A DNA stretch of 64,000 nucleotides from Escherichia phage OSYSP. The stretch's first letter is position 1; the number at the start of each line of letters is the position of its first letter. Location: the sequence record MF402939; one strand, given 5' to 3'. Positions 1-64,000 of the stretch are shown here, one piece after another. The notes beneath the pieces were generated by a model. That model had not been told where the DNA came from. It did no database searches and saw only the letters and a list, made by a program, of their open reading frames with translations. The translations under genes and the position numbers were made by a program.

Positions 1-159
1 ATGTGGGAAGACTGTCCAATACTTCTTGCGGTTGTTCTTCACACGTTGCCGATGGTGACGTCTTAATGCTCGATCCACACATTTCTCCTAAAACTTGAGA
101 GATAAATGGAGTTTGCTCGACTACCTTGCGTAGCTGGGAGAAATCGTACCCAAACCCCA

Positions 160-528
160 TTATATCGCCTGAGTAAATGTACGACTAATAACGTCGTTCT
201 GTTGTTCACGCGTCAATGCGTTAAATCGAACAGCATAGCCAGAGACACGGATGGTCAACTGAGGATATTTTTCAGGATGTTTCTGTGCATCCAAAAGCTG
301 ATCACGGCTTAACACATTGACATTTAGGTGCTGACCACCCTCGACTTGAGGAACCACTTCCACATCTACAATGCGAAAGGCCTCAGAGTCAAAGTGAGGT
401 GTGATACCTTCTAGATCTTCAACTAGAACTTTCTGTTTAAGTTCACCATCTTTAGAATATAGTTGAATGATCTGATTGTTATGAACAATGTTAATTACGC
501 CAGACTTAAGACTTTGATATGCTTTCAT
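160..528 (-). CDS. GrcA/YfiD-like autonomous glycyl-radical cofactor protein
   Basis: 122-aa ORF; C-terminal half carries the glycyl-radical domain signature [11 protein letters not shown]...[20 protein letters not shown]...TFT as in E. coli GrcA and pyruvate formate-lyase C-terminus; GGGAGA just upstream of ATG. Confidence 0.8.
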
Positions 529-898
529 TAGATCTCCCTGATGTTAGAATTTGGCTCAGCTTTTTGTTAACCCAGAAGCAAGATAAAAACTGGAAGGCAG
601 GCTTGCTTATTATCTAATCACTAGATACTGTTGGGGGTGCTAGCATTCCGGTGAGATTGATGGTCTCGATTAGATAAATAAGCACTGGAACTTTGATTTT
701 AACGTTGCGATCTTCCAGGTCTGTTGCAACTACGTGATTGCTCACGCTAAGACAATGGCTATCTAAAGTCTTAGCTTCTACATTTATACTCCTGGGTAGC
801 ATGGAGTTGCAGTCTACTTCCTGCTGTCACGCCCGGCCATTTATAGAATGTGGACTCTCTTCTCAGCAGGATCTGGTACAATGACCTGATCCTCTGTT

Positions 899-974
899 TG
901 GTAGTTAGTAGTGGATTTGAACCACTGTAGTCGCTCCGTATGAAGGAGGTGCATAACCGCTCTGCCAACTAACT
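899..974 (-). tRNA. tRNA, anticodon CAT (Met or Ile2)
   Basis: Cloverleaf folded by eye: acceptor AGTTAGT/ACTAACT, T-arm AGTGG-TTCAAAT-CCACT, anticodon loop TTCATAC, encoded CCA. Confidence 0.55.
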
Positions 975-980
975 ATAATT

Positions 981-1056
981 TGGTACTCCGACTTGGGATC
1001 GAACCAAGATTTGACGATTATCGGTCGCCTGTTCTAACCTGTTGAACTATCAGAGC
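981..1056 (-). tRNA. tRNA-Ile (anticodon GAT)
   Basis: Acceptor GCTCTGA/TCGGAGT (two G-U pairs), D-arm GTTC..GAAC, anticodon arm GGCGA-CCGATAA-TCGTC, T-arm CTTGG-TTCGATC-CCAAG, CCA encoded; position 33 is C. Confidence 0.55.
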
Positions 1057-1057
1057 A

Positions 1058-1351
1058 TTACATCATTTCATCTAAGTAAGAGGTATACTGGTATTTAGCT
1101 TCCCCAGTTTTATCTACTTCGACTTCTGTTCTAGGTACTTTTCGTACCAGACCATGAATCATTTTGTACTGAATAGCCTTAGATGGTTCGTGATCTTTTG
1201 GAAATACTTGTTTAACCGTTACTACTTTGAATCCTTCACGAGGAGTTAGCACAACAACTTGATCACCTTCTTTAATTTTCCAGGACTCAGGAAATTCGTA
1301 AGTGTAGCGTTGACCACCAGTTTGGAACACGACAGAAAGATAACGTTTCAT
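1058..1351 (-). CDS. hypothetical protein (97 aa)
   Basis: ORF track; AAGGGA Shine-Dalgarno upstream; sits between tRNA genes, downstream of a consensus promoter. Confidence 0.6.
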   Translation of the reverse strand: MKRYLSVVFQTGGQRYTYEFPESWKIKEGDQVVVLTPREGFKVVTVKQVFPKDHEPSKAIQYKMIHGLVRKVPRTEVEVDKTGEAKYQYTSYLDEMM

Positions 1352-1381
1352 TTGGTTTCCCTTTCATTAATTTATATAAAT

Positions 1382-1410
1382 ATTATAACAAGAAATAAGA
1401 GAGAAGGCAA
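1382..1410 (-). promoter_or_regulatory. sigma70-type early promoter (TTGCCT-17-TATAAT)
   Basis: Read on minus strand; AT-rich upstream region; member of the repeated promoter family in this window. Confidence 0.6.
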
Positions 1411-1425
1411 ATGAATTTTTAAATT

Positions 1426-1500
1426 TGGTGCTCCCACCAGGAATCGAACCCGGTTCAGATGCTTACAAGGCAACTGCATCGCCAGCAATGCTTTAGGAGC
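1426..1500 (-). tRNA. tRNA-Thr (anticodon TGT)
   Basis: Acceptor GCTCCTA/TGGGAGC, anticodon loop CTTGTAA, T-arm CCGGG-TTCGATT-CCTGG, CCA encoded. Confidence 0.6.
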
Positions 1501-1667
1501 AATAAACCCGTTATTTCAACGGGATTTCTTTTTCAAATATAGGGGACTTATCAGACATTACTGTCATAGCCAACTGCTGTAGAAATTCGAATGAGAGTTT
1601 TAAACGTTCTTCTCCTAACTCAACCTCAACGCACTTCATTCGTTTATCTACTTTTAGCTTTAGATTA

Positions 1668-1889
1668 TCAGCCATCTTCGGATTCTCTTTGCTCAGCTAT
1701 TGCTAGCCAGTCTGGTAAAAGAAACTTCGTACGAAATTCTTCATATGTTTCTTCTGGATGAAAGCTATAGCCTTGTTTTTCATCATTTAATAAAACCGAA
1801 CCATCTTCTTGCTCATAAGCTCGGTATGTTTCACCAATAATTAAAACTCGTCTATTAGGATTTTTATTACGAAACTCAAAAACGTCCAT
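1668..1889 (-). CDS. hypothetical protein (73 aa)
   Basis: ORF track; AAGGA SD upstream. Confidence 0.55.
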   Translation of the reverse strand: MDVFEFRNKNPNRRVLIIGETYRAYEQEDGSVLLNDEKQGYSFHPEETYEEFRTKFLLPDWLAIAEQRESEDG

Positions 1890-1904
1890 AACGTTTCCTT
1901 AAAT

Positions 1905-1979
1905 TGGTGCGGGATACGAGAGTCGAACTCGTGTCTACTGGTTGGAAGCCAGTTATTCTAGCCACTGAACTAATCACGC
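1905..1979 (-). tRNA. tRNA-Gly (anticodon TCC)
   Basis: Anticodon arm ACTGG-CTTCCAA-CCAGT, D-arm GTTC-AGTGGCTA-GAAT, CCA encoded; one acceptor mismatch. Confidence 0.6.
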
Positions 1980-1985
1980 ATAAAT

Positions 1986-2061
1986 TGGCTGGAGAAGGAG
2001 GAATCGAACCTACCATTAACGGAGTCAAAGGCCGTTGTGCTAACCATTACACTACTCTCCA
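1986..2061 (-). tRNA. tRNA-Gln (anticodon TTG)
   Basis: Acceptor starts U1 (TGGAGAG/TTCTCCA) with discriminator G as in bacterial tRNA-Gln; anticodon loop CTTTGAC; CCA encoded. Confidence 0.6.
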
Positions 2062-2067
2062 AGTATT

Positions 2068-2143
2068 TGGCTGGGATGCCACGGATCGAACGTGGGACCT
2101 TCGGAGTCAGAGGCCGACGATCTGCCAATTGATCTACATCCCA
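2068..2143 (-). tRNA. tRNA-Gln (anticodon CTG)
   Basis: Acceptor TGGGATG/CATCCCA, anticodon loop CTCTGAC, T-arm CCACG-TTCGATC-CGTGG, discriminator G, CCA encoded. Confidence 0.6.
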
Positions 2144-2156
2144 ATAATTCTTTACT

Positions 2157-2351
2157 CTACGGAAATAGAGTAACTGGCTCAGGTTCTTCAAGGCGCTTAC
2201 CTTCATGATCTACTCGAATGACTCCGCATCCTTCGCAAACCACAACTGCACCATAACCTTCTTTGACTTCGGCTTCTGTAATCAGACCAGCTAAGTCACC
2301 AGTATCTTTACCCCACATATCAATGGAGCATTGTTTGCAGAAATCAGCCAT
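2157..2351 (-). CDS. small zinc-ribbon-like protein (64 aa, CxxC...CxxC)
   Basis: ORF track; two CxxC pairs; AGGA upstream. Confidence 0.55.
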   Translation of the reverse strand: MADFCKQCSIDMWGKDTGDLAGLITEAEVKEGYGAVVVCEGCGVIRVDHEGKRLEEPEPVTLFP

Positions 2352-2376
2352 ATTTTATTTCCTATTTAAGTTAATT

Positions 2377-2453
2377 TGGGGTGGCTAGTGGAATTCGAAT
2401 CCACATAGGCCTGATTCACAATCAGGATCATTAACCAATTATGATATAGCCAC
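2377..2453 (-). tRNA. tRNA-His (anticodon GTG)
   Basis: Acceptor GTGGCTA/TAGCCAC, anticodon arm CCTGA-TTGTGAA-TCAGG, T-arm GTGGA-TTCGAAT-TCCAC, discriminator C, CCA encoded. Confidence 0.7.
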
Positions 2454-2820
2454 AATTGAAAACTCGCAGGGTTAGCGAAACCATCCTCAATTAGCATGTT
2501 CTAGAATACTAATCAAGTTATCTCCTATTGCACGCAGCTCAAGACGAGTACGAATTTTCAATTGTGGCGGCTCTCAGAAACTCTTCTATTCTAGCCTCAG
2601 AAGCTTACCCCCGAACGCATGTCGGGAAAGTCTTTCCAAGCGCATCAAATAGCACCGTTACACTTTGAGCCATTGATGTATCAAGGAATAGAAGGACTTG
2701 AACCTTCATGAGTTAGACCATTTAACTCAACCGCTTTTAAGGTATATTTCTAGGAGTGGATGTTCCTAGTAAACCTATTGGGCAGTCCCGTCTACCAATT
2801 CCGGCATATTCCAAGAATTT

Positions 2821-3003
2821 TTATAAACCAGCGGAAGCCTCATTTAAAGCATCAACAATAGCCTGTTGTTGAGTCCATCCTCTACCAGTAGAATTAACGT
2901 GTGGAAGATATACTTCCCAATAACCGTCTTCTAGTAAGGTTATTTGTGCACTAAACTCTGTGCCATCAGTTAGTGTAACCTTCACAGTTTTCGTTAAAGA
3001 CAT
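2821..3003 (-). CDS. hypothetical protein (60 aa)
   Basis: ORF track only; weak SD. Confidence 0.4.
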   Translation of the reverse strand: MSLTKTVKVTLTDGTEFSAQITLLEDGYWEVYLPHVNSTGRGWTQQQAIVDALNEASAGL

Positions 3004-3019
3004 ATATTACCCTATAAGT

Positions 3020-3109
3020 TGGCAGAAGATAATGGAGTCGAACCATCACCGTATCACTACAGCGGGCTGGTTTTCAAGACCAGTTACGTACCACTACGTC
3101 CTATCTTCT
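3020..3109 (-). tRNA. tRNA-Ser (anticodon TGA), type II
   Basis: Acceptor AGAAGAT/ATCTTCT, anticodon arm CTGGT-CTTGAAA-ACCAG, long variable arm, CCA encoded. Confidence 0.6.
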
Positions 3110-3122
3110 AGTATTTATTATA

Positions 3123-3470
3123 CTAATAGTCACTCGTACTAGTGAAGTTTTCTACTTTTCCACAGATTTTACAAGTCCTACGATGATAATAGGTAATTTT
3201 TACTTTAGACCAGCCATCGTGATCATTACCTAGGTTTTCTGTTACTCCCCAAGTATGAGAACACTCATTTTCAATTTGCTTAGTAAGAGCGTTATAGCGA
3301 GTATAAAACTCCTCCTGAGCAATAGCAAATTCTTTCTGTAGTTTATCACGAGCAATAATAGCACGTTCCAGATATGTTAAATCAGGCATTCCAGCTTTTT
3401 CAGCTGCATCTATAATCTTATCTTCATCTAAAGATGCTAAAAACTCTAGAGCTTTATCTTTTGCTAGCAT
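3123..3470 (-). CDS. hypothetical protein (115 aa) with C-terminal zinc-ribbon-like motif
   Basis: ORF track; GAGGT SD; C-terminal C..H...CKICG. Confidence 0.6.
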   Translation of the reverse strand: MLAKDKALEFLASLDEDKIIDAAEKAGMPDLTYLERAIIARDKLQKEFAIAQEEFYTRYNALTKQIENECSHTWGVTENLGNDHDGWSKVKITYYHRRTCKICGKVENFTSTSDY

Positions 3471-3489
3471 TATTATTACCTCAATTGTT

Positions 3490-3580
3490 TGGCGGAAGAG
3501 GAGAGATTTGAACTCTCAAGCCGTTTTACCAGTCAGCCACTTTCCAAGCGGTTTTCGTCGCCAATTCGATTTGCTCTTCC
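3490..3580 (-). tRNA. tRNA-Ser (anticodon GGA), type II
   Basis: Acceptor GGAAGAG/CTCTTCC, T-arm GAGAG-TTCAAAT-CTCTC, anticodon loop TTGGAAA with 4-bp stem, long variable arm, CCA encoded. Confidence 0.5.
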
Positions 3581-3692
3581 AATAATAAGATGATGCCTCT
3601 ATCACACCAGGCAGTTACGCCTCGCTGGGATTCGAACCCATTAAAACAGCTCAACCGAGATAGTAGGTTTAATTTACTCTGACCATCAAATT

Positions 3693-3769
3693 TGGTGCGT
3701 GACAAGGGATTCGAACCCTCAAAACCCGACTTCTAAGGACGGTATGTATGCCAATTCCATCAATCACGC
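3693..3769 (-). tRNA. tRNA, anticodon TAG (Leu CUA reader?) with short variable arm
   Basis: Acceptor GCGTGAT/GTCACGC, anticodon arm CCGTC-CTTAGAA-GTCGG, T-arm GAGGG-TTCGAAT-CCCTT, discriminator A, CCA encoded; 77 nt, not the type II length expected for Leu. Confidence 0.45.
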
Positions 3770-3774
3770 GTATT

Positions 3775-3853
3775 TGGTGGAGGATAACGAATTCGAATCG
3801 TTCTGATGTCCTCGGTGCAAGCGAGGTGTCCACCCCTAGCAGACCCATCCCCC
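3775..3853 (-). tRNA. tRNA-Ala (anticodon TGC)
   Basis: Acceptor GGGGGAT/ATCCTCC with G3-U70 pair (Ala identity), anticodon arm CCTCG-CTTGCAC-CGAGG, T-arm AACGA-TTCGAAT-TCGTT, CCA encoded. Confidence 0.65.
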
Positions 3854-4092
3854 AAATTCTTTAGTTTACTAAGGCTATTAGCTCGGCGTAACTACAGCAC
3901 CTTCGCTTCGAGCGGAAGGAACCGCGTCATCTCGCAAACCCGATACACTATTCAGTTGCCGTTGAATCTAGTGGACTAATCTAGAACTTCTCCCGAATCG
4001 TAGGGATCGTGCTTTTTGGCAGCCAGTCCTAGGTCGAGCTAATACCTTAGTGAACTATGATGGGGATTTCTCCCCTATCAATTAATATAAAT

Positions 4093-4121
4093 ATTATAAC
4101 AAGAAATTAAGCATTAAGCAA
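4093..4121 (-). promoter_or_regulatory. sigma70-type promoter (TTGCTT-17-TATAAT) driving leftward transcription into ORF-free region 3854-4092
   Basis: Consensus hexamers with 17-nt spacer on minus strand; overlaps stop of CDS 4114-4473. Confidence 0.6.
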
Positions 4122-4473
4122 GTACATTTTTGCAGATTTCTTGTAGTTCCTTTACATCACGAACGTAAAGGTAGTCTGAACTTCCAGAGTGCATACTTTG
4201 CATAAACACACCCTCATCTGGCGCAGCATCCTTCAAAGTAATTCCTAACCAAAAAGCGGCAAAACGAGGTGTTACCTCACCTTGACTTGCCTTGAATACA
4301 TCGGCTTCTGTGATCTCCTGACCAGTAGAAAGTCCCATATACGGTACGTTCAGATCAATATCTTTGTAGAATTCAGCTAGGTCTTGTTCGAAGTCCCAAC
4401 CTTTAGAGATAGCGAACTCTATTGTTACATGACCGAAATAGCCTTGAACCTTGCTTGATAATTGCATTTGCAA
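4114..4473 (-). CDS. hypothetical protein (119 aa)
   Basis: ORF track; AAGGA SD. Confidence 0.6.
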   Translation of the reverse strand: MQMQLSSKVQGYFGHVTIEFAISKGWDFEQDLAEFYKDIDLNVPYMGLSTGQEITEADVFKASQGEVTPRFAAFWLGITLKDAAPDEGVFMQSMHSGSSDYLYVRDVKELQEICKNVLA

Positions 4474-4492
4474 TTCCTTATTTTGAGTTAAT

Positions 4493-4566
4493 TGGTACTC
4501 GGTGATAGAATCGAACTATCGCAACCGCCGTGTAAAGACGGGGTTCTCCCATTAAACTAACCGAGC
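4493..4566 (-). tRNA. tRNA-Val (anticodon TAC)
   Basis: Acceptor GCTCGGT/ACCGAGT, anticodon arm CCGTC-TTTACAC-GGCGG, T-arm GATAG-TTCGATT-CTATC, CCA encoded. Confidence 0.6.
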
Positions 4567-4699
4567 AAAAGATTTGCTACTAAAAATGCTTCGAACAGAA
4601 ATTCACAAAATCCCGCTAAAAACATACCTATTGTAAAATCGGCAGAAAATACATAGGAATCTTTTATTTTCTGCTTCATTAAGTAAAACCAGATAGTCA

Positions 4700-5017
4700 T
4701 TAAAATCTCTCCATTCTAAAGCCAATGAAGTAAGGTGCATTACACGGAACATGCTTAAGATCTTTAAGGGTAATTTTACGTCCTAAGCGTCGTTCCATAC
4801 AAGTGAAACATAGAACAATATCTTTGGGCTGCTCTTTTCTTATCTGATCCCAGACCCAATCTTCAACCATACACATTTCATGGTATTGTTCACAGTCTCG
4901 ACAATAATGACACTGATGTTCTGGTACTTTTTGATTTTTAATACACAGTTCAGTAAAGCGTTTTCCGGCTCTGCCAGACATTTCTGATATTGTTTCTAGA
5001 ACTTTGTTAATATTCAT
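4700..5017 (-). CDS. cysteine/histidine-rich hypothetical protein (105 aa)
   Basis: ORF track; AAGGA SD; multiple CxxC/HxxC motifs. Confidence 0.6.
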   Translation of the reverse strand: MNINKVLETISEMSGRAGKRFTELCIKNQKVPEHQCHYCRDCEQYHEMCMVEDWVWDQIRKEQPKDIVLCFTCMERRLGRKITLKDLKHVPCNAPYFIGFRMERF

Positions 5018-5034
5018 AACAAATTCCTTTAAAT

Positions 5035-5113
5035 TGGTAGATCGCCTGGGACTCGAACCCAGAACCTTCCGATTAAAAGTCGGATGCTACTAAACCTATT
5101 GAGCTAGCGATCT
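5035..5113 (-). tRNA. tRNA-Lys (anticodon TTT)
   Basis: Acceptor AGATCGC/GCGATCT, anticodon arm TCCGA-CTTTTAA-TCGGA, T-arm CTGGG-TTCGAGT-CCCAG, CCA encoded. Confidence 0.6.
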
Positions 5114-5114
5114 A

Positions 5115-5282
5115 TTAATAACCATTGTATACTTCTTTAATAGAGTGAACTTTCAAGTAAGGGTGATTAGTACTAAACTCTACCATTACTTCATCCCAAT
5201 TTTTACCATAATGAGCAAGTAAGGATTTTGATGTATTCTTACCTAAACGTTTGTCACTTACTACTAATCGAAATACTTTCAT
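5115..5282 (-). CDS. small hypothetical protein (55 aa)
   Basis: Not in ORF track (under 60 aa); ATG preceded by GAGGA at 7-nt spacing; fills gap between two tRNAs. Confidence 0.4.
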   Translation of the reverse strand: MKVFRLVVSDKRLGKNTSKSLLAHYGKNWDEVMVEFSTNHPYLKVHSIKEVYNGY

Positions 5283-5302
5283 TTCGAAATCCTCTATTAA
5301 AG

Positions 5303-5380
5303 TGGAAGCGGGTGCAGGAATCGAACCTACCTCTTTCTAGCTTATGAGACTAGCGATCTCTACCAGAGATCTAACCCGCA
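5303..5380 (-). tRNA. tRNA, anticodon CAT (Met or Ile2)
   Basis: Anticodon arm CTAGT-CTCATAA-GCTAG, T-arm GTAGG-TTCGATT-CCTGC, CCA encoded; position 1-72 is T-T. Confidence 0.55.
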
Positions 5381-5386
5381 ATTGTT

Positions 5387-5464
5387 TGGTCTCCGTGGGA
5401 GGATTTGAACCCCCGACCCTATCGCCCCAAACGAAACGCTCTGGCCAAACTGAGCTACACGGAG
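5387..5464 (-). tRNA. tRNA-Pro (anticodon TGG)
   Basis: Acceptor CTCCGTG/CACGGAG, D-arm GCTC..GAGC, anticodon loop TTTGGGG, T-arm GGGGG-TTCAAAT-CCTCC, CCA encoded. Confidence 0.55.
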
Positions 5465-5468
5465 AATA

Positions 5469-5627
5469 TTATTTCTTTAACCACAGCAAAGATAAGCCCA
5501 GCATACTAAAACCGCTAACTAATCCGATACATTTTTCTTCTATAGTAAGAGTATCTAGATTAAATGCTGTTATAGCTATTGGCATACACCATAATGCCAT
5601 AAAAACTTGAGCTATCTTGTGTTTCAT
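5469..5627 (-). CDS. small hydrophobic peptide (52 aa, likely membrane)
   Basis: Not in ORF track; ATG with AAGGA SD immediately downstream of promoter 5660-5688; translation MKHKIAQVFMALWCMPIAITAF... is hydrophobic. Confidence 0.4.
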   Translation of the reverse strand: MKHKIAQVFMALWCMPIAITAFNLDTLTIEEKCIGLVSGFSMLGLSLLWLKK

Positions 5628-5659
5628 TTTGCTTTCCTTCTCTTCACTTTATAAAATAT

Positions 5660-5688
5660 ATTATACAGAGAATTAAGCAGAATAGCAA
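5660..5688 (-). promoter_or_regulatory. sigma70-type early promoter (TTGCTA-17-TATAAT)
   Basis: Consensus hexamers on minus strand with AT-rich upstream element. Confidence 0.65.
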
Positions 5689-5999
5689 ATGAATTTTTAA
5701 TAAATTTACTTATTGTGTAGGCCACCTGGAGGCTATGAACCCCACGGCTGACAAAGAAGTTTGCGAGACCTCTCTTAAATGCCAGAATAGACCCGCCTAT
5801 CTATCGGAACCTACTCAATAAGTAAACTTTCGTTTACTTACGCCCCGTTAGAGGGACTTTAGCGACTAGAACCGGCCGGAAACTTTATCGCCTTGTTTAT
5901 TAAGAAGTCCGTTCTCTAGGAAGCAGAAATCTAAATTTGGTGGAGTTTGGGAGACTACGTGTTACTTCCTCTGTCCGAAGTAGGACAGTGCTTAACCGT

Positions 6000-6191
6000 T
6001 TAGCTGAACCCCTTTAAATATTTATACGTTTTATCTAACAACTCTTGTTTAGAGATTATACCATCACGATATTCAGTAATAAAATTATCTATGTTGGAGT
6101 CCTTTGATACAACGTTATCAGATAGCTCTGTGAATTTATTTGCTAAAAGATCTAATTCTTTGTAATTCACAAAACCTCCAGAATATGTCAT
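6000..6191 (-). CDS. hypothetical protein (63 aa)
   Basis: ORF track; no clear SD. Confidence 0.35.
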   Translation of the reverse strand: MTYSGGFVNYKELDLLANKFTELSDNVVSKDSNIDNFITEYRDGIISKQELLDKTYKYLKGFS

Positions 6192-6431
6192 TCTAGTCAG
6201 GACTTGAACCTGCTATCACTTGTGCGGACTTACGAGAACCATTCTTTCACTCGAATCGAACGAGCTTCTGCCCTAGCCAAGCTGGTTTCCCCATCAACCA
6301 CGCTAGAATGTTTGATTGTTTTCAGTGCAAGAGTCCGAGTCTTGGACACGACCGCTTCGCAAATACATAGGCAGCTTATCATGAGTCGGCACTTCCGAAT
6401 TGCTAGCTCCGTGTTCTGCACTGAAATTTTG

Positions 6432-6779
6432 TTAATTTAATAGTAAAGTACGATCTACTTCACCATTAATTGTTCGGCATTCTTCTGGGATTGCCGGTGT
6501 AGTCTTATATTCCCACCATTCAGAACCATCATATTCACCACGTTCTAACCAAGTTCCATCGGTAAACCATACGTTACCATAAAGCAATTGTCCGCCGAAA
6601 CCAGAATCATATTTAAAGTCTAGATTATCTAGAAAATCTTCAATATCTTTTTCTGTATAACCTACGGGTAATACCCAAACTTCTTTATCCCCATAATAAC
6701 CGAATTCTATCTTAATACACTTAACTTCAGAATTAGTATTCTTTAGGGCAAGTAACAATTCTTCTTTAGCATTAATCAT
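6432..6779 (-). CDS. hypothetical protein (115 aa)
   Basis: ORF track; weak SD. Confidence 0.55.
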   Translation of the reverse strand: MINAKEELLLALKNTNSEVKCIKIEFGYYGDKEVWVLPVGYTEKDIEDFLDNLDFKYDSGFGGQLLYGNVWFTDGTWLERGEYDGSEWWEYKTTPAIPEECRTINGEVDRTLLLN

Positions 6780-6805
6780 AGCGTATTTCTCGTGCTAGTT
6801 TAGTT

Positions 6806-6882
6806 TGGCGCGACCGATGGGATTCGAACCCACATTCTCTCCCGTGACAGGGGAGTACCATTACCAAGCCAGCCCCGGTCGC
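6806..6882 (-). tRNA. tRNA-Asp (anticodon GTC)
   Basis: Acceptor GCGACCG/CGGTCGC, anticodon arm CTCCC-CTGTCAC-GGGAG, T-arm GTGGG-TTCGAAT-CCCAT, discriminator G, CCA encoded. Confidence 0.7.
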
Positions 6883-6891
6883 ATAATTCAT

Positions 6892-7077
6892 TTACTCAGC
6901 TTTGAGTTTTTCAATAGCTGCATTAAGTTCCTTAAGAAACTCTTTTCGTACATTAAGACGATTAAGACTTACTAGTATATCATGTTTAAGTTCTTCGATG
7001 TATTTCTTCTCAACTTCAATATTGTTGATAGTGCTATCACGATGAACTTCTAGCTGTGCAATTACATTCTTGGACAT
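6892..7077 (-). CDS. hypothetical protein (61 aa, predicted coiled coil)
   Basis: ORF track; GAGGA SD. Confidence 0.5.
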   Translation of the reverse strand: MSKNVIAQLEVHRDSTINNIEVEKKYIEELKHDILVSLNRLNVRKEFLKELNAAIEKLKAE

Positions 7078-7104
7078 GCTTGTTTCCTCAGTTATTAATG
7101 AAAA

Positions 7105-7177
7105 TGGTATCTGTGGCTGAATTCGATGTCAGCAATGATAGCTGGTTGGCTACCGGTTTACTTAACTCTACACAGAA
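7105..7177 (-). tRNA. tRNA-like element, non-canonical (possible TCA-containing anticodon loop)
   Basis: 3' CACAGAT-A-CCA pairs with 5' TTCTGTG; stem CAGC/GCTG flanks loop TATCATT; D-arm and T-loop are atypical. Confidence 0.3.
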
Positions 7178-7179
7178 TT

Positions 7180-7262
7180 TGGCGGGCCGTGTAGGATTCG
7201 AACCTACGTTGTCTTTCGACATGGATTAACAGTCCACCGCCAAACCGCTTGGCTAACGACCC
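7180..7262 (-). tRNA. tRNA, anticodon GTT (Asn-type anticodon arm) with extended variable hairpin
   Basis: Acceptor GGGTCGT/ACGGCCC, D-arm GCCA-AGCGGTT-TGGC, anticodon arm GTGGA-CTGTTAA-TCCAT, 13-nt variable hairpin GTCGAAAGAC, T-arm GTAGG-TTCGAAT-CCTAC, CCA encoded. Confidence 0.55.
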
Positions 7263-7269
7263 TAAAATT

Positions 7270-7345
7270 TGGACGACCGCATGAGATTTGAACTCACATA
7301 AAAAGGATTTGCAATCCTTCGCCTAAGCCATTCAGCCAACGGTCG
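7270..7345 (-). tRNA. tRNA-Cys (anticodon GCA)
   Basis: Acceptor CGACCGT/GCGGTCG, anticodon arm AAGGA-TTGCAAA-TCCTT, T-arm GTGAG-TTCAAAT-CTCAT, CCA encoded. Confidence 0.65.
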
Positions 7346-7523
7346 ATTTATCTTGTTTTTCGAGATCTTCAAATTCTAAATCATTGAAGTTCCCTAGAGT
7401 ACGTGTATAGAACCCGTCTCCTGAGTCATAGCCTGATTTAGCACAATCACACATTTTAAATTCACGAAGATGTGTGAAGACATGTTCAGAACCACAACAC
7501 TTAAATATAACTAATCGTTTCAT
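7332..7523 (-). CDS. hypothetical Cys-containing protein (63 aa)
   Basis: ORF track; start overlaps stop of upstream ORF; last codons overlap the 5' end of tRNA-Cys. Confidence 0.45.
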   Translation of the reverse strand: MKRLVIFKCCGSEHVFTHLREFKMCDCAKSGYDSGDGFYTRTLGNFNDLEFEDLEKQDKSTVG

Positions 7524-7760
7524 TTACTCTCCAGTAGGATTATCTAAGGTATACTGAGTAGCTACTCCAGCTACATCTAGCAGACTTCCCATATTCCTAA
7601 TAACTCTAGAGATTGCGTCACCTTCGGCAGTTTCTGTAAACACCTTAAGTCTTAAGAAATCGCCACCACCATCCATACCAGAGAAAATATTTAGTAAGCG
7701 AAGCATTACCAACTTACGTTCATTCAATTCTTGTTCTGTCATGTTGCTTCTCCAGTTCAA
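7524..7760 (-). CDS. hypothetical protein (78 aa)
   Basis: ORF track; GGAGA SD. Confidence 0.6.
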   Translation of the reverse strand: MNWRSNMTEQELNERKLVMLRLLNIFSGMDGGGDFLRLKVFTETAEGDAISRVIRNMGSLLDVAGVATQYTLDNPTGE

Positions 7761-7792
7761 TTTATGTAATTATTATATAGAACTTTTGGAAA

Positions 7793-8065
7793 CTAAGCAA
7801 CTACATTTTTTAAGAATTTGATGCCTTTCTTTTTCTTCTTATATTTCCACGTTAATGGATTTTGTCGATTATGAACGCTTGAGATCTTTGTCTCGTCAAA
7901 GTTCTTCAATATCATGTAATCACAGGATAATTGTTCTAGTGGAATGTGATCACCGTCAAAAGCGTATACATAAGGCTGTTGACTAGCACGATAATGATAG
8001 ACTTTGTTAATTCTACGTTTCAGCGACTTATCCGCGCAGTAAATAAAGAAGTTTTCAGGATGCAT
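7793..8065 (-). CDS. hypothetical protein (about 90 aa)
   Basis: ORF track ORF 7793-8080 trimmed to internal ATG (MHPENFF...) that has AGGAG at 6-nt spacing; the first ATG abuts the tRNA 3' end. Confidence 0.5.
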   Translation of the reverse strand: MHPENFFIYCADKSLKRRINKVYHYRASQQPYVYAFDGDHIPLEQLSCDYMILKNFDETKISSVHNRQNPLTWKYKKKKKGIKFLKNVVA

Positions 8066-8082
8066 CAGCATCTCCTTCAATT

Positions 8083-8157
8083 TGGTGCACCCTGTTCGAA
8101 TTGAACGAACCTCTCAAGCTCTTCAGGCAAGCGCTAATCCATCTCAGCTAAAGGTGC
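8083..8157 (-). tRNA. tRNA, probable anticodon GAA (Phe?), weak anticodon stem
   Basis: Acceptor GCACCTT/AGGGTGC, T-arm GTTCG-TTCAATT-CGAAC, loop CTGAAGA at standard positions 32-38 but stem has two T-T mismatches; CCA encoded. Confidence 0.4.
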
Positions 8158-8163
8158 AAATTT

Positions 8164-8234
8164 TGGCAGGGGTAAAGGTATTCGAAACCTTTTCATGGGT
8201 TTTGGAGGCCCATTTGCAACCTATGCGTACCCCA
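8164..8234 (-). tRNA. tRNA-Trp (anticodon CCA), compact D-arm
   Basis: T-arm AAGGT-TTCGAAT-ACCTT, anticodon arm TGGGC-CTCCAAA-ACCCA, 3' TACCCCT-G-CCA; T1-T72 mismatch. Confidence 0.45.
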
Positions 8235-8243
8235 ATTGTTAAT

Positions 8244-8318
8244 TGGCACACCCACGGAGAATTGAACTCCGATTCTCAGATTGAAATCCTGATGTCCTAG
8301 CCATTAGACGATAGGTGC
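8244..8318 (-). tRNA. tRNA-Glu (anticodon TTC)
   Basis: Acceptor GCACCTA/TGGGTGT (G-U pairs), anticodon arm TCAGG-ATTTCAA-TCTGA, T-arm CGGAG-TTCAATT-CTCCG, CCA encoded. Confidence 0.6.
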
Positions 8319-8326
8319 ATTAAATT

Positions 8327-8414
8327 TGGTGGGCGTTAATGGAGTCGAACCACTCGAGTCGCAATGACCAGGGATTTACAATCCCCTCCGCTACCACTTA
8401 CGGAATAAACGCCC
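8327..8414 (-). tRNA. tRNA-Tyr (anticodon GTA), type II
   Basis: Acceptor GGGCGTT/AACGCCC, anticodon arm GGGGA-TTGTAAA-TCCCT, long variable arm, T-arm TGG-TTCGACT-CCA, CCA encoded. Confidence 0.7.
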
Positions 8415-8542
8415 ATATTTAGAAGCATTCAAATACTTGTTTAAACACTTTTAAATATGTTTCCAAATTAGATAACTATTATATCAAGTTTTAAGGCACT
8501 GAGCAAGTCAGATTTTGAAGAACTTGCTCAGTGCTGTATTAG

Positions 8543-8818
8543 TTAGTCGAACTTAGGAGTGACAATTAAAGAGAATGGGAGTTCGAAAACTTCTTCACCC
8601 TCATTACTAACAGTAACTACACGACCTTTAAGTTCAGACATTGAAATATCAATATCAGCTTTTGCATCTGGAGCCATTCCAGCTTCAACACATTTAGCTT
8701 TAACTTCCGGAAGGAGTTCTACATCGTAGAAATAAAGCCATTCAATCTCACCTTCCCAGCCTTCCCAGGATTTACAGATTGCACTTTCAATACCAGTTGC
8801 TATAACACGATTTTGCAT
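8543..8818 (-). CDS. hypothetical protein (91 aa)
   Basis: ORF track; AGGAG SD; followed on minus strand by a 13-bp-stem hairpin (about 8470-8515). Confidence 0.6.
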   Translation of the reverse strand: MQNRVIATGIESAICKSWEGWEGEIEWLYFYDVELLPEVKAKCVEAGMAPDAKADIDISMSELKGRVVTVSNEGEEVFELPFSLIVTPKFD

Positions 8819-8908
8819 TCGTTAACTCCTTCATCAATTTATATAACTATTATATCAGAAATTTAAAGTAAAAGGCAAGTACATTTTTAAAAATTCTGTT
8901 CGGAGGAG

Positions 8909-9115
8909 CTAAACTCCAGATTCTTCGGCCAAGTCTAGACTAATAAGAGTTATAGCCATAATTGCTGCACCGTGTTCTTTTTCTCCGGTGTTTTTAGCAG
9001 AGCCTATAATATCCTTAATCTGTTCGTAATAACTTTTTACTTCTTGTTCAATGCCTGCCTCGGCTATCATGCCTTTAGTCATGAATCGTTGCATGGTAAT
9101 TTCAGGATTAGCCAT
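8909..9115 (-). CDS. hypothetical protein (68 aa)
   Basis: ORF track; ATG overlaps stop of upstream small ORF (ATGGCTAA). Confidence 0.55.
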   Translation of the reverse strand: MANPEITMQRFMTKGMIAEAGIEQEVKSYYEQIKDIIGSAKNTGEKEHGAAIMAITLISLDLAEESGV

Positions 9116-9275
9116 GTTGTTTCTCCAGTTTCATTTTTAATAGTTTACAGATGAAATCAACGTCTTCATCTGTGCCTAAGTCTCTATCTTCAAGGGTCGC
9201 CTTGAAGTTTTTCGTCAATTCCATAAGGATGACTTCCCTAGAACGACGTGTTGGTGGCGGAGGAGGTCTATACAT
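9108..9275 (-). CDS. small proline-rich hypothetical protein (55 aa)
   Basis: Not in ORF track; ATG with AAGGA SD; stop overlaps next start; translation MYRPPPPPTRRSREV... Confidence 0.4.
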   Translation of the reverse strand: MYRPPPPPTRRSREVILMELTKNFKATLEDRDLGTDEDVDFICKLLKMKLEKQHG

Positions 9276-9290
9276 CTTAATTCCTTAATT

Positions 9291-9367
9291 TGGTAGGGGT
9301 GGTGGGATTCGAACCCACAAAACCTGAATTTTAAGTCCAGTACCTATGCCAATTCGATTACACCCCC
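9291..9367 (-). tRNA. tRNA, anticodon TAA (Leu UUA reader?) with short variable arm
   Basis: Acceptor GGGGGTG/CACCCCT, anticodon arm CTGGA-CTTAAAA-TTCAG, T-arm GTGGG-TTCGAAT-CCCAC, discriminator A, CCA encoded; 77 nt. Confidence 0.45.
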
Positions 9368-9474
9368 ATGTAATCAGTTTATTAGTTGATACATATTATA
9401 GCCTAAAGAAAACCCTACTACTAATCCTACGAACCAACCAATATAATAATCTTTTAATTTCACGGGTGTCAACC

Positions 9475-9654
9475 TCATTCAATATCTAGAGAAATACCAC
9501 AGGTAGGATTAATGCCTGTGCCTTTGCACGTAGGACAAACCCAGATATTACAGAATGTATCCCCTGCTTCTGCATCAGAACTTTCTCCAACTCCTAGACA
9601 GTCAGGACAGGCACATTCTTCTAGCTCTTGCTTGAGTTCTTGAAACTTAGACAT
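9475..9654 (-). CDS. small zinc-ribbon protein (59 aa, two CxxC pairs)
   Basis: Not in ORF track; ATG with AAGGA SD; translation MSKFQELKQELEECACPDCLG...CPTCKGTG. Confidence 0.45.
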   Translation of the reverse strand: MSKFQELKQELEECACPDCLGVGESSDAEAGDTFCNIWVCPTCKGTGINPTCGISLDIE

Positions 9655-9663
9655 ATAGTTTCC

Positions 9664-9852
9664 TTATTCAATTACTTTTGAGGCTTCAAGGGAGTCGATA
9701 TAGTGTACGTTTTCTACCATAATCATATAATCTGCCACTTTATCCATAGCCTGAACTTCAGAGGTAGCCCTGGCTAACCTATATCCTTTTTTATATTCAT
9801 CCGGGTATTCCCTATCTGGAATAAACACAACACAAACTAGGTATAGTTCCAC
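9664..9852 (-). CDS. hypothetical protein (62 aa)
   Basis: ORF track. Confidence 0.45.
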   Translation of the reverse strand: MELYLVCVVFIPDREYPDEYKKGYRLARATSEVQAMDKVADYMIMVENVHYIDSLEASKVIE

Positions 9853-9873
9853 TTGTAACCTCTCTAATCAAGA

Positions 9874-9951
9874 TGGTGGCTCCCCGAGGATTCGAACCTA
9901 CGTACCTTCCGGTTATGAGCCGGGTGCTCATACCATATGAGCTTGAGAACC
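9874..9951 (-). tRNA. tRNA, anticodon CAT, initiator-like anticodon arm
   Basis: Acceptor GGTTCTC/GGGAGCC, anticodon arm CCGG-CTCATAA-CCGG followed by GAAGG as in initiator tRNA; T-stem imperfect; CCA encoded. Confidence 0.45.
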
Positions 9952-9957
9952 AGAATT

Positions 9958-10046
9958 TGGCGGAAGAAGTGGGAATCGAACCCACAAGGCTATATTTCAA
10001 ACCGACAGATTAGCAATCTGCTGCAATACCGTTATGCTATTCTTCC
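9958..10046 (-). tRNA. tRNA-Ser (anticodon GCT), type II
   Basis: Acceptor GGAAGAA/TTCTTCC, anticodon arm GCAGA-TTGCTAA-TCTGT, long variable arm, T-arm GTGGG-TTCGATT-CCCAC, CCA encoded. Confidence 0.65.
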
Positions 10047-10067
10047 GAATTTATAAGATATATTATA

Positions 10068-10586
10068 TTAGAAATTTAGCTTCATAGCAAGAAAATTTTT
10101 CAAGTTTTCGGTAGACATCTCATCCACATCTACAGGAGAAACAAATCCATTTAATTGTCTAGCAAATTTTTCACCAGCAGGATCATTATCCCCAACAGCT
10201 ACCAATTTAAAAGGTAGTAATTTCAATTGCTTTAACAACGCTTTTCCTGGAGAAGAACCCAACATTGCCAGGGCTGGATAACCAGCGTTATGTAATGCTA
10301 CTGCCTTAAATACAGATTCAGCAATCAATACTACTTTTTCATCCCCAGTGAGGGTTTCTAGCCCCCATACACACTGTGTAGTAGAATAAGTAAAATATCT
10401 AGCTTCAAAGGGGCACTTACCATGACCTTTTGGAGCAGAAGGATTATACGTCTGATAGCCTCTCAACATCCCAGAGAAGTCATACAATGGGACTGTTAGC
10501 CATCCTTCCGGACTTAACCAGCAATGATACTTATCTGTATCAAACCCTCTAGATAAGAGATGTTCTGTTAGTTCATCAACAGTCAT
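10068..10586 (-). CDS. small Toprim-domain protein (about 172 aa)
   Basis: Start moved to ATG (MTVDEL...) after GAGAGAGG SD, because the first ATG of track ORF 10068-10637 lies inside the promoter; motifs IAESV...GSS...LVAVGDNDPAGEKFA match a Toprim fold. Confidence 0.6.
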   Translation of the reverse strand: MTVDELTEHLLSRGFDTDKYHCWLSPEGWLTVPLYDFSGMLRGYQTYNPSAPKGHGKCPFEARYFTYSTTQCVWGLETLTGDEKVVLIAESVFKAVALHNAGYPALAMLGSSPGKALLKQLKLLPFKLVAVGDNDPAGEKFARQLNGFVSPVDVDEMSTENLKNFLAMKLNF

Positions 10587-10616
10587 ATTAGATTCCTCTC
10601 TCAAATTTATAAATAT

Positions 10617-10645
10617 ATTATACAGAGAATTTAGCATTCAAGCAA
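10617..10645 (-). promoter_or_regulatory. sigma70-type early promoter (TTGCTT-17-TATAAT) with downstream ATAAATTTGAGAGAGG box
   Basis: Consensus hexamers and conserved downstream element on minus strand. Confidence 0.65.
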
Positions 10646-10761
10646 TTGAATTTTTTAACTTTTTAGAGGAAAATCATAGGATGCTTAAGGGTAGCAGGTA
10701 AGTGATCAGGACCGAAATTTGTGACCCCACTAAAAATCTGGGGGCAATTTTTAAAGACCCC

Positions 10762-10790
10762 TTGACATTTTCGCCGGGGTAATGTAAAGT
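10762..10790 (+). promoter_or_regulatory. sigma70-type promoter (TTGACA-17-TAAAGT) for the plus-strand low-complexity cassette
   Basis: Perfect -35 hexamer, 17-nt spacer, 4/6 -10; about 60 nt upstream of AGGAGG-ATG at 10853. Confidence 0.55.
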
Positions 10791-10852
10791 ATATGTTATG
10801 GATGAGTGATCAAAGAGACACACATTTTCTATATACTAGGAGGTGTCAAAAA

Positions 10853-11833
10853 ATGACAGAAGAAGTAGCTAAGAGTCCTGAAACCGTCGCTAGCGTAGCA
10901 GCAGAACTGCATCGTCACGAGGAATCAGATAAGAAAAAGTGGGAGAAAGTCAAAGCCTACGAGGAAAAACATCGTGAACACGATGAAGATGATGAAGAAG
11001 ATGACGATGATGAACATTGTCATAAATATGGAAAACATAAAATGCAAGAACCAGTAAACGTATTTACTAACGGCTTCCCTGGCATGGGTGCATTCCCAGC
11101 TAACGCAAGTGCTTTCGGTGGAGAAGGTATGGGTCTATTCGGAGCTATCCTAATCGGTGCTCTATTAACAGGCGGATTTGGTGGTTTTGGTGGTTTTGGT
11201 CGCGGTGCTGGCGTTGCCGCTGAAGGGACTGCTGTGGACGCGATCCTTTCTAACCAAGATACTGCAAGTATTCTAGCTGCAATCAATACTACTCGTACAG
11301 AAGCTAACCAGGGCACTGGGGCTGTTCTAAGCGCAGTAAACGGTGTGGGAGCTGCTCAAGCTGCTAGCACTCAGCAAGTTCTGACTACTGTCTACGGTAC
11401 AGGTGCTAATCTGTCAAACCAGATCTGTGCTGAAACTCGTAACGTTATTCAGGGTCAGTTCGATCTTTCTCGTCAGATGGATCAATCTTTCGCTGCTAAC
11501 CAGATAGCACGTGCTCAAGATAAGTTTGACTCTGCTCAGATTGCTTTCCAGCAGTCTATTCAGACTAACAACCAGTTCGCCGCTGTTCAGGCTCAGATGT
11601 GTGCTAACCAGAACGCTATCGAACGTCAGCTTGCTGAATGTTGCTGTGAGCTTCAGACTGCGATCGCTGGTGTAACTACTGCGCGTATTCAGGACGAACT
11701 GAATGAATGCCGTCTGCGTGAAGCAATCGCTCAAGGTAGTGGTGCAAATGGTCAGGTAATCAACCAAATCGCTGTAAGTCTTGGTGCTATCACTCAGACT
11801 CTGGCTGGTCTGCAGGCTAAACTGCCGGCTTAA
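10853..11833 (+). CDS. low-complexity protein (326 aa): acidic/His-rich N-terminus, Gly-rich hydrophobic segment, Ala/Gln/Asn-rich C-terminal domain
   Basis: Start set at ATG after AGGAGG (9-nt spacing) rather than track start 10793; segments EDDEEDDDDEHCHKYGKHK, GLFGAILIGALLTGGFGGFGGFGRGAG and CCC triplet; ctg/cgt/gct-biased codons; opposite strand to neighbours. Confidence 0.7.
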   Translation: MTEEVAKSPETVASVAAELHRHEESDKKKWEKVKAYEEKHREHDEDDEEDDDDEHCHKYGKHKMQEPVNVFTNGFPGMGAFPANASAFGGEGMGLFGAILIGALLTGGFGGFGGFGRGAGVAAEGTAVDAILSNQDTASILAAINTTRTEANQGTGAVLSAVNGVGAAQAASTQQVLTTVYGTGANLSNQICAETRNVIQGQFDLSRQMDQSFAANQIARAQDKFDSAQIAFQQSIQTNNQFAAVQAQMCANQNAIERQLAECCCELQTAIAGVTTARIQDELNECRLREAIAQGSGANGQVINQIAVSLGAITQTLAGLQAKLPA

Positions 11834-11854
11834 AATTAAGGGGAGGAGCCCATT

Positions 11855-12271
11855 ATGAGTAAATATGGTTTTGTAAACAACGGATTTAATCAACAAATGG
11901 GCTCCCAGCAGCCCGTTCCGGGTCTGGATAATCCTTACCTACAACAGTTGCAACAGCGTTTAGCAGAAGCTCAACAGATGCAGCAACAACTCCAGCAAAA
12001 CCCTGGAAGTGTGAGTCCTATGCAAATGATGCAGCAAATGAGCGGGCAGTCGCAAATGCCTCAACAAATGCAGCAACAGGTGCCTCAGCAGCAAGTTCAG
12101 CAACAAACCCAACAACCGCAGGTTTCTGCGGAAGGACAGGCAGTACTAGCCCTTTTCGAAGATTTCGCAAAGACAGAGGATGGGAAACAGCTTGTATCAC
12201 TTATGGGTAAGTTTAATAGCTTCTGCCAAAGCCAAGTTGCAAAAGCTCAAAATGGTGATAATAACTCCTAA
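11855..12271 (+). CDS. glutamine-rich low-complexity protein (138 aa)
   Basis: ORF track; AAGGGGAGGAG SD; long Q/M-rich tracts (QQMQQQLQQ...QQMQQQVPQQQVQQQTQQPQ). Confidence 0.65.
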   Translation: MSKYGFVNNGFNQQMGSQQPVPGLDNPYLQQLQQRLAEAQQMQQQLQQNPGSVSPMQMMQQMSGQSQMPQQMQQQVPQQQVQQQTQQPQVSAEGQAVLALFEDFAKTEDGKQLVSLMGKFNSFCQSQVAKAQNGDNNS

Positions 12272-12280
12272 GGAGGAATT

Positions 12281-12475
12281 ATGTGTTGCAGAAAATCTGT
12301 TTCGTGCTGCCCAATGCCTGTAGCACGTTGTTGCTCTCCAGCAATGTTTACACAAATACCGGCGTTCAATCCCTTTGCCTTTAAGCCTATTCTTATCCTG
12401 CCCCCTAGAGTAGATTTTCAGTCAAGATTGGCCTCCCGTATGGGTGGTTGCTGTAACAAGAGTATATGGTTCTAA
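12281..12475 (+). CDS. small cysteine-rich protein (64 aa; CC doublets)
   Basis: ORF track; AAGGAGG SD; MCCRKSVSCCPMPVARCCSP...GGCCNKS; followed by an intrinsic terminator. Confidence 0.55.
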   Translation: MCCRKSVSCCPMPVARCCSPAMFTQIPAFNPFAFKPILILPPRVDFQSRLASRMGGCCNKSIWF

Positions 12476-12490
12476 AGAACCAAACAATAA

Positions 12491-12526
12491 AGCCCCTAGT
12501 CGAAAGACTTAGGGGCTTTTTCTTTT
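12491..12526 (+). terminator. rho-independent terminator ending the plus-strand cassette
   Basis: Hairpin AGCCCCTAG-loop-CTAGGGGCT followed by a T-run. Confidence 0.7.
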
Positions 12527-12536
12527 GCCTTAAATA

Positions 12537-12571
12537 CAGAAAAGCCCGCGCTCTCGGAGAAAACGCGGGCT
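12537..12571 (-). terminator. rho-independent terminator after the SPFH gene
   Basis: Hairpin GCCCGCG-loop-CGCGGGC followed by TTTT on minus strand; convergent with the previous terminator. Confidence 0.6.
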
Positions 12572-12595
12572 TAGTTCGAAGATTACGTGTAACTA

Positions 12596-13543
12596 TTACT
12601 TGTTACGCATATCCATGATCATTTGACCATCATAGCCAGTGCCAACTACAGTCTGAGGTACACCACCTTGATATTTCTGAGCACGAATCATCTCAACTTC
12701 CAGTTGTTTCCAACGAATCATCTCAGGAGTAATGGTACGTTGCAGTGCGGCGTTAGCTTCAGCTTCTTTCTTAGCTGCGTACAGTTTAGCATCTGCGTCA
12801 CGTTCATTAGCAATAGCTTGGTTATTGCGAGCTTCACGATCTGCTTCTGCTTGTTTAACTTTTTGCTGTGCTTCCTGTTCAACGCGGGCAAGTTCAGCTT
12901 TCGCAGCGTTAACTTGCTCTTCACGAACTTTGGTATTCTGTACCTGTTCCATGATTACCGGTGGCAAAGTAATATCTTGAAGAAACACCTGCTTAACTGT
13001 GTAACCATATGGGCGTGCATACTCTTCAACTTCCTGTTGAATTGCAGTTTGCAATTGAGCCTGAATTTTAGCATCAAACAAATCTTGTGCTTTAGGTACA
13101 GACTTACCAAACTCACAAATAGTAGATAGTAATTTTTCAGTTACATATTTGTCTAACGCTTGATCCTGAGTACCTGCATTAATACGGTTAATCGGTGCCT
13201 TAGAACCATCAAACTGCAACATAACAGTCAGATCAACAGTGGATTTAAACTTATCCTGACTAGGAACCTGAAGTTTATCTAATTTTACAGCAATATCTTT
13301 TGTACTAAAAGTATCGAAAGATGCAAACGGGTTTACAATATGGAAACCAGGTAATACTGGATTAGGGTCTACTTTACCCAGGAATGTTTGAGTTTTAACC
13401 GTACCATCAGAAACAATAGTATATGAATTAAAAGCTAGGATTAAACCTGCTAAACCAACTACAGCACCAATACCCCAACGTTTAATAGTGCGAATTACTT
13501 TTTGCTCAGAAGTCAGTTCTTTCATATTTTTAGTATTAAACAT
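12596..13543 (-). CDS. SPFH/band-7 (HflK/HflC-like) membrane protein
   Basis: 315 aa; N-terminal hydrophobic helix (IGAVVGLAGLILAF), then SPFH-like core and long Ala/Glu/Gln-rich coiled coil; AAGGA SD. Confidence 0.6.
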   Translation of the reverse strand: MFNTKNMKELTSEQKVIRTIKRWGIGAVVGLAGLILAFNSYTIVSDGTVKTQTFLGKVDPNPVLPGFHIVNPFASFDTFSTKDIAVKLDKLQVPSQDKFKSTVDLTVMLQFDGSKAPINRINAGTQDQALDKYVTEKLLSTICEFGKSVPKAQDLFDAKIQAQLQTAIQQEVEEYARPYGYTVKQVFLQDITLPPVIMEQVQNTKVREEQVNAAKAELARVEQEAQQKVKQAEADREARNNQAIANERDADAKLYAAKKEAEANAALQRTITPEMIRWKQLEVEMIRAQKYQGGVPQTVVGTGYDGQMIMDMRNK

Positions 13544-13580
13544 ATATTTCCTTTGTTTTAGTTACAGTTAATAAAATTGA

Positions 13581-13652
13581 CCGAGGTGACAGGATTCGAA
13601 CCTGCATAAAGGAATTTAGAAGACTCCTGCCTCTCCCTTAGACTACACCCCG
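13581..13652 (-). tRNA. tRNA-Arg (anticodon TCT), CCA not encoded
   Basis: Acceptor CGGGGTG/CACCTCG, anticodon arm GGAGT-CTTCTAA-ATTCC, T-arm GCAGG-TTCGAAT-CCTGT. Confidence 0.55.
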
Positions 13653-14152
13653 TTTAAGTATTTTTAAGAACTCTCGTAAAAACTCTTAAAAATACAGACG
13701 ATACCGGGAGAGTCATAAGTCTCACTCATTAAGTATTTCAAGACAAAATACAGTAACGTCTATTATTTTCCAGTTTAAGTCAGGGTGACTTAGTGGTTAT
13801 GTCCTGCGGTATATTGAGGACTCGGTTAGGCTTGGGGTCATGACTTCCCGCCTTTTGCTGCTACTCAACAGGAGTTATCGCGAATTACCTGTGCTATTGT
13901 GCACCATTAGTGACATCTCTCATGTCAGCATTTCCCACTTTGTGGATAGCTTGAAAAACTACTCCGATATGGAGAAAGAACTTCACTATCCTAGAATACC
14001 TTCTAAAGTTCTTCTTTAGCCTGGACATAGTTAAATCGTAATAAAACTATTCAGCAGACTGGTTGGTTAGTCTGGAACCAACTACCGCGTGGTTTAGGCA
14101 GTGCGCAACTAACCTCGGAAGCTTTTACGTTAAAAGCATCAGTTATCCAGTT

Positions 14153-14230
14153 CTTACCGACCGTAGGATTCGAACCTACATCTTCCACCAGTTACGGCTT
14201 GATAATACCAATTATACTAGGACGGCAGTG
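14153..14230 (-). tRNA. tRNA-like element, non-canonical (no foldable anticodon stem)
   Basis: T-arm GTAGG-TTCGAAT-CCTAC, D-loop-like AATTGGTA, acceptor GCCGTCC/GGTCGGT with one mismatch; no anticodon arm can be formed. Confidence 0.3.
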
Positions 14231-14449
14231 TTACTACATAAGTGATTTCCACACCCCACTATTTATAAATTAGAGAAGAGTTTAGGGGAGAGGTTTCAGA
14301 CGCCTCATTTTACACGTTCTAGCCACTAACCGGGATTGCCGCCCCCTGTGTACTAGTTTTACAACTAACCCACCGACTCTATTCAATGCGCTCCGGTTGG
14401 GATTCTGCACTCAGCGTAATCGGCTCGCTGTTCCCTAATTTATGAATAT

Positions 14450-14478
14450 ATTATACAGAATTTATAAGCATTTAGCAA
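14450..14478 (-). promoter_or_regulatory. sigma70-type early promoter (TTGCTA-17-TATAAT)
   Basis: Consensus hexamers on minus strand. Confidence 0.6.
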
Positions 14479-14486
14479 ATAAATTT

Positions 14487-14930
14487 TTAATTAAATTCGC
14501 CAGCAATCTGAGCAGCAGTACCACCATCATAACGCCCGGGAAATTCTTCCTTAATCGCTTTCATCAGCATACCTTTTGTAATTCCAGGGTTTAGCTTAAC
14601 TAATTCTGCAAAGTATTTACGAATCTCAGTATCAGATAACTGAGGAGGCAGATACTCCTGCAACCACTTATTTAGAATGTATTCATACTGAGCGGACTGC
14701 AAGCTATAACTATCAAGATCTTGACCATGAAGTTTAGCTTTCATCTGGTTAATGCTTTTTAGTTGAGCTTTGAGATAAGACACAAATTGTTCAGAAGTGA
14801 TGAAATCTTTATCAATACGCTGAAGATCCCCGATTATGGTCTGATAGCTTTTAGCGACTTCTTTATCAGAACCATTAAACTTAGAATCCTGCAAAGCTCT
14901 ACGCAAAACATCTAAAATATTCTCTTCCAT
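14487..14930 (-). CDS. GatB/YqeY-domain-like protein (147 aa)
   Basis: ORF track; size and motifs (GITKGMLMKAIKEEFPGRYDGGTAAQIAGE) resemble YqeY-family proteins; start overlaps stop of upstream small ORF. Confidence 0.5.
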   Translation of the reverse strand: MEENILDVLRRALQDSKFNGSDKEVAKSYQTIIGDLQRIDKDFITSEQFVSYLKAQLKSINQMKAKLHGQDLDSYSLQSAQYEYILNKWLQEYLPPQLSDTEIRKYFAELVKLNPGITKGMLMKAIKEEFPGRYDGGTAAQIAGEFN

Positions 14931-15100
14931 TATTTCATTCCTAACGCTTGGTTAAAAGATTGTTCTGTCATAACTGCTGAGACTTTGGCGAAATCAAACT
15001 TTTTAGGGTTCGTAGTGATCTCAGCAACGTTAGAAGTTTTAACAGTTTTCGTAGTACGAAAACCGCGAGTGTTAACACCAATAATTACAACTGATTTCAT
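14930..15100 (-). CDS. small hypothetical protein (56 aa)
   Basis: Not in ORF track; ATG with GAGGA SD downstream of promoter 15132-15160; stop TAA overlaps next ATG. Confidence 0.4.
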   Translation of the reverse strand: MKSVVIIGVNTRGFRTTKTVKTSNVAEITTNPKKFDFAKVSAVMTEQSFNQALGMK

Positions 15101-15131
15101 ATTTCGCTTCCTCTCATTAATTTATGGAAGT

Positions 15132-15160
15132 ATTATACGGAAATTTAAGTATTTAAGCAA
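15132..15160 (-). promoter_or_regulatory. sigma70-type promoter (TTGCTT-17-TATAAT)
   Basis: Consensus hexamers on minus strand. Confidence 0.6.
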
Positions 15161-15168
15161 GTAAATTT

Positions 15169-15636
15169 TTAAGTTTTAGTGACAACAGGTTTATAAAACG
15201 TATGTCCCTTAATCTTAGTTGTTTTCTTAAACTTCTTTGTCCAGTAAGGTTTATCTTTACCACTATGGAAGTATAGTGCTCCATATGTAGGATCTTGTGG
15301 TAAATCAACGTAGTATATCACTCTAGCTAAATTCTTAGCGGTTTGCCAAGCCTCATCAGTTTTATCAACTTTTGGTCTCTTAGATACCCAAGAGAACTGG
15401 TTAGACTGATATACTACTTTACAGTAGGAATCTGGGAATTTACCGGAGTTTACACGGTTTTTAGTAACGTGTGCAATCGCCGTCATTCCCTTTATGCCCT
15501 CACCACGACTTTCGAAATAGATATTTTTAGCAATGCAATCTATTTCTTTTGCATCGTGCGATGCCTGACTACTAAAGCTGAAGGTAAGGGCAGCTACTAA
15601 AAGCAAAGCTGCCTTCATTCTTTTTACTCCTGCCAA
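15169..15636 (-). CDS. secreted cell-wall hydrolase, SleB/CwlJ-like domain, with signal peptide
   Basis: 155 aa; N-terminal signal peptide (MKAALLLVAALTFSFSSQA); core resembles the SleB/Hydrolase_2 family; start overlaps upstream gene. Confidence 0.55.
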   Translation of the reverse strand: MAGVKRMKAALLLVAALTFSFSSQASHDAKEIDCIAKNIYFESRGEGIKGMTAIAHVTKNRVNSGKFPDSYCKVVYQSNQFSWVSKRPKVDKTDEAWQTAKNLARVIYYVDLPQDPTYGALYFHSGKDKPYWTKKFKKTTKIKGHTFYKPVVTKT

Positions 15637-15941
15637 TCATATTCAACACGATTGGGGTTTTCTTTGTACCCTAAGTCAAGCAAATCATTACGCATATGTT
15701 GCTTAGCTACTGGGTTCGAGGTTACTAGTACCACTTTCTTTGGTCTCTGCCCAAATTCTAAGAGTAAACGAAGAATTTGATAACCTTCCATACCATCTAC
15801 AGCCAAGTCATTATCCATATAAACGAAGTGGCCTGTGGTATCAGTTTTATTCAGAAACTCTACAGCGGCTTCTGGGGTTCGAATGATAATGTCCATTCCG
15901 TGAAGATTACGCACATCATCAATCAAAATATGAAAAGTCAT
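15624..15941 (-). CDS. stand-alone receiver (CheY-like REC) domain-like protein
   Basis: 105 aa; HILIDDV...VYMDNDL...DGMEGYQILR...VVLVTSNP pattern resembles a response-regulator receiver fold; GAGG SD. Confidence 0.45.
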   Translation of the reverse strand: MTFHILIDDVRNLHGMDIIIRTPEAAVEFLNKTDTTGHFVYMDNDLAVDGMEGYQILRLLLEFGQRPKKVVLVTSNPVAKQHMRNDLLDLGYKENPNRVEYDWQE

Positions 15942-15971
15942 AATAGCCTCGTTTCATCAATTTAAAAATAT

Positions 15972-16000
15972 ATTATACAGATAACTTAATAAATTAGCAA
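15972..16000 (-). promoter_or_regulatory. sigma70-type promoter (TTGCTA-17-TATAAT)
   Basis: Consensus hexamers on minus strand upstream of the receiver/hydrolase/YqeY operon. Confidence 0.6.
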
Positions 16001-16383
16001 ATACATTTTTAAATTGTGAAACTAGTAAACCGATAAACAGCCTAGAGGCGCCACAGGCCATATCTTATGAGCCATGTACCTTTGATCTAGGGTTTGAATC
16101 ATCAACGAATACTTTGCATCTTTTAGCTTTAGAAGTTTAGAAGTTTGAGTTCTTTAAACTTTTCAGCTTTCATACTTAAATGTTGATCTTTGAAGTTGTG
16201 TCGGTAATATCAACGACGCTTTGTTCTTACGTGTCAGCTTAAAAGGCTGGTGTAATAAACATAATCTCCAATAGATTATACTTTATAGTATGGTCAGCGG
16301 TCTTATTTAACCTCGTATTTCAACCGCTGCTGCGAGGTAAGATGCTTGGGCTTTCGTCTACCGATTTACTAGCTTTTAAATTA

Positions 16384-17022
16384 TTACTCTACTTCAATAA
16401 AGGTAGAGGCGTTAGACTCGGACAGAACAAAGTCAACATTTGTTGCAAAGTCCTGGTATTCCTCGTCATGCTGCTTAATCAGCTTCTCCAGTTCCAGCGG
16501 ATCAATCAAGAATGGAGTATTCTTGAGTTCTAGCAGATTGAGCTGCATTTTAACTTCATCTTCGGAAGTTTTCTTATCGCGGGTAGCCATGCTATCCTGC
16601 AAACGCTCATATTTAGCATCAAACTGTGCTTTCTGCGTATTAAACTTAACCGTAGCGGCATGGAACTGCTTACGCATGTTAGCCAACAGCTGAGCTTTAA
16701 GCTCCATAGAACGCTTAGCTTCAATTGCTTCCGCAACAGTCATCTTACGAGAGCCAATCTCAACGATTGTTTCCGCATTGCTCTTAATCAGAGCAGCTTT
16801 GATACAATCACGCTGGGACATCATATCTAGGAGAGATTGGAAATCTGCCTTAATACGAGCAGATAGATCGTCTACTTCGATTGCAGCGCCAACTACAACC
16901 TTATTTTTATCCTTACCTTCACCAACAGCGATCAGAAGCTGTTGTTCAGTAGCTTTACGGATTTTAGCTTCCAGAGATTTGATAGTTGCCAGAGCGCGAG
17001 TTTTAGAAATACGAGTAGTCAT
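16384..17022 (-). CDS. hypothetical protein (212 aa)
   Basis: ORF track; AAGGA SD. Confidence 0.65.
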   Translation of the reverse strand: MTTRISKTRALATIKSLEAKIRKATEQQLLIAVGEGKDKNKVVVGAAIEVDDLSARIKADFQSLLDMMSQRDCIKAALIKSNAETIVEIGSRKMTVAEAIEAKRSMELKAQLLANMRKQFHAATVKFNTQKAQFDAKYERLQDSMATRDKKTSEDEVKMQLNLLELKNTPFLIDPLELEKLIKQHDEEYQDFATNVDFVLSESNASTFIEVE

Positions 17023-17075
17023 TATTTGCTTCCTTATATGAAGTTTGAGATTTGAATTTGTTTAAATTTGATCTA

Positions 17076-17258
17076 TTACAGACCAATTGCCAGCAGAGTG
17101 CGCAGAACAGTATCATTACTGTTATCAATTTTAGGATTAGCACGATTTAACAGATCAAAGATTTTCTGGATACCTGATTGACGTTCAGCCATACGACGGA
17201 TACCCAGATTACGAGTAGCTTTCTTACCATTTTTACGAACATTTTTAGATACTGGCAT
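17076..17258 (-). CDS. small basic hypothetical protein (60 aa)
   Basis: ORF track; AAGGA SD; downstream of promoter 17299-17327. Confidence 0.5.
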   Translation of the reverse strand: MPVSKNVRKNGKKATRNLGIRRMAERQSGIQKIFDLLNRANPKIDNSNDTVLRTLLAIGL

Positions 17259-17298
17259 ATTTGTTTTCCTTTTATTGTTTTCTCAAATTTATGAATAT

Positions 17299-17327
17299 AT
17301 TATACAGAATTTTGGAGCCGGAAGCAA
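17299..17327 (-). promoter_or_regulatory. sigma70-type promoter (TTGCTT-17-TATAAT)
   Basis: Consensus hexamers on minus strand. Confidence 0.6.
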
Positions 17328-17328
17328 A

Positions 17329-18030
17329 TCAAATTTTCATTTTTTCGATCATAGCTGCAACACAATAGCTTTCAACTAAGGCATCAAATGCAGGATCATG
17401 CTTAACCGGATAGATCCCATAACGAATGGTGTCCATCTTCTCCATTTTAGCTATTGCCCAGCTAATACCTTCGGTCTCTAGAGCCTTATAACTGTATCCA
17501 GCTTGCATCCAGAGATTACGAAGAGATCGAACATTACCCAAATTCCAGAATTTCCACGGAACTACCTCTTCATTGGTTCCAGCATGGAACGTGTTTGCAG
17601 AGTATATAGTCATATCAAACTCTGGGCCATTGCCATAATACAAAGCATTTTCGCCTAGAGCCAACTCCATAATATTTTGAGTCATAGAGAAGGCAGCATA
17701 GTTTGAGCCTAATTTATTAGTGCAATGATGTTTACCATTTTGGAAGGCAATCAGTTTTGGATTACGTTCCTTCATAGCTTCCATAATGTGAATAGCAGAC
17801 GGGCTATTTTTAGCTTGATCCATCCAGAATGCTAGAGTAGATGCTGTAACTTTGGCACCAGAATTAAGCTGATCCTGCACATCCAAAGTAACAAATACTA
17901 AGTCAGGGTCTTTATCAATCCCATGCATAGCCACAAAAGCGAAAGAAGGCATTGCAATATGAGTAGTACCACAATCTCCTGGAGTTCCTAGAGATTCAAT
18001 ATCTAGCATACCAAATGGTTTTACTTTCAT
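17329..18030 (-). CDS. DEDDh-type 3'-5' exonuclease-like protein
   Basis: 233 aa; MLDIESLG (Exo I D-x-E) and HDPAFDALVESY (Exo III H-x4-D) motifs; AAGGA SD. Confidence 0.5.
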   Translation of the reverse strand: MKVKPFGMLDIESLGTPGDCGTTHIAMPSFAFVAMHGIDKDPDLVFVTLDVQDQLNSGAKVTASTLAFWMDQAKNSPSAIHIMEAMKERNPKLIAFQNGKHHCTNKLGSNYAAFSMTQNIMELALGENALYYGNGPEFDMTIYSANTFHAGTNEEVVPWKFWNLGNVRSLRNLWMQAGYSYKALETEGISWAIAKMEKMDTIRYGIYPVKHDPAFDALVESYCVAAMIEKMKI

Positions 18031-18058
18031 AACTTATCCTTTATTGTGTAGAAAACTA

Positions 18059-18295
18059 TTAAAGAGCTGTCTCTTTAATAGACTCCCACTTCTTGGGGTC
18101 TTTAAAACCAGGAAGCATATCCTCACTGACATCCCAGTTCTCTTCCATAGAGAAGTCGGGCCATTCATTCCAGCTACCTTCCAGCTCTTCATAACAGGTA
18201 TCTATTACCTCATGACTAGAAAGTCGTGTATAATCCCTAGCTGACTTATGTGTGCTAGCACGGTTAAAATCATTCTTTGCTACAAAATTACGCAT
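18059..18295 (-). CDS. hypothetical acidic protein (78 aa)
   Basis: ORF track; GGAGA SD. Confidence 0.55.
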   Translation of the reverse strand: MRNFVAKNDFNRASTHKSARDYTRLSSHEVIDTCYEELEGSWNEWPDFSMEENWDVSEDMLPGFKDPKKWESIKETAL

Positions 18296-18336
18296 AGTTT
18301 CTCCAAATAAGAGGGGCTTTCGCCCCCTGATTTAAA

Positions 18337-18552
18337 TTACTTGCCCAGCAGTTTAAGGATATTTTCCATAATAGTTTGGGCAGATTTTTCACTCTTGTTG
18401 GTTTCAGCCAACTTTAAAGCGAGTTCTTCCTGCTGTTTCTGAATATCCGCAGCAATTTTTTGATCAGCCTCAATACGAGCTTGAAGCTCATCAGTGATAG
18501 TGGTAAAGGAAGCAACGATTTCAGTAACGGAACGTGGTTTCTTAGAGAACAT
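18337..18552 (-). CDS. hypothetical protein (71 aa, coiled coil)
   Basis: ORF track; AAGGA SD. Confidence 0.55.
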   Translation of the reverse strand: MFSKKPRSVTEIVASFTTITDELQARIEADQKIAADIQKQQEELALKLAETNKSEKSAQTIMENILKLLGK

Positions 18553-18616
18553 AAAAAATATCCTTGATTAGTTAGAGAATCAGTAGATTGTAGGGGCTCT
18601 CGCCCCTATTTATCTA

Positions 18617-19132
18617 TTACTTCGCTTTACGCTTGCGAGCTGGTTTAGCAGATTTACGAGCAGAATCACCCGTGAACTTAATACCTACACCGTAACACAG
18701 AGCACGAACATTATCCTTGCTATATTCTACGCCAAAGATATTTGGCTTAACAGAACCAAACTGGCCACGAGTATCACGCAGTACATCTGCCGTTGGTTTA
18801 CGCTTCTGGTTAACTGCTTTCTCATAGTCTTTCATGGCCATGCCATTACGAGAGAACAATTCAGCTCCAGCATTGAAACTCAGTGTTACTGAAACAGATT
18901 TGTGGCCATAACCCTGTACATAGGTCACAAGGCGGGCTACAGAACGAGTAGCATTCTTAGCCTTCGGCTTTTGACGAATCGGAGCCGGACGATTCAGTGC
19001 CTGTGCAGCTTGAGCATCAGTAGGGTGCTTGCGCAGGTGGCGTTCCAGACGAGCTTTGCGGTTAGCCTCAGTCTGCGGGAAAGTTTTAACTGTAGTAGCT
19101 GCTTGAGTTTTTGCGTTTTTCTGCTTAGCCAT
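18617..19132 (-). CDS. basic hypothetical protein (171 aa), possible nucleic-acid binding
   Basis: ORF track; Lys/Arg-rich termini; AAGGA SD. Confidence 0.6.
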   Translation of the reverse strand: MAKQKNAKTQAATTVKTFPQTEANRKARLERHLRKHPTDAQAAQALNRPAPIRQKPKAKNATRSVARLVTYVQGYGHKSVSVTLSFNAGAELFSRNGMAMKDYEKAVNQKRKPTADVLRDTRGQFGSVKPNIFGVEYSKDNVRALCYGVGIKFTGDSARKSAKPARKRKAK

Positions 19133-19170
19133 TATTTGTTTTCCTTTTTGTTTATCAATTTATGAAGTAT

Positions 19171-19199
19171 ATTATACGAGAATTTGAAGCGTTTAGCAA
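19171..19199 (-). promoter_or_regulatory. sigma70-type promoter (TTGCTA-17-TATAAT)
   Basis: Consensus hexamers on minus strand. Confidence 0.6.
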
Positions 19200-19207
19200 A
19201 TGAATTT

Positions 19208-19657
19208 TTAATTTATTAACTGTAATCTTCTTTTAATTTCAGACCTTACCTGCATCAAAAGAACTCCCAAAGTATTATCCCCGATGCCTCGGCAAACACC
19301 CCAATATGTATCTCCCCAGGTATTTCCTTCAATCAAAGTTGCACTTTCTGTTGCTAACAGTTTATCTCTCAAATCAGGGATTGCAAACTTTAACCGTAAA
19401 AGCTCTAGCATTACATCATCTTTTACCTTATCCCAGTCAGAGCGTAGAGTTAATTTACGTCCTCTACGTTTAGCAACTCCTGCATTCAGGGAGCGTAGTA
19501 CATGAGCTACATCATCTTTTTGGTCGGATTTTATAGCCTGAAAAGCATGTTCTACAGTATCAGCATGCCATATTTCATTTAGATATTCGAAAGTAATTGG
19601 TGATAAATAAAAGTTAGATAAGAAACTATAAGCACCTTTAAATTCAGTAATCTTCAT
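19208..19657 (-). CDS. NADAR (YbiA-like, DUF1768) domain protein
   Basis: 149 aa; matches YbiA pattern: YSFLSNFY, W..DTVEHAFQAIK, KRRGRK, LL.LKF, LLAT....LIEGN..GD.YWG...G.G.N.LG.LLM.VR. Confidence 0.75.
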   Translation of the reverse strand: MKITEFKGAYSFLSNFYLSPITFEYLNEIWHADTVEHAFQAIKSDQKDDVAHVLRSLNAGVAKRRGRKLTLRSDWDKVKDDVMLELLRLKFAIPDLRDKLLATESATLIEGNTWGDTYWGVCRGIGDNTLGVLLMQVRSEIKRRLQLIN

Positions 19658-19938
19658 TTTTTACGCCCCGCATCTTTAGCCTCTTCGGCTGTATAGATAT
19701 ACTGATAAGCCCCTTTGGAGTAGGCTGGAGCAGTACACATTTTCTTACGCTCAATCTCTTCTTGAGCTTTTCTTTCGCGTTCAGCTAATTCTTCATCCAG
19801 ATAAACTAAACGTTGTTCTGGAGGAGGTGGAAGACGTGTTTCTGGCTCACCAATATTAGCCTTTCTTATTTGACGAGGTGATTGTGCACGTTTTCTCAAC
19901 GGTTTAAATCCTAATGAATTTGAGTTATAAATTCGCAT
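19654..19938 (-). CDS. hypothetical protein (94 aa)
   Basis: ORF track; GAGGAGG SD; translationally coupled to NADAR gene (ATGA overlap). Confidence 0.6.
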   Translation of the reverse strand: MRIYNSNSLGFKPLRKRAQSPRQIRKANIGEPETRLPPPPEQRLVYLDEELAERERKAQEEIERKKMCTAPAYSKGAYQYIYTAEEAKDAGRKK

Positions 19939-20014
19939 AAAGCCCTCCTCACTTTCAATACGAATATTATACTAAATTAGAGGGCTTTAAGCAAGAAGAT
20001 TTTTAATTTATTTA

Positions 20015-20491
20015 TCACATCTCGGCCATTTCAGCTTCAGTAATAACTGTGTTACACAGTGCATCTACAGCTTCATTACCACTAATACCAGAATGTCCTT
20101 TAACCTTAATAAAGGTAGGATTAGTATTATGAAAGTTGATATACTGCTGTGTTAATTTAAATGCTTCCTGCCAAAGTTCTAGATTAAGAGGAACTTCACC
20201 ATCTGCTTTCTTCCAGCCTTTCCTTTGCCAAGAAAACATCCAACTTTCCATACCATTTTTGCAATAAGCAGAGTCAGTATAGATAACAATTGGTCTATTA
20301 TCTTTTTTAACGGACCAACGTAGAGCTTCTACAATAGCTGTGAGTTCCATCTCATTATTTGTAGTTTTAGGACTATAACCAGATTTAGAGCCTAAACGAT
20401 CGTCGTTATCATCATAGACAATAAAACCCCAAGCACCTGGGCCTGGGTTAGACTTACAAGCACCATCTGTGTAAATGTGGAAAACCGACAT
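20015..20491 (-). CDS. rnhA: ribonuclease H (RNase HI family)
   Basis: 158 aa; IYTDGAC..NPGPG, ELTAI, TDS.Y, W...W...GWK, GHSG...NE.VD motifs. Confidence 0.85.
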   Translation of the reverse strand: MSVFHIYTDGACKSNPGPGAWGFIVYDDNDDRLGSKSGYSPKTTNNEMELTAIVEALRWSVKKDNRPIVIYTDSAYCKNGMESWMFSWQRKGWKKADGEVPLNLELWQEAFKLTQQYINFHNTNPTFIKVKGHSGISGNEAVDALCNTVITEAEMAEM

Positions 20492-20691
20492 TATTTTTCA
20501 CCTTCTGTTATCTCTTTAGTTTTTGACTGGGTAGGAGGCTTGGGTTTTATAGCCTCTAACTCTCTATCCAGAAATTCCTCTATTGCTCTATCTACAAAAT
20601 AATCATATGGTAAATGATAATATTCTGATAGAGTAAGAAGTTTGAGTTCTTGCTTTTCTGTTAAATAAACTTTCTTTCTAAAGAGTCCCAT
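20491..20691 (-). CDS. hypothetical protein (66 aa)
   Basis: ORF track; GGAGA SD; coupled to rnh. Confidence 0.55.
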   Translation of the reverse strand: MGLFRKKVYLTEKQELKLLTLSEYYHLPYDYFVDRAIEEFLDRELEAIKPKPPTQSKTKEITEGEK

Positions 20692-20785
20692 ATGTGTATC
20701 TCCAATTTATAAAATATATTATATTTAAATTTCACTAAATAAGCAAATGAAATTTAAATATAATAGCCCCGAAGGGCTATTTGAG

Positions 20786-21625
20786 TTAAGAAGACATCTT
20801 AGCTTTAAGAGCTGGGTGAGGGTCGTACCCCTCTAAATGGAATGACCAAGCTGCCGTATTATTTTCTAATAAATCGTAAAGATCTACAAACTCTGGCATT
20901 ACTAGAGTTGGCAGAGGGCGTGGCTTGCGTTTTACCTGTTCTTCTACCTGTTCCATGTGGTCATTATAGATATGAGTATCACCGCCGCTAAAGATAAGAT
21001 AACGAGGTTTTAATCCTGTCAGTTTTGCTAATATATGCGTTAATAAAGCATAACTAGCAATATTGAAAGGTAAACCGAGGAAACAATCCACAGAGCGTTG
21101 TGTCCATTTAAGATCTAGGTATCCATCGTTACTTACATAGCACTGGAAGCCGTAGTGACAAGGTGGTAATGCCATTTTATCAAGTTCAGCTACGTTCCAT
21201 GCAGAAACTAGATGTCTGCGGCCATGGGGATTATTCTTGAGTCCTTCAATAAGCTCTAGAATCTGATCTCGCCCACCAAAGTTACGCCACTGTTTACCAT
21301 ATACCGGTCCTAGATTACCCTTATCATACCCCATACTTATAGCTTGGTCTTCATAATTTGGAGTCCAGATGGTCCACTGTCCTTCGTCACGCCCAAATGT
21401 GAATACACGTAGATCATGAAGATTTGTGGAACCAGACAAGAACCATAAAAGTTCTCCTACTACTGATTTCCAGGCCAGGCGTTTAGTAGTTACAGCCGGG
21501 AACCCTTCACGTAGATCGAACTTAGCATAGGAATCAAAAATTGAAACTGTGCCTGTTCCTGTACGGTCATTACGGGGTTCACCTAATAAAATTACATCTG
21601 TCAAAATTTTTAAGTATTGTTGCAT
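20786..21625 (-). CDS. thyA: thymidylate synthase
   Basis: 279 aa; ThyA signatures (LAWKSVVGELLWFLSG, active-site PPCH, FQCYV, FLGLPFNIASYALL). Confidence 0.9.
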   Translation of the reverse strand: MQQYLKILTDVILLGEPRNDRTGTGTVSIFDSYAKFDLREGFPAVTTKRLAWKSVVGELLWFLSGSTNLHDLRVFTFGRDEGQWTIWTPNYEDQAISMGYDKGNLGPVYGKQWRNFGGRDQILELIEGLKNNPHGRRHLVSAWNVAELDKMALPPCHYGFQCYVSNDGYLDLKWTQRSVDCFLGLPFNIASYALLTHILAKLTGLKPRYLIFSGGDTHIYNDHMEQVEEQVKRKPRPLPTLVMPEFVDLYDLLENNTAAWSFHLEGYDPHPALKAKMSS

Positions 21626-22158
21626 TAATAAGTAACCAATTCCTGTACAAATCGCAGGCTGTTATCACTGTTTGCGCCAACTGCATAGACTAATCGAGTG
21701 GATTCATAGTTATAATCCAGTATCATACTATCTAAGTGTATATCTGCCTCTAGCTTCTGTTCGCTAAAGATTGTAGATACAAAAGCACTTTCTATATGCC
21801 CATGTTGGTACATTTCTAGAAGAAGATTAGCTCCACCTAGAACTACTGTTTGCTGATCTTTTAGAAAAGTAGGTAATGTATCACCTATCATTGATATGGG
21901 AGTGTAAATATCATGCGTAATATCGTCTGGCAATGGACGATCAGCACGAATAAATAGGTCAGAAGCTCCAATCATACGTTCCCTAACGGCATATGGAAGA
22001 GCTAAATAAGTACCTGCCCCAATAATAATATTATCAGGATTTAGTACATCTAATTGTGAATAAAAAGCATCTAGTTCTTCTTTAAAAGAACCCCAGGGAA
22101 GTTTACCACGGAGGCCGAACTCCCCATTCGGCCCAACTGCATACATTGCTGTAATCAT
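21625..22158 (-). CDS. dihydrofolate reductase-like protein
   Basis: 177 aa; N-terminal MITAMYAVGPNGEFG...LPW pattern; sits between thyA and nrdB as in T5-like phages. Confidence 0.65.
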   Translation of the reverse strand: MITAMYAVGPNGEFGLRGKLPWGSFKEELDAFYSQLDVLNPDNIIIGAGTYLALPYAVRERMIGASDLFIRADRPLPDDITHDIYTPISMIGDTLPTFLKDQQTVVLGGANLLLEMYQHGHIESAFVSTIFSEQKLEADIHLDSMILDYNYESTRLVYAVGANSDNSLRFVQELVTY

Positions 22159-23300
22159 AGGAAATCTCCAAATTCATTGCCCAGATCTTTCAGAGTATCA
22201 GTAGAGGTCTCAGTTACCTGACCTACACGGTAGGCTGCACCAATCTGGATTTCTTGTGGAGCAGGCTGTAGGGAAGTAGTATCCAACCAGTTCATGATCC
22301 ACGGAATAGGGTTTTTGGTGATTACTGGTAAGTGATTAGGCCATTCTACACCAATGTGCATAAATGCATTACGCCCCACAAAGTACAAGTATTCTTCTAG
22401 AAGTTCTGCATTCAAACCAATCAGACTACGACCTTTGAAAATGAAATGACCCCATTCAATTTCAGTTTTCAGAGTTTTCAGAAGCTGTGCTGGTGCTTTA
22501 GCCACTGCTTCATCTACCAGATCTTTGTCAAACTGCTGGAACATAATCTGGATGATTGTTTTAGACATCTGCGTGTGAAGGGCCTCATCCTTAGCAATCA
22601 ACTGCAGATTTTTAGCAATACCTTGCAGGATATCGTTCTCTGCTAACGCAAAGGTACATGCAAAGGATGCGTAGAATTGCATTGCTTCTAGACCGTAGAT
22701 TGCAAAATAAGCATCTAACAGTTTAGCCTGAGTTTCACGCTTAACTTCAGGGAACTCAGTTTCTGGGTATGTATTGTCACCACGATGATCACGTACTGCG
22801 ATGAAATACTGACCTAACTGATACAGTTCATCGAACAGTTCAACAGAATCTGCGATACGTGCGAATGCTTCTTGGTTTTTGGTTACAGAATCAATAAATT
22901 CTGCTGGATCAGTCAGCACATTACGAATAATATTGCTATAGGCACGGCTATGCAGGTCTTCGAAGTAGCTCCACTGCTTTAGCATTCCTTCCAATTCTGG
23001 ACGACTTACAAGTGGCATAATAGCTGCTTCAGGAGCACGACTGATAAAGGAATCTGTTTGGGTCTGCCATGCTAAGTTCAGGAGTGTAATTTCCTGAATT
23101 TCACGTGGGAGGTTAGGCCATTGTTTCTTATCTGCTTCCAGACTGATTTCAGTTTCAGTCCAAAATTGAGAGCGTTGCAGAAGTGCCAGACGCTCTAATT
23201 CTGGATGTGCTACACGCACATAATCTGCGATACCTAGAGAATCGCCCAGGAAAAGATCAGCGTTAGTATGATCCCAATTCAGGTTTAGTAAAGTAGTCAT
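22155..23300 (-). CDS. nrdB: ribonucleotide reductase class Ia beta subunit
   Basis: 381 aa; ferritin-like di-iron radical protein pattern; directly downstream of nrdA. Confidence 0.8.
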   Translation of the reverse strand: MTTLLNLNWDHTNADLFLGDSLGIADYVRVAHPELERLALLQRSQFWTETEISLEADKKQWPNLPREIQEITLLNLAWQTQTDSFISRAPEAAIMPLVSRPELEGMLKQWSYFEDLHSRAYSNIIRNVLTDPAEFIDSVTKNQEAFARIADSVELFDELYQLGQYFIAVRDHRGDNTYPETEFPEVKRETQAKLLDAYFAIYGLEAMQFYASFACTFALAENDILQGIAKNLQLIAKDEALHTQMSKTIIQIMFQQFDKDLVDEAVAKAPAQLLKTLKTEIEWGHFIFKGRSLIGLNAELLEEYLYFVGRNAFMHIGVEWPNHLPVITKNPIPWIMNWLDTTSLQPAPQEIQIGAAYRVGQVTETSTDTLKDLGNEFGDFL

Positions 23301-23407
23301 TGATTTTCCTCTTTCTCACTATTTCAGGAATATTATAGCAAATCAGGTAGCGATTAGCAAGTAAAATTTCAAAGAAAAAGGAGACCCGAAGATCTCCTTG
23401 TTTTTTA

Positions 23408-25738
23408 TTATAGCTGGCAACCACCAGAAGCACAACCCGCTGCTTCTTCTCCAGCACCTCCACCATTTGCGGTATTGAAGTTAGCATAATACCAAGTTTT
23501 CCACCCATACTTAACAGCAGTCATGAAATCACGAACTACTACTGGGCCAGGAATAATTTCATTCTCAAACTTGGTGTAGTCATAGTACATATTCGTGCTG
23601 ATAGACTGACTGAAGAATTTCTGCATAGTTGCTACCCATTTGATCCACTCGATACGATCTACATCATAAGCCAATTTATAGCTCATTAACGTTTCCCAAT
23701 CGGTTGCACCTGGAGCAATTGCAATTACTTTATTTACTGCACTACCTTTGATAGATACAATCTTACGAGGTGGTTCGATAGAGTTAGTAACACCTAACAG
23801 AACAGAAGAACTTTCTCCCGGCATCTGAGCAGTCAGAACAGAGTTACGCATACCATATTTCAGAATATCTGCACGCAGAGACTCCCAATCCATTTCTAGA
23901 CCTACGGATACCAGTTCATCAACAGTTTTCTTGTACGTGTCGATTACCAGAATTCCTTTAGATGGTTTAGTACGATCAAACCACTCACATGCGCCCTGTT
24001 CTTTAGCCAGGCGTACGGAGGCTTTATGCAGGAAGTAAGATAGTTTTTCAGCCTCACGGTGGATCCAGTTACGAGCTTCAATACCTTCGTAAGCCAGACC
24101 TTCTGCTGCCATTGCACCTGCTGCGTTCATTAGTCCAATACCAACATTACGACGTTTCTTAGCTGTATATTCCATAGTTGGGAACGGATAATCCTGAATT
24201 TCAATAATTGTATCAACGAATTTCAGAAGGATATAGCAAGTTTTTTCCCACTCAGCCAGAGATTCCATGCGCCCAAGTACAACACCACCTAAGTTACACA
24301 GAGATACTTCACCAATATCCTCCGGCTTCATTTGATCAAGCTGCTCTTTTGTCTTGTACAGCTCTGTAATGTGATGGAACGGGCGTGTAGGCTGAGTAAT
24401 CTCAACACAAAGGTTTGTCATACGGATCGGATCAAGGAAGTTACCGTGACGATTAGATTCCCCGATGTGATGAGCATACATACGTCCTGTTTCCATTCGG
24501 ATACGTAGCCAAGTATCTAGGATTTCTTTTGCAGAGACTTTAGGAGCTGCTGGAACTGTTTTTCCTTCGTGGTCGATCTTTGTAAGAGATGCCACACGTT
24601 TCTCCGCTGCCACGTAGGTTTCTTCAAATTTGGCCTCGTCATCACTATAAAACGCTTCATGAACTTCTGGAGCATAGAAGTATGACATTAGCGTAATATC
24701 TTCGTTTTTAAGATAACGTTTTAACAAAAGATTGTTAAAGCTCAGAGAATAATCCATCTTATCGATTTTATTCTCATCTGTAGCACGTTGTTGCTTAACC
24801 TGCATCAATTGAATGATTTCAGGGTCGAAGTACGGATAAGACACTGTGGCAGAACCACCACGAGTTTGCTGGGTATTGGCCTTTACTGAGCGGTCAATGT
24901 GTCGATAATATGGCAGTTTTCCGGAATGCGGGAATGCCCCATTTCGCACCGGATCAGCAATTGATCGGCTTTCAAGATGATACCCGATTCCCGCCCTGGC
25001 TGCGACCATTTTGAAGACGATGTGCTCGGCGGTGTCGATTGAATCCAACGTGTCAGTGGAATCCACGAGGCAGCAACTAGCAAATCCACGGTCACTAGAG
25101 CGCAGACCAACCAGTGGCGGCGTAGGAACGTTGATTTTGTGGAGTGACATTGCGTTGTAGAGGTCGATTGCATCTAGAATTGTCCAGTTAGGTTGAGATA
25201 GCATCGCCATTGCCATACCCATGTAGGCAAACTGCGGAGTTTCATAAATTTCACCAGTGGCTATGTTACGACGGGAATACTTATCAAAGAACTGCTTCAG
25301 TCCACCACTAGTAAAAAGTCGGTCACGATCATGGTCGATAACCTGATTCAGAGCTTCAAATTGCTCATCGGTAATCCATGCACTCATGTCTTCCCATGCA
25401 CCTACGCTAACCATATGGTCATGGAAGAAGCGTAGAGAAGGTGGTTCGAAAGAGTCATAAAGGCGCTTACGCATTTGCGCAAGACGTAATTCCTTTGCTG
25501 GCACATCGTATGCTGGATTATCTTTAATAAGACTTTCAGCAGCTTTAATTAATGCATCCATCAGAGTGTCGGAATCTACAACCCCTTTAGGCAGAGTTTT
25601 TTGAGCAGCCATAGTAATGGCTGACCAACTTACATCAACTGTTTTGCAACCATACTCTGCCCAACCATTGAGTTTTTCAGGAGCAAAGTCTTCTACAGTA
25701 CCGTCACGTTTAATTACTTTTTCAATGCGATGGCTCAT
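23408..25738 (-). CDS. nrdA: ribonucleotide reductase class Ia alpha subunit
   Basis: Start set at ATG (MSHRIEKVIKRDG, ATP-cone) with AAGGA SD; the longer track ORF (to 25843) would start upstream of the apparent promoter; C-terminal Cys pair. Confidence 0.85.
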   Translation of the reverse strand: MSHRIEKVIKRDGTVEDFAPEKLNGWAEYGCKTVDVSWSAITMAAQKTLPKGVVDSDTLMDALIKAAESLIKDNPAYDVPAKELRLAQMRKRLYDSFEPPSLRFFHDHMVSVGAWEDMSAWITDEQFEALNQVIDHDRDRLFTSGGLKQFFDKYSRRNIATGEIYETPQFAYMGMAMAMLSQPNWTILDAIDLYNAMSLHKINVPTPPLVGLRSSDRGFASCCLVDSTDTLDSIDTAEHIVFKMVAARAGIGYHLESRSIADPVRNGAFPHSGKLPYYRHIDRSVKANTQQTRGGSATVSYPYFDPEIIQLMQVKQQRATDENKIDKMDYSLSFNNLLLKRYLKNEDITLMSYFYAPEVHEAFYSDDEAKFEETYVAAEKRVASLTKIDHEGKTVPAAPKVSAKEILDTWLRIRMETGRMYAHHIGESNRHGNFLDPIRMTNLCVEITQPTRPFHHITELYKTKEQLDQMKPEDIGEVSLCNLGGVVLGRMESLAEWEKTCYILLKFVDTIIEIQDYPFPTMEYTAKKRRNVGIGLMNAAGAMAAEGLAYEGIEARNWIHREAEKLSYFLHKASVRLAKEQGACEWFDRTKPSKGILVIDTYKKTVDELVSVGLEMDWESLRADILKYGMRNSVLTAQMPGESSSVLLGVTNSIEPPRKIVSIKGSAVNKVIAIAPGATDWETLMSYKLAYDVDRIEWIKWVATMQKFFSQSISTNMYYDYTKFENEIIPGPVVVRDFMTAVKYGWKTWYYANFNTANGGGAGEEAAGCASGGCQL

Positions 25739-25820
25739 TTGGCTTTCCTTTTTATAGTTATCAGGATTTAGGAAATAGTTTACTTTATTCTCAGTCATTT
25801 GGCAAATAAAATTTTCTGAT

Positions 25821-25856
25821 AGAAAAGGCCCGAGTATTTTCATACCCAGGCCTTAT
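25821..25856 (-). terminator. rho-independent terminator upstream of nrdA
   Basis: 10-bp stem (two G-U) plus T-run on minus strand after stop of CDS 25860-26102. Confidence 0.45.
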
Positions 25857-25859
25857 GTA

Positions 25860-26102
25860 TTACCAGTCTAGCTTTTTAGCTTGTTCAATTACTTTAGCTC
25901 TAGCTACTTCTTTTAATAGAATATCTATGGAAGTGCTTAGCTCATTATAGTTGAACGGTTTATTCGGATTTGAGGTTACAATTTTCCACGCTAGGGTAGT
26001 CTTAGGACTTTCTTCCCCTTCCTTACGTGTAATCATATTAGCAGCACTCAGTGAAGTACGATGTATTTTAGTTTTACGGTGTAGGTGTACGACGTTTCCC
26101 AT
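25860..26102 (-). CDS. hypothetical protein (80 aa)
   Basis: Track ORF 25860-26171 trimmed to ATG located 1 nt after phoH stop. Confidence 0.5.
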   Translation of the reverse strand: MGNVVHLHRKTKIHRTSLSAANMITRKEGEESPKTTLAWKIVTSNPNKPFNYNELSTSIDILLKEVARAKVIEQAKKLDW

Positions 26103-26103
26103 A

Positions 26104-26865
26104 TTACACCTTCCCCATGTCTTTAAAAATATCGTAGAATGCTTTAGACTCAGCAGAACGAACGTTATCAATCAATTCGATCATTGAGAATGGAGCATTT
26201 TCATATTTCTCATAAACTTCCATAAGAAGTGCTAGACCTGAGTCACCTTTAATGTCTTTCTGAGCTATATCTCCGCAGATAATTAAACGGCAGTCTTGTC
26301 CCACACGAGTTAGGAGACAAACCATTGCCTCAACGGAAATATTCTGAGCTTCATCGACAATTACATAGGAGTTGTTGAAAGTTCTGCCACGAGCATGTTC
26401 TATAGCCAAAAATTTAATTTTCTGACGTTCGACATATCCCTTATAGGCATGATCACCGATGGCCCATTTCATACCATCAGCTATTGGCTCCAACCAAGGC
26501 TCTAGCTTTTCTGCTAGATCACCAGGAAGCATACCAAGAGACTTACCTAGAGGTTCATTAGGACGTACGAGAATCACTTGCTCAATATCTGAGTGAATGT
26601 CTACGAGTTCCTGAGCTGCAAGAACGGACGGGATAAAGGTTTTACCGGTACCTGGCTCACCGATGCCCACAGTCACTGTGTTGTTCTTGATCATATTGAT
26701 ATATGATTTTTGCTCTCGGTTTTTACCTACTAGGGATTTAGCAACTGGGTTAGCGTAATCATTAGAAAAATCAGCCTGAATTACGTTATTCTCATATTTG
26801 TTGCCACGCTTTCTTGAACCATTGCGGTTCTCTCTTTTTTGACGTGCTTTTCCCATAAATAACAC
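26104..26865 (-). CDS. phoH: PhoH-like ATPase
   Basis: 253 aa; Walker A GEPGTGKT and PhoH-like core; AGGAG SD. Confidence 0.85.
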   Translation of the reverse strand: MLFMGKARQKRENRNGSRKRGNKYENNVIQADFSNDYANPVAKSLVGKNREQKSYINMIKNNTVTVGIGEPGTGKTFIPSVLAAQELVDIHSDIEQVILVRPNEPLGKSLGMLPGDLAEKLEPWLEPIADGMKWAIGDHAYKGYVERQKIKFLAIEHARGRTFNNSYVIVDEAQNISVEAMVCLLTRVGQDCRLIICGDIAQKDIKGDSGLALLMEVYEKYENAPFSMIELIDNVRSAESKAFYDIFKDMGKV

Positions 26866-26929
26866 TCCTATAGTGTACTTCGCTAACAGAGGATCAACAA
26901 AAAGATCTTGTTTATCAACTTACAAATAT

Positions 26930-26958
26930 ATTATACCAGTATATGCAGTAAAAAGCAA
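26930..26958 (-). promoter_or_regulatory. sigma70-type early promoter (TTGCTT-17-TATAAT) for phoH-nrd operon
   Basis: Perfect hexamers on minus strand; divergent control region 26866-27226 also holds promoters near 27004-27032 (+) and 27060-27090 (-). Confidence 0.7.
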
Positions 26959-27168
26959 CTACAATTTTAAATAAGCCTATGATATTGCATTTAAATAAAA
27001 AATTTGCTTGCTTTTAATGGGAAATGTATGATATTAGATAATCATTTTATATCGCGTACATAGGCGCGTGATTATACTATTTTAAGTACAAAATAGCAAA
27101 TAAATTTTTTAACAATTTGCTAACCTTTTAGCACAGATCAAAATACAATATCTAAGAGAAAAATTATA

Positions 27169-27198
27169 TTGACATTTGCCCTTGAATAAGCTATAATA
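27169..27198 (+). promoter_or_regulatory. sigma70 promoter (TTGACA-18-TATAAT) for nrdD
   Basis: Perfect -35 and -10 hexamers. Confidence 0.7.
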
Positions 27199-27226
27199 GT
27201 AGTCTTAGTTAGAGAAGGAGAGTATA

Positions 27227-29101
27227 ATGAATCGCAATGATGAACTAAAATACAAGGAAATGCAGTCCTTGATTAGAAACTGCAAAGAAATTATTGAGGG
27301 TTCTGCTGATGAAGAGCTTCTCTTTAATAATGCGAATAAACCCTCTGAGCGTTTCCCTACACAAAGGGATATGCTTGCAGGGGAATTGAGTAAATATCTG
27401 ATTCTAGAAGAAATGCCAATTCAGATTCGAAATGCTCATATGATTGGTGATATTCACTTTCATGATGCTGATTACGCTGCTTTAGGCATGACTAACTGTT
27501 GTCTAGTAGCCCTGGAAGATATGTTGAAAAATGGTATGAAAGTTGGTAATGCTGAAATTAGCACTCCAAATTCTATTACTACTGCGGCTGCTATTACAGC
27601 TCAGATTATCACACAGGTTAGCTCCCATCAGTATGGTGGTACTTCTGTAGACCGATTAGATGAAGTATTGGCTCCTTATGTTCGTAAGTCTTACGATAAG
27701 AATCATGCGTTTGCAAAACGTTGGACTAAGGACGAAGCCAAAGCATCAGTAATGGCTACGGAGATGACTGAAAAAGAAGTCTATGATGCTTGTCAGGGTC
27801 TAGAGTATGAAATCAATACGATGTTCAACTCTAATGGTCAGAGTCCATTTATTACCTTTGGTTTTGGTCTAGGAACTTCTTGGGAATCACGTCTAGTACA
27901 GAAAGCAATACTGAAAGTACGTATGGATGGCCTAGGCATCAATAAACGTACAGCTATCTTTCCTAAACTGGTGTTTGTTCTGCGCGATGGCGTAAATATG
28001 AAGCCAGGAGATGTTAATTATGACATCAAGAAGTTAGCTATGAAATGTACTGCTGAACGTATGTATCCAGACTATATCAGCTATGATAAGGTTGTGGAAG
28101 TTACTGGTGACTATAAAGTTTCTATGGGCTGCCGTTCATTCCTAGCTGCTGCAGAAGATGGTGAAACTGCCGGTCGTAATAACTTAGGTGTTGTTTCTGT
28201 AAACTTGCCTAGAATTGCTATCGAAGCTGAAGGGAATATTGATCTATTCTTTGATTTGCTTGAGTTACGTGTGGATACAGCGTTAAAAGCATTGGAGTGG
28301 AGGGTTGATCGCTTAAAATACATTCAAGCTAAAGCCGCACCCATCCTCTATATGTCAGGAGCCTTTGGATTACGCTTAGGGCCTGATGAGTATGTATTCG
28401 ATCATTTCTATAACCGTGCTTCTGTATCTCTGGGGTATATTGGTTGCCATGAAATGCTACAGTTCATGTTTGGCAAAGATGTAGATACAATGTCAGATAC
28501 CTGTATTAAGTTTGTACAACGTGTTCTACAGTATATGCGGGATAGAGTGGATCAGAAGAAGGAAGAGACTCAGTTAGGCTATAGTCTGTATGCTACACCA
28601 TCTGAATCCTTATGTGATCGTTTCTGTCGTTTAGATCGTGAATATTTTCCAGAGCATGAAGATATTCTTGGTAAAGGTTACTACACTAACTCACACCACC
28701 TCGATGTGGAGCGTAAGGTTGCTCCAAACGTGAAGTTTGACTATGAATCTAATTTTACTCCAATTGCATCTGGTGGGTGTATTTCCTACGTGGAATTACC
28801 AGACATGAAACGATTCCCAGATGCACTGGAATGGGTTATTAACTATGCTGCTAGTAAGGTTCATTACTTCGGTATTAATACTCCAGTGGATTCCTGTGGT
28901 AAATGTGGATTCTTAGGTGAAACAGTAGCATCCGAAGATGGATTCAAGTGCCCTATCTGTGGTAATCATGACCCTGAAACTCTTGAAGTAACTCGTCGAG
29001 TTTGTGGGTATCTTGGAAATCCAGGCGCTCGTCCATTTAACCCAGGCAAACAACATGAGGTTATGGGCAGGGTGAAACATCAGGATATTCGAGCTAAATA
29101 A
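27227..29101 (+). CDS. nrdD: anaerobic ribonucleoside-triphosphate reductase (class III)
   Basis: 624 aa; C-terminal glycyl-radical motif RVCGYLG and preceding Cys cluster (CGKCGF...CPICG); AAGGAGAG SD. Confidence 0.85.
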   Translation: MNRNDELKYKEMQSLIRNCKEIIEGSADEELLFNNANKPSERFPTQRDMLAGELSKYLILEEMPIQIRNAHMIGDIHFHDADYAALGMTNCCLVALEDMLKNGMKVGNAEISTPNSITTAAAITAQIITQVSSHQYGGTSVDRLDEVLAPYVRKSYDKNHAFAKRWTKDEAKASVMATEMTEKEVYDACQGLEYEINTMFNSNGQSPFITFGFGLGTSWESRLVQKAILKVRMDGLGINKRTAIFPKLVFVLRDGVNMKPGDVNYDIKKLAMKCTAERMYPDYISYDKVVEVTGDYKVSMGCRSFLAAAEDGETAGRNNLGVVSVNLPRIAIEAEGNIDLFFDLLELRVDTALKALEWRVDRLKYIQAKAAPILYMSGAFGLRLGPDEYVFDHFYNRASVSLGYIGCHEMLQFMFGKDVDTMSDTCIKFVQRVLQYMRDRVDQKKEETQLGYSLYATPSESLCDRFCRLDREYFPEHEDILGKGYYTNSHHLDVERKVAPNVKFDYESNFTPIASGGCISYVELPDMKRFPDALEWVINYAASKVHYFGINTPVDSCGKCGFLGETVASEDGFKCPICGNHDPETLEVTRRVCGYLGNPGARPFNPGKQHEVMGRVKHQDIRAK

Positions 29102-29108
29102 GCTAATC

Positions 29109-29142
29109 AGCCAGGTTGCTAGTCGACCTGGCTTTTATTTTA
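29109..29142 (+). terminator. rho-independent terminator after nrdD
   Basis: 8-bp stem AGCCAGGT/ACCTGGCT followed by TTTTATTTTATTT. Confidence 0.65.
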
Positions 29143-29143
29143 T

Positions 29144-29172
29144 TTGCTTTCAGCTAAAAATTTATGTATAAT
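29144..29172 (+). promoter_or_regulatory. sigma70 promoter (TTGCTT-17-TATAAT) with downstream ATAAATTTGAGGGGAG box
   Basis: Consensus hexamers. Confidence 0.65.
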
Positions 29173-29200
29173 AGATTTATAAATTTGAGGGGAGAAAGAT

Positions 29201-29482
29201 ATGAGCGAATTGCTTCCGAAAGTAGATGTTTCTCATCTTGGAGAGCCTAGTGAAGAACGTAAGGCTCTTGATTGGTTGGGTGGATTTGATTATCGTCGTG
29301 TTGTTGCAACATGGAATGATAAGAAAGTTAAGAAGTTTCGGGTACATTATGTAGGTAAAGACAAGTGGCTCTGGATTGATTATGAAGAATCGAAGGGGTC
29401 TACTAAGGCTGTGAAAATTTATTGTATGTATGGGTATTATTATGCTCACTGTGACAAGAATGAATTTACAGTACAGAACTAA
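29201..29482 (+). CDS. hypothetical protein (93 aa)
   Basis: ORF track; GAGGGGAG SD. Confidence 0.6.
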   Translation: MSELLPKVDVSHLGEPSEERKALDWLGGFDYRRVVATWNDKKVKKFRVHYVGKDKWLWIDYEESKGSTKAVKIYCMYGYYYAHCDKNEFTVQN

Positions 29483-29491
29483 GGAACAAGA

Positions 29492-29698
29492 ATGAAAAAC
29501 GTAAAACACCTTAAATATCGCTTAATTTACAACGGACGTATGGAAACAGAAGATCTGGCCCAATTAGCTATTAATTCTAATGAGGTTACAGTGCGTGCAC
29601 TGGCAATTGAAAAGTTGCGTGCTTCTTATGAAAGTCGTATTATGGAATTAGAGGAGAAACTTTATGGCATTCTCGAAGCCGATGCTACCCGGCAGTGA
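29492..29698 (+). CDS. hypothetical protein (68 aa)
   Basis: ORF track; AAGGA SD. Confidence 0.5.
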   Translation: MKNVKHLKYRLIYNGRMETEDLAQLAINSNEVTVRALAIEKLRASYESRIMELEEKLYGILEADATRQ

Positions 29699-29885
29699 TT
29701 TAAACACCGCTTTGGAAAACGCACTAATGCAGCACTGGGAAACTGGTTATAAGGATGGTGTTGAATCCTGCGCTACTATGCTAGAAGTTATTGCTAGTAC
29801 CTTAGTGGAGAAAGGTAATAAAGAATTGGCTGAGCTATTAGACAGTATTGGGCAAAACTTTAGAGAACAGGTGAAAAATGCGTAG
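29664..29885 (+). CDS. hypothetical protein (73 aa)
   Basis: ORF track; GAGGAG SD; overlaps previous ORF by 35 nt. Confidence 0.45.
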   Translation: MAFSKPMLPGSDLNTALENALMQHWETGYKDGVESCATMLEVIASTLVEKGNKELAELLDSIGQNFREQVKNA

Positions 29886-30702
29886 ATTAATTATTATCAG
29901 TGGTGCAGGTTTGAGTGTTGAAAGCGGTGTACGAGCCTTCCGTACTGATACTGCTAGTGGTAAAGCATTGTGGGATGATTATGATTTAGAAGAGGTATGT
30001 AGTATTCATGCCTTTCGTGGTAACTTTTATCATAAAACCCATATGTTTTACAACAAGCGACGTGAAGAGCTAAAAACTGTTGAGCCTAACCTTGCGCATC
30101 TTCGTATTGGTGAGTGGTATAAGAAATATCCGGGTCAAGTAGTAAATTTGACTACTAACGTTGATGACCTTATTGAGCGTGCTGGTGTTCCCCATAATGA
30201 TATTCTCCACATTCATGGATACTTAAAGGAGGTTGTTGTAGCTGATAGCTACAATAGTAGTAATAAACGAATTATTGATGTTGGGTATAACTCTATTGAT
30301 CCGGATGATTATAAATGGGTTAAACCTAATGTAATCTTCTTTGGGGAGCATGCTCCAGCGTACGCAGAAATGTACAATATTTTTGATGGTATTACCAGTC
30401 AAGATATGGTCGTTGTAGTTGGTTGCTCTAACCAAGTAATTAACTTCTACTGGGAATTATTCCCTGTTCTTAACCGTACTGCTGCGAAACTTATGGTGGT
30501 TAACTACTACGATAGTGCCCTAGCGGCAGAACCAGGTTATCAAGGTATGACTCGTAGTGAGATGTACCAGTTGGAAGAACGCGGTATCCCCTACTGGAGT
30601 AAAGGTGCGGTAGATGCTTTCAGTGATCCTGGTTTTATTGCTCGTGTAGAAGCTCATCTAGAGGGTAGACCTTATATGCCGGGAAAACAGATATGTCCAT
30701 AG
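29878..30702 (+). CDS. Sir2 (sirtuin)-like NAD-binding protein
   Basis: 274 aa; N-terminal IISGAGLSVESGVRAFR matches the sirtuin GAGxS..SGIP.FR NAD-binding motif; TTNVDDL and HIHG motifs; no zinc-binding Cys pairs seen. Confidence 0.6.
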   Translation: MRRLIIISGAGLSVESGVRAFRTDTASGKALWDDYDLEEVCSIHAFRGNFYHKTHMFYNKRREELKTVEPNLAHLRIGEWYKKYPGQVVNLTTNVDDLIERAGVPHNDILHIHGYLKEVVVADSYNSSNKRIIDVGYNSIDPDDYKWVKPNVIFFGEHAPAYAEMYNIFDGITSQDMVVVVGCSNQVINFYWELFPVLNRTAAKLMVVNYYDSALAAEPGYQGMTRSEMYQLEERGIPYWSKGAVDAFSDPGFIARVEAHLEGRPYMPGKQICP

Positions 30703-30875
30703 TTAAATCTGTGTATACACATCCAGATGATATATTTGTATGGGCGGATGGTAGTTGGTGCTATCGATGTGAGTTATGGGAAATGGACTATAAATCTGAT
30801 GACTATGGTGTCATATATGTTGATACGGTTGAGTATGATACGTTCTTAGAAAGGGACAAAAATGGAAATAAGTAA
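30693..30875 (+). CDS. hypothetical protein (60 aa)
   Basis: ORF track; overlaps both neighbours by a few nt. Confidence 0.4.
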   Translation: MSIVKSVYTHPDDIFVWADGSWCYRCELWEMDYKSDDYGVIYVDTVEYDTFLERDKNGNK

Positions 30876-31368
30876 TACTCCAATTATTTTTCTAGATATT
30901 GATGGGGTGCTCAACTCGAGCATCTCCCATCACCATGCACCTGATGATGAAAAGATTTTCTTTGGAAGTGACTGGGTTTTTAAACCGCTTCTCAAGGCTT
31001 TTCAGGACTTTATTCGTCCTTCCCCAATAATGATTGTTGGGGTATCTTCATGGTTCTCTGTCAGGAATGAGATGGAGAACGTTCAGATTATGACCGGATT
31101 AGATCTTATCGATCGTTTTCTTGGTACAACGGATTTTACTGGTGGTGGGCTATCTAGGGGTAATTCTGTTCTTCGCTTCGTTGAAAAACACAAGCTCAAA
31201 CATTGGTGTGTGCTGGATGATGCTGGTGCTATGATGTATCAGTATCCAACGGTTATAGTCAATGGTAGAACTGGAATAAATCTTCAAGATTTAAGAGCTG
31301 TTAGCTATATGTTAGAATTTAGTCCAGATCTTGAAATGTGTAAAGCCCTACAACAATTTAAGGTGTAA
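30862..31368 (+). CDS. HAD-superfamily phosphatase-like protein (possible deoxynucleotide monophosphatase)
   Basis: 168 aa; N-terminal FLDIDGVL motif (DxDx(T/V) nucleophile) typical of HAD hydrolases. Confidence 0.55.
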   Translation: MEISNTPIIFLDIDGVLNSSISHHHAPDDEKIFFGSDWVFKPLLKAFQDFIRPSPIMIVGVSSWFSVRNEMENVQIMTGLDLIDRFLGTTDFTGGGLSRGNSVLRFVEKHKLKHWCVLDDAGAMMYQYPTVIVNGRTGINLQDLRAVSYMLEFSPDLEMCKALQQFKV

Positions 31369-31370
31369 AT

Positions 31371-31799
31371 ATGTTCAATAATGTATTCTCTAAAGAGGCT
31401 AACCCGATATTGGTTAATTTTTGGCGTACTCTTCCAGCCAACCTGTACAATGAGGCTATTAATGCTCTGAAAATATGGTGTGAGAATAATGAAATCTCCT
31501 TTGCTTTTAAAGGCGAGATTGAGGAGGCTCCCTGTATTGGTTTAATTGTGCAGGTGGAGGATGGTCTTGAAGAGATTGTCGGCTGGAAAGAGTTGGATGA
31601 AATGGGCTTGGTTTTTGCGTTAAACTATAAGCTATTTATGCCCAATAAACACCGTATTGTTGTTAACTATAAAACCAATGAATCTCCTGGTTTTCAAGTT
31701 AATGAACGGTATGGTTGGTCTTACTCACCAGAAGAAGTAAATGATGGTATCCAAAAACTTCGTCGTTTTGGTTATCAAATTCCGGGTTTAACCGCCTAA
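31371..31799 (+). CDS. hypothetical protein, paralog A (142 aa)
   Basis: ORF track; AAGGTG SD; shares PCIG...W.ELD.MGL..ALN..LF.P motif with next ORF. Confidence 0.6.
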   Translation: MFNNVFSKEANPILVNFWRTLPANLYNEAINALKIWCENNEISFAFKGEIEEAPCIGLIVQVEDGLEEIVGWKELDEMGLVFALNYKLFMPNKHRIVVNYKTNESPGFQVNERYGWSYSPEEVNDGIQKLRRFGYQIPGLTA

Positions 31800-31808
31800 G
31801 GGGGCACA

Positions 31809-32207
31809 ATGGAACAAGTATATTGGCGTCAGATTGATCCTAGTTTGGTGAAGCGTGCGGAGAAGCTGCTACAACGTTGGTTGGGGGTAAGACAAGCCTC
31901 CTTCACTTTTCCGGAGCAGCAAATAGACGATCCCTGTATTGGTGTTTTCCTATCAGGCTACGCTAGGGAATGGGAATGGGAATTGGATTGGAATGAGTTG
32001 TCTGCTATGGGTTTAATTGTTGCCCTAAATTTCTCTTTGTTCCATCCACGTGGTTTGGCTATATGTCGTATGCCTGATGATGGTTGTTCACCCCATCTTT
32101 TACAGGTGGAAGATGATATTTGGGAGTACACTCCAGATATTCTCAAAGAAGCTAAAGAACAGTTAAACCATGTTGGGATCTATGTTCCAGGCTTGAATGA
32201 TGAATGA
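31809..32207 (+). CDS. hypothetical protein, paralog B (132 aa)
   Basis: ORF track; AAGGGGG SD; similar to preceding ORF. Confidence 0.6.
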   Translation: MEQVYWRQIDPSLVKRAEKLLQRWLGVRQASFTFPEQQIDDPCIGVFLSGYAREWEWELDWNELSAMGLIVALNFSLFHPRGLAICRMPDDGCSPHLLQVEDDIWEYTPDILKEAKEQLNHVGIYVPGLNDE

Positions 32208-32231
32208 TTTTTATTAGCTGAACTCTGATTA

Positions 32232-32256
32232 CCGAGTCATTTTGGCTCGGTTTTAT
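32232..32256 (+). terminator. possible intrinsic terminator
   Basis: CCGAG-loop-CTCGG hairpin followed by TTTTAT. Confidence 0.35.
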
Positions 32257-32298
32257 CCGTACTCAAGACCAATGATAGCACCATCCGGAAAATTTTAC

Positions 32299-32327
32299 TT
32301 GCAGGATGCCCAAAATCTTGATATAAT
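32299..32327 (+). promoter_or_regulatory. sigma70 promoter (TTGCAG-17-TATAAT, extended -10 TGATATAAT)
   Basis: Hexamers read directly; followed by about 500 nt of ORF-free leader. Confidence 0.6.
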
Positions 32328-32826
32328 ATTTATATTGAATTGAGAGACATTAGTAAAAATTGATTTTGCTAATTTTTCTTGTTTACAATCCGCGATACGG
32401 AACAGTTAGGCTGCCCCATTAAGGGTTGTTTTAACTGTTACGTGTTAGTTTTTAAACAAATAATTAATAGAATACTTAGCGATCTGCGTCCCGTAGGAAC
32501 CCTGGTAAGGCCTCGAAGCAACCTAGATAGAGGTGGTTGTGAAGTGAGACGGGAGGAGTGAAAAACTCCGAGACGTGATTCTGTAAGTTATATTGCATCT
32601 AGTATGAGCTAGTATATGAAGCATTAGGTGAGCAAATCTGGCTTAGCGGCCATCCTCAAGGATTTGTGCGGTATAGCAAAGCAGCAGCGCAGCGTGAAAG
32701 TGGAAGTTGCCACCCCACTTCAGTATTTGCGATTAATTTGTTGAGAAATTGACAGTAACAGTTGTTCTATTCTTTCTGAATAGTCCTAAAGAAAACTTAT
32801 TTCATTTCCAATACAGGAGTATTGTT

Positions 32827-35616
32827 GTGTTTTCAATCCTACAAGGTCATGCAGGATTTCATCGCGATTTAGCCACAGGCAATTGGCGAGAAGTTAAGGC
32901 AGAAGATTATCTTTTTGCTAAAAGATTTTCCTCAAAGCATCCTGAAGGTAAACCAGCTTCAATGCCCTTCAAGTTTGATGTAATTGACGAAGTTGATCCT
33001 CAAACCCTAGTAGAAATGCTTCCTCTTATGAGACGTTTAACGTCTGATCCTCATATCGTTGCGGTACGAGGTAGATGTCTTGCACCTAAAAATAATGTGC
33101 GACGTAAGAAGGGCAACTTTAATGTATCTAATCCAAGTCATATAATCGCAATGGATGTGGATGGTATTGTAGATACAGGAGGTTGTAACAAGTTTGATCT
33201 TGTTGGCATGGCGCGTCATATTATTAGGATGTTGAATAGTATTAGTGAGGATATGTTTCCTCTTGATGCAGGGTTTATTGCTCATGCATCGTCTTCGGCT
33301 GGACTAAAACCAGGTATCCGAATGCATTTAATACTAGAATCTAATGTTAAAGTTACACAGGGTCAGATCAAGTTCTTATTTACATCTATCAACGAAAGTA
33401 GTAGACAAAAGTATGGTTTTGATATTGCCGACTTAGCTTATTACTCTTCAGTACAGCTCCACTATTTTGCAGATCCTTTATTTATTGATGGTATAGTTGA
33501 TCCGTTTAAAGCGGAGGATGCTTCACGTCTGGTATTTGTTAAGGGTTCTAAAGTAAATTTACCTAATAATCTAGTTGACTATGAAACAACTAGAGGGGAG
33601 TTTAAAGAGGAATTCTACTCTTTACTCGATCAAATTAAAGGTAAAAAAGCTGCCTCTGATAAAGTAGAAGAAACCATCAGCGAGTTAGAGGAAGCTGAGG
33701 ATGGTGTATATCTACGTATTATTCCTAAACTCTATCACCGAGCACTAGAGGATGGTGTAGATTTTGGTTGGCTAGAGAAGGAGATCCGCCCAGCTTTATC
33801 TGAGTATATTGCAACTAAAGATAATAGTCGTAATATTCAGGATTATTTTAATAACGGTCGAAAACAGGCTCTGAAAGCATTTGTTAATAATTCTAAACGT
33901 GATATACCTGATGTTTTAAAAGGTATTCCACTTAAAAAGCTAGAAACTAACTCTCTAGAAACAGATAATTTCTTGAAATTAAACACTGTGCCACCAGAAG
34001 GTTATATGACTTTTGTAAAAGCAAGTCTAGGTACAGGTAAAACCACGGCGGTTGTGCGTTGGTTAGATTCAGGAGTTATTAAAGGTAATTTCTTAGCAAT
34101 TACCAATACTAGGGCACTGGTGTCTTCAAATGCCAAGAAATTTAGTGCAGGACAATATGATAAGTCTGTAGATATGCTTAATTTTAAGCGTGGTGCTATT
34201 GACCGTATGTCCACAACTATCCACTCTTTACATAAGTTTAAGAGTTTTATTGGTCAAATTGATGCAATCTTTATCGATGAATGTGATGCAGTAATGAATG
34301 ACCTATTATTCGCCCCGGTTGTTAAGCAACGTCGTGAGTGTATTCAGGTTCTTCGTGATATTCTTGCAACTGCAAAAATCATTATACTATCCGATGGTGA
34401 TATTAGTGCGGAAACAATTGAAGCATATGGTTCTTTGATTGAGTTCGATAAACCAGTTGCATTCTATAATCATCACCGTAAGATGCTGTCAAAAGCCCAC
34501 GCTTATGAGTTTCCAGATGAATCCAGTATTTGGGTTGCACTTCAGACTTCTCTAGAGATGGGGGAGAAATCTATTCTAGTATCTGATTGTGGCCCTGATG
34601 AGCTGAATGAGAAGGGTATGGCACTGCGTCGTAACACGGGTGCGTTAGTTAAGGAAATCCATTCAAACTCTACCTCAGATGTGGATATTCGACGTATTCT
34701 GGATTATACAACTAATGAGCTAATTGATCAACAAATTGATTGCTTATTATGTAGTCCATCCGTAACGAGCGGTGTTGACTTCAACTATTTTGATAACGTA
34801 TTCGTTATTACTAGAACCAGTAATCAAGCGCCAAACATGCGTTTTCAAGCAATCAGGCGCGACCGTGGTGCTCAGAATATCTATTATTTTATTGATAAAT
34901 CCACTAGTGGGTTCTCTGCAGGTTCTGAACAATATAATATTGATGAAGGTTGGCTGGAGTTAGCACAGCAATTATACGCACGTCGTAGAGAGCTGGAATC
35001 TAGAAACTATACTAGTACCTTACGGTATTACTTGCTTGATCAGGGTGCAACTATTGATATTTTCAGCGAAAGCTGGGGAACTATTGAAGGTGCTGGTAAA
35101 GAATATACAGAAGAGCGAATCAAAGCTATTCTGCATTCAACTCCAGATTATTGTGCCCCACGTCATGCAGATGCATATGAAGCTAAACTACTTCTTGTTC
35201 GCTATTATCATCTTGAGTCTATTAAAGATGTAACAGTTGAGCATGTTGAACAATATATCAAAGATAAACCGAATGATCGAGCTGCATTCTTCCATAAGAT
35301 GCACGAGATGTTCTGGGAAGATATTAAAAAGTGTTCAAATGTGACCATTAAACCATTCATAGAGGCTCTGAAAGGTAAGAAGAAAGACTTCTTCCTTAAA
35401 ACAGGTCAGAGTGCTAACCCAAAATATGCTAGAATGTATCTTGGTATGATGGGTATTGGTAAGGATATGAACACTGAAAATATCGTAGACTGGTATAGAA
35501 CCTATTGTAAAATCGAGTGTATGCCAATTCCATATAAGTTCATGACTGACGAGGAAAAACATATGCACGATGAAGCAATGTCAGAGCTAGGTGCTAGAAA
35601 TGACAGTGAAGAATAA
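32827..35616 (+). CDS. large DExD-box NTPase/helicase-like protein (putative replication origin-binding type)
   Basis: Walker A LGTGKTT, Walker B IFIDECD, downstream CSPSVTSGVDF; start tentatively GTG at 32827 after AGGAG (track start is ATG 32749). Confidence 0.7.
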   Translation: MFSILQGHAGFHRDLATGNWREVKAEDYLFAKRFSSKHPEGKPASMPFKFDVIDEVDPQTLVEMLPLMRRLTSDPHIVAVRGRCLAPKNNVRRKKGNFNVSNPSHIIAMDVDGIVDTGGCNKFDLVGMARHIIRMLNSISEDMFPLDAGFIAHASSSAGLKPGIRMHLILESNVKVTQGQIKFLFTSINESSRQKYGFDIADLAYYSSVQLHYFADPLFIDGIVDPFKAEDASRLVFVKGSKVNLPNNLVDYETTRGEFKEEFYSLLDQIKGKKAASDKVEETISELEEAEDGVYLRIIPKLYHRALEDGVDFGWLEKEIRPALSEYIATKDNSRNIQDYFNNGRKQALKAFVNNSKRDIPDVLKGIPLKKLETNSLETDNFLKLNTVPPEGYMTFVKASLGTGKTTAVVRWLDSGVIKGNFLAITNTRALVSSNAKKFSAGQYDKSVDMLNFKRGAIDRMSTTIHSLHKFKSFIGQIDAIFIDECDAVMNDLLFAPVVKQRRECIQVLRDILATAKIIILSDGDISAETIEAYGSLIEFDKPVAFYNHHRKMLSKAHAYEFPDESSIWVALQTSLEMGEKSILVSDCGPDELNEKGMALRRNTGALVKEIHSNSTSDVDIRRILDYTTNELIDQQIDCLLCSPSVTSGVDFNYFDNVFVITRTSNQAPNMRFQAIRRDRGAQNIYYFIDKSTSGFSAGSEQYNIDEGWLELAQQLYARRRELESRNYTSTLRYYLLDQGATIDIFSESWGTIEGAGKEYTEERIKAILHSTPDYCAPRHADAYEAKLLLVRYYHLESIKDVTVEHVEQYIKDKPNDRAAFFHKMHEMFWEDIKKCSNVTIKPFIEALKGKKKDFFLKTGQSANPKYARMYLGMMGIGKDMNTENIVDWYRTYCKIECMPIPYKFMTDEEKHMHDEAMSELGARNDSEE

Positions 35617-35833
35617 AAAATGGGAAACAAGGAAGTTTCCAGTAAAAGAACGTAAAGTTCCTGTTTATGATACTTCGGAAAAGCTATGTAGGGTGGTACC
35701 GCACAGATTAGCTGGCATCCCTAACATATCCGAATGGTTACTTAAACAACGGAGGACTAACGTATCTCTTCGCATAGGGTTTGAGTTAGATAAAGTATAT
35801 GCTGAACTTTCTTCTTTGCTCAAAGAATCATAA
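35600..35833 (+). CDS. hypothetical basic protein (about 77 aa)
   Basis: Track ORF 35591-35833 trimmed to ATG with AGGTG SD; overlaps end of helicase gene. Confidence 0.4.
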   Translation: MTVKNKKWETRKFPVKERKVPVYDTSEKLCRVVPHRLAGIPNISEWLLKQRRTNVSLRIGFELDKVYAELSSLLKES

Positions 35834-35842
35834 AAAATTTAT

Positions 35843-35871
35843 TTGCTTTCAGGAAAATTTTTCTGTATAAT
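35843..35871 (+). promoter_or_regulatory. sigma70 promoter (TTGCTT-17-TATAAT) with ATAAATTTGAGAGAGGAG box
   Basis: Consensus hexamers. Confidence 0.65.
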
Positions 35872-35902
35872 AGATTCATAAATTTGAGAGAGGAGTTTAA
35901 AT

Positions 35903-36607
35903 ATGGCTGGTTCTCACAGAAAGAAACATATCCATGAAATCCCGGATGAAGTCTTTAAAAAAGTTATAGAGCATCTGGAGAACGGTGGTACTAAGAAAGC
36001 AGCATGTGAAATGCTAGGCGTATCATCCAATCCAACTATGGAAAGGATGATTGAAGAGTGGCAAGACCGCCAGATTCAAGTTGCCGAAATGAAGAAAAAG
36101 AAACGTGGTACACTCATTGAAGGTATTGAGTTGGCCAACGTTATTGAACAGTATCTATCTGGCGATTCTTTTGAAGAGATTGCCGATCGTAATTACCGCT
36201 CTGTAGCAATGGTTAAATCTGTTCTGGAACGCTATGGTGCTCTGCTTCGTTTGAATGATATTGTAGATCCATTGAGTCCTCCAATTATTCCTGACGATGC
36301 TGTGGCAGAAGAATTTGAGGTAGGTGAGCTTGTTTGGGTTCCTGGATACCAGTGTATCGGTGAAATCAAAAAAGCAATGGATAACCCTGTTGGTTGTTAC
36401 CGTGTATGGCTCTTATCAGAAGGCAAACAACAGAACGTTCATTATATGAATTATGAGCTGGCTTCTGTTAAACACCTGGAAAAGCTAGGGGTTGATGTAA
36501 AGTCTCTGGGGTACAAATGGTCCCGGGAAGAAGTTATCACACTGATTAACGAAGCTGTTAAGGCTGCCTTGAAACTTGATAAAGATAAAGGAAAACGCCG
36601 TGAGTAG
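35903..36607 (+). CDS. putative DNA-binding protein with helix-turn-helix motifs
   Basis: 234 aa; HTH-like GGTKKAACEMLGVSSNPTMERMI and a second sigma-region-4-like segment; GAGAGGAG SD. Confidence 0.6.
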   Translation: MAGSHRKKHIHEIPDEVFKKVIEHLENGGTKKAACEMLGVSSNPTMERMIEEWQDRQIQVAEMKKKKRGTLIEGIELANVIEQYLSGDSFEEIADRNYRSVAMVKSVLERYGALLRLNDIVDPLSPPIIPDDAVAEEFEVGELVWVPGYQCIGEIKKAMDNPVGCYRVWLLSEGKQQNVHYMNYELASVKHLEKLGVDVKSLGYKWSREEVITLINEAVKAALKLDKDKGKRRE

Positions 36608-36851
36608 ACTAACTGATTTACTTAAAGATGGGGAAGTAAAAACGCTATATCGTAGAAGCTGGGATAACGATAATTACGGCTTAGTGTTACTAACTTTAGA
36701 TGCTGACTCGGATGTAGCTACTCAACATACCTGGGTAGCCGGTAACTATCCATATAGCGAGGCTGTTTCATTAACAGTATGCGAAGCTATTGCAGATGAT
36801 TGGGAGGTTGCCAGCATCGATGATATGCGTGCTGTTGGCCTGCTGGAGTAA
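36600..36851 (+). CDS. hypothetical protein (about 83 aa)
   Basis: Track ORF 36576-36851 trimmed to GTG after AAAGGA SD; overlaps stop of upstream gene. Confidence 0.45.
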   Translation: MSRLTDLLKDGEVKTLYRRSWDNDNYGLVLLTLDADSDVATQHTWVAGNYPYSEAVSLTVCEAIADDWEVASIDDMRAVGLLE

Positions 36852-36954
36852 CTACTTAAAAATTTCAGTTGCTTAATCCTACAATTCTTGATATAATATT
36901 CTCATAGTTTGAAAGAACTATTCTGTTTAATTCTTAATTAAGGAAATATAAAAT

Positions 36955-37365
36955 ATGACTACTCCAACTCAGTGGACTGATGAACTGTTCGAAAAAATGT
37001 CTTCCGAATACGTTGCTCGTATGGAGCAATTCCCAGAGGATGAACGTCCGGGTGTTAGCATGGAAATTGTTAGCGAAATTGCCCAGGAAAATGGTGTAAC
37101 TCCGAACGGTTTTCGTATGAAGCTGACTAAAGCAGGTTTGTATATCAAGAAAGCTGCTGGTTCTACTTCTAAATCTAGCGCATCTACTGGAGAAAAAGCT
37201 TCCGGTGGTTCTCGTACCTCCAAAGCCCAAGCTCATGCTGATCTTCGTTCAGCATTCTCTGATGCTGGCTTAGCGCCAGATTTTCTGGATGATGCAATTA
37301 TCGACAAACTGACCGGTAAAGCGGCTGCTCATCTGGCAGAAGCAATCCGAGCTATCACTAAGTAA
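36955..37365 (+). CDS. hypothetical protein (136 aa) with Ser/Thr/Ala-rich linker
   Basis: ORF track; AAGGA SD; ctg/cgt/gct-biased codons. Confidence 0.65.
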   Translation: MTTPTQWTDELFEKMSSEYVARMEQFPEDERPGVSMEIVSEIAQENGVTPNGFRMKLTKAGLYIKKAAGSTSKSSASTGEKASGGSRTSKAQAHADLRSAFSDAGLAPDFLDDAIIDKLTGKAAAHLAEAIRAITK

Positions 37366-37401
37366 TTTTAGATAAATCCACCAACAAAAGGAACTATAGC
37401 T

Positions 37402-37698
37402 ATGACTAAAGCTGAAATTATTGCACAGTGCGAAAAATTTGGTGAGTTTTATCTTCATTACGAGAAACTTCGTCAGAAAGGAACCACGTATCTTCAGGGT
37501 ACAATGGAATTTGATCCGGCCCAAGATAAATATCTGGCTGAGCGTATTAAACGCGAACGTATTCGTAAAGCGAAAGATGATGAAATCCTTGTCTTCTCTC
37601 GTACTAATGATAGCTTCCGTTTTATTCCTGTCGAGAAAGTTCGTCGTGTGACTAGCCTCCAATCAGAGTTAGATCGTGCTTCTCCAGTAGGCCGATAA
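37402..37698 (+). CDS. hypothetical protein (98 aa)
   Basis: ORF track; AAAGGA SD. Confidence 0.65.
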   Translation: MTKAEIIAQCEKFGEFYLHYEKLRQKGTTYLQGTMEFDPAQDKYLAERIKRERIRKAKDDEILVFSRTNDSFRFIPVEKVRRVTSLQSELDRASPVGR

Positions 37699-37748
37699 GA
37701 AAACAATTAGCCCCTATATGGGGCTTTTTGTGTATTTGGGATATGTAA

Positions 37749-38057
37749 ATGAGCGAACAGGTAAATCAAAACTATGAAGGACACGTTGATGACCAGTCCA
37801 TCATACTTTGGGAGAAGGAGGGGGAACAAGTAAGATTAACAGTATCTGAATTTCGTGGGAATCTATACATGGGTATTCGTTACTGGCTTCTTGATATTAA
37901 TGATGAGTGGTTTCCAACGAAATCTGGCTTCTCTTTTCCTTACACCCTAGAAACAACATCACAGCTTTTCTATGCGTTTACACAGATTCTTAGCGAATCT
38001 GAGGTTTTACATGAAGTACAGAAACGAGCTGAAGAACTCAAAGCCAAGAATGCCTAG
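37749..38057 (+). CDS. hypothetical protein (102 aa)
   Basis: ORF track; followed by terminator. Confidence 0.6.
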   Translation: MSEQVNQNYEGHVDDQSIILWEKEGEQVRLTVSEFRGNLYMGIRYWLLDINDEWFPTKSGFSFPYTLETTSQLFYAFTQILSESEVLHEVQKRAEELKAKNA

Positions 38058-38073
38058 TTCTTGGCTTTTTCTT
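38042..38073 (+). terminator. rho-independent terminator
   Basis: 9-bp stem AGCCAAGAA/TTCTTGGCT plus TTTTTCTTT. Confidence 0.65.
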
Positions 38074-38084
38074 TATAAATGTAT

Positions 38085-38113
38085 TTGCTTTCAACTCAGT
38101 TTTGTTATATAAT
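38085..38113 (+). promoter_or_regulatory. sigma70 promoter (TTGCTT-17-TATAAT)
   Basis: Consensus hexamers. Confidence 0.65.
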
Positions 38114-38144
38114 ATTTATATAAATTAATGAGAGATATAAATAA

Positions 38145-39116
38145 ATGACTAATGTAAAAGAATTTATTAAACGCTGTCAAGAAGCATATTATCAAGGCAT
38201 GTCTTTAATCTCTGATGAGGAGTATGATCGCCTGGTAAAACGCTTCCCGTTAGAGGAAGAGATCGGGCCTAAGGGTGATATTCCACATCTATATCGTATG
38301 TATTCTTTACAGAAAGTTTACTATAACCGTGGAGATAAACCACCATTCAATCCTTTAGGTCAGGTGGAAACCGATAAGTTAGATGGTTGTGCAATTTCTC
38401 TGCTATATATTAATGGCGAATTTGTTCAAGCACTAACTCGTGGTAATGGTATTCTGGGGAATGATGTCACAAGCAACGTAAGATTGCTGAACATTCCTAA
38501 AAAGATTTCCCAAAAAGTACCTACTCAAATCACTGGTGAAGTTCTAATTACAAAAGAAGTAGAAAATAAACGTAACTTTGCCTCTGGTGCTATTAACCTC
38601 AAAGATAGCGATGCTTTCGTACAACGCATTGGAGAAGGCGGTTTAATCTTTGTTGCTTATGGTATCCAGTGTTCTGCTGAATCTGTAGGTATTACAGAAG
38701 CATATTTAAAAGATATGCTTTGGCTAGAGAATGAGAACTTCTTAACAGTCGTTAATGTGCGTTCCTTTTTTAAATGGATTCCGACGGACGGTAAAGTTGT
38801 TCGTATTAATGACAACAACAAATTCTTCCGCGAAGGCTGGACTAATAAATTCCCTCGTGGAGCATTCGCTATTAAAGAGGATGAAGAAGGCGAGATTACA
38901 ACTCTTACTAAAGTTGAATGGCAGGTAGGGGCTTCTGGTAAAGTAACTCCAGTTGGTTATTTCGAACCGGTAATTATTGATGATGCTACGATTGTTAAAG
39001 CGACTCTTAATAACGTTGATTATATTAACTCTCTCGATCTAGAGATCGGTTGCCAGATTCGAGTGATTCGTGCTGGTGGTGTAATCCCGTGCATAGTAGA
39101 GCGAGTATATGATTAA
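38145..39116 (+). CDS. NAD-dependent DNA ligase, N-terminal adenylation/OB-fold part (split ligase subunit A)
   Basis: 323 aa; adenylation-lysine motif KLDGCA and LigA-like N-terminal pattern; ends before Zn-finger/HhH/BRCT modules. Confidence 0.7.
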   Translation: MTNVKEFIKRCQEAYYQGMSLISDEEYDRLVKRFPLEEEIGPKGDIPHLYRMYSLQKVYYNRGDKPPFNPLGQVETDKLDGCAISLLYINGEFVQALTRGNGILGNDVTSNVRLLNIPKKISQKVPTQITGEVLITKEVENKRNFASGAINLKDSDAFVQRIGEGGLIFVAYGIQCSAESVGITEAYLKDMLWLENENFLTVVNVRSFFKWIPTDGKVVRINDNNKFFREGWTNKFPRGAFAIKEDEEGEITTLTKVEWQVGASGKVTPVGYFEPVIIDDATIVKATLNNVDYINSLDLEIGCQIRVIRAGGVIPCIVERVYD

Positions 39117-39166
39117 TACATAACCCTTTGCTACCCATCTACCATATCGGAATTATAAAGTGGTTA

Positions 39167-39195
39167 TTGACATTTTCGCCGCTTAGGTATATACT
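39167..39195 (+). promoter_or_regulatory. sigma70 promoter (TTGACA-17-TATACT) between ligase parts
   Basis: Hexamers read directly. Confidence 0.55.
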
Positions 39196-39259
39196 ATTAT
39201 CATTCAGTTGAGGGATAGAAAGTTATGGCGAGGGTAAGCAAAGTTAGTTAAAATTGTAG

Positions 39260-39289
39260 TTGCTAAATGCTTAAATACTTGCTATAATA
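39260..39289 (+). promoter_or_regulatory. sigma70 promoter (TTGCTA-18-TATAAT) between ligase parts
   Basis: Consensus hexamers. Confidence 0.6.
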
Positions 39290-39318
39290 TTTATATAAAT
39301 TGATAAGGAAGAAATTTG

Positions 39319-40095
39319 ATGAAAATCGAAATTCCAACACAATGTCCCTCTTGTGGTTCTAAGCTAGATCTTGTCAACGGACAATTATTCTGTCGTAATA
39401 AGTCCAACTGTCCAGCGCAATCAAGTAAGTTAATTGAGAACTTCTGTACAAAAATGAAGTTAAAGGGCTTTGGCCCGAAAACTATTGAAAAGCTGGAGCT
39501 GACTAAGATTTCAGAACTATTTTACCTAACCGAAGAAGATTTGGTTAGAGCCGTGGGTAGCAAGGTTGCCGCTAAGTTAATTAGCGAATTAAATACTAAA
39601 GTTCGTGGAGACATTGACTTTGGTTCAGTTCTCGGTTCTTTAGGAATCCCTCTAATTGGAGAGGTTGCAGCAAAGAAATTGTCCCAAAATTGCACCAGTT
39701 TTCAAGATGTGAGAGCTGATGGCAAAGCTGGAGAAAACTATAAAGCCTGGCTAAATTCCCCACAAGGCAAGGATGTTATCGAATTACCGTGGAAATTCTC
39801 AAATGGTATTAAGGGTGCTAAAGCTGACATCATTACTGATGGTCTAGTAGCCCAACCAAACGGAATAACGGTGTGTATTACCGGATCTTTGCAAGATTTT
39901 GCAAATCGAACGGATGCAACAAACTATTTAGAAGGTCTAGGATACACGGTTAAGAAATCCGTTACCAAAGACGTCAAATACCTAATCTGTGAGGATGAAT
40001 CGAAGCGTTCTTCCTCATCTTATAAGAAAGCCGAAACGAATGGGATAGAAATCCTGTCGATTAAAGAACTATTGGAGAAAAATAATAATGTCTAA
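39319..40095 (+). CDS. NAD-dependent DNA ligase, C-terminal part (Zn-finger, HhH, BRCT-like; split ligase subunit B)
   Basis: Start at ATG after AAGGAAG; N-terminal CPSCGS...C..KSNCP zinc finger as found after the OB-fold in LigA. Confidence 0.65.
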   Translation: MKIEIPTQCPSCGSKLDLVNGQLFCRNKSNCPAQSSKLIENFCTKMKLKGFGPKTIEKLELTKISELFYLTEEDLVRAVGSKVAAKLISELNTKVRGDIDFGSVLGSLGIPLIGEVAAKKLSQNCTSFQDVRADGKAGENYKAWLNSPQGKDVIELPWKFSNGIKGAKADIITDGLVAQPNGITVCITGSLQDFANRTDATNYLEGLGYTVKKSVTKDVKYLICEDESKRSSSSYKKAETNGIEILSIKELLEKNNNV

Positions 40096-40855
40096 ACTGA
40101 ACTGGAACGTAGAAGGTGTAACCGAGTCTCTGAAAGCAAAAGCCACTGCTCTGGGTGTTGCTGTAATCTCTCAAGAACAAGTAGCTGCTATCGCTGCTGA
40201 ACTGGCTGCTGAAACTGGCAAAGACGTTACCGCTCGCTCTGTTGGCTCTAAGCTGCGTAAAGAAGGTTTCGAAGTACAGAAAGCTAACGAAGTACAGAAA
40301 TCTCCGTGGACTCCTGAGCAGGAAGCTGAACTGGTTGATTTCCTGAACGCTCATGCTGGTCAGTATACCTATGCTGAAATCGCTGCTGCTGTAGCTGGTG
40401 GTCAATTTGGTGCTAGGCAGGTACAGGGTAAGATCCTGAGTCTGGAAATGACCGCTTCTGTTAAACCAACTGAAAAAGCAGCTGCTGTTCGTTCCTTCAC
40501 TCCTGATGAAGAAACTGATTTTGTTAATCAGGTTGTTGCTGGTGCTACTATTGAAGCTATCGCTGCTCACTTCGGTCGTAATATCAAGCAGATCCGTGGT
40601 AAAGCTCTGAGCCTGCTTCGTGAAGGTCGTATCGCTGCTATGCCGGTACAGGAAACTTCAAGTGCTAAAACTCGTGAAGATCTGCTAGAAGGTCTGGATC
40701 TGGTTAACATGACCGTTGCTGAGATCGCTGAGAAAACTGGTAAGTCTGAGCGTGGTGTTAAATCTATGTTGTCTCGTCGTGGTCTGGTTGCTAAGGACTA
40801 TGATGGTGCCGCTAAGCGTGCTAAACTGGATGCAAAAGCTGCGGCTGCTGAATAA
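40088..40855 (+). CDS. hypothetical protein (255 aa) with three internal HTH-like repeats
   Basis: ORF track; GGAGAAAAA SD; repeated segments (EIAAAV..., IEAIAAHFGRNIKQIRGKALSLLREGRI, VAEIAEKTGKSERGVKSMLSRRGLV); strongly biased codon usage. Confidence 0.7.
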   Translation: MSKLNWNVEGVTESLKAKATALGVAVISQEQVAAIAAELAAETGKDVTARSVGSKLRKEGFEVQKANEVQKSPWTPEQEAELVDFLNAHAGQYTYAEIAAAVAGGQFGARQVQGKILSLEMTASVKPTEKAAAVRSFTPDEETDFVNQVVAGATIEAIAAHFGRNIKQIRGKALSLLREGRIAAMPVQETSSAKTREDLLEGLDLVNMTVAEIAEKTGKSERGVKSMLSRRGLVAKDYDGAAKRAKLDAKAAAAE

Positions 40856-40874
40856 TCTGGTAAATTAAACCTAA

Positions 40875-40905
40875 GGGGAGGGGGCTATGCTCCTTCCCCT
40901 TTTTG
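40875..40905 (+). terminator. strong rho-independent terminator (10-bp stem, loop CTATG, TTTTT)
   Basis: GGGGAGGGGG-CTATG-CTCCTTCCCC-TTTTT; the first ATG of track ORF 40887 lies in the loop. Confidence 0.7.
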
Positions 40906-40937
40906 CATTTAGAAGGCACGAAAGCGTGCAAAGGAGA

Positions 40938-42410
40938 ATGACCTTGTTTAACGTGCAAGCTGTAGTGTTGAAGATGCTTCTAGCTTCCGAACAGAAGCAA
41001 ATAGCATTGGAAACATTCTCAAAACTGCATAAAGATCATTTTAATGACGCTTTCTCCTCAATTTACCAAGCCGTCCAGAATTATTATAAAAAATATAACA
41101 CAATGCCGTCCATTGACGCACTGATGCTTGAGGCTAATAGGAACGCCCGCCTTTCTCAAGCTCTAGTCGTTTTAGCTAACACTCAAATTCCAGAAGTTAG
41201 CATGGAACAGGCACTTGAAGTCCTAGAGGCCGAGTATACACAGGATTTATTCCTGAAGCTTCTAGAAACAGACGTGCTTCAAGATTTAACAATGCTGGAT
41301 CAGGGAGAAATTCTTAACCGAGTTGCCTCCCTTCACTTAAAATTAGAAGAGAAAGTAACGAATACTGGAAAAGTATTCAACGCAGATAATATGCGTATTT
41401 TCCAGAGAGAAGAAGATACCAAACTGAACTTAATCGCTCTTGGTATTTGTAATGAGTTCGACGCTCAAATTGGTTTAGCTCGCACAGAAACGTTACTGCT
41501 TGGTGGTTGGCGTGGTACTGGTAAATCCATTATCTGTTCAAACATACAGGTTCAGCAATATTTGAATGGGGATATTGCTCCATACTTCTCAATTGAGATG
41601 AAAGAACATGAAGTATTTAGACGTAATCTAGCCATGTTAGCTGGTGTATCAGCACTAGCAATGCGTAATAATACTCTAGAAGGTGCAGCTCTGTTGAGAT
41701 TAGCCAGAACTAGAGCTAGGATGTTTAACGGTGGTGAAGAGCTCTTCGATAACTTCGTTAAACAGTATACAATGGCTAAGATGAGTGATTTCTACGACAT
41801 GGAGAGTAAGCTAATAGAAGGGTATGAGCTACATACTCCTATGATTATTGTTTATGACCCTGAGCTGTCTATTACAACAGTTGACGTAGAATTAAATAAA
41901 TTAGTTGCTAGATATGGGGATAAAGTTACAGTAGCTTTACTGGACTATATTAACCAAACCCGACTTCCAGACTCTAAAACCATTGATATGTATGACTGGA
42001 AAGAACAGATGGTTGTTAGCTCGTCTTTCAAATCTATCTGCCAGAAACATAACGTGGCTGGTGTAGCTCCTTACCAGATTGATCAAGATGGTAGAACACG
42101 TATGTCAAAAGGGATTCTTGATTCCGCAGACATGGCTGCTAATCTTAATGCTGCAAAAGCTGATAATGGTCAAGGTGCTATTATGTTTGACTTCGTTAAG
42201 ACTCGTTCTTCTGATAGCGTGAAGTTTATGCCTAAAATGAACTGGGAAACCCTGCGGATGGATAACACTACCAACCTAGCAATGGAAGATATATCTCAAA
42301 TGGAAGCTGAGTTCGTTATCCCTATTGAGAAGGATAAGCCGGCTCAATCTAAACGTGCTAAGAAAGACAAAGCTGAAAATTCAACAGGTGAACAGGCCAG
42401 CGATATATGA
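40938..42410 (+). CDS. DnaB-like replicative helicase
   Basis: Walker A GGWRGTGKS and RecA-like core; start uncertain (ATG 40938 after AAAGGAGA, or ATG 40887 inside the terminator hairpin). Confidence 0.7.
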   Translation: MTLFNVQAVVLKMLLASEQKQIALETFSKLHKDHFNDAFSSIYQAVQNYYKKYNTMPSIDALMLEANRNARLSQALVVLANTQIPEVSMEQALEVLEAEYTQDLFLKLLETDVLQDLTMLDQGEILNRVASLHLKLEEKVTNTGKVFNADNMRIFQREEDTKLNLIALGICNEFDAQIGLARTETLLLGGWRGTGKSIICSNIQVQQYLNGDIAPYFSIEMKEHEVFRRNLAMLAGVSALAMRNNTLEGAALLRLARTRARMFNGGEELFDNFVKQYTMAKMSDFYDMESKLIEGYELHTPMIIVYDPELSITTVDVELNKLVARYGDKVTVALLDYINQTRLPDSKTIDMYDWKEQMVVSSSFKSICQKHNVAGVAPYQIDQDGRTRMSKGILDSADMAANLNAAKADNGQGAIMFDFVKTRSSDSVKFMPKMNWETLRMDNTTNLAMEDISQMEAEFVIPIEKDKPAQSKRAKKDKAENSTGEQASDI

Positions 42411-43297
42411 GTAGAATAACAGAACTACTTGATCTGAAAGGCATTGAATATAAAGACACAGGTGGGGACATCCTCATCTGTTGTCTCAATCCAGATCATG
42501 ACGATAAACACCCAAGTTTGCGTATTGACCCTGAAACAGGTATTATGCACTGCTTGAGTTGTGGCTTCGGTAAAGGTATACCGAGCATTTACCATTATTT
42601 TAATGAGACTCAGTACCGACAGTCCCCAAGGCTATCGCAAGTACGTAAAAAGATTTCAGAGATTAGGAATGGATCAACGAATCTTGCAATTCCTGAATCT
42701 GCTTACCTTTTCGAAGGTGATTTCCGAGGTATAAGTTCTAAGACCTTGAAGAAATATTTTGCTTTCCAACACCAAGCAGACTGGGAAGGCAGAATTGTAT
42801 TCCCAATCACAGATGCTGTTGGACGCAATATCCTATTTTTGGGTCGTTCTATAAACAGTTCTGCCCCTCCTAAATACTTAGTAAAACCAAAACAAGTTTC
42901 ACCGCCAATTTTTCCTGTACGATATAATACTCCAGTCCTTATTCTAGTTGAAGGCATCTTTGATATGCTGAACCTAGAGGATAATGGTATAGACTATGCT
43001 TCTTGCTGCTTTGGTACACATCAGTTTACTTCGGATAACATTGCAGATAAGTTCAGTCCTTATATTATCGCCGGTGTAAAAGTTGTTGTTATCTTACTAG
43101 ATAATGATGCTTCTGGTAATAAAGCTGCCCAGGCTCTAGCAAAATTAATTCGTACAAAAACACGTTTAACACCTGTAGTTGCTAACTTCTTACTTCCAGA
43201 GGGTAAGGATCCTGGTGATTTAAATAAAGAAGAAGTCGATACGTTAGCAAAACGTATTGAAATTTTAGTTGCTGAATCACTTAAAGATTTGGTATAA
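42407..43297 (+). CDS. DnaG-like DNA primase (zinc-binding plus Toprim)
   Basis: 296 aa; zinc motif CCLNPDHDDKHPS...HCLSCGFGKG; Toprim motifs ILVEGIFDML and LLDNDASGNKAAQ; ATGA overlap with helicase. Confidence 0.8.
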   Translation: MSRITELLDLKGIEYKDTGGDILICCLNPDHDDKHPSLRIDPETGIMHCLSCGFGKGIPSIYHYFNETQYRQSPRLSQVRKKISEIRNGSTNLAIPESAYLFEGDFRGISSKTLKKYFAFQHQADWEGRIVFPITDAVGRNILFLGRSINSSAPPKYLVKPKQVSPPIFPVRYNTPVLILVEGIFDMLNLEDNGIDYASCCFGTHQFTSDNIADKFSPYIIAGVKVVVILLDNDASGNKAAQALAKLIRTKTRLTPVVANFLLPEGKDPGDLNKEEVDTLAKRIEILVAESLKDLV

Positions 43298-43359
43298 TAT
43301 ATTGGTAAGTTAGAGAAGAAACACTGAAGTTATACTTACTTACCAAGAGGAGATTAAAT

Positions 43360-45927
43360 TTGAAAATCGCAGTAGTTGATAAAGCTCTAAATAACACTCG
43401 TTACGATAAACATTTCCAGCTATACGGCGAGGAAGTTGATGTATTCCATATGTGTAACGAGAAGTTGTCCGGTCGTTTGCTCAAAAAGCATATTACTATC
43501 GGGACTCCGGAAAACCCATTTGACCCGAATGATTATGATTTTGTTATACTGGTAGGTGCCGAACCTTTTCTGTACTTTGCAGGTAAGAAAGGTATTGGTG
43601 ATTATACCGGTAAACGTGTAGAGTATAATGGATATGCTAACTGGATTGCTAGTATCAGCCCAGCCCAGTTACACTTTAAACCTGAAATGAAACCAGTTTT
43701 TGATGCAACAGTAGAGAATATCCACGATATTATCAATGGTCGTGAGAAGATTGCAAAAGCTGGTGATTACCGTCCTATTACTGACCCTGACGAGGCAGAA
43801 GAATATATCAAGATGGTGTATAATATGGTTATCGGACCTGTCGCATTCGACTCCGAAACCTCAGCACTATACTGTCGAGATGGTTATCTGCTTGGTGTTT
43901 CTATATCTCACCAAGAGTATCAGGGTGTATATATTGATTCTGATTGTCTCACAGAGGTTGCAGTATATTATCTCCAGAAAATTCTAGATAGTGAAAACCA
44001 CACTATTGTTTTTCACAACTTGAAGTTTGATATGCACTTTTATAAGTACCATCTGGGACTTACTTTTGATAAAGCACATAAAGAACGCAGGCTCCATGAT
44101 ACCATGTTGCAGCACTATGTTCTAGATGAACGTCGTGGTACTCATGGCTTGAAATCTCTAGCAATGAAGTATACCGATATGGGTGACTATGACTTCGAAC
44201 TAGATAAGTTCAAAGATGATTACTGCAAAGCACATAAAATCAAGAAAGAAGATTTCACCTATGATTTAATTCCATTTGATATTATGTGGCCGTATGCTGC
44301 GAAAGATACAGATGCTACTATACGTTTGCACAACTTCTTTTTACCAAAAATTGAGAAGAATGAAAAACTTTGCAGTCTGTACTATGATGTTTTGATGCCT
44401 GGTTGCGTATTCTTGCAACGTGTTGAGGATCGTGGAGTACCTATCTCTATTGATCGTTTGAAAGAAGCTCAGTATCAATTGACCCATAATTTGAATAAAG
44501 CCCGTGAGAAACTGTACACTTATCCAGAAGTTAAACAGCTAGAACAAGGTCAGAATGAAGCATTTAACCCGAACTCTGTTAAGCAACTTCGTGTTCTTCT
44601 GTTCGATTATGTTGGTTTGACTCCAACTGGTAAGTTAACAGATACGGGTGCAGATTCTACAAACGCAGAAGCTCTGAATGAGTTGGCAACCCAGCATCCT
44701 ATTGCTAAAACTCTTCTAGAGATTCGTAAGCTGACTAAGCTGATCTCTACTTATGTTGAGAAGATTCTACTGAGTATTGATGCAGATGGTTGCATTCGTA
44801 CTGGTTTCCATGAACATATGACTACTTCTGGTCGTCTGAGTTCTTCTGGTAAACTGAACCTGCAACAGCTACCTCGTGATGAATCTATTATTAAGGGTTG
44901 TGTAGTTGCACCACCTGGATACCGTGTAATCGCGTGGGACTTAACAACTGCGGAAGTTTACTATGCTGCTGTTCTATCTGGTGATAGAAATATGCAACAA
45001 GTATTTATCAACATGAGAAATGAACCCGATAAATACCCTGACTTCCACTCTAACATCGCCCACATGGTATTTAAATTGCAATGTGAACCTCGTGATGTTA
45101 AGAAGCTGTTCCCAGCTCTACGTCAGGCAGCTAAGGCAATTACCTTTGGTATTTTGTATGGTTCTGGCCCGGCTAAAGTAGCACATTCTGTTAACGAAGC
45201 ATTGCTAGAGCAAGCAGCCAAAACTGGTGAACCGTTTGTTGAATGTACTGTTGCAGATGCTAAAGAGTACATTGAGACTTACTTTAGTCAATTCCCACAG
45301 CTTAAGCGTTGGATTGATAAGTGCCACGATCAGATCAAGAATCATGGGTTTATCTATAGTCACTTTGGTCGTAAACGTCGTCTGCATAATATCCATTCCG
45401 AAGACCGTGGCGTTCAGGGTGAAGAAATTCGTTCTGGATTTAACGCAATCATTCAGTCTGCTTCTTCTGATAGTCTCCTTTTAGGTGCTGTAGATGCAGA
45501 TAATGAGATCATTTCTCTTGGCTTAGAACAAGAGATGAAGATTGTTATGCTGGTTCATGACTCCGTAGTTGCTATTGTTCGCGAGGATTTGATCGACCAG
45601 TACAATGAAATCCTGATTCGTAATATTCAGAAAGACCGTGGTATCAGTATTCCTGGCTGTCCTATTGGTATTGATTCAGATTCTGAAGCTGGAGGTTCTC
45701 GTGACTATTCTTGTGGTAAGATGAAGAAACAGCATCCATCAATTGCTTGTATTGATGATGACGAATATACTCGTTACGTTAAAGAAATGCTACTTGATGC
45801 AGATTTCGAGTATAAGAAATTAGCTGCAATGGATAAAGAACATCCAGACCACAGCAAGTACAAGGATGATAAGTTTATTGCTGTATGTAAAGATCTGGAT
45901 AACGTGAAAAGGATTCTCGGTGCTTAA
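43360..45927 (+). CDS. family A DNA polymerase with 3'-5' exonuclease domain
   Basis: 855 aa; TTG start after GAGGAG; exo motifs FDSETSALY and HNLKFDMHF; pol motifs RQAAKAITFGILYGSGPAKVA and VHDSVV. Confidence 0.85.
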   Translation: MKIAVVDKALNNTRYDKHFQLYGEEVDVFHMCNEKLSGRLLKKHITIGTPENPFDPNDYDFVILVGAEPFLYFAGKKGIGDYTGKRVEYNGYANWIASISPAQLHFKPEMKPVFDATVENIHDIINGREKIAKAGDYRPITDPDEAEEYIKMVYNMVIGPVAFDSETSALYCRDGYLLGVSISHQEYQGVYIDSDCLTEVAVYYLQKILDSENHTIVFHNLKFDMHFYKYHLGLTFDKAHKERRLHDTMLQHYVLDERRGTHGLKSLAMKYTDMGDYDFELDKFKDDYCKAHKIKKEDFTYDLIPFDIMWPYAAKDTDATIRLHNFFLPKIEKNEKLCSLYYDVLMPGCVFLQRVEDRGVPISIDRLKEAQYQLTHNLNKAREKLYTYPEVKQLEQGQNEAFNPNSVKQLRVLLFDYVGLTPTGKLTDTGADSTNAEALNELATQHPIAKTLLEIRKLTKLISTYVEKILLSIDADGCIRTGFHEHMTTSGRLSSSGKLNLQQLPRDESIIKGCVVAPPGYRVIAWDLTTAEVYYAAVLSGDRNMQQVFINMRNEPDKYPDFHSNIAHMVFKLQCEPRDVKKLFPALRQAAKAITFGILYGSGPAKVAHSVNEALLEQAAKTGEPFVECTVADAKEYIETYFSQFPQLKRWIDKCHDQIKNHGFIYSHFGRKRRLHNIHSEDRGVQGEEIRSGFNAIIQSASSDSLLLGAVDADNEIISLGLEQEMKIVMLVHDSVVAIVREDLIDQYNEILIRNIQKDRGISIPGCPIGIDSDSEAGGSRDYSCGKMKKQHPSIACIDDDEYTRYVKEMLLDADFEYKKLAAMDKEHPDHSKYKDDKFIAVCKDLDNVKRILGA

Positions 45928-46417
45928 TTTCAAATTGCCCGTCTATGCGTTACGGGCGTTTGTATCAATTGAGCAAGAAGGTGATTATTCCGTAATTACA
46001 ACAAGGTATAATAAATATGTGCTAGATAACAGGAAGTTGCCTGGCACGTTTTCTCAACGTAGGCTTATTCTATTTGAGAAACGGAAAGAATTACCATACA
46101 AGCTCTACCCTATTAGAGGTAGAATATCAATGTTGTCTCAATTAGTTGGGTCAAAGCGTAGCCAATTTATAGATTCTGATGGAAATCTTATTAACTGGAA
46201 GAAAACTACGTTCTATGATGTTGTCACCTCTAAAGTTTTGCATTCAGCTAGAATTTATAATGGAAAATACCAATGCTATGTGGCTAAAGTCCCTTATCCA
46301 TTTGTATTATCCTATGTTCCAGCTTATATAAGCTATATTCTGGTAAATAATAGCCATGTTATTTATCAAGTCCATCAAGAGGAGCCTGAAATTCCTAGAC
46401 TTAGAATAAAATTATGA
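45920..46417 (+). CDS. hypothetical protein (165 aa)
   Basis: ORF track; GTG start after AAAGGA; overlaps polymerase stop; AT-rich codon usage unlike neighbours. Confidence 0.5.
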   Translation: MLNFKLPVYALRAFVSIEQEGDYSVITTRYNKYVLDNRKLPGTFSQRRLILFEKRKELPYKLYPIRGRISMLSQLVGSKRSQFIDSDGNLINWKKTTFYDVVTSKVLHSARIYNGKYQCYVAKVPYPFVLSYVPAYISYILVNNSHVIYQVHQEEPEIPRLRIKL

Positions 46418-47766
46418 AGGTTGTTATATCTAATAAAGCCTATTTCAAGCCCGATGATGAACTTTGGGATTATTGTAGTAAGCAAACCACTTATCACATA
46501 GAGACAATGACTAGTAAATACCCTATTATGTATAAGAATAGTGGTGTTGTTGCCAAAGAGATTAAGTGGATTCCTATTACGCGTCTGGACTTACTAGATG
46601 CTAAAGGAGTAAAATACGAATTAGTCGATAAACGTACATTAGCTCCGGTAGACATACCAAAACCTAAGTTCAAATTGCGCGAAGAAGATCAACTTCCAAT
46701 ATACGAAGAGTGCGATGATACCTGTATTATTAATGGTAAGCCTGGATTTGGTAAAACTATCCTAGCCCTTGCACTTGCGTATAAATTTGGTCAGAAAACT
46801 TTGGTAATCTGTACGAATACATCCATTCGTGAAATGTGGGCGGCAGAAGTTCGTAAATGGTTTGGGTTTGAACCAGGCATCATAGGTTCTGGGAAATACA
46901 ATATTGATCCACCAATTGTAGTCAGTAATATTCAAACAGTGAATAAACACGCGAATAATCTTTCTAAAGTATTCGGTACTGTTATAGTTGATGAAGTTCA
47001 CCATTGTGTGGCTACAACTTTCACTAACTTCCTAGAAATATCATGTGCTCGCTATAAAATTGGACTATCCGGTACACTAAAACGAAAAGATGGTTTACAA
47101 GTTATGTTCAAAGATTTCTTTGGATATAAGATATTTAGCCCGCCGGTTAATAATACTGTTGCACCTACAATCCATAGGTACTCCGTGCCTGTTGAGCTAT
47201 CAGGAAACCAAAACGTGCCGTGGGCATTACGTGCTAACGATGTGTATAATCATCCTGAATATCGAGAGACTATTATAAACCTAGCACATTTATATGTGAA
47301 TATGGGACATAAAGTACTCATTGTAAGTGATAGAACAGAGTTAATCCAAACAGTACTAGAAGCACTATCTCAGAGAGGAGTCACAACCTATGAGATTATT
47401 GGCGCAACTCACTTAGATGACCGATTAAAAATTCAGGAAGATATAGCAAAAGGTGGGCCTTGTGTGCTTGCAGCAGCTCAAAGTATCTTCTCTGAGGGTA
47501 TTTCCCTTAATGAGCTATCTTGTTTAATAATGGGAAGCCTTATTAATAATGAATCTCTCATTGAACAGCTTGCAGGCCGTGTTCAACGTATTGTCGATGG
47601 TAAACTCGACCCTATTGTTGTAGATCTAATTATGAAAGGTGGCACTGGACTAAGACAGGCTTCTGGACGTATGGCAGTATATCGTAACAACGGGTGGAAA
47701 ACTATTACTATGACTCCGGAGAAAGCAGTTCAATTAGCTAAAATTGCATTTGGCAACAGCTCATAA
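46414..47766 (+). CDS. SF2 (SNF2/DEAD-like) helicase
   Basis: 450 aa; Walker A GKPGFGKT, Walker B VDEVHH, C-terminal helicase motifs; ATGA overlap. Confidence 0.8.
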   Translation: MKVVISNKAYFKPDDELWDYCSKQTTYHIETMTSKYPIMYKNSGVVAKEIKWIPITRLDLLDAKGVKYELVDKRTLAPVDIPKPKFKLREEDQLPIYEECDDTCIINGKPGFGKTILALALAYKFGQKTLVICTNTSIREMWAAEVRKWFGFEPGIIGSGKYNIDPPIVVSNIQTVNKHANNLSKVFGTVIVDEVHHCVATTFTNFLEISCARYKIGLSGTLKRKDGLQVMFKDFFGYKIFSPPVNNTVAPTIHRYSVPVELSGNQNVPWALRANDVYNHPEYRETIINLAHLYVNMGHKVLIVSDRTELIQTVLEALSQRGVTTYEIIGATHLDDRLKIQEDIAKGGPCVLAAAQSIFSEGISLNELSCLIMGSLINNESLIEQLAGRVQRIVDGKLDPIVVDLIMKGGTGLRQASGRMAVYRNNGWKTITMTPEKAVQLAKIAFGNSS

Positions 47767-47778
47767 ATGATGTATAAT
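47749..47778 (+). promoter_or_regulatory. sigma70 promoter (TTGGCA-18-TATAAT)
   Basis: Hexamers at end of helicase gene; downstream ATAAATTTGAGAGAGAG box. Confidence 0.5.
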
Positions 47779-47851
47779 ATATACATAAATTTGAGAGAGA
47801 GAAAGTTTCGGATTGATAAGAAAGTCCGAAGCAGAAAAATAAAAATTTTAG

Positions 47852-47881
47852 TTGCTAAATTCTCTCGAAATCTAGTATAAT
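47852..47881 (+). promoter_or_regulatory. sigma70 promoter (TTGCTA-18-TATAAT)
   Basis: Consensus hexamers; downstream ATAAATTCGAGGAG box. Confidence 0.6.
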
Positions 47882-47988
47882 ATATACATAAATTCGAGGA
47901 GAAAACAAAAATTAAATTCTTCGATTATGAAAAGCTATACTTACTAGCTAGAGGAAATTCCGACCTAATTATTAAGCTATTCAAAAGA

Positions 47989-48273
47989 ATGCTTACGGAG
48001 CCTGATGCTCACCAATTATTGGTCGGTTCCTCATTCATTTTGAATGAATCAACAATAGTTGATAATCCAAATAAATTGTCTAATAGACAACTGGCAGAAT
48101 ATCTAGGAATTTTAAGTCTACGAAATTATGCCGAATACAAGTTTACAAACGATCCTAGTTTGGACATACAATATGTTCCAGTATGGATACCACGTTTAGT
48201 AATCGACACTAACCCACTAATCGCAATTAACAAATCGAAATTAATCTTTAAAGAGGAAATAAAATATGGCTAA
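47989..48273 (+). CDS. hypothetical protein (94 aa), doubtful
   Basis: ORF track only; no SD; overlaps start of next gene. Confidence 0.25.
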   Translation: MLTEPDAHQLLVGSSFILNESTIVDNPNKLSNRQLAEYLGILSLRNYAEYKFTNDPSLDIQYVPVWIPRLVIDTNPLIAINKSKLIFKEEIKYG

Positions 48274-49039
48274 GTCTTGGGGCGAAACTACTGGCGGTTC
48301 TAACGATAAAATCGAATTCCTGAAGTTCAACAACGGTATCACTCGTGTTCGTATCGTTTCTGGTGTTCTTCCACGTTATGTCTATTGGCTGACTAATAAA
48401 GAGGGTAGCGTAGCTCCTTTCGAATGTCTCCGTTTTAACCGTGACAAAGAGAGTTTTGTTCGTGGTAAAGCTGATCCGGTTCATGAGATGGGCTTCTTTG
48501 AGAAAGAGCTGGATAAAGATGGTAATCGCGTTCCGCTGAAACCGAAGAAAAACTATATCGCTTTTGTTATCGACCGTTCTGATAACAAACTGAAAGTAAT
48601 GGAAGTCAAAGCTACTATTCTGAAAGGCATCCAGTCTATCATGAAGCAGTTGAATCTGGCAACTCCGTTTGATATTGATATTTCTATCGAGAAAAAAGGT
48701 AAAGGTTTCGATACTGAGTATGATGTACAGCAGATTGCTGCTATGCAGTTCCAGATTAAGCTGCAAGATCCTAACAGTGCAGAATCTAAGCAATATGCTG
48801 CGGATGTAGATCTGATTGGTGAAGCTATGTGTGACGAAGATGGCGACATCATTAAGTTCGAAAAAGTTCCTTCTCTGGAACAAACTTATCCGGTTCCTAC
48901 CTATGAAGAGCAGAAAGAAGCAATTCAAGCCTTCATGGAAGGTCGTGAGAATAAAGATGATGATGCCAAGTCTGGTAACAGCACTGCTGGTTCCCAGAAA
49001 GGTATTGATCACGAAGCTGCAAGCGATCTGGATGACTAA
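48266..49039 (+). CDS. putative ssDNA-binding protein (acidic C-terminal tail)
   Basis: 257 aa; strong SD AAAGAGGAAA; highly biased codons; acidic C-terminus ...HEAASDLDD typical of phage SSBs; function inferred. Confidence 0.7.
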   Translation: MAKSWGETTGGSNDKIEFLKFNNGITRVRIVSGVLPRYVYWLTNKEGSVAPFECLRFNRDKESFVRGKADPVHEMGFFEKELDKDGNRVPLKPKKNYIAFVIDRSDNKLKVMEVKATILKGIQSIMKQLNLATPFDIDISIEKKGKGFDTEYDVQQIAAMQFQIKLQDPNSAESKQYAADVDLIGEAMCDEDGDIIKFEKVPSLEQTYPVPTYEEQKEAIQAFMEGRENKDDDAKSGNSTAGSQKGIDHEAASDLDD

Positions 49040-49046
49040 TAAATAG

Positions 49047-49070
49047 AGGGGCTTCGGCCCCTTTCTTTTT
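49047..49070 (+). terminator. rho-independent terminator
   Basis: AGGGGC-TTCG-GCCCCT hairpin followed by TTCTTTTT. Confidence 0.7.
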
Positions 49071-49075
49071 AACCA

Positions 49076-50053
49076 ATGAGAATATTATTTAGTGCTGATC
49101 ATCATATCAAACTAGGACAGGATAAAGTTCCAAAGGAATGGCAGAAGCGTCGCTTCCTGATGCTAGGAGAACGGTTAAATGATATATTCCATAATCATAA
49201 CTGTGATCTTCATATTGCTGGTGGTGATATACTTGATGTTGCCGACCCGTCGTCAGAAGAAATAGAACTGCTTGAACAGTTCATGTCAAGACTTGACCAT
49301 CCAGGCAAAATCTTTACTGGAAATCATGAAATGTTAACTAAAACCATTTCGTGTCTATATCATTATGCGGGGGTTATTAATAAAGTAACTAGTGGGAAGT
49401 GGGAAGTAATTACCAAACCATATCGTTCCCCTGAATTTGATATTGTTCCGTATGATGAAATCCATAAGTCTAAGTGGAAACCATCTGAATCAAAACTATG
49501 TTTCACGCATGTTCGTGGTGAAATCCCTCCACATGTAAAACCAGAAATTGATCTAACTAAGTACAACTGTTATGATACTGTAATTGCTGGCGATTTACAT
49601 TCTTATACTAATAGCCAGACTATCGGATCTACTAGACTCCTCTACCCAGGGTCTCCATTAACTACATCGTTCCATAGAGAACGCACAAAAGGTACAAATG
49701 GTTGCTTTATCATTGATACCGACACATTAAAAGTAGAATGGATTGAACTAGGTGATTTACCACAACTGATCCGTAAAACAATCGGAGCAGGTGAAGAGAT
49801 GGAACCTAGTGATTATGATCGTGTAGTCTACGAAGTTACTGGTGACGTTGTTCAATTAAAGTCTATCAAAGACTCTGATTTATTAGATAAGAAGATTAAC
49901 CATCGAGTTACTAAAGATGCTAAGTTAAATCTTGTTGATCTTGATATGTTGGGCGAACTTGAACTTTACTTCCGTGAAGTCGAGAAGCTATCTCAAGGCG
50001 ACATTGATAGAATCTTGGCTAGAGCTGCGAAATATGTCAAAGATTACAATTAA
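49076..50053 (+). CDS. SbcD/Mre11-like nuclease (calcineurin-like phosphoesterase)
   Basis: 325 aa; N-terminal ILFSADHH metallophosphatase motif and later GNHE and GDLH motifs. Confidence 0.75.
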   Translation: MRILFSADHHIKLGQDKVPKEWQKRRFLMLGERLNDIFHNHNCDLHIAGGDILDVADPSSEEIELLEQFMSRLDHPGKIFTGNHEMLTKTISCLYHYAGVINKVTSGKWEVITKPYRSPEFDIVPYDEIHKSKWKPSESKLCFTHVRGEIPPHVKPEIDLTKYNCYDTVIAGDLHSYTNSQTIGSTRLLYPGSPLTTSFHRERTKGTNGCFIIDTDTLKVEWIELGDLPQLIRKTIGAGEEMEPSDYDRVVYEVTGDVVQLKSIKDSDLLDKKINHRVTKDAKLNLVDLDMLGELELYFREVEKLSQGDIDRILARAAKYVKDYN

Positions 50054-51872
50054 GACACTAAAATTTAGTAACGTTATGTCTTACGGTAAGGACATCGTAA
50101 TTCATTTCGATAAGAATCCAGTTACTCAACTAATCGGTGGCAATGGGCTAGGGAAATCTACTATCGCCACGGTTATAGAAGAGCTGTTCTATAATAAGAA
50201 CTCACGTGGTATTAAGAAAGATGCTCTGTTCTCTTGGTCTTCTCCGAAAAAAGAGTATGATATGCACGCTTACTTCTCAAAAGATGAAGATGAGTATGAA
50301 TTGCATAAAGTAGTTAAATCAACTGCTAAGGTTACACTCATTAAGAATGGAGAAGATATTAGTGGGCATACGGCAACCCAAACATATAAGATGATTGAAG
50401 AAATTATGGGGGGTGACTTTCAAACATTCACCAAACTGATTTATCAATCAGTGGGTTCTAATCTAGACTTCCTAAAAGCAACAGATGCAACACGTAAGGC
50501 TTTTCTTGTTAACTTGTTCAATCAAGAGCAATACAAAGAAATGTCAGAAACTATTAAGGCTGACCGTAAAGAAATAGCAAATACCTTAAATAATTTGCAG
50601 GGCCAGATGGCTGTAATTACGAAAATCCTTAATGGAAAAAATAATCTAGGAACTTTGCAGGAACCTGTAGAGGTGCCGGAGTTTGATGAAGAGCCATTAG
50701 CACAAGAACTTACTGAATCGAAAATTAAGGCGGCATTAGCCAAGTCTCAAGAGGCTAATATTACTAAGTTGCGTAATTTGGACAAAGCTGTACAAGTTGC
50801 CGAACAATCTTTCGAACCTTTCAAAAATTTGCCCGCGCCCACCGACCAAAGTGAAGAGATCTCGAGTGTTACGCGTGACCTAACGATTGTGACCTCACGT
50901 GCGAGCGAAGTTAAGAAACGTTATCAGAAGTTCAAGCAAGAGGCTTCAAATACTGAATGCCCTACTTGCGGTACTCATCTGGATACAACTGCTGCCCAAA
51001 AAGCAATGGATATGGCTAGAACAGAATATGATCCTCTGTTCAAAGAGAAGCAATCTCTTGAAGCTAAGCTAGAACAGTTGAAGAAAGAACAACTTGAGTA
51101 CGTTGCGTATACTAGAGCAAAGGATGCTTTGGATAAAGCGGTGGTAGCTAGAGACGAGTTCAAAAATTCAATGAGTGATGCTTCTTTTGAAGAACTCAAT
51201 GTGCAAATCCTACAGGTGCAAATCCGACAATTAGAACAGGAAATCGCTGATGGCCGCTCTAAGGTTGCAATTGCCAAAGAGCATAATGCAAATGTCGAAT
51301 TAGCCAACGCAAAATATAAAGCGAAACTAGAACAGATTGAGAAAGCTGAAGCAGAAATGTCTGAGATTACTTCCAAACTTGATGGAGTAGCCGAAGCTGT
51401 AGCTGATCTTGATATTCTAATTGCTGCTTTGAAAAATCTGGTGGGATATAAACTAGAGCATAGTGTGAAAGTATTCGAAGAATTAATTAATAAATACCTT
51501 TCTATTATGACTGGAGGTAAATTCGCACTTGGATTTGAACTTGATGAAACGAAGTTACAAGTAGTAATCTTCAATGATGGAAATCGTACCAGTATGGAGA
51601 ACTGCTCTACTGGTCAGCAAAGTAGAATTAATCTAGCAACCCTGTTAGCTATTCGTATGCTGTTAACATCTATTAGTAAAGTTAATATTAATCTTCTATT
51701 CCTTGATGAAGTAATTAGCTTTATTGATACGAAAGGACTTGATACTCTCGTTGAACTATTAAATGAGGAAGAAAGTCTAAATTCTATCATTGTTTCTCAT
51801 GGGCATACGCATCCATTAGCTCATAAGATTACTGTCAAAAAAGATGCAGAAGGATTTTCCTACTTAGAATAA
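50034..51872 (+). CDS. SbcC/Rad50-like ATPase
   Basis: Start at ATG (MSKITIKTLKF...) overlapping sbcD-like stop; Walker A GGNGLGKST; long coiled coil; C-terminal LLFLDEVISFID (Walker B/D-loop). Confidence 0.75.
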   Translation: MSKITIKTLKFSNVMSYGKDIVIHFDKNPVTQLIGGNGLGKSTIATVIEELFYNKNSRGIKKDALFSWSSPKKEYDMHAYFSKDEDEYELHKVVKSTAKVTLIKNGEDISGHTATQTYKMIEEIMGGDFQTFTKLIYQSVGSNLDFLKATDATRKAFLVNLFNQEQYKEMSETIKADRKEIANTLNNLQGQMAVITKILNGKNNLGTLQEPVEVPEFDEEPLAQELTESKIKAALAKSQEANITKLRNLDKAVQVAEQSFEPFKNLPAPTDQSEEISSVTRDLTIVTSRASEVKKRYQKFKQEASNTECPTCGTHLDTTAAQKAMDMARTEYDPLFKEKQSLEAKLEQLKKEQLEYVAYTRAKDALDKAVVARDEFKNSMSDASFEELNVQILQVQIRQLEQEIADGRSKVAIAKEHNANVELANAKYKAKLEQIEKAEAEMSEITSKLDGVAEAVADLDILIAALKNLVGYKLEHSVKVFEELINKYLSIMTGGKFALGFELDETKLQVVIFNDGNRTSMENCSTGQQSRINLATLLAIRMLLTSISKVNINLLFLDEVISFIDTKGLDTLVELLNEEESLNSIIVSHGHTHPLAHKITVKKDAEGFSYLE

Positions 51873-51875
51873 AAC

Positions 51876-52358
51876 ATGGCTGTAGATAGTAGAGAGAAAG
51901 GTAAACGTGGTGAATATCAGGTAAGGGATATTCTACGTGAGCGTACAGGTCTTGAGTGGGAACGTGTTCCTGGCTCTGGTGCTTTTGGCCAGAGCCACGG
52001 ACTGAAGGGTGACATCTACCTTCCACCACAAAGCGGACACATTAGTAAATACTGCTTCGAAGTTAAGTGGTATAAAGATGATAATATATCAAGTAATTTA
52101 TTTAATGTTGGTGAATCCACTCTAGAGAAGTGGTGGCAGCAGTGCTCACGTGAAGGTGAGCAGATGAACTCCAAACCTGCATTAATATTCAAAAAAGACA
52201 GAGGACAGTGGTTAATAGCTTTGGATAGCTCAGACCCGATGGTTGACAACTTAATGAGTCGTACCCATATGGTGTTAAATAAGAAAGGCATGGAAATCGT
52301 AATCGGTTTATTTGAGCCGTGGCTACATAATGCATCTGTTGAGGACTTAATTAAATAA
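51876..52358 (+). CDS. PD-(D/E)XK nuclease-like protein (Holliday-junction-resolvase-like)
   Basis: 160 aa; GEYQVRDIL...GSGAFG...GDIYLP...FEVK pattern resembles archaeal Hjc-type nucleases. Confidence 0.55.
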   Translation: MAVDSREKGKRGEYQVRDILRERTGLEWERVPGSGAFGQSHGLKGDIYLPPQSGHISKYCFEVKWYKDDNISSNLFNVGESTLEKWWQQCSREGEQMNSKPALIFKKDRGQWLIALDSSDPMVDNLMSRTHMVLNKKGMEIVIGLFEPWLHNASVEDLIK

Positions 52359-53233
52359 TGAGTAAATCCTGGGGAAAATTTATTGAAGAAGAGGAAGCTG
52401 AAATGGCTTCCCGTCGTAACCTAATGATTGTCGATGGAACTAACTTAGGCTTTCGCTTCAAACATAACAACAGTAAAAAACCATTTGCCTCAAGTTATGT
52501 TTCCACTATTCAATCTTTAGCAAAATCCTACTCCGCAAGAACTACGATTGTTCTAGGTGATAAGGGGAAATCTGTATTTCGTCTAGAACATCTACCAGAG
52601 TATAAAGGTAATCGTGATGAAAAGTATGCACAACGTACAGAAGAAGAGAAAGCACTGGATGAACAGTTCTTTGAGTATTTGAAAGATGCTTTCGAGTTGT
52701 GTGAAACTACATTCCCAACTTTTACCATTCGTGGTGTAGAAGCAGATGATATGGCAGCTTATATTGTTAAACTCATCGGGCATCTTTATGATCACGTTTG
52801 GTTGATTTCTACCGATGGTGACTGGGATACGTTATTAACGGATAAAGTTTCTCGATTTTCTTTTACTACACGTCGTGAGTATCATCTTCGTGATATGTAT
52901 GAACATCATAATGTTGATGATGTTGAGCAGTTTATCTCCCTGAAAGCAATTATGGGTGATCTAGGGGATAATATTCGCGGCGTTGAAGGTATTGGGGCAA
53001 AACGCGGATATAATATTATTCGTGAGTTTGGTAACGTACTAGATATTATTGATCAGCTTCCACTGCCTGGAAAACAGAAATATATACAGAATCTGAATGC
53101 ATCGGAAGAACTGCTTTTCCGAAACTTGATTCTGGTTGATTTACCGACGTATTGTGTAGATGCTATTGCTGCCGCAGGGCAAGATGTATTAGATAAATTT
53201 ACAAAAGATATTTTGGAGATTGCAGGACAATGA
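52358..53233 (+). CDS. flap endonuclease / 5'-3' exonuclease (T5 D15-like)
   Basis: 291 aa; N-terminal LMIVDGTNLGFRF and downstream EADDMAAY, TDGDWD, GVEGIGAKRG motifs of the FEN family. Confidence 0.85.
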   Translation: MSKSWGKFIEEEEAEMASRRNLMIVDGTNLGFRFKHNNSKKPFASSYVSTIQSLAKSYSARTTIVLGDKGKSVFRLEHLPEYKGNRDEKYAQRTEEEKALDEQFFEYLKDAFELCETTFPTFTIRGVEADDMAAYIVKLIGHLYDHVWLISTDGDWDTLLTDKVSRFSFTTRREYHLRDMYEHHNVDDVEQFISLKAIMGDLGDNIRGVEGIGAKRGYNIIREFGNVLDIIDQLPLPGKQKYIQNLNASEELLFRNLILVDLPTYCVDAIAAAGQDVLDKFTKDILEIAGQ

Positions 53234-53676
53234 TTAAAATTAAATTAACTCACCCAGATTGTATGCCTAAGATTGGTTCCGAAGATGCCGCAGGTATGGA
53301 TCTGCGAGCATTCTTTGGTACTAACCCTGCCGCAGATTTACGTGCTATTGCACCAGGCAAATCCTTAATGATTGACACCGGTGTCGCGGTGTCAATTCCG
53401 CGAGGCTGGTTCGGTTTGGTGGTTCCTCGTAGCTCTTTAGGTAAGCGCCATTTGATGATTGCAAACACCGCAGGGGTGATCGACTCAGACTATCGTGGTA
53501 CTATTAAGATGAACCTCTATAATTACGGTTCTGAAATGCAAACTCTGGAGAATTTCGAGAGACTTTGTCAGCTAGTAGTGCTACCACACTATTCAACTCG
53601 TAATTTTGAAATAGTTGACGAACTAGAGGAGACTATTCGTGGAGAAGGTGGATTTGGAAGCTCAGGAAGCAAATAA
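53230..53676 (+). CDS. dut: dUTPase
   Basis: 148 aa; motifs AAGMDLRA, PRSSLG, GVIDSDYRG, C-terminal GGFGSSG. Confidence 0.85.
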   Translation: MIKIKLTHPDCMPKIGSEDAAGMDLRAFFGTNPAADLRAIAPGKSLMIDTGVAVSIPRGWFGLVVPRSSLGKRHLMIANTAGVIDSDYRGTIKMNLYNYGSEMQTLENFERLCQLVVLPHYSTRNFEIVDELEETIRGEGGFGSSGSK

Positions 53677-53896
53677 TTTTACTGATCCTAATATGGTAGG
53701 TATTGATACTAATATGTCGGCTTATCAGATTAAAACTGAACCAGAAAAGTATGTACTGAAAACAGACAAAGAAGGTAATGTTACTTTCTGGGATCCTGAA
53801 GGTTTTGTGGAGCTTTGTACTAATAGTGACAACGAGCATTTAAAAATACTATTAACCATTTATAATCTTGGTATTATAGAAGGTTGTAGAAGCTAG
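53639..53896 (+). CDS. hypothetical protein (85 aa), start uncertain
   Basis: ORF track; GTG start overlapping dut; no convincing SD. Confidence 0.3.
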   Translation: MEKVDLEAQEANNFTDPNMVGIDTNMSAYQIKTEPEKYVLKTDKEGNVTFWDPEGFVELCTNSDNEHLKILLTIYNLGIIEGCRS

Positions 53897-53902
53897 TTAT
53901 AG

Positions 53903-53940
53903 AAAAACCCCAGCGGATTTTGTCCGCTGGGGTTTCTTTT
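53903..53940. terminator. bidirectional rho-independent terminator between convergent early and tail modules
   Basis: CCCCAGCGGA-loop-TCCGCTGGGG hairpin flanked by A-run on the left and T-run on the right. Confidence 0.75.
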
Positions 53941-53953
53941 TACTATGTATACA

Positions 53954-56863
53954 TTATGAGTTATCTGGCTTAATGAGCTCACTCACAAGTTTTTTCAGTT
54001 CGGTTAATTCTTGCTCAAGTTTGTTAACTTTATCAGCTTGATAACGAAATGCACAAGCTAAATCCGCCATAATTACGTTATTATCAAGAGCTAATGTATC
54101 GTCCGCTTTATCAACAACAATTTGACGGTCTACATATTCTTCACCTTCTTCATTAACACCTATAACATCTGCAAAAATATCCCCGCCAGGAATTAATTTT
54201 ACATATTCCGGGTCTATTTTTAGTAGGTCTTGGGCTATTAAACCAAATCGCTGGATGTTGCTTCCATTGTATTTAAACATTGTAGGCAGCCACTGCATAA
54301 CGCGATCATAGCTTTCTTTTCCATCTGTATAAATTATATCATGCTTTAAATCTCTGTCAGAGTTGGCGGCCTTTTGAAAAATGAAATTTCCACTTGATGA
54401 CCATGTAGTTATATCGTTTGATGCTGGCTGAAACTGGAAGTTACAGAAAAAATTGCCATCACCACGAAGCCTTAACGAGCAAAAAGGCCAAGCATTATTT
54501 CCCTGTGGGATAAGACCCCAAGTTGCACGAATTGGATAACCACCAGTTGATTGTGTACCCCATGAAAGTCCAGGCGCCCATCCACCATCATTGTTAGGAA
54601 TAATCTCGCCCCAAACAAGAGCATTACCCCAATAGTTAGGATCATCCCAGCCCATTTGTTGGGTTTTGCCAGTGTATTGGGCGGAATGAGTTCTGCCGTC
54701 AGGGTAAAACTTGTGCATATAGGCCTGTATCCCTGCTTGATACAATTCTATTCCAAAAGATTCAATGTGTGTGTCGCCTCTTCTGATTAAACCAGCGATA
54801 GCGTAATCGTCATACCAATTGTAACGACTTACACCAGTCCATGTGTTTATGGGTGGATTCATGGTTGAAAATAGTTGTGACGCATTGCGTTCATTCCCGT
54901 CTGCATAAATACCAGCCCCCGGAGCTAATGAGATTGATTTTGCTCCTGAAAAAGTACCATTTTCATTAAATTGATAATAGTGAAACAAGTTATTATGAAA
55001 CACACCTATTGTATGTTTTCCTACGCCTACTTGAGTTTCGAAATAAGACTGAGAAGAACCAATATCCTCGCCTTGTGTGTTCTTTAATTTTGAATGGTAT
55101 ATACCTGCGTTTGCAGTATTTGCATTTTCCGTTTCATTTTCAACATTAAGGCTTAGAAATTTTGGTGCATGTTTTTCGCCAAGTCCTATATTGTTTCTAA
55201 TACCATTCGCATCCTTAGCACCCGTACCACCAAATTGAATACCTAGTGGTAGCCATTGATTGGTTGTAGCATCATAAACGCCCCAATGATCCCCACCATC
55301 TGGAATGGTTAGATACTTGTTTTTATTTGGGGAATATAAAACTGTTTCACCAGAAGTCTGAAACAGCCTATCAACTCCTAAATTATATCTAGCACCTTCA
55401 AGTGTATCCGCTCCAGTACCACCAGCAATAATTGATAATGGAAGAGATTCCCATGAGATACCATCACCATTTATGTTTTTCTGGAGTACAATAAGCCCAT
55501 CATCTCGCATAACAAATCTATATAATCTATTATGCGAGTATAAAAAAGTATGAACCCCATCCTGCACAAGTGAGTCTATAAGGAGCGTCTGACGAGAAGC
55601 ATTAATATCCGACAGATCTGAAAGATTATTTTCTTTTAGTAACGATTTACCAATAATACCTTCAGCTTTTCCAGCAGCCACTTCTGCACGTCCAGCGTCG
55701 GTAGATGCGCTTTGTGCGCTACTAGCAGCATTACTAGCTTGTTGCCCGGCCTCAACAGCACTGTTACCCGCTTGTGTAGCGGAAATAGCAGCGGCGTCTT
55801 TTAGCACGGTAGTTTCGGACACAGCGGCATCCTTAATTGCTTGCGTCTCGCTTACTGCACTATCCTTAATAGTCTGTGTGTCAGACTTTAATTTTTCAAC
55901 ATCTGCTTTTAAAGCTGTTGTTTCACCTACAGCGGCATCCTTAATTGCTTGCGTCTCGCTTACTGCACTATCCTTAATAGTCTGTGTGTCAGACTTTAAT
56001 TTTTCAACATCTGCTTTTAAAGCTGTTGTTTCACCTACAGCGCTATCTTTAATTAGTTGAGTATCTGATTTTAGTTGCTCAACATCTGATTTTAAGCCTT
56101 GAATAGTGGTTACTGACTGACTAGCTGAGGTTGCAGAACTAGCTGCGTTAGTCTCACTATCTTTGGCTTTAGTCTCACTAGTTTTAGCATTTGTTTCACT
56201 AGTTTTAGCATTTGTTTCAGAGGTTTTTGCAGCAGACGCTGATGTAGCAGCTTGTGTAGAGAATGTTTCCGCCTCATTCCTAAAACCACTGGAATCCGCA
56301 GCGGAAGCGGCAGCATTAGTCTCACTGATTTTTGCTTTATCTTCACTAATTTTTGCAACAGCAGCAGATGCAGCAGCATTAGTCTCACTGATTTTTGCTT
56401 TATCTTCACTAGCCTTTGCATTAATTTCGCTAGTTTTAGCTTTATCTTCACTAGCCTTTGCATTAATTTCGCTAGTTTTAGCTTTATCTTCACTAGTCTT
56501 TGCATTAGTTTCGGATATTTTAGCTGCTGCAGCGGATTCTGCAGACTTATTGGCTGACGTTGCGGACTGAGTAGCAGAAGTAGCTGATTGGGTAGCCGAT
56601 GCTTCAGAAGCTTCCGCGGAAATCGCAGCTTCCTGTTCAGAATTCTTAGCATTAAGCTCTGAAGTCTTAGCAGCTATTTCAGAATCTTTTGCAGCCGCAG
56701 CAGATTTAGCAGTGGCCTCTATAGAAGATACTAACTCATTAGCAGTAATAGAGCTAATAGAATTTCCAAGAGTTACTGTGTATCTAGGAAATTTACTAGC
56801 AGTAGCTTTAGTATCATCAATATTTAATATTTGTTGTACAATAATCTTAGTAGTTATTGCCAT
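53954..56863 (-). CDS. L-shaped tail-fibre-like protein with repeat array and C-terminal intramolecular chaperone (peptidase S74-like) domain
   Basis: 969 aa; N-terminal Ala/Ser/Glu-rich tandem repeats; C-terminal ...DLKHDIIY...LIAQDL...DLACAFRYQ block resembles auto-cleaving chaperone domains of phage fibres. Confidence 0.75.
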   Translation of the reverse strand: MAITTKIIVQQILNIDDTKATASKFPRYTVTLGNSISSITANELVSSIEATAKSAAAAKDSEIAAKTSELNAKNSEQEAAISAEASEASATQSATSATQSATSANKSAESAAAAKISETNAKTSEDKAKTSEINAKASEDKAKTSEINAKASEDKAKISETNAAASAAVAKISEDKAKISETNAAASAADSSGFRNEAETFSTQAATSASAAKTSETNAKTSETNAKTSETKAKDSETNAASSATSASQSVTTIQGLKSDVEQLKSDTQLIKDSAVGETTALKADVEKLKSDTQTIKDSAVSETQAIKDAAVGETTALKADVEKLKSDTQTIKDSAVSETQAIKDAAVSETTVLKDAAAISATQAGNSAVEAGQQASNAASSAQSASTDAGRAEVAAGKAEGIIGKSLLKENNLSDLSDINASRQTLLIDSLVQDGVHTFLYSHNRLYRFVMRDDGLIVLQKNINGDGISWESLPLSIIAGGTGADTLEGARYNLGVDRLFQTSGETVLYSPNKNKYLTIPDGGDHWGVYDATTNQWLPLGIQFGGTGAKDANGIRNNIGLGEKHAPKFLSLNVENETENANTANAGIYHSKLKNTQGEDIGSSQSYFETQVGVGKHTIGVFHNNLFHYYQFNENGTFSGAKSISLAPGAGIYADGNERNASQLFSTMNPPINTWTGVSRYNWYDDYAIAGLIRRGDTHIESFGIELYQAGIQAYMHKFYPDGRTHSAQYTGKTQQMGWDDPNYWGNALVWGEIIPNNDGGWAPGLSWGTQSTGGYPIRATWGLIPQGNNAWPFCSLRLRGDGNFFCNFQFQPASNDITTWSSSGNFIFQKAANSDRDLKHDIIYTDGKESYDRVMQWLPTMFKYNGSNIQRFGLIAQDLLKIDPEYVKLIPGGDIFADVIGVNEEGEEYVDRQIVVDKADDTLALDNNVIMADLACAFRYQADKVNKLEQELTELKKLVSELIKPDNS
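55821..56096. repeat. tandem 108-bp repeat (about 2.5 copies, 36-aa units) inside tail fibre gene
   Basis: Two identical copies (55821-55928, 55929-56036) plus a diverged third copy. Confidence 0.8.
56174..56215. repeat. tandem 21-bp repeat inside tail fibre gene
   Basis: TCACTAGTTTTAGCATTTGTT x2, then partial copy. Confidence 0.7.
56399..56524. repeat. tandem 42-bp repeat (3 copies, 14-aa units) inside tail fibre gene
   Basis: Two identical 42-bp units (56399-56440, 56441-56482) plus a diverged third. Confidence 0.8.
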
Positions 56864-57285
56864 TATCTAGTTACCCCATCACTGATAAATACTTTACCCT
56901 CCATTATACGAAAAGAACTAATAGCTGATCCTATGACGTCTCGTGTCATAATTATATCATAGTATCCTGCAAAACGTTGGCGAGGGTTATACTTATCTCT
57001 CTCTTTGGTAGCTTTTTCGCCAATATTATCTACTGCCTCTACAGGTAAACTTATAGCTATAGCACCTTGAGCAGCATCAGTAATTTTAGTAGTAAAAGAT
57101 GCCAAAGTTTCCGCATTCTCATCAAGCCCGGCCTTTATAGTACCCCTTAGGGAATACCCTGTTAAGTTAACAGGGGTATTTGTAGGTGGATAAGTACTAT
57201 CATCAACATCTAAGAATTGCATCATTAGACCATAAGGTACTTTCTCATCTATCACTAAGTCTATAACTCTATTTTCAGTACTCAT
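56863..57285 (-). CDS. tail collar-like protein (140 aa; same length and position as T5 p132)
   Basis: ORF track; ATGA overlap with fibre gene; assignment by size and synteny only. Confidence 0.5.
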
Positions 57286-57291
57286 TATTTA

Positions 57292-59364
57292 TTACCTTAT
57301 ATGGATATACCCACTATTTAGGTCTATCTTCATCTTGTAGTATGCCTCAGGATTTCCTGATAACGCAGCGTTCCTATCATAAATGATGTTAACACCGATC
57401 TGAGATAAGAAAGCATTTCCTGCTACAATTTTATCTGCCGTCACCGTCCCGTTAACAATCATGTTTCCGTGGAGAACCATTGCAGGGTTAACCCAACCAG
57501 ACCCGTTCCATTGCCTTGTAAATGCTGATTGTGGGGCATTACTGTTAAATTCAGTTAATACATCATATTTAACTGGAGGAGAACCGAAGTTACTTTGAAA
57601 GAAGGAATTAGCTTGTCCATCATCCCAACCACCTAAACCTGCTATACCTACAGAGTACATCCCAGGACCACGTTGTCCATCATGCCCTATAGTACCTTCA
57701 GTACCACTCCACTGAACCACATCTGACCAGCTAGTACCCTCTAATAACCTATTAGTAACTGGATCAAGTGTACCCGTAGTCGCATAGATATTTTGTGTCA
57801 TATCTGTACGGTTAGGTGGAGTTTTTGACCAACCAGGAGGTGGATAATCTTGTTCTAGTGGTTTAGCAGGTAGAGATGTTGCTAACTTATAAACAAATAC
57901 TGTCTGTTTACCTTGTAAACCAGTTTCAATATCTACGTCACCATTTGGTGTCCCAATTACTACACCACTAGAGATACGCAAGGTAGTACCATCATAACGT
58001 ATCCATTGTGTAGCGTTACCAATGTCTAATTTAGCTTTGGCAGAGGTATTATCCATACCCATCCAAATACCGGAGTTATTATCCCCCCAAGATTTACCTT
58101 GAGTGTAAATTGCTGGGTTATCCTTACCAGATAAGTTAGTCATAATAAAGTTCGCAGCATTAATATCTCTAGTAATTACTTTACCATCAACGTTAACAAC
58201 ACGGTTTATAGGGTCGAAAGAAATAGGTGCTTTTCCTTCTTCATCCAGTAGACCAATGTTAATAGCACCAGTAGCTGCGTCGATTAAGAATGTCTGTCTC
58301 CAGATTTCTCCATCTTTCATGCTACCCTTAATAAAGGCATAATTAACGTCAATACCTGTCTCATTGACAAAGCTATTGTCTAGAGGAGTATCTTCATTCA
58401 ATATAAATGTTACAGGAGCTGATTCTGTTATATCTTGCTTATTTGGTCCCCAGGCAATTGATGATACCTTAAAAGTATGCTCAACTTTCCATGGGAATGA
58501 TATAATCGTTGCAGCTCTAGCAGCCCCAACGTTTATCTTTTGAGCTTTATCCCAGCCAGTCTTAGCGTATTCTTCAGAGTTTATATAAGTAACCAGAAAT
58601 TCACGGACATTAGCACCCGCACCACGTTCCCAGTCCCACTCTATTCTGACATCATATCGTTCCTTACCATCTGCAATTCGTGCAGCTTTAAAGGCAATGT
58701 TAGTAGGTGCAGTAGGTGGTACAAAATTATAAGCTACAGTGAAAACGCTAGGATATTCATAATAACCAGATGAGTCAACTGTAACACCATCTGGCATCGT
58801 AACTTGACCAGATATTCTGATCTTATAGTCGCCAACGGGAACACCACCAAATTTGATAGTAGGTCCCAGCGCGCCTATATAGTATTTAACCCATTCACTA
58901 TCTTCTGATGCAGTACTTTTTAATTCAATAGTGCAGTAACTAGCTTCACCAGTAGTCTCTACAACAACTATTGGAGCACCAACACCAACGTCAACGGGTT
59001 CTGATTCAGATCTTGCTGCAGTAATTATTGGCTTTTCCTTTGTTCTAAAGTTAGTTTCATTAGAGAGGTTTATACCAATTTTTGCATTTAAAAGTTCTGA
59101 GTCGATAATTGAATCATAGAAAGCCCCCTGAACCTGGTAGGTGGTTGAGGGGGTTAAATTATTAATCATTACGAAGAAAGTATCTATACCGGTATAATCA
59201 CGTCTATCTATACTTTCTCCTATTTTTAACCAAAAAGATCTACCAATAACATCATAATCAGTATAAATGGAGTGCTGGACATAAGCCAAAGTATATCCAG
59301 TCATTATACTATTTAAGACCATTTTGGCTGGTGCATTATTTGAAATCATTAAATGGATGCCCAC
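57292..59364 (-). CDS. baseplate/central-fibre protein (T5 pb4-like by size and position)
   Basis: 690-aa ORF between hub and collar genes; assignment by synteny. Confidence 0.6.
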   Translation of the reverse strand: MGIHLMISNNAPAKMVLNSIMTGYTLAYVQHSIYTDYDVIGRSFWLKIGESIDRRDYTGIDTFFVMINNLTPSTTYQVQGAFYDSIIDSELLNAKIGINLSNETNFRTKEKPIITAARSESEPVDVGVGAPIVVVETTGEASYCTIELKSTASEDSEWVKYYIGALGPTIKFGGVPVGDYKIRISGQVTMPDGVTVDSSGYYEYPSVFTVAYNFVPPTAPTNIAFKAARIADGKERYDVRIEWDWERGAGANVREFLVTYINSEEYAKTGWDKAQKINVGAARAATIISFPWKVEHTFKVSSIAWGPNKQDITESAPVTFILNEDTPLDNSFVNETGIDVNYAFIKGSMKDGEIWRQTFLIDAATGAINIGLLDEEGKAPISFDPINRVVNVDGKVITRDINAANFIMTNLSGKDNPAIYTQGKSWGDNNSGIWMGMDNTSAKAKLDIGNATQWIRYDGTTLRISSGVVIGTPNGDVDIETGLQGKQTVFVYKLATSLPAKPLEQDYPPPGWSKTPPNRTDMTQNIYATTGTLDPVTNRLLEGTSWSDVVQWSGTEGTIGHDGQRGPGMYSVGIAGLGGWDDGQANSFFQSNFGSPPVKYDVLTEFNSNAPQSAFTRQWNGSGWVNPAMVLHGNMIVNGTVTADKIVAGNAFLSQIGVNIIYDRNAALSGNPEAYYKMKIDLNSGYIHIR

Positions 59365-62198
59365 TCCACAGACTGTTCTCCATCATCCCCTTCTGCCCTA
59401 ATACGAAAATACAATTTTCTATTTATACCTAGAGCACCGCTGTTCTGGAGAGCAAAGTCTGCCTTATTATATGTTAATAAATAGTCATAAGTATACTGAT
59501 TTTCAATACGTACACTTCTTAACATCCTATTTTGTGAATCGTGTATTTCAAGGGTATAAAATATACTCTCTATTATATCTTCTTCAGGTATTCTATCCCA
59601 GGCTAGTTTCACATCTGGGCCAACAAACTCAGTTACATCTCCAGAAGCAGTATTAGTTACCCTAAAATTAGATACTACACTAAGGTTTTTAGCAGAGTTA
59701 AGTTCTATAGACAGAGTCACCGGGGAACTTCTTCTACCATTAATATCTACTGCCCTTATCTCAAATATAGCCAGACCTGCTGGTTCCCCAATTATTTCTT
59801 GGACCATACGTTCGTTAGGATTGGTCTCTAACTGTTGTATTATGTAAGGTTCGGCATGGCCTGAGTGCACAATAGAGTAGTAAACTACATTATTGGTTAG
59901 ACTCGGAAGCCAGGATAACTCACCATTTTTACCTATAGAGCCTACTAAACCGCCAGGAGTAGGAGTATATTTAAAGTCTCTAGGAGGAAGGACATTGTTA
60001 CTAATATCAGGAATATCATTACCGCTATTATCAACCTGCTCAGAGTTGATGAATACATCCTCTCCATACTCCTGTAAGGTAACATTTATCTTACCCTCTC
60101 TAGAGTTTTCAACCTCATCAACTAGGAAATACTTTTTGTTCCACCCGTAACGGTCATACGTGAATGCAATAGCATCATTGGGTTCAATCCCTATGAACTG
60201 GTATGGTAATGAGAAAGAAAGTGTTCTTGAGTATCTGGATTTCTTAAGTTCTCTATCCGCAAAACTTCTTGCAGTATAGTAGTTAGTAATATTAGCAAAA
60301 GATAGTTGTAATTTTTTATCTAGGTTCTTGTCCTGTTCCTTATACTTGGAATTATAGAATGTAATAGAATTAGTTTTCCAGCTAAGGGCGGGATCTACGA
60401 TAGATGCTTGAACTGAGTTGAATTTATTTCTACCAGTAGTATCTGATAGCTCCAAATCACCGTAAGTATCTAGAAAATTAATCTCTAAGGGAGTATTAGA
60501 GTATTTTTCTACAGTAACCCTATACTGACCAGATAAATTGTTAATAGCCCCACCATAGGACTCTAACAAACCTTGCACATTTTTAAATACTGATTCAGAT
60601 GTATCCAAAATAGTATTCATTTGTACTATTTGTCTATTTTCTGCTAGTGGATCAGTCCACCCAACGTATCTCCAATATGGCTGCCAAGATACCTGATAGG
60701 ATTCATCTATAATATCTAAAATAGCTGCCTCCTGTATTAATTGCTGAAGAGGGAACTGATCAATGGTAATATTAGCGCCATATCTATCAGAGGTTAAGTA
60801 ATCAAGTGTTTGCCAAATACCATTTAAACTAGTACTATTAGCAGTTACTCTACCATCAGAATGATAGACTTTTACTTTTTTACCTTGAATTTCAGCACTA
60901 ACTTCTGGAATCTCAGTCCTATTTTCATTAATAGTGAAGCGCACCACTGCGTATGCAGTATCTAGTAGCTTATATCTAGCATCCCAGTACTCCGGCCCAT
61001 TGCCATTCATATTCTGAAGGTAGAATCCACGTTCTTTAGCTATATCTACTAGTACTTCAGAGGCTGTTTGATCAGATTTTCCGTGATAAGTCCAAATCCT
61101 TATGTCACCATTTCCATCATTATACTTATACTCTTGACCATGGACGGATGGACTACTAGAAGAGGTTCCAGATGCTATCCTCTGCATTGTATCTCCTGCT
61201 ATTTTTTTAGTACCAAAGCAGGTTCTAGCGGAGCTATCATTAGCATCTACGCAGATCATAGGATTATCACCGAAGGAGAAATCAAGAAAACCATCAATCT
61301 CCCCCTCAGCAAAGGCGTATACGACATAAACTATGTTGGGATTGTGTAGTTCTGTATCAGCAAAAATAGGTATTCCAGGAATTTTTTGAACCCCATAAAC
61401 CACCGGTATGTATTTAGCAGCAAGGTTAAAATCTATATCCACTTCCTTAGTGACAGTTTCATAGTATTTTTTAAGGCTGTAGCTTCTAGATAAACCAAAT
61501 AATTTTTTCTTTGATTTTAGCTTGTATCTTTCTTCTTGAACCTGATATTTTGCTAGGATAGAGATACTTTTATTAGAGTGGAAGAAGCCGTAGTCTTCTT
61601 GATACTCTGGTCTTTTAGCACCATTAGATGGTACTAACTGTCCAGCTACAACTTCAAGCCCCCTATGGGAAGCGTCATCAGTATATCTACCATTAACTCT
61701 ATCAAAGTCATAGAATTGGTTAGAACAATTCCAGGTAATTGTAGAGGTTCCTACTCCAGAGGTACTAATGTTATCTTTAATACCCCCTCCAGTAATCCTC
61801 CCCCTAAAATATAGTAAAGGACCATTTGTATCTGGGTCTACTGGCAGAATAGAACCATCTTCAGTAATAATTGCTTGATGAATTGATACGGTTCTATCTA
61901 AGAAGGATACACCATTTTGTACTAGTTTTAGTACTTCATCCTGAGCTGTACCAGTAATAGTAAAAGATAGACTACCAATAGATAAATCTCTATTTTGTTT
62001 ATGTGAGCTAATAGACTTAACTTTACCCGCCTGGTATAAGATGCCATTATATAGTACATCCCTAAAATAATCAGTTAAATAAATAAAAGCAGTACTAGTA
62101 CCAGTAGAGCCAGGTAACTCTAGAGAAATTAGACTAGCAGTTTTTATTCTGCTATTATTTTTTAAGTAGTTTCTAGCACTATCTAGTATTTTTTTCAT
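59349..62198 (-). CDS. baseplate hub protein (T5 pb3-like; 949 aa)
   Basis: 949-aa ORF immediately downstream of Dit-like gene; same length as T5 pb3; assignment by size and synteny. Confidence 0.65.
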   Translation of the reverse strand: MKKILDSARNYLKNNSRIKTASLISLELPGSTGTSTAFIYLTDYFRDVLYNGILYQAGKVKSISSHKQNRDLSIGSLSFTITGTAQDEVLKLVQNGVSFLDRTVSIHQAIITEDGSILPVDPDTNGPLLYFRGRITGGGIKDNISTSGVGTSTITWNCSNQFYDFDRVNGRYTDDASHRGLEVVAGQLVPSNGAKRPEYQEDYGFFHSNKSISILAKYQVQEERYKLKSKKKLFGLSRSYSLKKYYETVTKEVDIDFNLAAKYIPVVYGVQKIPGIPIFADTELHNPNIVYVVYAFAEGEIDGFLDFSFGDNPMICVDANDSSARTCFGTKKIAGDTMQRIASGTSSSSPSVHGQEYKYNDGNGDIRIWTYHGKSDQTASEVLVDIAKERGFYLQNMNGNGPEYWDARYKLLDTAYAVVRFTINENRTEIPEVSAEIQGKKVKVYHSDGRVTANSTSLNGIWQTLDYLTSDRYGANITIDQFPLQQLIQEAAILDIIDESYQVSWQPYWRYVGWTDPLAENRQIVQMNTILDTSESVFKNVQGLLESYGGAINNLSGQYRVTVEKYSNTPLEINFLDTYGDLELSDTTGRNKFNSVQASIVDPALSWKTNSITFYNSKYKEQDKNLDKKLQLSFANITNYYTARSFADRELKKSRYSRTLSFSLPYQFIGIEPNDAIAFTYDRYGWNKKYFLVDEVENSREGKINVTLQEYGEDVFINSEQVDNSGNDIPDISNNVLPPRDFKYTPTPGGLVGSIGKNGELSWLPSLTNNVVYYSIVHSGHAEPYIIQQLETNPNERMVQEIIGEPAGLAIFEIRAVDINGRRSSPVTLSIELNSAKNLSVVSNFRVTNTASGDVTEFVGPDVKLAWDRIPEEDIIESIFYTLEIHDSQNRMLRSVRIENQYTYDYLLTYNKADFALQNSGALGINRKLYFRIRAEGDDGEQSVEWASI

Positions 62199-62809
62199 AA
62201 ACTTTCCCGTAAATTTAATGAGATGCCGGAATATGTTCCGTTATTATTTAATGTAGATCCGAAAGCATCACCATTCATGAGTTTTGTTCTAAACAGTATC
62301 CCATTAAATACTGGTTTTTCAGCTCCAGTAGTCGTTACAAATAAATCAGGGTATACGTTAATAGACCATGAATTACCAGATCTATTAAATGATGTTATTT
62401 TATAAACTTTTGGGTGATTGGATAATTTAAATAAATCACCTGGTTTAGGGATGCCGGTAAGAACACCTTTTGTATCCATAGTAATATTGGAACCTTTTTG
62501 TCCTGCTGGTATATTTACTAAGTTAGTATTGCCCCTAACCCTAAAAGCCTCATACTGAGGTAATATAACATCAATGTAGCCTCCTGTCCTCTTATACTCT
62601 AGAATAAAGGAATCTAGAACACTATATTCATCAGGAAACAATTCTGGGTAAGAAATATTTATACCCCAGTACTGAGCAGATACCTTAACTTCGTTAACTT
62701 TACCATTAGGTAACTCATCACGAATTACTGGGTCATTATCAATCAGGTTAACACTTTCGAATCCTAATCCTGAAAGTTCTGGATTCGTGTATGGGTCTGG
62801 TAATCTCAT
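62195..62809 (-). CDS. distal tail protein (Dit; T5 pb9-like, 204 aa)
   Basis: 204-aa ORF downstream of tape measure gene; size and position as in T5. Confidence 0.6.
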   Translation of the reverse strand: MRLPDPYTNPELSGLGFESVNLIDNDPVIRDELPNGKVNEVKVSAQYWGINISYPELFPDEYSVLDSFILEYKRTGGYIDVILPQYEAFRVRGNTNLVNIPAGQKGSNITMDTKGVLTGIPKPGDLFKLSNHPKVYKITSFNRSGNSWSINVYPDLFVTTTGAEKPVFNGILFRTKLMNGDAFGSTLNNNGTYSGISLNLRESL

Positions 62810-62918
62810 AGTTAATTTCTCCTCTTAGATACAATTATTATAATAGTATTAGAAAATTTTATCAAGAAATTTTTATTTTTCCATATAGAAAAGGAGGACT
62901 CAAAGTCCTCCTCCAGTT

Positions 62919-64000
62919 TTAAGAATTTCCTAGTGTTTTTAGGCTAGCACCATTCTCATTCAGAGCTAGTTCTACTGCATCCCTCAGAGCACCGCTATTA
63001 CTAGAGGCGAACTCTCTAAAACTAGCAGCATCCATAGCACTAATATTCAGGATGATAGGTCTTCCTGAGATTGAATTAGAGGAATTTTTTAACTCATCAT
63101 TAGGTGTAGCTTTCATAGGAATCATAGGTGTAATTACTTCTGTACCATGTTCTCCCATCTGGTAGCTAACCCCTGGGTACATATTACCACCTTCGGCACG
63201 AGGCACAAATGAATTAGCATTACCAATACCTTGATCACCACGTATATAGGATAGTTCCCCAGCGTTAGCAGACATAGATACATCAATGTTCTTCTGACGC
63301 TCTCCAAGAGTTAAATAACTAGTAGTATCCGCTCCAGAATCTGCAATACTTGACATACTAGAGGCAGAGGATGCCTGCGCTAATGCCAGAGCACCTGCTA
63401 ATCCTGCCGCTACCATCAGAGGGATAGAGAACGGGTATGGTACAGCTGTTGCTGCCTGCATAACTGCTACTGCAGTTTGGATGATAATCTGCTTCTTAGC
63501 TGCATCTTGTTGAATCTTCAGCTTTTCAGCTTCTAGCTTCTTCAATTTAGCTTTAGATGCTTCTGATTTACCATCACGTTTCTGCTCCGCTGCGATAGCT
63601 GCATCAATAGCACTAACCTGCTGACTAGTACTGTATTGAATCATAGAAGCCACAGTTTGCATACCAGAAGCAATCAAGGAAGTAGTATCTAGAGATCCCT
63701 GAGAGAACTGAATCATAGCATTAGTTAAGTTACCCATACTTTGTGCTACTGCAGTTGCTTCAGAATTTAGCTCAGATAGCTTAGAGATTGCTTGGTCATA
63801 AGAAGCCATTCTATTTTGCATATCAGCAAAATCTTTATCTTCTCCAGATAATCCCGTTGTAGGAGTGTACACAGCACCTACAGAGGATCCTACCTGTTGT
63901 TGCATTTGAGCATTACGTTGCGCCGTTAAAGCAGACATTTGAGCCCTTGTCTTAGCTATTTCAGCATTCCAGCGCATTTGCTCGTTAGCATTACCTTTGG
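62919..64000 (-). CDS. tape measure protein, C-terminal part (gene continues beyond window end)
   Basis: Open on minus strand to the window edge; Ala/Gln/Ser-rich coiled coil and Gly-rich C-terminus; first gene of the tail module. Confidence 0.65.
   Translation of the reverse strand, partial: KGNANEQMRWNAEIAKTRAQMSALTAQRNAQMQQQVGSSVGAVYTPTTGLSGEDKDFADMQNRMASYDQAISKLSELNSEATAVAQSMGNLTNAMIQFSQGSLDTTSLIASGMQTVASMIQYSTSQQVSAIDAAIAAEQKRDGKSEASKAKLKKLEAEKLKIQQDAAKKQIIIQTAVAVMQAATAVPYPFSIPLMVAAGLAGALALAQASSASSMSSIADSGADTTSYLTLGERQKNIDVSMSANAGELSYIRGDQGIGNANSFVPRAEGGNMYPGVSYQMGEHGTEVITPMIPMKATPNDELKNSSNSISGRPIILNISAMDAASFREFASSNSGALRDAVELALNENGASLKTLGNS

What the first reader, a model, noticed from the sequence alone, without database searches (positions are those of the whole stretch)
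10068..10586. Second, small Toprim-domain protein in addition to the DnaG-like primase
The 172-aa protein carries an invariant-Glu segment (IAESV) and a DxD segment (LVAVGDNDPAGE) typical of Toprim folds, with a Cys/His-containing N-terminal segment. Small stand-alone Toprim proteins can be nucleases or primase accessory factors; its position beside the foreign-looking cassette is notable.
Basis: partly seen in the sequence, partly recalled or inferred. Interest (0 to 1): 0.35.

Follow-up and report, generated by a model that had tools for sequence, protein, structure and literature searches.

The report
T5 Rad: primase-like anti-retron protein
This small gene in a T5-like phage is the already described "Rad/ORF75" protein, a stripped-down copy of a DNA primase's catalytic core that helps the phage escape bacterial retron defences rather than replicate DNA; how it does this is still unknown.

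Summary
A 172-aa ORF on the minus strand (10068-10586) has its own sigma-70-like promoter and ribosome-binding site. It carries the Toprim Glu (E90, IAESV) and DxD (D133/D135) motifs. A complete DnaG-type primase with a zinc ribbon lies elsewhere in the window (42407-43297).

The gene is not new. It is the ortholog of T5 ORF071 and SP15 ORF75 (96-99% identical, same synteny), which the literature names Rad, "retron anti-defense".

This analysis adds four points:
- The whole protein, not only the Toprim half, models as a minimal DnaG RNA-polymerase domain (pLDDT 94.5). It has no zinc ribbon and no helicase-binding domain.
- The acidic residues are invariant or nearly invariant across 67 homologs. 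Two primase residues are replaced family-wide (inferred DnaG D269 to K94, R221 to Y47).
- The family is large (409 clusters at E<=1e-10) and mostly stand-alone proteins of 160-190 aa. None of the 20 longer proteins scanned had a helicase or DnaG zinc-ribbon partner.
- It lies at the edge of or inside same-strand tRNA arrays in 13 of 34 sequence clusters, often with NAD-salvage genes nearby.

The mechanism is unresolved: a preprint proposes degradation of the retron ncRNA, and the peer-reviewed version leaves it open. Verdict: already known, modest interest.

The parts
10068..10586 (-). CDS of 172 aa. Ortholog of Rad / SP15 ORF75 / T5 ORF071 / BF23 'ORF trn 2.1'. It is a minimal DnaG-type RNA-polymerase domain (N-terminal subdomain plus Toprim). 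Key residues: R13, Y47, R63-Y64, E90, K94, D133, D135, D153, D155, E156.
   Evidence: ORF and motifs. Pfam and PHROG matches. Identity of 95.8-99.5% to the SP15 and BF23 genes. T5 annotation. AF2 model with pLDDT 94.5. Fold matches to DnaG, T7 gp4 and Twinkle. Conservation.
10617..10645 (-). Sigma-70-like early promoter: -35 TTGCTT (10645-10640), 17-nt spacer, -10 TATAAT (10622-10617). It contains the upstream ATG (10637) of the mis-called 189-aa form.
   Evidence: Sequence read directly. BF23 record annotates promoter P15a at the equivalent place. The consensus scan reports an overlapping weaker site; the number of sites found in the region is no more than shuffles give, so the support comes from homology to the annotated BF23 promoter.
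10593..10600 (-). Ribosome-binding site GAGAGGAA, 6 nt before the ATG at 10586.
   Evidence: BF23 annotates a ribosome_binding_site for ORF trn 2.1 at the equivalent place.
9958..10046 (-). tRNA-Ser (GCT), 21 nt downstream of the stop codon on the same strand. It is the first gene of the downstream tRNA array. Co-transcription with the CDS is inferred, not shown.
   Evidence: ARAGORN, Rfam, spacing. T5, SP15 and BF23 have the same arrangement.
9877..9951 (-). Second downstream tRNA, annotated tRNA-Met or tRNA-Ile2 (AUG) in relatives. ARAGORN missed it; Rfam found it.
   Evidence: Rfam RF00005, 40.3 bits, E=6.7e-6. Annotated at the equivalent place in BF23, SP15 and T5.
42407..43297 (+). For contrast only, not part of the feature: the phage's complete DnaG-type primase (CHC2 zinc ribbon, DNAG_N, Toprim), between the DnaB-like helicase (40887-42410) and the DNA polymerase (43360-45927).
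   Evidence: Pfam and PHROG matches. Sequence. Profile alignment to the Rad family.

Best explanation
The gene is the ortholog of Rad (retron anti-defense; SP15 ORF75, T5 ORF071), an early, dispensable counter-defence gene of T5-like phages.

**What it is.** The protein is a DnaG-primase catalytic core reduced to about 170 residues. It has the N-terminal subdomain and the Toprim fold. It lacks the zinc-binding domain that selects priming sites and the domain that docks on the helicase. It keeps an intact, strongly conserved metal-binding acidic pocket: E90, D133/D135, D153/D155/E156.

**How it most likely works.** The mechanism is inferred from a preprint's indirect data and is not shown here. 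The protein is made early from its own promoter at the head of the phage tRNA operon. It uses the pocket to bind and process a nucleic-acid component shared by retrons: the msr-msd non-coding RNA, or the msDNA derived from it. This lowers msDNA levels and stops several retrons from aborting infection.

**Shown versus inferred.** Orthology, fold, motif conservation, gene context and dispensability are shown here or taken from the literature. The anti-retron phenotype comes from the literature. The chemistry (nuclease, polymerase or binder) and the true substrate are inferred.
For: **Orthology.**
- 95.8% identical over 189 aa to SP15 gp147, the only 189-aa 'DNA primase' in the SP15 tRNA-rich region.
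- 99% identical to the copy in a 121,750-bp IMG/VR contig. I take this to be T5 from its length, from memory.
- Same synteny as T5 AAX12008.1, which is ORF071 by its position between ORF070 and ORF072.
- 99.5% identical to BF23 'ORF trn 2.1; putative DNA primase-related protein'.
- The residues mutated in the Rad preprint (R13, P33, I88, D135, E156) are exactly the residues at those positions in the 172-aa numbering.

**Function from the literature.**
- ORF75 is the determinant that lets SP15 and T5 evade retrons Eco2 and Eco7 (peer-reviewed, PMC11555353).
- The preprint reports that Rad lowers msDNA and msr-msd RNA but not RT or effector mRNA. It also reports that it blocks Ec67, Ec78, Ec83, Ec48 and Se72, and that a Proteus phage homolog works too.
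- BF23 paper: T5 ORF071, 'previously annotated as primase... later established as Rad'.
- PMC12673091 calls it 'the anti-defense protein Rad'.

**Structure.**
- AF2 model: pLDDT 94.5, pTM 0.90.
- Best solved matches are DnaG RNA-polymerase domains (1dde: 170 columns, rmsd 2.7, TMq 0.65), T7 gp4, Twinkle and T4 gp61, all at probability 1.00.
- A family profile hits the E. coli DnaG core at E=1.7e-4, aligning the EG and DGD motifs.
- hhalign to the window's own primase aligns the K/R-Y, E, DxD and D..D motifs.

**Active-site conservation.**

**Not a replisome part.**
- There is no zinc ribbon.
- The phage and Kagunavirus each have a separate complete primase.
- Among the 150 best representative hits, most are stand-alone proteins of 160-190 aa. 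The 20 longer ones scanned show fusions to CCA-adding enzyme, Arr, Mom, HAD, GNAT, ParB_N and others, never to a helicase or a DnaG zinc ribbon.
- Neighbourhoods are tRNA arrays, NAD salvage and small unknown genes.
- SP15m and T5n, which lack the ~8-kb tRNA-rich region, still propagate, and SP15m is stated to lack Rad. T5Mos (deletion 30661-38625) probably lacks it as well.
Against: **The mechanism is not established.**
- The preprint's evidence is indirect (gel and qPCR under over-expression). It reports no in-vitro nuclease assay.
- Single substitutions of presumed catalytic residues (D135H, E156H) only 'slightly reduced' activity. That is unexpected for a strictly catalytic Toprim mechanism.
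- In retron Eco2 and in a type I-A retron (strain FORC 82), loss of msDNA is what activates the effector. How lowering msDNA would protect the phage therefore needs explanation.
- A T5 stock carrying ORF75 does not evade the FORC 82 type I-A retron, so the activity is not universal.

**Other cautions.**
- The fold is that of a polymerase, not of a known nuclease.
- In Guernseyvirinae the homolog sits right after an SNF2 helicase in the replication module.
Confidence: 0.55

Rival explanations
1. It is a tRNA-directed, or more generally structured-RNA-end, processing or repair enzyme. In this reading the primase-derived core trims or fills in RNA ends such as tRNA acceptor stems or tRNA precursors, working alongside CCA-adding enzymes. 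It would rescue phages from retrons because their effectors attack tRNAs. The loss of retron ncRNA would be a side activity.
For: **Position relative to tRNA arrays.**
- The gene is at the edge of or inside same-strand tRNA arrays in T5-likes (21 nt from tRNA-Ser).
- The same holds in 12 other sequence clusters at 34-45% identity, including contigs of 141-197 kb.
- In all 15 of the 54 non-T5 IMG/VR loci that have any tRNA within 10 kb, the nearest one is within 804 nt and every tRNA is co-oriented with the gene.

**Links to tRNA enzymes.**
- Fusions to CCA-adding enzyme occur in both orders (P0178, P0199). In L015 the rest of the CCA enzyme is the next gene.
- In Vibrio phage F96 the gene overlaps the 3' end of a tRNA nucleotidyltransferase gene.
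- A peptidyl-tRNA hydrolase gene overlaps it upstream in L013.
- There is a HAD-phosphatase fusion.

**Targets of the retrons concerned.** Retron Eco2 nicks tRNA acceptor stems 6-7 nt from the CCA end, and Eco7 degrades tRNA-Tyr.
Against: - The preprint reports rescue from retrons Ec48 and Se72 as well, which the preprint describes as retrons of distinct groups, and a direct drop in msDNA without phage.
- The tRNA adjacency could simply reflect clustering of counter-defence genes. NAMPT and NMNAT-Nudix genes co-occur in 11 and 9 of 34 clusters.
- A CCA-adding enzyme was detected within 10 kb in only 1 of 34 clusters.
- 21 of 34 clusters have no tRNA nearby.
- No enrichment statistic could be computed, because the rest of each genome was not examined.
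Confidence: 0.15
2. It is a non-catalytic, or only weakly catalytic, binder. The primase template-binding groove would hold msDNA, ncRNA or the RT complex. This would block retron assembly, or shield msDNA from the phage nucleases that trigger retrons.
For: - Single active-site substitutions reduce activity only slightly; several combined are needed to abolish it.
- DnaG catalytic cores bind single-stranded DNA (PDB 3b39 is among the fold matches).
- Retrons Eco2 and FORC 82 fire when phage nucleases cut msDNA, so protecting msDNA would be an effective counter-measure.
Against: - The acidic metal ligands are invariant or nearly so across 67 diverse homologs. That points to selection for catalysis.
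- The preprint sees less msDNA, not protected msDNA.
Confidence: 0.15
3. It is a second or accessory primase subunit for replication. In this reading it is a catalytic core that receives a zinc-binding domain in trans from the 296-aa primase, or that primes without one.
For: - It has the full DnaG RNA-polymerase-domain fold.
- It retains the inferred equivalents of DnaG R146 (R13), K229-Y230 (R63-Y64) and five acidic ligands (plus my own numbering of DnaG from memory).
- In Kagunavirus and a related 42-kb Salmonella phage the homolog directly follows an SNF2 helicase in the replication module.
- Trans-complementation of zinc-binding and polymerase domains is known for T7 gp4 and DnaG (from memory).
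Against: - SP15m and T5n, which lack the region carrying the gene, still propagate; T5Mos probably lacks it too.
- There is no zinc ribbon and no helicase-binding domain.
- None of the 20 longer homologs scanned is fused to a helicase or a DnaG zinc ribbon.
- Two residues that are conserved in the primases compared here are replaced in the whole family (D269 to K94, R221 to Y47).
- Most gene contexts are not replicative.
- Kagunavirus also has its own helicase-primase.
Confidence: 0.05

Closest known systems
Rad (retron anti-defense) = phage SP15 ORF75 = T5 ORF071 (AAX12008.1) = BF23 ORF trn 2.1 (CAE53203.1)
   Same: It is the same gene. Identity is 95.8-99.5%. Length, promoter and ribosome-binding site match. 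The position is the same: upstream of tRNA-Ser and tRNA-Met, back-to-back with the ORF072-073-kapc cassette, with the Band 7 gene and tRNA-Arg beyond. The residues mutated in the Rad study are present.
   Different: Nothing of substance differs. Many database records, and the preprint, use a 189-aa form whose start codon lies inside the promoter. The preprint's own residue numbering fits the 172-aa form.
RNA-polymerase domain of DnaG-type primases (E. coli, M. tuberculosis and A. aeolicus DnaG; T7 gp4; T4 gp61; Twinkle)
   Same: It has the same two-subdomain fold over nearly the whole protein. The motifs align: HLxxRG with the start of the DnaG core, [KR]-Y, the Toprim Glu, DxD, and the third acidic motif D-x-D-E.
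   Different: - It has no CHC2 zinc ribbon, no C-terminal helicase-interaction domain and no fused helicase.
- The N-terminal subdomain is about 50 residues shorter.
- The Asp of the EGxxD motif is an invariant Lys (E-[SG]-V-F-K-A).
- The residue at the place of DnaG R221 is a nearly invariant Tyr.
- It is dispensable, and its known phenotype is anti-defence rather than priming.
Toprim nucleases (RNase M5; the OLD / AriB / GajA / retron-Eco2 Toprim effectors)
   Same: It shares the Toprim fold with a Glu plus DxD metal site. RNase M5 is the best non-primase structural match (E=4e-3). The proposed action on structured RNA would resemble RNase M5. Retron Eco2, PARIS and OLD Toprim domains all cut tRNAs.
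   Different: - Only the Toprim half matches (TMq 0.44, about 95-105 columns).
- There is no ABC-ATPase domain or partner gene.
- The N-terminal half is primase-type.
- Nuclease activity has not been demonstrated for this family in anything I could read.
Stand-alone DnaG-like proteins without a zinc finger (Mycoplasma MG010 type, TIGR00646) and archaeal DnaG of the exosome
   Same: These are primase-core proteins that have lost the zinc finger and are not the replicative primase. Archaeal DnaG acts on RNA (abstract of PMC4227792).
   Different: The similarity is very weak: 20 bits against a cut-off of 260 for TIGR00646. This is an analogy of architecture, not membership.

Membership tests
Rad / ORF75 anti-retron family of T5-like phages | Sequence orthology to SP15 ORF75 and T5 ORF071 | tested here: met
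   95.8% identity over 189 aa to SP15 gp147. 99.5% to BF23 trn 2.1. 95-99% to 25 T5-like IMG/VR contigs.
Rad / ORF75 anti-retron family of T5-like phages | Same genomic position in the tRNA-rich early region | tested here: met
   The order tRNA-Met, tRNA-Ser, gene, divergent three-ORF cassette, Band 7, tRNA-Arg is found in the window and in T5, SP15 and BF23.
Rad / ORF75 anti-retron family of T5-like phages | Residues whose mutation weakens Rad (R13, P33, I88, D135, E156) | tested here: met
   All five are present at those positions in the 172-aa numbering.
Rad / ORF75 anti-retron family of T5-like phages | Anti-retron activity (rescue of phage on Eco2/Eco7 hosts; lower msDNA) | not testable with these tools
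   Literature only. Not universal: no evasion of the FORC 82 retron.
DnaG-type DNA primase | CHC2 zinc-binding domain | tested here: not met
   There is no Zn_ribbon_DnaG hit, whereas the window's 296-aa primase has one. The Cys and His residues are not conserved.
DnaG-type DNA primase | RNA-polymerase domain fold (N-terminal subdomain plus Toprim) | tested here: met
   Foldseek probability 1.00 to 5w34, 1dde, 2au3, 1nui and 8dvf. 170 aligned columns at rmsd 2.7 to 1dde. Profile hit to the E. coli core at E=1.7e-4.
DnaG-type DNA primase | Full set of active-site residues (EGxxD, DxD, DPD acidic residues; basic R146, R221, K229) | tested here: inconclusive
   E90, D133, D135, D153, D155, R13 and R63 are present. 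The D269 equivalent is an invariant Lys and the R221 equivalent a nearly invariant Tyr. The R146, R221 and D345/D347 correspondences rest partly on my numbering of DnaG from memory.
DnaG-type DNA primase | Helicase-interaction domain or fused helicase; place in the replisome gene module | tested here: not met
   The protein ends about 15 residues after the third acidic motif. None of the 20 longer homologs scanned has a helicase fusion. In T5-likes the gene is about 30 kb from the helicase-primase-polymerase block. Exception: in Guernseyvirinae it is adjacent to an SNF2 helicase.
DnaG-type DNA primase | Template-directed oligoribonucleotide synthesis | not testable with these tools
   Needs a biochemical assay.
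Pfam Toprim_2 (PF13155) | Score at or above the gathering threshold | tested here: met
   24.3 bits against 22.1.
OLD-family / ATPase-coupled Toprim nucleases | ABC-ATPase domain or partner plus a Toprim nuclease | tested here: not met
   There is no ATPase domain in the protein. None was found among the immediate neighbours of 33 cluster representatives.
RNase M5 | Toprim domain plus a C-terminal rRNA/L18-binding domain; whole-protein similarity | tested here: not met
   Only the Toprim half aligns (TMq 0.44, E=4e-3). The rest is primase-type.

The most novel reading that the evidence does not exclude
The Rad family may not be a dedicated retron inhibitor. It may be a widespread phage RNA-end enzyme derived from a primase core, either a nuclease or a short-patch polymerase with a remodelled active site (Lys for Asp, Tyr for Arg). 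Its native substrates would be tRNAs or tRNA-like helices. It would mature or repair tRNA acceptor ends together with CCA-adding enzymes. The retron phenotype would then follow either because retron effectors attack tRNAs or because the ncRNA resembles its substrate.
Probability: 0.15. Interest if true: 0.7.

Novelty: already known. Interest (0 to 1): 0.3.

Why it matters
**Why the gene matters.** Among the papers searched here, Rad/ORF75 is the phage gene reported to disable several retrons. Retrons are both a common bacterial defence and a genome-editing tool. The gene's mechanism is explicitly unresolved in the peer-reviewed literature.

**What this analysis gives experimenters.**
- The protein is a whole primase catalytic core with a specifically remodelled but strictly conserved active site.
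- It belongs to a very large family of stand-alone proteins.
- It sits at the head of tRNA arrays and next to NAD-salvage genes in many unrelated large phages.

These points suggest concrete mutants (K94D, Y47R, E90A, DxD) and concrete substrates to test (ncRNA, msDNA, nicked tRNA).

**Consequence for annotation.** 'DNA primase' is a misleading product name for this gene, and the 189-aa start is probably wrong.

Tried and rejected
- **Single-sequence search of PDB sequences.** Only chance hits such as xylanases. A family profile was needed to reach DnaG.
- **First word-based homolog search.** It found only 9 proteins. The profile search and the exhaustive search were needed to see the family.
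- **Split or truncated primase gene.** The PHROG 849 match covers profile positions 143-337 of 435, which suggested a fragment. I rejected this because the 160-190 aa size is conserved across most of the best hits, and the protein models as a compact, complete domain.
- **Zinc site in the N-terminus.** Rejected, because the Cys and His residues are not conserved.
- **Polyvalent-protein Toprim primases (Iyer et al. 2017).** That paper states these primases are found on conjugative elements and never in phages, so it does not describe this family.
- **General association with CCA-adding enzymes.** It was seen in fusions and in Vibrio phages, but in only 1 of 34 clusters within 10 kb by tblastn. 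I kept it as a lead, not a rule.
- **Rigorous enrichment statistic for tRNA adjacency.** Not possible, because only 10-kb flanks were available and the tRNA content of the rest of each genome is unknown.
- **NCBIfam.** Only a far-sub-threshold hit to MG010.
- **Later mechanistic paper on Rad/ORF75.** Not found. Searches up to mid-2026 returned none.
- **Residue-level structural superposition.** The model's coordinates could not be inspected, so the D269/K94 and R221/Y47 correspondences rest on sequence and profile alignments.
Full report
**What the window is.** The window is the early region of a T5-like phage (Tequintavirus).
- The 3 kb around the finding is 98% identical to phage chee24 and related isolates and matches 446 phage records, mostly Salmonella and Escherichia T5-likes.
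- ARAGORN finds 23 tRNA genes between 899 and 13652, all on the minus strand. Rfam adds one at 9877-9951.

**The observation.**
- The ORF lies on the minus strand. The mechanical ORF runs 10068-10637 (189 aa).
- The upstream ATG at 10637 sits between a -35 TTGCTT (10645-10640) and a -10 TATAAT (10622-10617) separated by 17 nt. The ATG at 10586 has GAGAGGAA 6 nt upstream.
- The BF23 tRNA-region record annotates promoter P15a, a ribosome-binding site and a 172-aa CDS at the same place, named 'ORF trn 2.1; putative DNA primase-related protein'. T5 AY587007 also has a 172-aa 'DNA primase'.
- IAESV is at residues 88-92 and LVAVGDNDPAGE at 128-139.
- Pfam Toprim_2 passes its gathering score (24.3 against 22.1 bits, E=4.1e-5). 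PHROG 849 'DNA primase' matches at E=8.4e-62.
- The other primase is real. ORF 42407-43297 (296 aa) has the CHC2 zinc ribbon, DNAG_N and Toprim. It lies between a DnaB-like helicase and a family-A polymerase.

**Identity of the gene.**
- The protein is 99.5% identical to BF23 trn 2.1 and 95.8% identical over 189 aa to SP15 gp147, which is annotated 'DNA primase' and lies in the SP15 tRNA-rich region.
- A 2023 preprint named SP15 ORF75 'Rad (retron anti-defense)'. [quoted passage not shown]
- Its point mutants R13E, P33T, I88T, D135H and E156H match the residues at exactly those positions in the 172-aa numbering of the window protein. In the 189-aa numbering only two of the five match.
- The T5 record shows the same synteny as the window. 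The order is tRNA-Met, tRNA-Ser, the gene, the divergent ORF072/ORF073/'kapc' cassette, a Band 7 protein and tRNA-Arg.
- The peer-reviewed version (Nat Commun 2024) confirms that ORF75 lets SP15 and T5 evade retrons Eco2 and Eco7. [quoted passage not shown]
- A later structural paper refers to 'the anti-defense protein Rad'. Another shows that a T5 stock with ORF75 does not evade the FORC 82 type I-A retron.
- I found no later mechanistic paper.
- The gene is dispensable. SP15m and T5n lack the ~8-kb tRNA-rich region yet still propagate, and SP15m is stated to lack Rad. T5Mos (deletion 30661-38625), if in the same coordinate system as AY587007, would lack it too.

**Anatomy of the protein.**
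- An alignment of 67 homologs (34-88% identical) gives these invariant residues: L34, G43, Y64, G75, F93, K94, G132, D135, G138, D153, D155 and E156. Present in at least 90% are H9, L10, R13, Y47, P49, E90, D133, H99 and S150, among others.
- AlphaFold2 with this alignment gives a confident single-domain model: pLDDT 94.5, pTM 0.90.
- The best solved-structure matches are all DnaG-type RNA-polymerase domains. They are M. tuberculosis, E. coli (1dde: 170 columns, rmsd 2.7, TMq 0.65), A. aeolicus, S. aureus, T7 gp4, Twinkle and T4 gp61. RNase M5 matches only through its Toprim half, at TMq 0.44.
- Among predicted viral structures, the closest full-length ones are the 165-aa 'DNA primase' of Proteus phage Privateer and the 173-aa one of Providencia phage PSTCR5. 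The Privateer protein is the homolog the preprint found active.
- A profile of the family hits the E. coli DnaG core (E=1.7e-4). The family Glu aligns with the EGYMD motif and GDND with DGD.
- hhalign against the window's own primase aligns R63-Y64 with K-Y, E90 with the Toprim Glu, D133/D135 with DND, and D153..E156 with DPGD.
- Using my own numbering of E. coli DnaG (from memory, consistent with the fragment printed), the correspondences are:
  - R13 = R146
  - P33 = P207
  - Y47 = R221
  - R63-Y64 = K229-Y230
  - E90 = E265
  - K94 = D269
  - D133/D135 = D309/D311
  - D153/D155 = D345/D347
- The family thus keeps most of the primase active site but has two fixed replacements. An invariant Lys stands where the EGxxD motif of the primases compared here has Asp, and a nearly invariant Tyr stands where DnaG has R221.
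- The motif E-S-x-x-K-A also resembles the Toprim motif of type IA topoisomerases. This is from memory and is a lead, not a test.
- I read this as an active site under strong selection for a chemistry that differs from ordinary priming. That reading is an inference.

**Size and spread of the family.**
- The exhaustive profile search found 1508 representative clusters at E<=1e-3, 409 at E<=1e-10 and 45 at E<=1e-30. Most of the best 150 are stand-alone proteins of 160-190 aa.
- The small size is therefore the native state, not a truncation.
- The 20 longer proteins scanned carry other domains:
  - CCA-adding or poly(A)-polymerase head domains, in both orders (P0178, P0199)
  - Arr-type ADP-ribosyltransferase (P0136, P0186)
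  - Mom (P0215, P0245)
  - a HAD hydrolase (P0194)
  - GNAT, cytidylyltransferase, ParB_N and a DUF3268 zinc domain
- None carries a helicase or a DnaG zinc ribbon.

**Gene context.**
- In Kagunavirus and a related 42-kb Salmonella phage, a 171-aa homolog (48% identical) follows an SNF2-type helicase in the replication module. Kagunavirus also has a separate 755-aa 'replicative helicase-primase'.
- In Vibrio phage F96 the gene overlaps the end of a tRNA nucleotidyltransferase gene.
- Six metagenomic contigs with 35-45% identical homologs show accessory neighbourhoods:
  - L009 (197 kb) and L011 (67 kb) have the gene inside arrays of 17 and 13 tRNAs.
  - L013 has a peptidyl-tRNA hydrolase gene overlapping it upstream.
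  - L010 has a Band 7 gene and a CCA-type gene upstream.
  - Several have NMNAT-Nudix genes, and L009 also has NAMPT.
- A scan of IMG/VR gave 79 loci: 25 T5-like and 54 others.
  - Of the 54, 15 have tRNAs within 10 kb.
  - In all 15 the nearest tRNA is within 804 nt, usually within 250 nt, and every tRNA is on the gene's strand.
  - In most of these loci the gene has 0-5 tRNAs upstream and up to 22 downstream.
- After clustering at 80% identity (34 clusters including the T5-likes), the counts within 10 kb are as follows:

| Neighbour | Clusters (of 34) |
|---|---|
| tRNA array adjacent | 13 |
| NAMPT | 11 |
| NMNAT-Nudix | 9 |
| Band 7 | 6 |
| PTH2 | 3 |
| CCA-type enzyme | 1 |

- The immediate neighbours have no recurrent replisome genes.
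- The family is therefore typically part of accessory or counter-defence regions, often at the 5' edge of a tRNA operon.
- I could not compute a proper enrichment, because only flanks were available.

**Mechanism.**
- The best-supported account is that this is Rad. It is made early, and its primase-derived, metal-binding core acts on a retron nucleic acid (ncRNA or msDNA). This lowers msDNA and blocks several retrons, as the preprint reports.
- Weaknesses of that account:
  - The data are indirect, and the mechanism was dropped on publication.
  - Single active-site mutants are only mildly defective.
  - In Eco2 and in the FORC 82 type I-A retron, msDNA loss is the activating signal.
  - The effect is not universal.
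- Rivals:
  - A tRNA or RNA-end processing or repair enzyme. This is supported by the tRNA-array position, the CCA-enzyme fusions, the PTH2 adjacency, and the fact that Eco2 nicks acceptor stems and Eco7 degrades tRNA-Tyr.
  - A mainly non-catalytic binder of msDNA or ncRNA.
  - An accessory primase, which I consider unlikely.

**Verdict.** The feature is already known as Rad/ORF75, so it is not novel. The open mechanism, the remodelled active site and the recurrent position at tRNA arrays are what remain interesting.

Noticed in passing
window 10587-10637 (minus strand): Many GenBank/RefSeq records (for example SP15 gp147), and the Rad preprint, use a 189-aa form. Its ATG lies between the -35 and -10 of the gene's own promoter. 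The 172-aa start has the ribosome-binding site, and the preprint's mutant numbering fits only the 172-aa form. The product name 'DNA primase' is also misleading.
   Followed up: yes
window 10793-12475 (+): A divergent three-ORF cassette (346/326 aa, 138 aa, 64 aa). Its GC is 0.43-0.49 against 0.36-0.40 nearby. The proteins are Gly/Ala- and Gln-rich with no Pfam match. The first two match PHROGs of unknown function (8119, 7894). Relatives annotate them spuriously as 'antitermination protein Q' and 'cAMP-dependent protein kinase'. The cassette is conserved in T5, BF23 and SP15 and ends at a bidirectional terminator and a genome nick site in the BF23/T5 records.
   Followed up: partly
window 9877-9951 (-) and 14155-14226 (-): Rfam finds tRNAs here (40.3 and 35.5 bits) that ARAGORN did not report. 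The first corresponds to the tRNA-Met/Ile2 annotated in T5, SP15 and BF23. The second lies in the stretch that BF23 annotates as 'RNAX, stable RNA with unknown functions'.
   Followed up: partly
L007 3034-3529 (Dickeya phage JA29); L084-L094 (Erwinia jumbo phages, ~260 kb): In these jumbo phages the Rad-like gene is split by a frameshift, at about residue 77-86 in most of those examined, just before the Toprim Glu motif. Both halves keep the family motifs (RYFT; ESVFKA, GDND, DLDE). This is seen in 11 IMG/VR loci and corresponds to PHROGs 14043 and 17952. It could be an inherited pseudogene, a two-piece protein or a programmed frameshift.
   Followed up: partly
P0178, P0199, P0136, P0186, P0215, P0245, P0194, P0212, P0255, P0182 (metagenomic proteins); L014, L015: The Rad-like domain is fused to CCA-adding/poly(A)-polymerase heads (both orders), Arr-type ADP-ribosyltransferase, Mom, HAD hydrolase, GNAT, ParB_N, cytidylyltransferase and a DUF3268 zinc domain. 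In L015 the rest of the CCA enzyme (HD plus tRNA_NucTran2_2) is the next gene.
   Followed up: partly
window 12596-13543 (-); L009, L010, L053, L062, L078: A Band 7/SPFH membrane-protein gene recurs within 10 kb of Rad-like genes in 6 of 34 clusters. NAMPT recurs in 11 of 34 and NMNAT-Nudix (NAD salvage) in 9 of 34. The order NAMPT, Rad-like gene, tRNA array repeats in several large-phage contigs.
   Followed up: partly
L008 9550-9909; L012 9490-9921: ARAGORN predicts tmRNA-like genes (tag peptides ANDNEIVQDFALAA and VAANDNEVAYALAA) about 3.5 kb downstream of the Rad-like gene in two metagenomic phage contigs. L008 also has a PTH2 gene nearby, and L012 a ribosomal-protein-S21 gene.
   Followed up: no
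window 9108-9852 (-) compared with BF23 AJ604530 9166-9849: Where the old BF23 record has the HNH homing endonuclease hegA (F-TflIV), this window has only short ORFs (55, 59 and 62 aa). One is Cys-rich with a weak Anti-TRAP-like zinc-ribbon hit. Separately, the 2023 BF23 genome paper reports that its BF23 stock lacks ORF071-075, while AJ604530 contains the gene. Laboratory stocks evidently differ in this region.
   Followed up: no

Follow-up and report, generated by a model that had tools for sequence, protein, structure and literature searches.

The locus described here lies in Escherichia phage OSYSP (sequence record MF402939), within a stretch of 64,000 nucleotides that was analysed as a whole and is referred to below as the window. 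It contains three tightly linked plus-strand genes, which encode proteins of 326, 138 and 64 aa (gene 1, 10853-11833; gene 2, 11855-12271; gene 3, 12281-12475) and are flanked on both sides by minus-strand genes, an arrangement that the initial annotation had described correctly. The left neighbour, divergent from the cassette, is a Toprim gene (10068-10637, minus strand) orthologous to that of Rad, and the right neighbour is an SPFH gene (12596-13543, minus strand). According to the T5 and BF23 records, the three genes are orthologs of T5.077, T5.078 and an unnamed 64-aa open reading frame (AAS77125 in T5, "ORF 64aa" in BF23), and they are driven by the promoter P12.

A sigma-70-type promoter, TTGACA-17-TAAAGT, which agrees with the consensus at 10 of 12 positions, occupies 10762-10790 on the plus strand and is homologous to the annotated P12 of T5 and BF23. 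A scan of the region returned three promoter-like sites vs 2.7 expected by chance, and the support for this promoter therefore comes from its coincidence with the annotated P12 and not from the scan. P12 is annotated as an early promoter in T5, and gene 1 is placed in the early region, at a great distance from the late genes. Each gene is preceded by a strong ribosome binding site on the plus strand: AGGAGG at 10838-10843, 9 nt 5' of the ATG at 10853; GGAGG at 11842-11846; and AAGGAGG at 12270-12276, which overlaps the stop codon of gene 2. Ribosome binding sites are annotated at all three homologous positions in BF23. An in-frame ATG is also present at 10793; it is an unlikely start, because it lies just 3' of the -10 hexamer and has no ribosome binding site. 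Downstream of gene 3, an intrinsic terminator on the plus strand (12489-12526) consists of a bulged hairpin (12489-12519) and a U-run, with a folding energy of -21.7 kcal/mol and a z-score of -4.2. It faces the minus-strand terminator of the SPFH gene (12572-12542; -24.1 kcal/mol, z -5.2), and it is labelled "efficient bidirectional terminator" in the T5 record and "ter1" in BF23. The promoter, ribosome binding sites and facing terminators that had been proposed for the cassette were all confirmed, and the cassette, having a promoter and a terminator of its own, forms a self-contained transcription unit.

The region is GC-richer than its flanks, as had been judged by eye, with windowed GC values of 0.47-0.49 across 11.0-12.2 kb vs 0.35-0.40 in the flanks. 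In gene 1, GC at codon positions 1 and 2 is 0.65 and 0.44 (background 0.52 and 0.36), and GC3 is 0.34 vs a background of 0.31 +/- 0.05. Because the excess is confined to codon positions 1-2, we attribute the GC rise to the Ala, Gly and Gln content of the proteins and not to foreign DNA; a foreign origin based on GC content was ruled out by the near-background GC3 of gene 1. The ctg/cgt/gct-type codon use suggested for the whole region holds for gene 1, whose codon adaptation index of 0.487 ranks 5 of 61 (background 0.296 +/- 0.104), but not for genes 2 and 3, whose values are ordinary (0.257 and 0.207, respectively). All three open reading frames are real genes under purifying selection, since their dN/dS values across 8 T5-like genomes are 0.154, 0.173 and 0.284 for genes 1, 2 and 3, respectively. 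Within gene 1, dN/dS is 0.37 for the N-terminus and 0.08-0.09 for the CCC core and the C-terminal end, which are its most constrained parts.

The product of gene 1 begins with a helix, which is followed by a variable acidic/His linker, a conserved EPVNVFTNG motif and a Gly-rich uncharged hydrophobic segment (residues 92-116). Beyond this segment there are long predicted helices, an invariant ECCCE (C263-265) and a highly conserved NGQVINQIAVSLGAITQTLAxLQ end. The Gly-rich segment comprises 25 uncharged residues with a 19-residue Kyte-Doolittle mean of 1.72; of 91 members, 78 have D/E next to it on the N side and 67 have R/K next to it on the C side. Gene 1 shows a weak positive-inside signal, and its 90-residue N-terminus carries 12 positive charges. 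The acidic/His N-terminus is among the least conserved parts of the cassette: it has many indels, is missing from the RSP, lambdoid and short forms introduced below, and in some orthologs carries runs such as HHYHHHHHEHY. GLFG and GGFGGFGGFG motifs and a Q/N/A-rich domain are also present. The AlphaFold2 model of gene 1 is all helical with a pLDDT of 49.6 (residues 47-140 are below 50), and heptad periodicity is marginal (z 1.1-1.6).

Searches with single sequences and with a profile gave no Pfam, NCBIfam, PADLOC or PDB-sequence match for genes 1-3. The only matches were to two PHROGs annotated as "unknown function", phrog_8119 and phrog_7894, of which genes 1 and 2 are full-length members (E 1e-197 and 2e-80, respectively); gene 3 had no PHROG membership. 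These results bear out the original impression that no family could be recognised. At E<=1e-3, the profile search with gene 1 identified at least 414 cluster representatives, 28 of which also pass E<=1e-30. The CCC triplet is present in 155 of 179 proteins of a pool made up of the best 150 of these 414 representatives and the close T5-like homologs. The family core, Q-x-A-E-CCC-E-L/I-K ... T-R-x-L-I ... L, follows a long region that is N/Q/A/S/T-rich and predicted to be helical, and gene 1 fits both features. On this sequence evidence, gene 1 is a member of a large family of phage proteins that has no name and whose hallmark is the near-universal CCC. Family members without the Gly-rich segment have amphipathic repeats in its place. 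Short-form members are co-oriented within structural modules, being found directly after the major head protein (L037), near the head protease (L051) or between the capsid and connector/sheath genes (L004). This short subfamily is without gene 2 and gene 3 partners, which rules out Q-rich and CC-peptide partners as a family-wide trait.

The product of gene 2 consists of a disordered N-terminus, a helix at residues 27-48 (YLQQLQQRLAEAQ), a Q/P-rich linker of variable length and a C-terminal helical hairpin (residues 92-133). The hairpin is conserved, with invariant T107, D109, G110, K111, K119, F120, N121, C124 and Q125. The poly-Q stretch is among the least conserved parts: in L014 and L015 only a few residues of the linker are left, and in the lambdoid form it is rich in Pro. 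AlphaFold2 likewise predicts a helix, a disordered linker and a helical hairpin, with only the C-terminal hairpin confident and about half of the residues below a pLDDT of 50. The sole Foldseek match of this model among viral models is W8VT10 (143 aa, 40% identical), which we take to be the RSP/KPP23-type ortholog of gene 2. The public label "cAMP-dependent protein kinase catalytic subunit" attached to gene 2 was rejected on the grounds that there is no Pfam or NCBIfam kinase domain and that the helix-linker-hairpin model is not kinase-like.

Gene 3 is intact with 64 codons in 8 T5-like genomes and unannotated in many other records. Its product has four CC doublets, of which the N-terminal MCC and one internal CC are kept in every background (invariant residues M1, C3, C17 and C18), and the remainder is Pro/Ser/Phe-rich and poorly conserved. 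It starts with MCCRKSVSCCPMP and has no hydrophobic signal sequence or lipobox, which is the same in all orthologs; indeed, signal peptides and lipoboxes are lacking in all three proteins. A possible RNA element, considered as an explanation for the low synonymous divergence of the gene 3 region, received no Rfam match and a folding z-score of -1.7. Among the low-complexity features highlighted by the initial annotation, three are conserved (the CCC triplet, the Gly-rich segment and the CC doublets), whereas the poly-Q and acidic/His stretches are the least conserved parts. The latter two are also the features behind the suggestion, considered below, that the trio forms condensates.

Gene 1 was identified in about 218 of about 440 close T5-like records, and roughly half of these records are without the cassette. 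The cassette also occurs at the same locus in T5-like genomes that are only about 45% identical. Altogether, the trio was found together in four backgrounds: T5, BF23 and this phage; the T5-like phages at about 45% identity; a lambdoid contig; and RSP/KPP23-type phages. In the lambdoid contig (L008), it is flanked by the Q antiterminator and the holin and lies on the strand opposite to the holin, lysozyme and Rz genes. In the RSP/KPP23-type phages, which have genomes of 62-63 kb, the trio is bracketed by terminators and is opposite to the adjacent terminase/portal genes (L010, L016). Neither the lambdoid nor the RSP-type trio is preceded by a recognisable sigma-70 consensus, and PHROG scans of the trio-flanking genes in these two backgrounds provided no functional hint. 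As judged from these comparisons, the cassette is not a private insertion of OSYSP. An alignment of the trio type had no match in 100,044 bacterial species genomes, gene 1 had no tblastn match in plasmids, and the lambdoid trio had no match in E. coli genomes in a distant BLAST search. The trio is thus, unlike many exclusion genes, not common prophage cargo, which speaks against a conflict role. The lambdoid contig had no megablast match among phages, and the lambdoid/RSP-type alignment had one weak match among viral contigs.

Several T5-like phages have lost the cassette. The Epseptimavirus phage rutana is distinguished from phage Stitch by a 1.76 kb indel, and the segment missing in rutana corresponds to 10700..12443 of the window (BLAST breakpoints 10699 and 12444), including the P12-equivalent promoter. 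The rutana junction, where microhomology is present, still carries decayed remains of the gene 3 end and of the terminator. Since these remains are retained, the one empty site examined is clearly a secondary deletion and not a site that was never occupied. T5st0 has no equivalent of positions 6909-14926 of the window, T5Mos has a deletion of 30661-38625 (PMC11464382) that ends inside T5.077 by the T5 record coordinates, and the complete sequenced BF23 genome is without the cassette locus (PMC10644984). As laboratory stocks, these cassette-negative phages show normal growth and plaque formation (PMC11464382, together with the T5st0 and BF23 data). The cassette is thus dispensable, as T5st0, T5Mos and the sequenced BF23 all are without an intact copy. 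Its pattern in the T5 group looks like ancestral presence followed by repeated loss and not like recent gain.

The cassette therefore sits inside a spontaneously deletable region beside proven anti-defence genes; it lies within what is deleted in T5st0 and BF23, and the deletion of T5Mos reaches into it. Rad is an anti-retron Toprim protein, and the region of about 8 kb has been termed an Anti-Defense Island in one preprint (10.1101/2023.03.15.532788; PMC10644984). When deletion mutants of this region were challenged with 33 defence plasmids, a notable loss of infectivity was seen on two retrons only, and this loss was traced to tRNA-Tyr and Rad (PMC11555353). Provided that the trio lies within these deletions, as inferred from the SP15 map and unstated in the text, it is not needed against the rest of the 33-plasmid panel. 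The activities reported from published fragment screens are those of tRNA-Tyr, two small ORFs and Rad only (10.1101/2023.03.15.532788; PMC11555353). The linkage to Rad is not universal, as the left neighbour in Epseptimavirus is NadR/PnuC. A functional coupling to the SPFH neighbour was also considered and rejected: the SPFH gene is kept where the trio is deleted, and it is not beside the trio in other backgrounds. A literature search by T5 locus tags found no paper on the trio, which is also absent from the main texts of studies on T5/BF23 genomics, T5-like virion proteomics and a genome-wide T5 knockdown screen.

We tentatively favour an interpretation in which the trio forms an abundant, early, membrane-associated and cysteine-linked three-protein complex that is accessory in phage-phage or phage-defence conflict. 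The operon, running from P12 through T5.077, T5.078 and the 64-aa open reading frame to ter1, would be expressed early and strongly. Gene 1 would be the abundant scaffold, with the Gly-rich segment anchoring it in or on the inner membrane and promoting self-association, and with the long, mostly uncharged helical domain after this segment carrying the CCC. Gene 2, a hairpin with one invariant Cys, and gene 3, with its MCC and CC doublets, would serve as small partners attached to the scaffold via thiol chemistry, which could involve metal, disulfide or acyl links. Conserved cysteines are found in all three proteins (CCC in gene 1; C124 in gene 2; C3, C17 and C18 in gene 3). A periplasmic complex would be hard to assemble, because genes 2 and 3 are without signal peptides. 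The module is accessory, being unneeded for replication, assembly and lysis, yet it is held by purifying selection in nature, and its likeliest role would be in envelope conflict, either to exclude competing phages or to neutralise a membrane-acting host defence. The distant short-form relatives adjoin head genes, which argues for another role.

A more far-reaching version of this model, which we consider very unlikely, would make the CCC family a new and widespread class of phage membrane-associated proteins whose adjacent cysteines are modified or cross-linked in the cell. Early in infection, T5.077, T5.078 and the MCC/CC peptide would then be linked, in the inner membrane or beneath it, by disulfide, metal-thiolate or S-acyl bonds, into a covalent lattice that seals the infected cell against the entry of competing phage DNA or disarms a membrane-acting defence. 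Eukaryotic GAP-43 and surfactant protein C have dual-palmitoylation sites, which the "MCC + basic residues" start and the "CCP" of gene 3 resemble, and this likeness suggests a possible S-acylation of a phage protein in a bacterium.

The co-orientation of the short-form members with structural genes (L037, L051, L004) would fit another explanation, namely that the CCC protein is a virion or assembly accessory, head-associated or ejected, whose hydrophobic segment enters the host membrane and which is optional in T5-like phages. The strong expression signals and codon adaptation suit a stoichiometric protein, and virion studies of T5 and BF23 would be blind to the trio if their stocks were cassette-negative, as are the sequenced BF23 and T5st0, the latter being what we take to be the usual stock for T5 structural work. 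However, we regard a virion role as unlikely, given that the promoter is of the early sigma-70 type and annotated as such, far from the late genes, that the particles of cassette-negative phages are fully infectious, and that the trio is opposite to the lysis genes (L008) or the terminase/portal genes (L010, L016) in other backgrounds; the short subfamily, having no gene 2 and gene 3 partners, may also differ in role. The invariant cysteines of all three proteins, together with the His/acidic N-terminus of many T5-like versions and the HHYHHHHHEHY-like runs in some of them, could instead point to a thiol-based metal or redox module that binds or buffers metal ions or reactive electrophiles. 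Metallothioneins typically contain CC doublets, and metal-storage proteins rich in His, Cys pairs and Gln exist, such as Hpn and Hpn-like of Helicobacter pylori. Such a function is equally unlikely, however, because the His/acidic region is the least conserved part of gene 1 and missing from several forms, no metal-binding family was matched, the gene neighbourhoods are without metal-related content, and three adjacent helical cysteines would diverge in direction and offer a poor geometry for a single metal.

The conserved Gly-rich hydrophobic segment, a single uncharged span in gene 1, is also what could be expected of a membrane pore, toxin or lysis-timing system (holin-, antiholin- or spanin-like), in which gene 1 would oligomerise via this segment and so permeabilise or bridge the envelope, with the small proteins as cofactors. 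The combination of a membrane segment, a helical Cys domain and a small Pro-rich Cys partner recalls an i-spanin/o-spanin pair, and the trio adjoins the holin in the lambdoid contig. We consider this role rather improbable, since that contig carries a holin, a lysozyme and an Rz-type gene separate from the trio, the T5 holin and lysozyme are encoded elsewhere, and gene 3 is without a signal peptide or lipobox. Moreover, no holin or spanin family was matched, a lethal pore expressed early from a strong promoter would abort the infection, and the normal growth of cassette-negative stocks also speaks against it. Finally, the trio might form a condensate, hydrogel or amyloid via Q/N-, G- and FG-rich low complexity, as represented by the Q-rich linker of gene 2, the GLFG and GGFGGFGGFG motifs and Q/N/A-rich domain of gene 1, and the low pLDDT of about half of gene 2 and of residues 47-140 of gene 1. 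This appears very unlikely, because the poly-Q linker is unconserved, the constraint falls on predicted helices and cysteines and not on low-complexity stretches, and the Gly-rich segment has the conserved hydrophobic core typical of a membrane segment.

The cassette can be compared with several known systems. Morons are autonomous promoter-gene-terminator units that were first described in lambdoid phages such as HK97. Like them, the cassette has its own promoter and terminator, runs against its neighbours' orientation, is dispensable and patchy, and is common to unrelated phages. In contrast to morons, it resides in a strictly lytic phage, is expressed early, looks ancestral in the T5 group, has a base composition that is not foreign, and comprises three co-evolving genes instead of one. 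The moron-type insertion proposed by the initial annotation is therefore upheld as regards an autonomous, dispensable and patchily distributed unit, but not as regards an insertion private to this phage, because about 218 T5-like records share the locus. The genes proved to be conserved there, with neither an assigned structural or lysis role nor a domain match, so that half of what the initial annotation had named as refuting evidence was observed.

The trio also resembles the Anti-Defense Island genes of T5 (Rad, tRNA-Tyr and the two small ORFs), to which it is adjacent, in being early, dispensable in the laboratory and co-lost in T5st0 and the sequenced BF23. Unlike these genes, it has no reported anti-defence activity, is located on the opposite strand as its own unit, and occurs without Rad in Epseptimavirus. 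The T5 Llp lipoprotein and the T4 Imm and Sp proteins are early superinfection-exclusion membrane proteins of lytic phages (PMC9586334). The trio shares with them its early expression, predicted envelope location and non-essential nature in single infections, but has no sequence similarity to them, no lipobox or signal peptide, and three components. Exclusion by an Llp-type lipoprotein was rejected for the same lack of a signal peptide and lipobox, and for the position of the locus in the tRNA region and not beside the receptor-binding protein gene. In outline, the membrane-anchored helical Cys protein and its small Pro-rich Cys partner are similar to the Rz/Rz1 spanins; they differ in having no lipoprotein signal on gene 3, an early-type promoter and no spanin family match. 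A spanin identity was discarded for the missing lipobox, the separate Rz-type gene of the lambdoid contig, the early-type promoter, and the position of the lysis genes, which lie elsewhere in T5 and on the opposite strand in L008.

This operon of the classic model phage T5 has been annotated as three hypothetical proteins for some twenty years. The trio moves together between unrelated phage types, is kept by selection in nature and is repeatedly lost in the laboratory; co-inheritance, natural retention and laboratory loss together suggest a conditionally useful module, as is typical of genes that act in conflicts between phage and host or between phages. Through gene 1, a family without a name also comes to light, with hundreds of diverged clusters in environmental phages, outside the domain databases and solved structures. 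Caution is advisable in that cassette-negative stocks have been used in much T5 work. Strains with and without the cassette exist for direct comparison, namely wild-type T5 vs T5st0 and T5Mos, and Stitch vs rutana.

The cassette was confirmed, but as an early operon of phage T5 that has long been annotated without being characterised, not as a new insertion. By megablast, the segment is matched in 422 phage records (214 at full length), T5 and BF23 among them. In the T5 record AY543070, the trio corresponds to T5.077, T5.078, and a 64-aa CDS that has no name. The features marked around it there are a 'promoter P12', an 'efficient bidirectional rho-independent terminator', and, a short way downstream, a major DNA nick. 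The BF23 fragment AJ604530 also annotates the trio unit, including its ribosome-binding sites. What is new here is the nature of the trio as a co-inherited, shared module that is constrained yet dispensable, the family to which gene 1 belongs, and the poor conservation of the poly-Q and acidic/His tracts.

The arrangement of three plus-strand genes inside a minus-strand block was confirmed in its coordinates. Gene 1 (10853-11833, 326 aa, T5.077 ortholog), gene 2 (11855-12271, 138 aa, T5.078 ortholog), and gene 3 (12281-12475, 64 aa, the unnamed CDS of T5) are flanked on the left by a divergent minus-strand Toprim gene (10068-10637, 189 aa, Rad ortholog) and on the right by a convergent minus-strand SPFH/band-7 gene (12596-13543, T5.080 ortholog). 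All of the regulatory signals previously ascribed to the cassette were located on the plus strand: the promoter TTGACA-17-TAAAGT (10762-10790; a 10/12 match and the best sigma-70 match of the region), the strong Shine-Dalgarno sequences read ahead of gene 1 (AGGAGG, 10838-10843), gene 2 (GGAGG, 11842-11846), and gene 3 (AAGGAGG, 12270-12276), and a terminator formed by a bulged hairpin and U-run (12489-12526; -21.7 kcal/mol, z -4.2). The latter faces the minus-strand SPFH terminator hairpin (12572-12542; -24.1 kcal/mol, z -5.2). At about 12548-12552, the stem of the SPFH terminator contains the GCGC consensus of nick 3 (32.6% of the genome), the 'major single-chain interruption' of T5/BF23; the site falls between the convergently transcribed cassette and SPFH gene. 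Starting gene 1 at an earlier in-frame ATG (10793) would lengthen its ORF to 346 aa (by 10793-10852); this codon lies immediately 3' of the -10 hexamer of the promoter and lacks a ribosome-binding site, and the true start of gene 1 is 10853.

The cassette is indeed GC-richer than its flanks (0.47-0.49 versus 0.35-0.40 outside). In gene 1 the excess sits at codon positions 1 and 2, with GC3 near background (0.34 versus 0.31), so the rise reflects Ala/Gly/Gln-rich proteins rather than foreign DNA. Host-like codon choice, which had been attributed to the whole region, stands for gene 1 alone: with the E. coli weights of Sharp and Li, its CAI of 0.487 ranks fifth among the 61 ORFs of the window (background 0.296 +/- 0.104), whereas the values for genes 2 and 3 (0.257 and 0.207) are ordinary against this background. 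The codon adaptation of gene 1, together with its strong expression signals, points to an abundant product.

Within the T5 group, the cassette seems to be of long standing and to have been lost repeatedly, rather than to have been acquired recently. About 440 phage records encode a DNA polymerase with 90% or more identity to that of the window, while gene 1 occurs in only about 218 T5-like records and is absent from all Klebsiella, Proteus, and Vibrio relatives in the record survey. In T5-like genomes about 45% identical in gene 1, the trio still lies on the plus strand inside a minus-strand block. T5st0 has no equivalent of window 6909-14926. In T5Mos, the deletion of 30661-38625 (PMC11464382) ends within T5.077 (38064-39029 in AY543070 coordinates) and removes the promoter. 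The complete BF23 genome passes from hegA directly to the T5.081 ortholog, a junction that fits the reported BF23 deletion of about 4 kb covering ORF071-075 (PMC10644984). Among Epseptimavirus phages, the gene order is NadR, trio, SPFH in Stitch and NadR, about 260 bp, SPFH in rutana. What rutana lacks is the equivalent of window 10700-12443, and this empty site arose by deletion, because a decayed gene 3 end and a decayed terminator were left behind and the junction shows microhomology. The module is dispensable and often deleted, yet it is under selective constraint. The SPFH gene, whose terminator region is shared with the cassette, is retained where the trio is deleted (e.g., in rutana) and does not adjoin the trio in the lambdoid contig, the RSP-type phages, or the divergent T5-like genomes; the SPFH gene and the cassette appear functionally independent.

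On comparison of eight T5-like genomes, all three genes are real and selectively constrained, with dN/dS ratios of 0.154 (gene 1), 0.173 (gene 2), and 0.284 (gene 3), and with the 64 codons of gene 3 intact in every genome. The tightest parts of gene 1 are the CCC core and the C-terminus (dN/dS 0.08-0.09), and the most relaxed is the acidic/His N-terminus (0.37, with many indels). The striking poly-Q and acidic/His tracts are the least conserved parts of the trio. Divergence from Stitch drops along the operon, with dS values of 0.44, 0.17, and 0.05 for window genes 1 to 3. Recent recombination or a nucleotide-level constraint may account for the near-frozen gene 3 sequence; neither an Rfam match nor an unusual RNA fold that could underlie the low dS was found in the gene 3 region.

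Judged from its occurrence in unrelated backgrounds, the trio is a co-inherited, horizontally shared module. The lambdoid-type contig L008 encodes a full-length gene 1 homolog (35% identical) followed by recognisable homologs of genes 2 and 3, all on the strand opposite to their surroundings, with the Q antiterminator on one side and holin/lysozyme/Rz genes on the other. In Pseudomonas phage RSP and its metagenomic twin, the trio is divergent from the terminase/portal operon and has terminators on both sides, and the RSP-related phage KPP23 (62.8 kb) has at least gene 1. Across backgrounds, gene 2 maintains a helix (LQQ.L.EAQ) and a C-terminal stretch in which T, D, G, K, K, F, N, C, and Q are invariant; the Q/P-rich linker that joins them ranges from a few residues to about 45. 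Gene 3 opens with MCC, or with MSCNC in the lambdoid version, and an additional CC is retained in all backgrounds, the remainder being poorly conserved. No trio-type gene was found in plasmids or in 100,044 species-representative bacterial genomes, nor was the lambdoid version found in E. coli genomes. The trio of L008 is followed by two co-oriented genes (7751-8260 and 8547-8978, encoding 169 and 143 aa) that look paralogous to each other and gave no family match.

Gene 1 itself is a member of a large phage family that has no name and is marked by an invariant triple cysteine. A profile of its homologs recovered 414 cluster representatives at E<=1e-3, of which 28 reach E<=1e-30; the CCC triplet is present in nearly all full-length members, within a core resembling QxAECCCE(L/I)K...TRxLI...L. 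A typical member has 240-290 aa, no N-terminal extension, and a Gly-rich hydrophobic segment almost at its start, which in some members is replaced by long amphipathic repeats. Family members had no Pfam match and no name in any source.

Membrane association of the gene 1 product is a reasonable supposition, given a hydrophobic span of 25 uncharged residues (Kyte-Doolittle mean 1.72). The nearest charge is D/E on the N-side in 78 of 91 members and R/K on the C-side in 67 of 91. By the positive-inside rule, these counts weakly favor an N-out, C-in orientation, although the set is redundant and, in the T5 form, the charged N-terminus of 90 residues opposes it. Hydrophobic periodicity near 3.5-3.6 is marginal. 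The AlphaFold2 model of gene 1 is all-helical but of low confidence (pLDDT 49.6), and only its N-terminal helix 12-45 is confident. For gene 2, the model shows a single helix and a helical hairpin of fair confidence (92-133, pLDDT 79-89) with a disordered linker between them; the one structural neighbour of gene 2, a 143-aa protein 40% identical, is taken to be its own ortholog.

The neighbouring Toprim protein is orthologous to SP15 ORF75, i.e., T5 Rad, and is called DNA primase or hypothetical in older records. Rad neutralises retron defence systems experimentally (10.1101/2023.03.15.532788; PMC10644984), and a spontaneously lost region of about 8 kb was named the Anti-Defense Island and later the tRNA-rich region (10.1101/2023.03.15.532788; PMC11555353). 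When nine cloned fragments were tried against retrons, the activity was traced to tRNA-Tyr, two small ORFs, and Rad (10.1101/2023.03.15.532788; PMC11555353), with no trio activity reported in the published fragment tests (PMC11555353). On a panel of 33 systems, the deletion mutants were impaired to a notable degree by two retrons only (PMC11555353). Since, in addition, the left neighbour of the trio in Epseptimavirus is NadR/PnuC and not Rad, the association of the trio with counter-defence is suggestive, not demonstrated.

Our tentative proposal is that the trio products would form a cysteine-linked three-protein complex at the membrane, early in infection and in high amount, with an accessory role in envelope-level conflict, either the exclusion of competitors or counter-defence. 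A part in the virion or its assembly seems unlikely, even though a short CCC subfamily (44 viral-contig loci, without the Q-rich and CC partners) tends toward head modules, one gene directly following the major head protein (L037) and another lying near a head protease. Downstream of the short gene there is always a co-oriented ORF of about 100 aa (L037, 3803-4874; L004, 8001-9148; also L031, L033, L038, L051, and L028), and the two together may form a distinct module that serves a structural role. Metal or redox chemistry is equally unlikely for the trio, a pore or lysis role slightly more so, and condensate formation would be quite improbable. Cassette-positive phages, T5 wild type, VSe12, and Stitch among them, and cassette-negative phages already exist, and these competing explanations are therefore directly testable.

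Existing records of the locus contain several errors. The second T5 record, AY587007, splits gene 1 into ORF072 and ORF073 and describes gene 2 as a cAMP-dependent protein kinase subunit, a label since copied into other records. We rejected the 'cAMP-dependent protein kinase catalytic subunit' assignment, as no kinase domain was present in domain searches or in the predicted model. Annotation errors are spread over AY587007, ESCO30/40, STWB21, SP15, HdH2, Stitch, SPC35, and EscoHU1, and many T5-like genomes lack an annotation for gene 3. Window 10600-12700 matches 10598-12698 of AJ604530, the 14.5-kb BF23 'tRNA gene region', at 97% identity, and the 2-base offset implies that the two sequences begin at nearly equal genomic positions. 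Near-identical T5-like sequence also turns up under the labels Listeria phage, Campylobacter phage, and Enterococcus faecalis, in short records and proteins that are probably due to source-data contamination or mislabelling.
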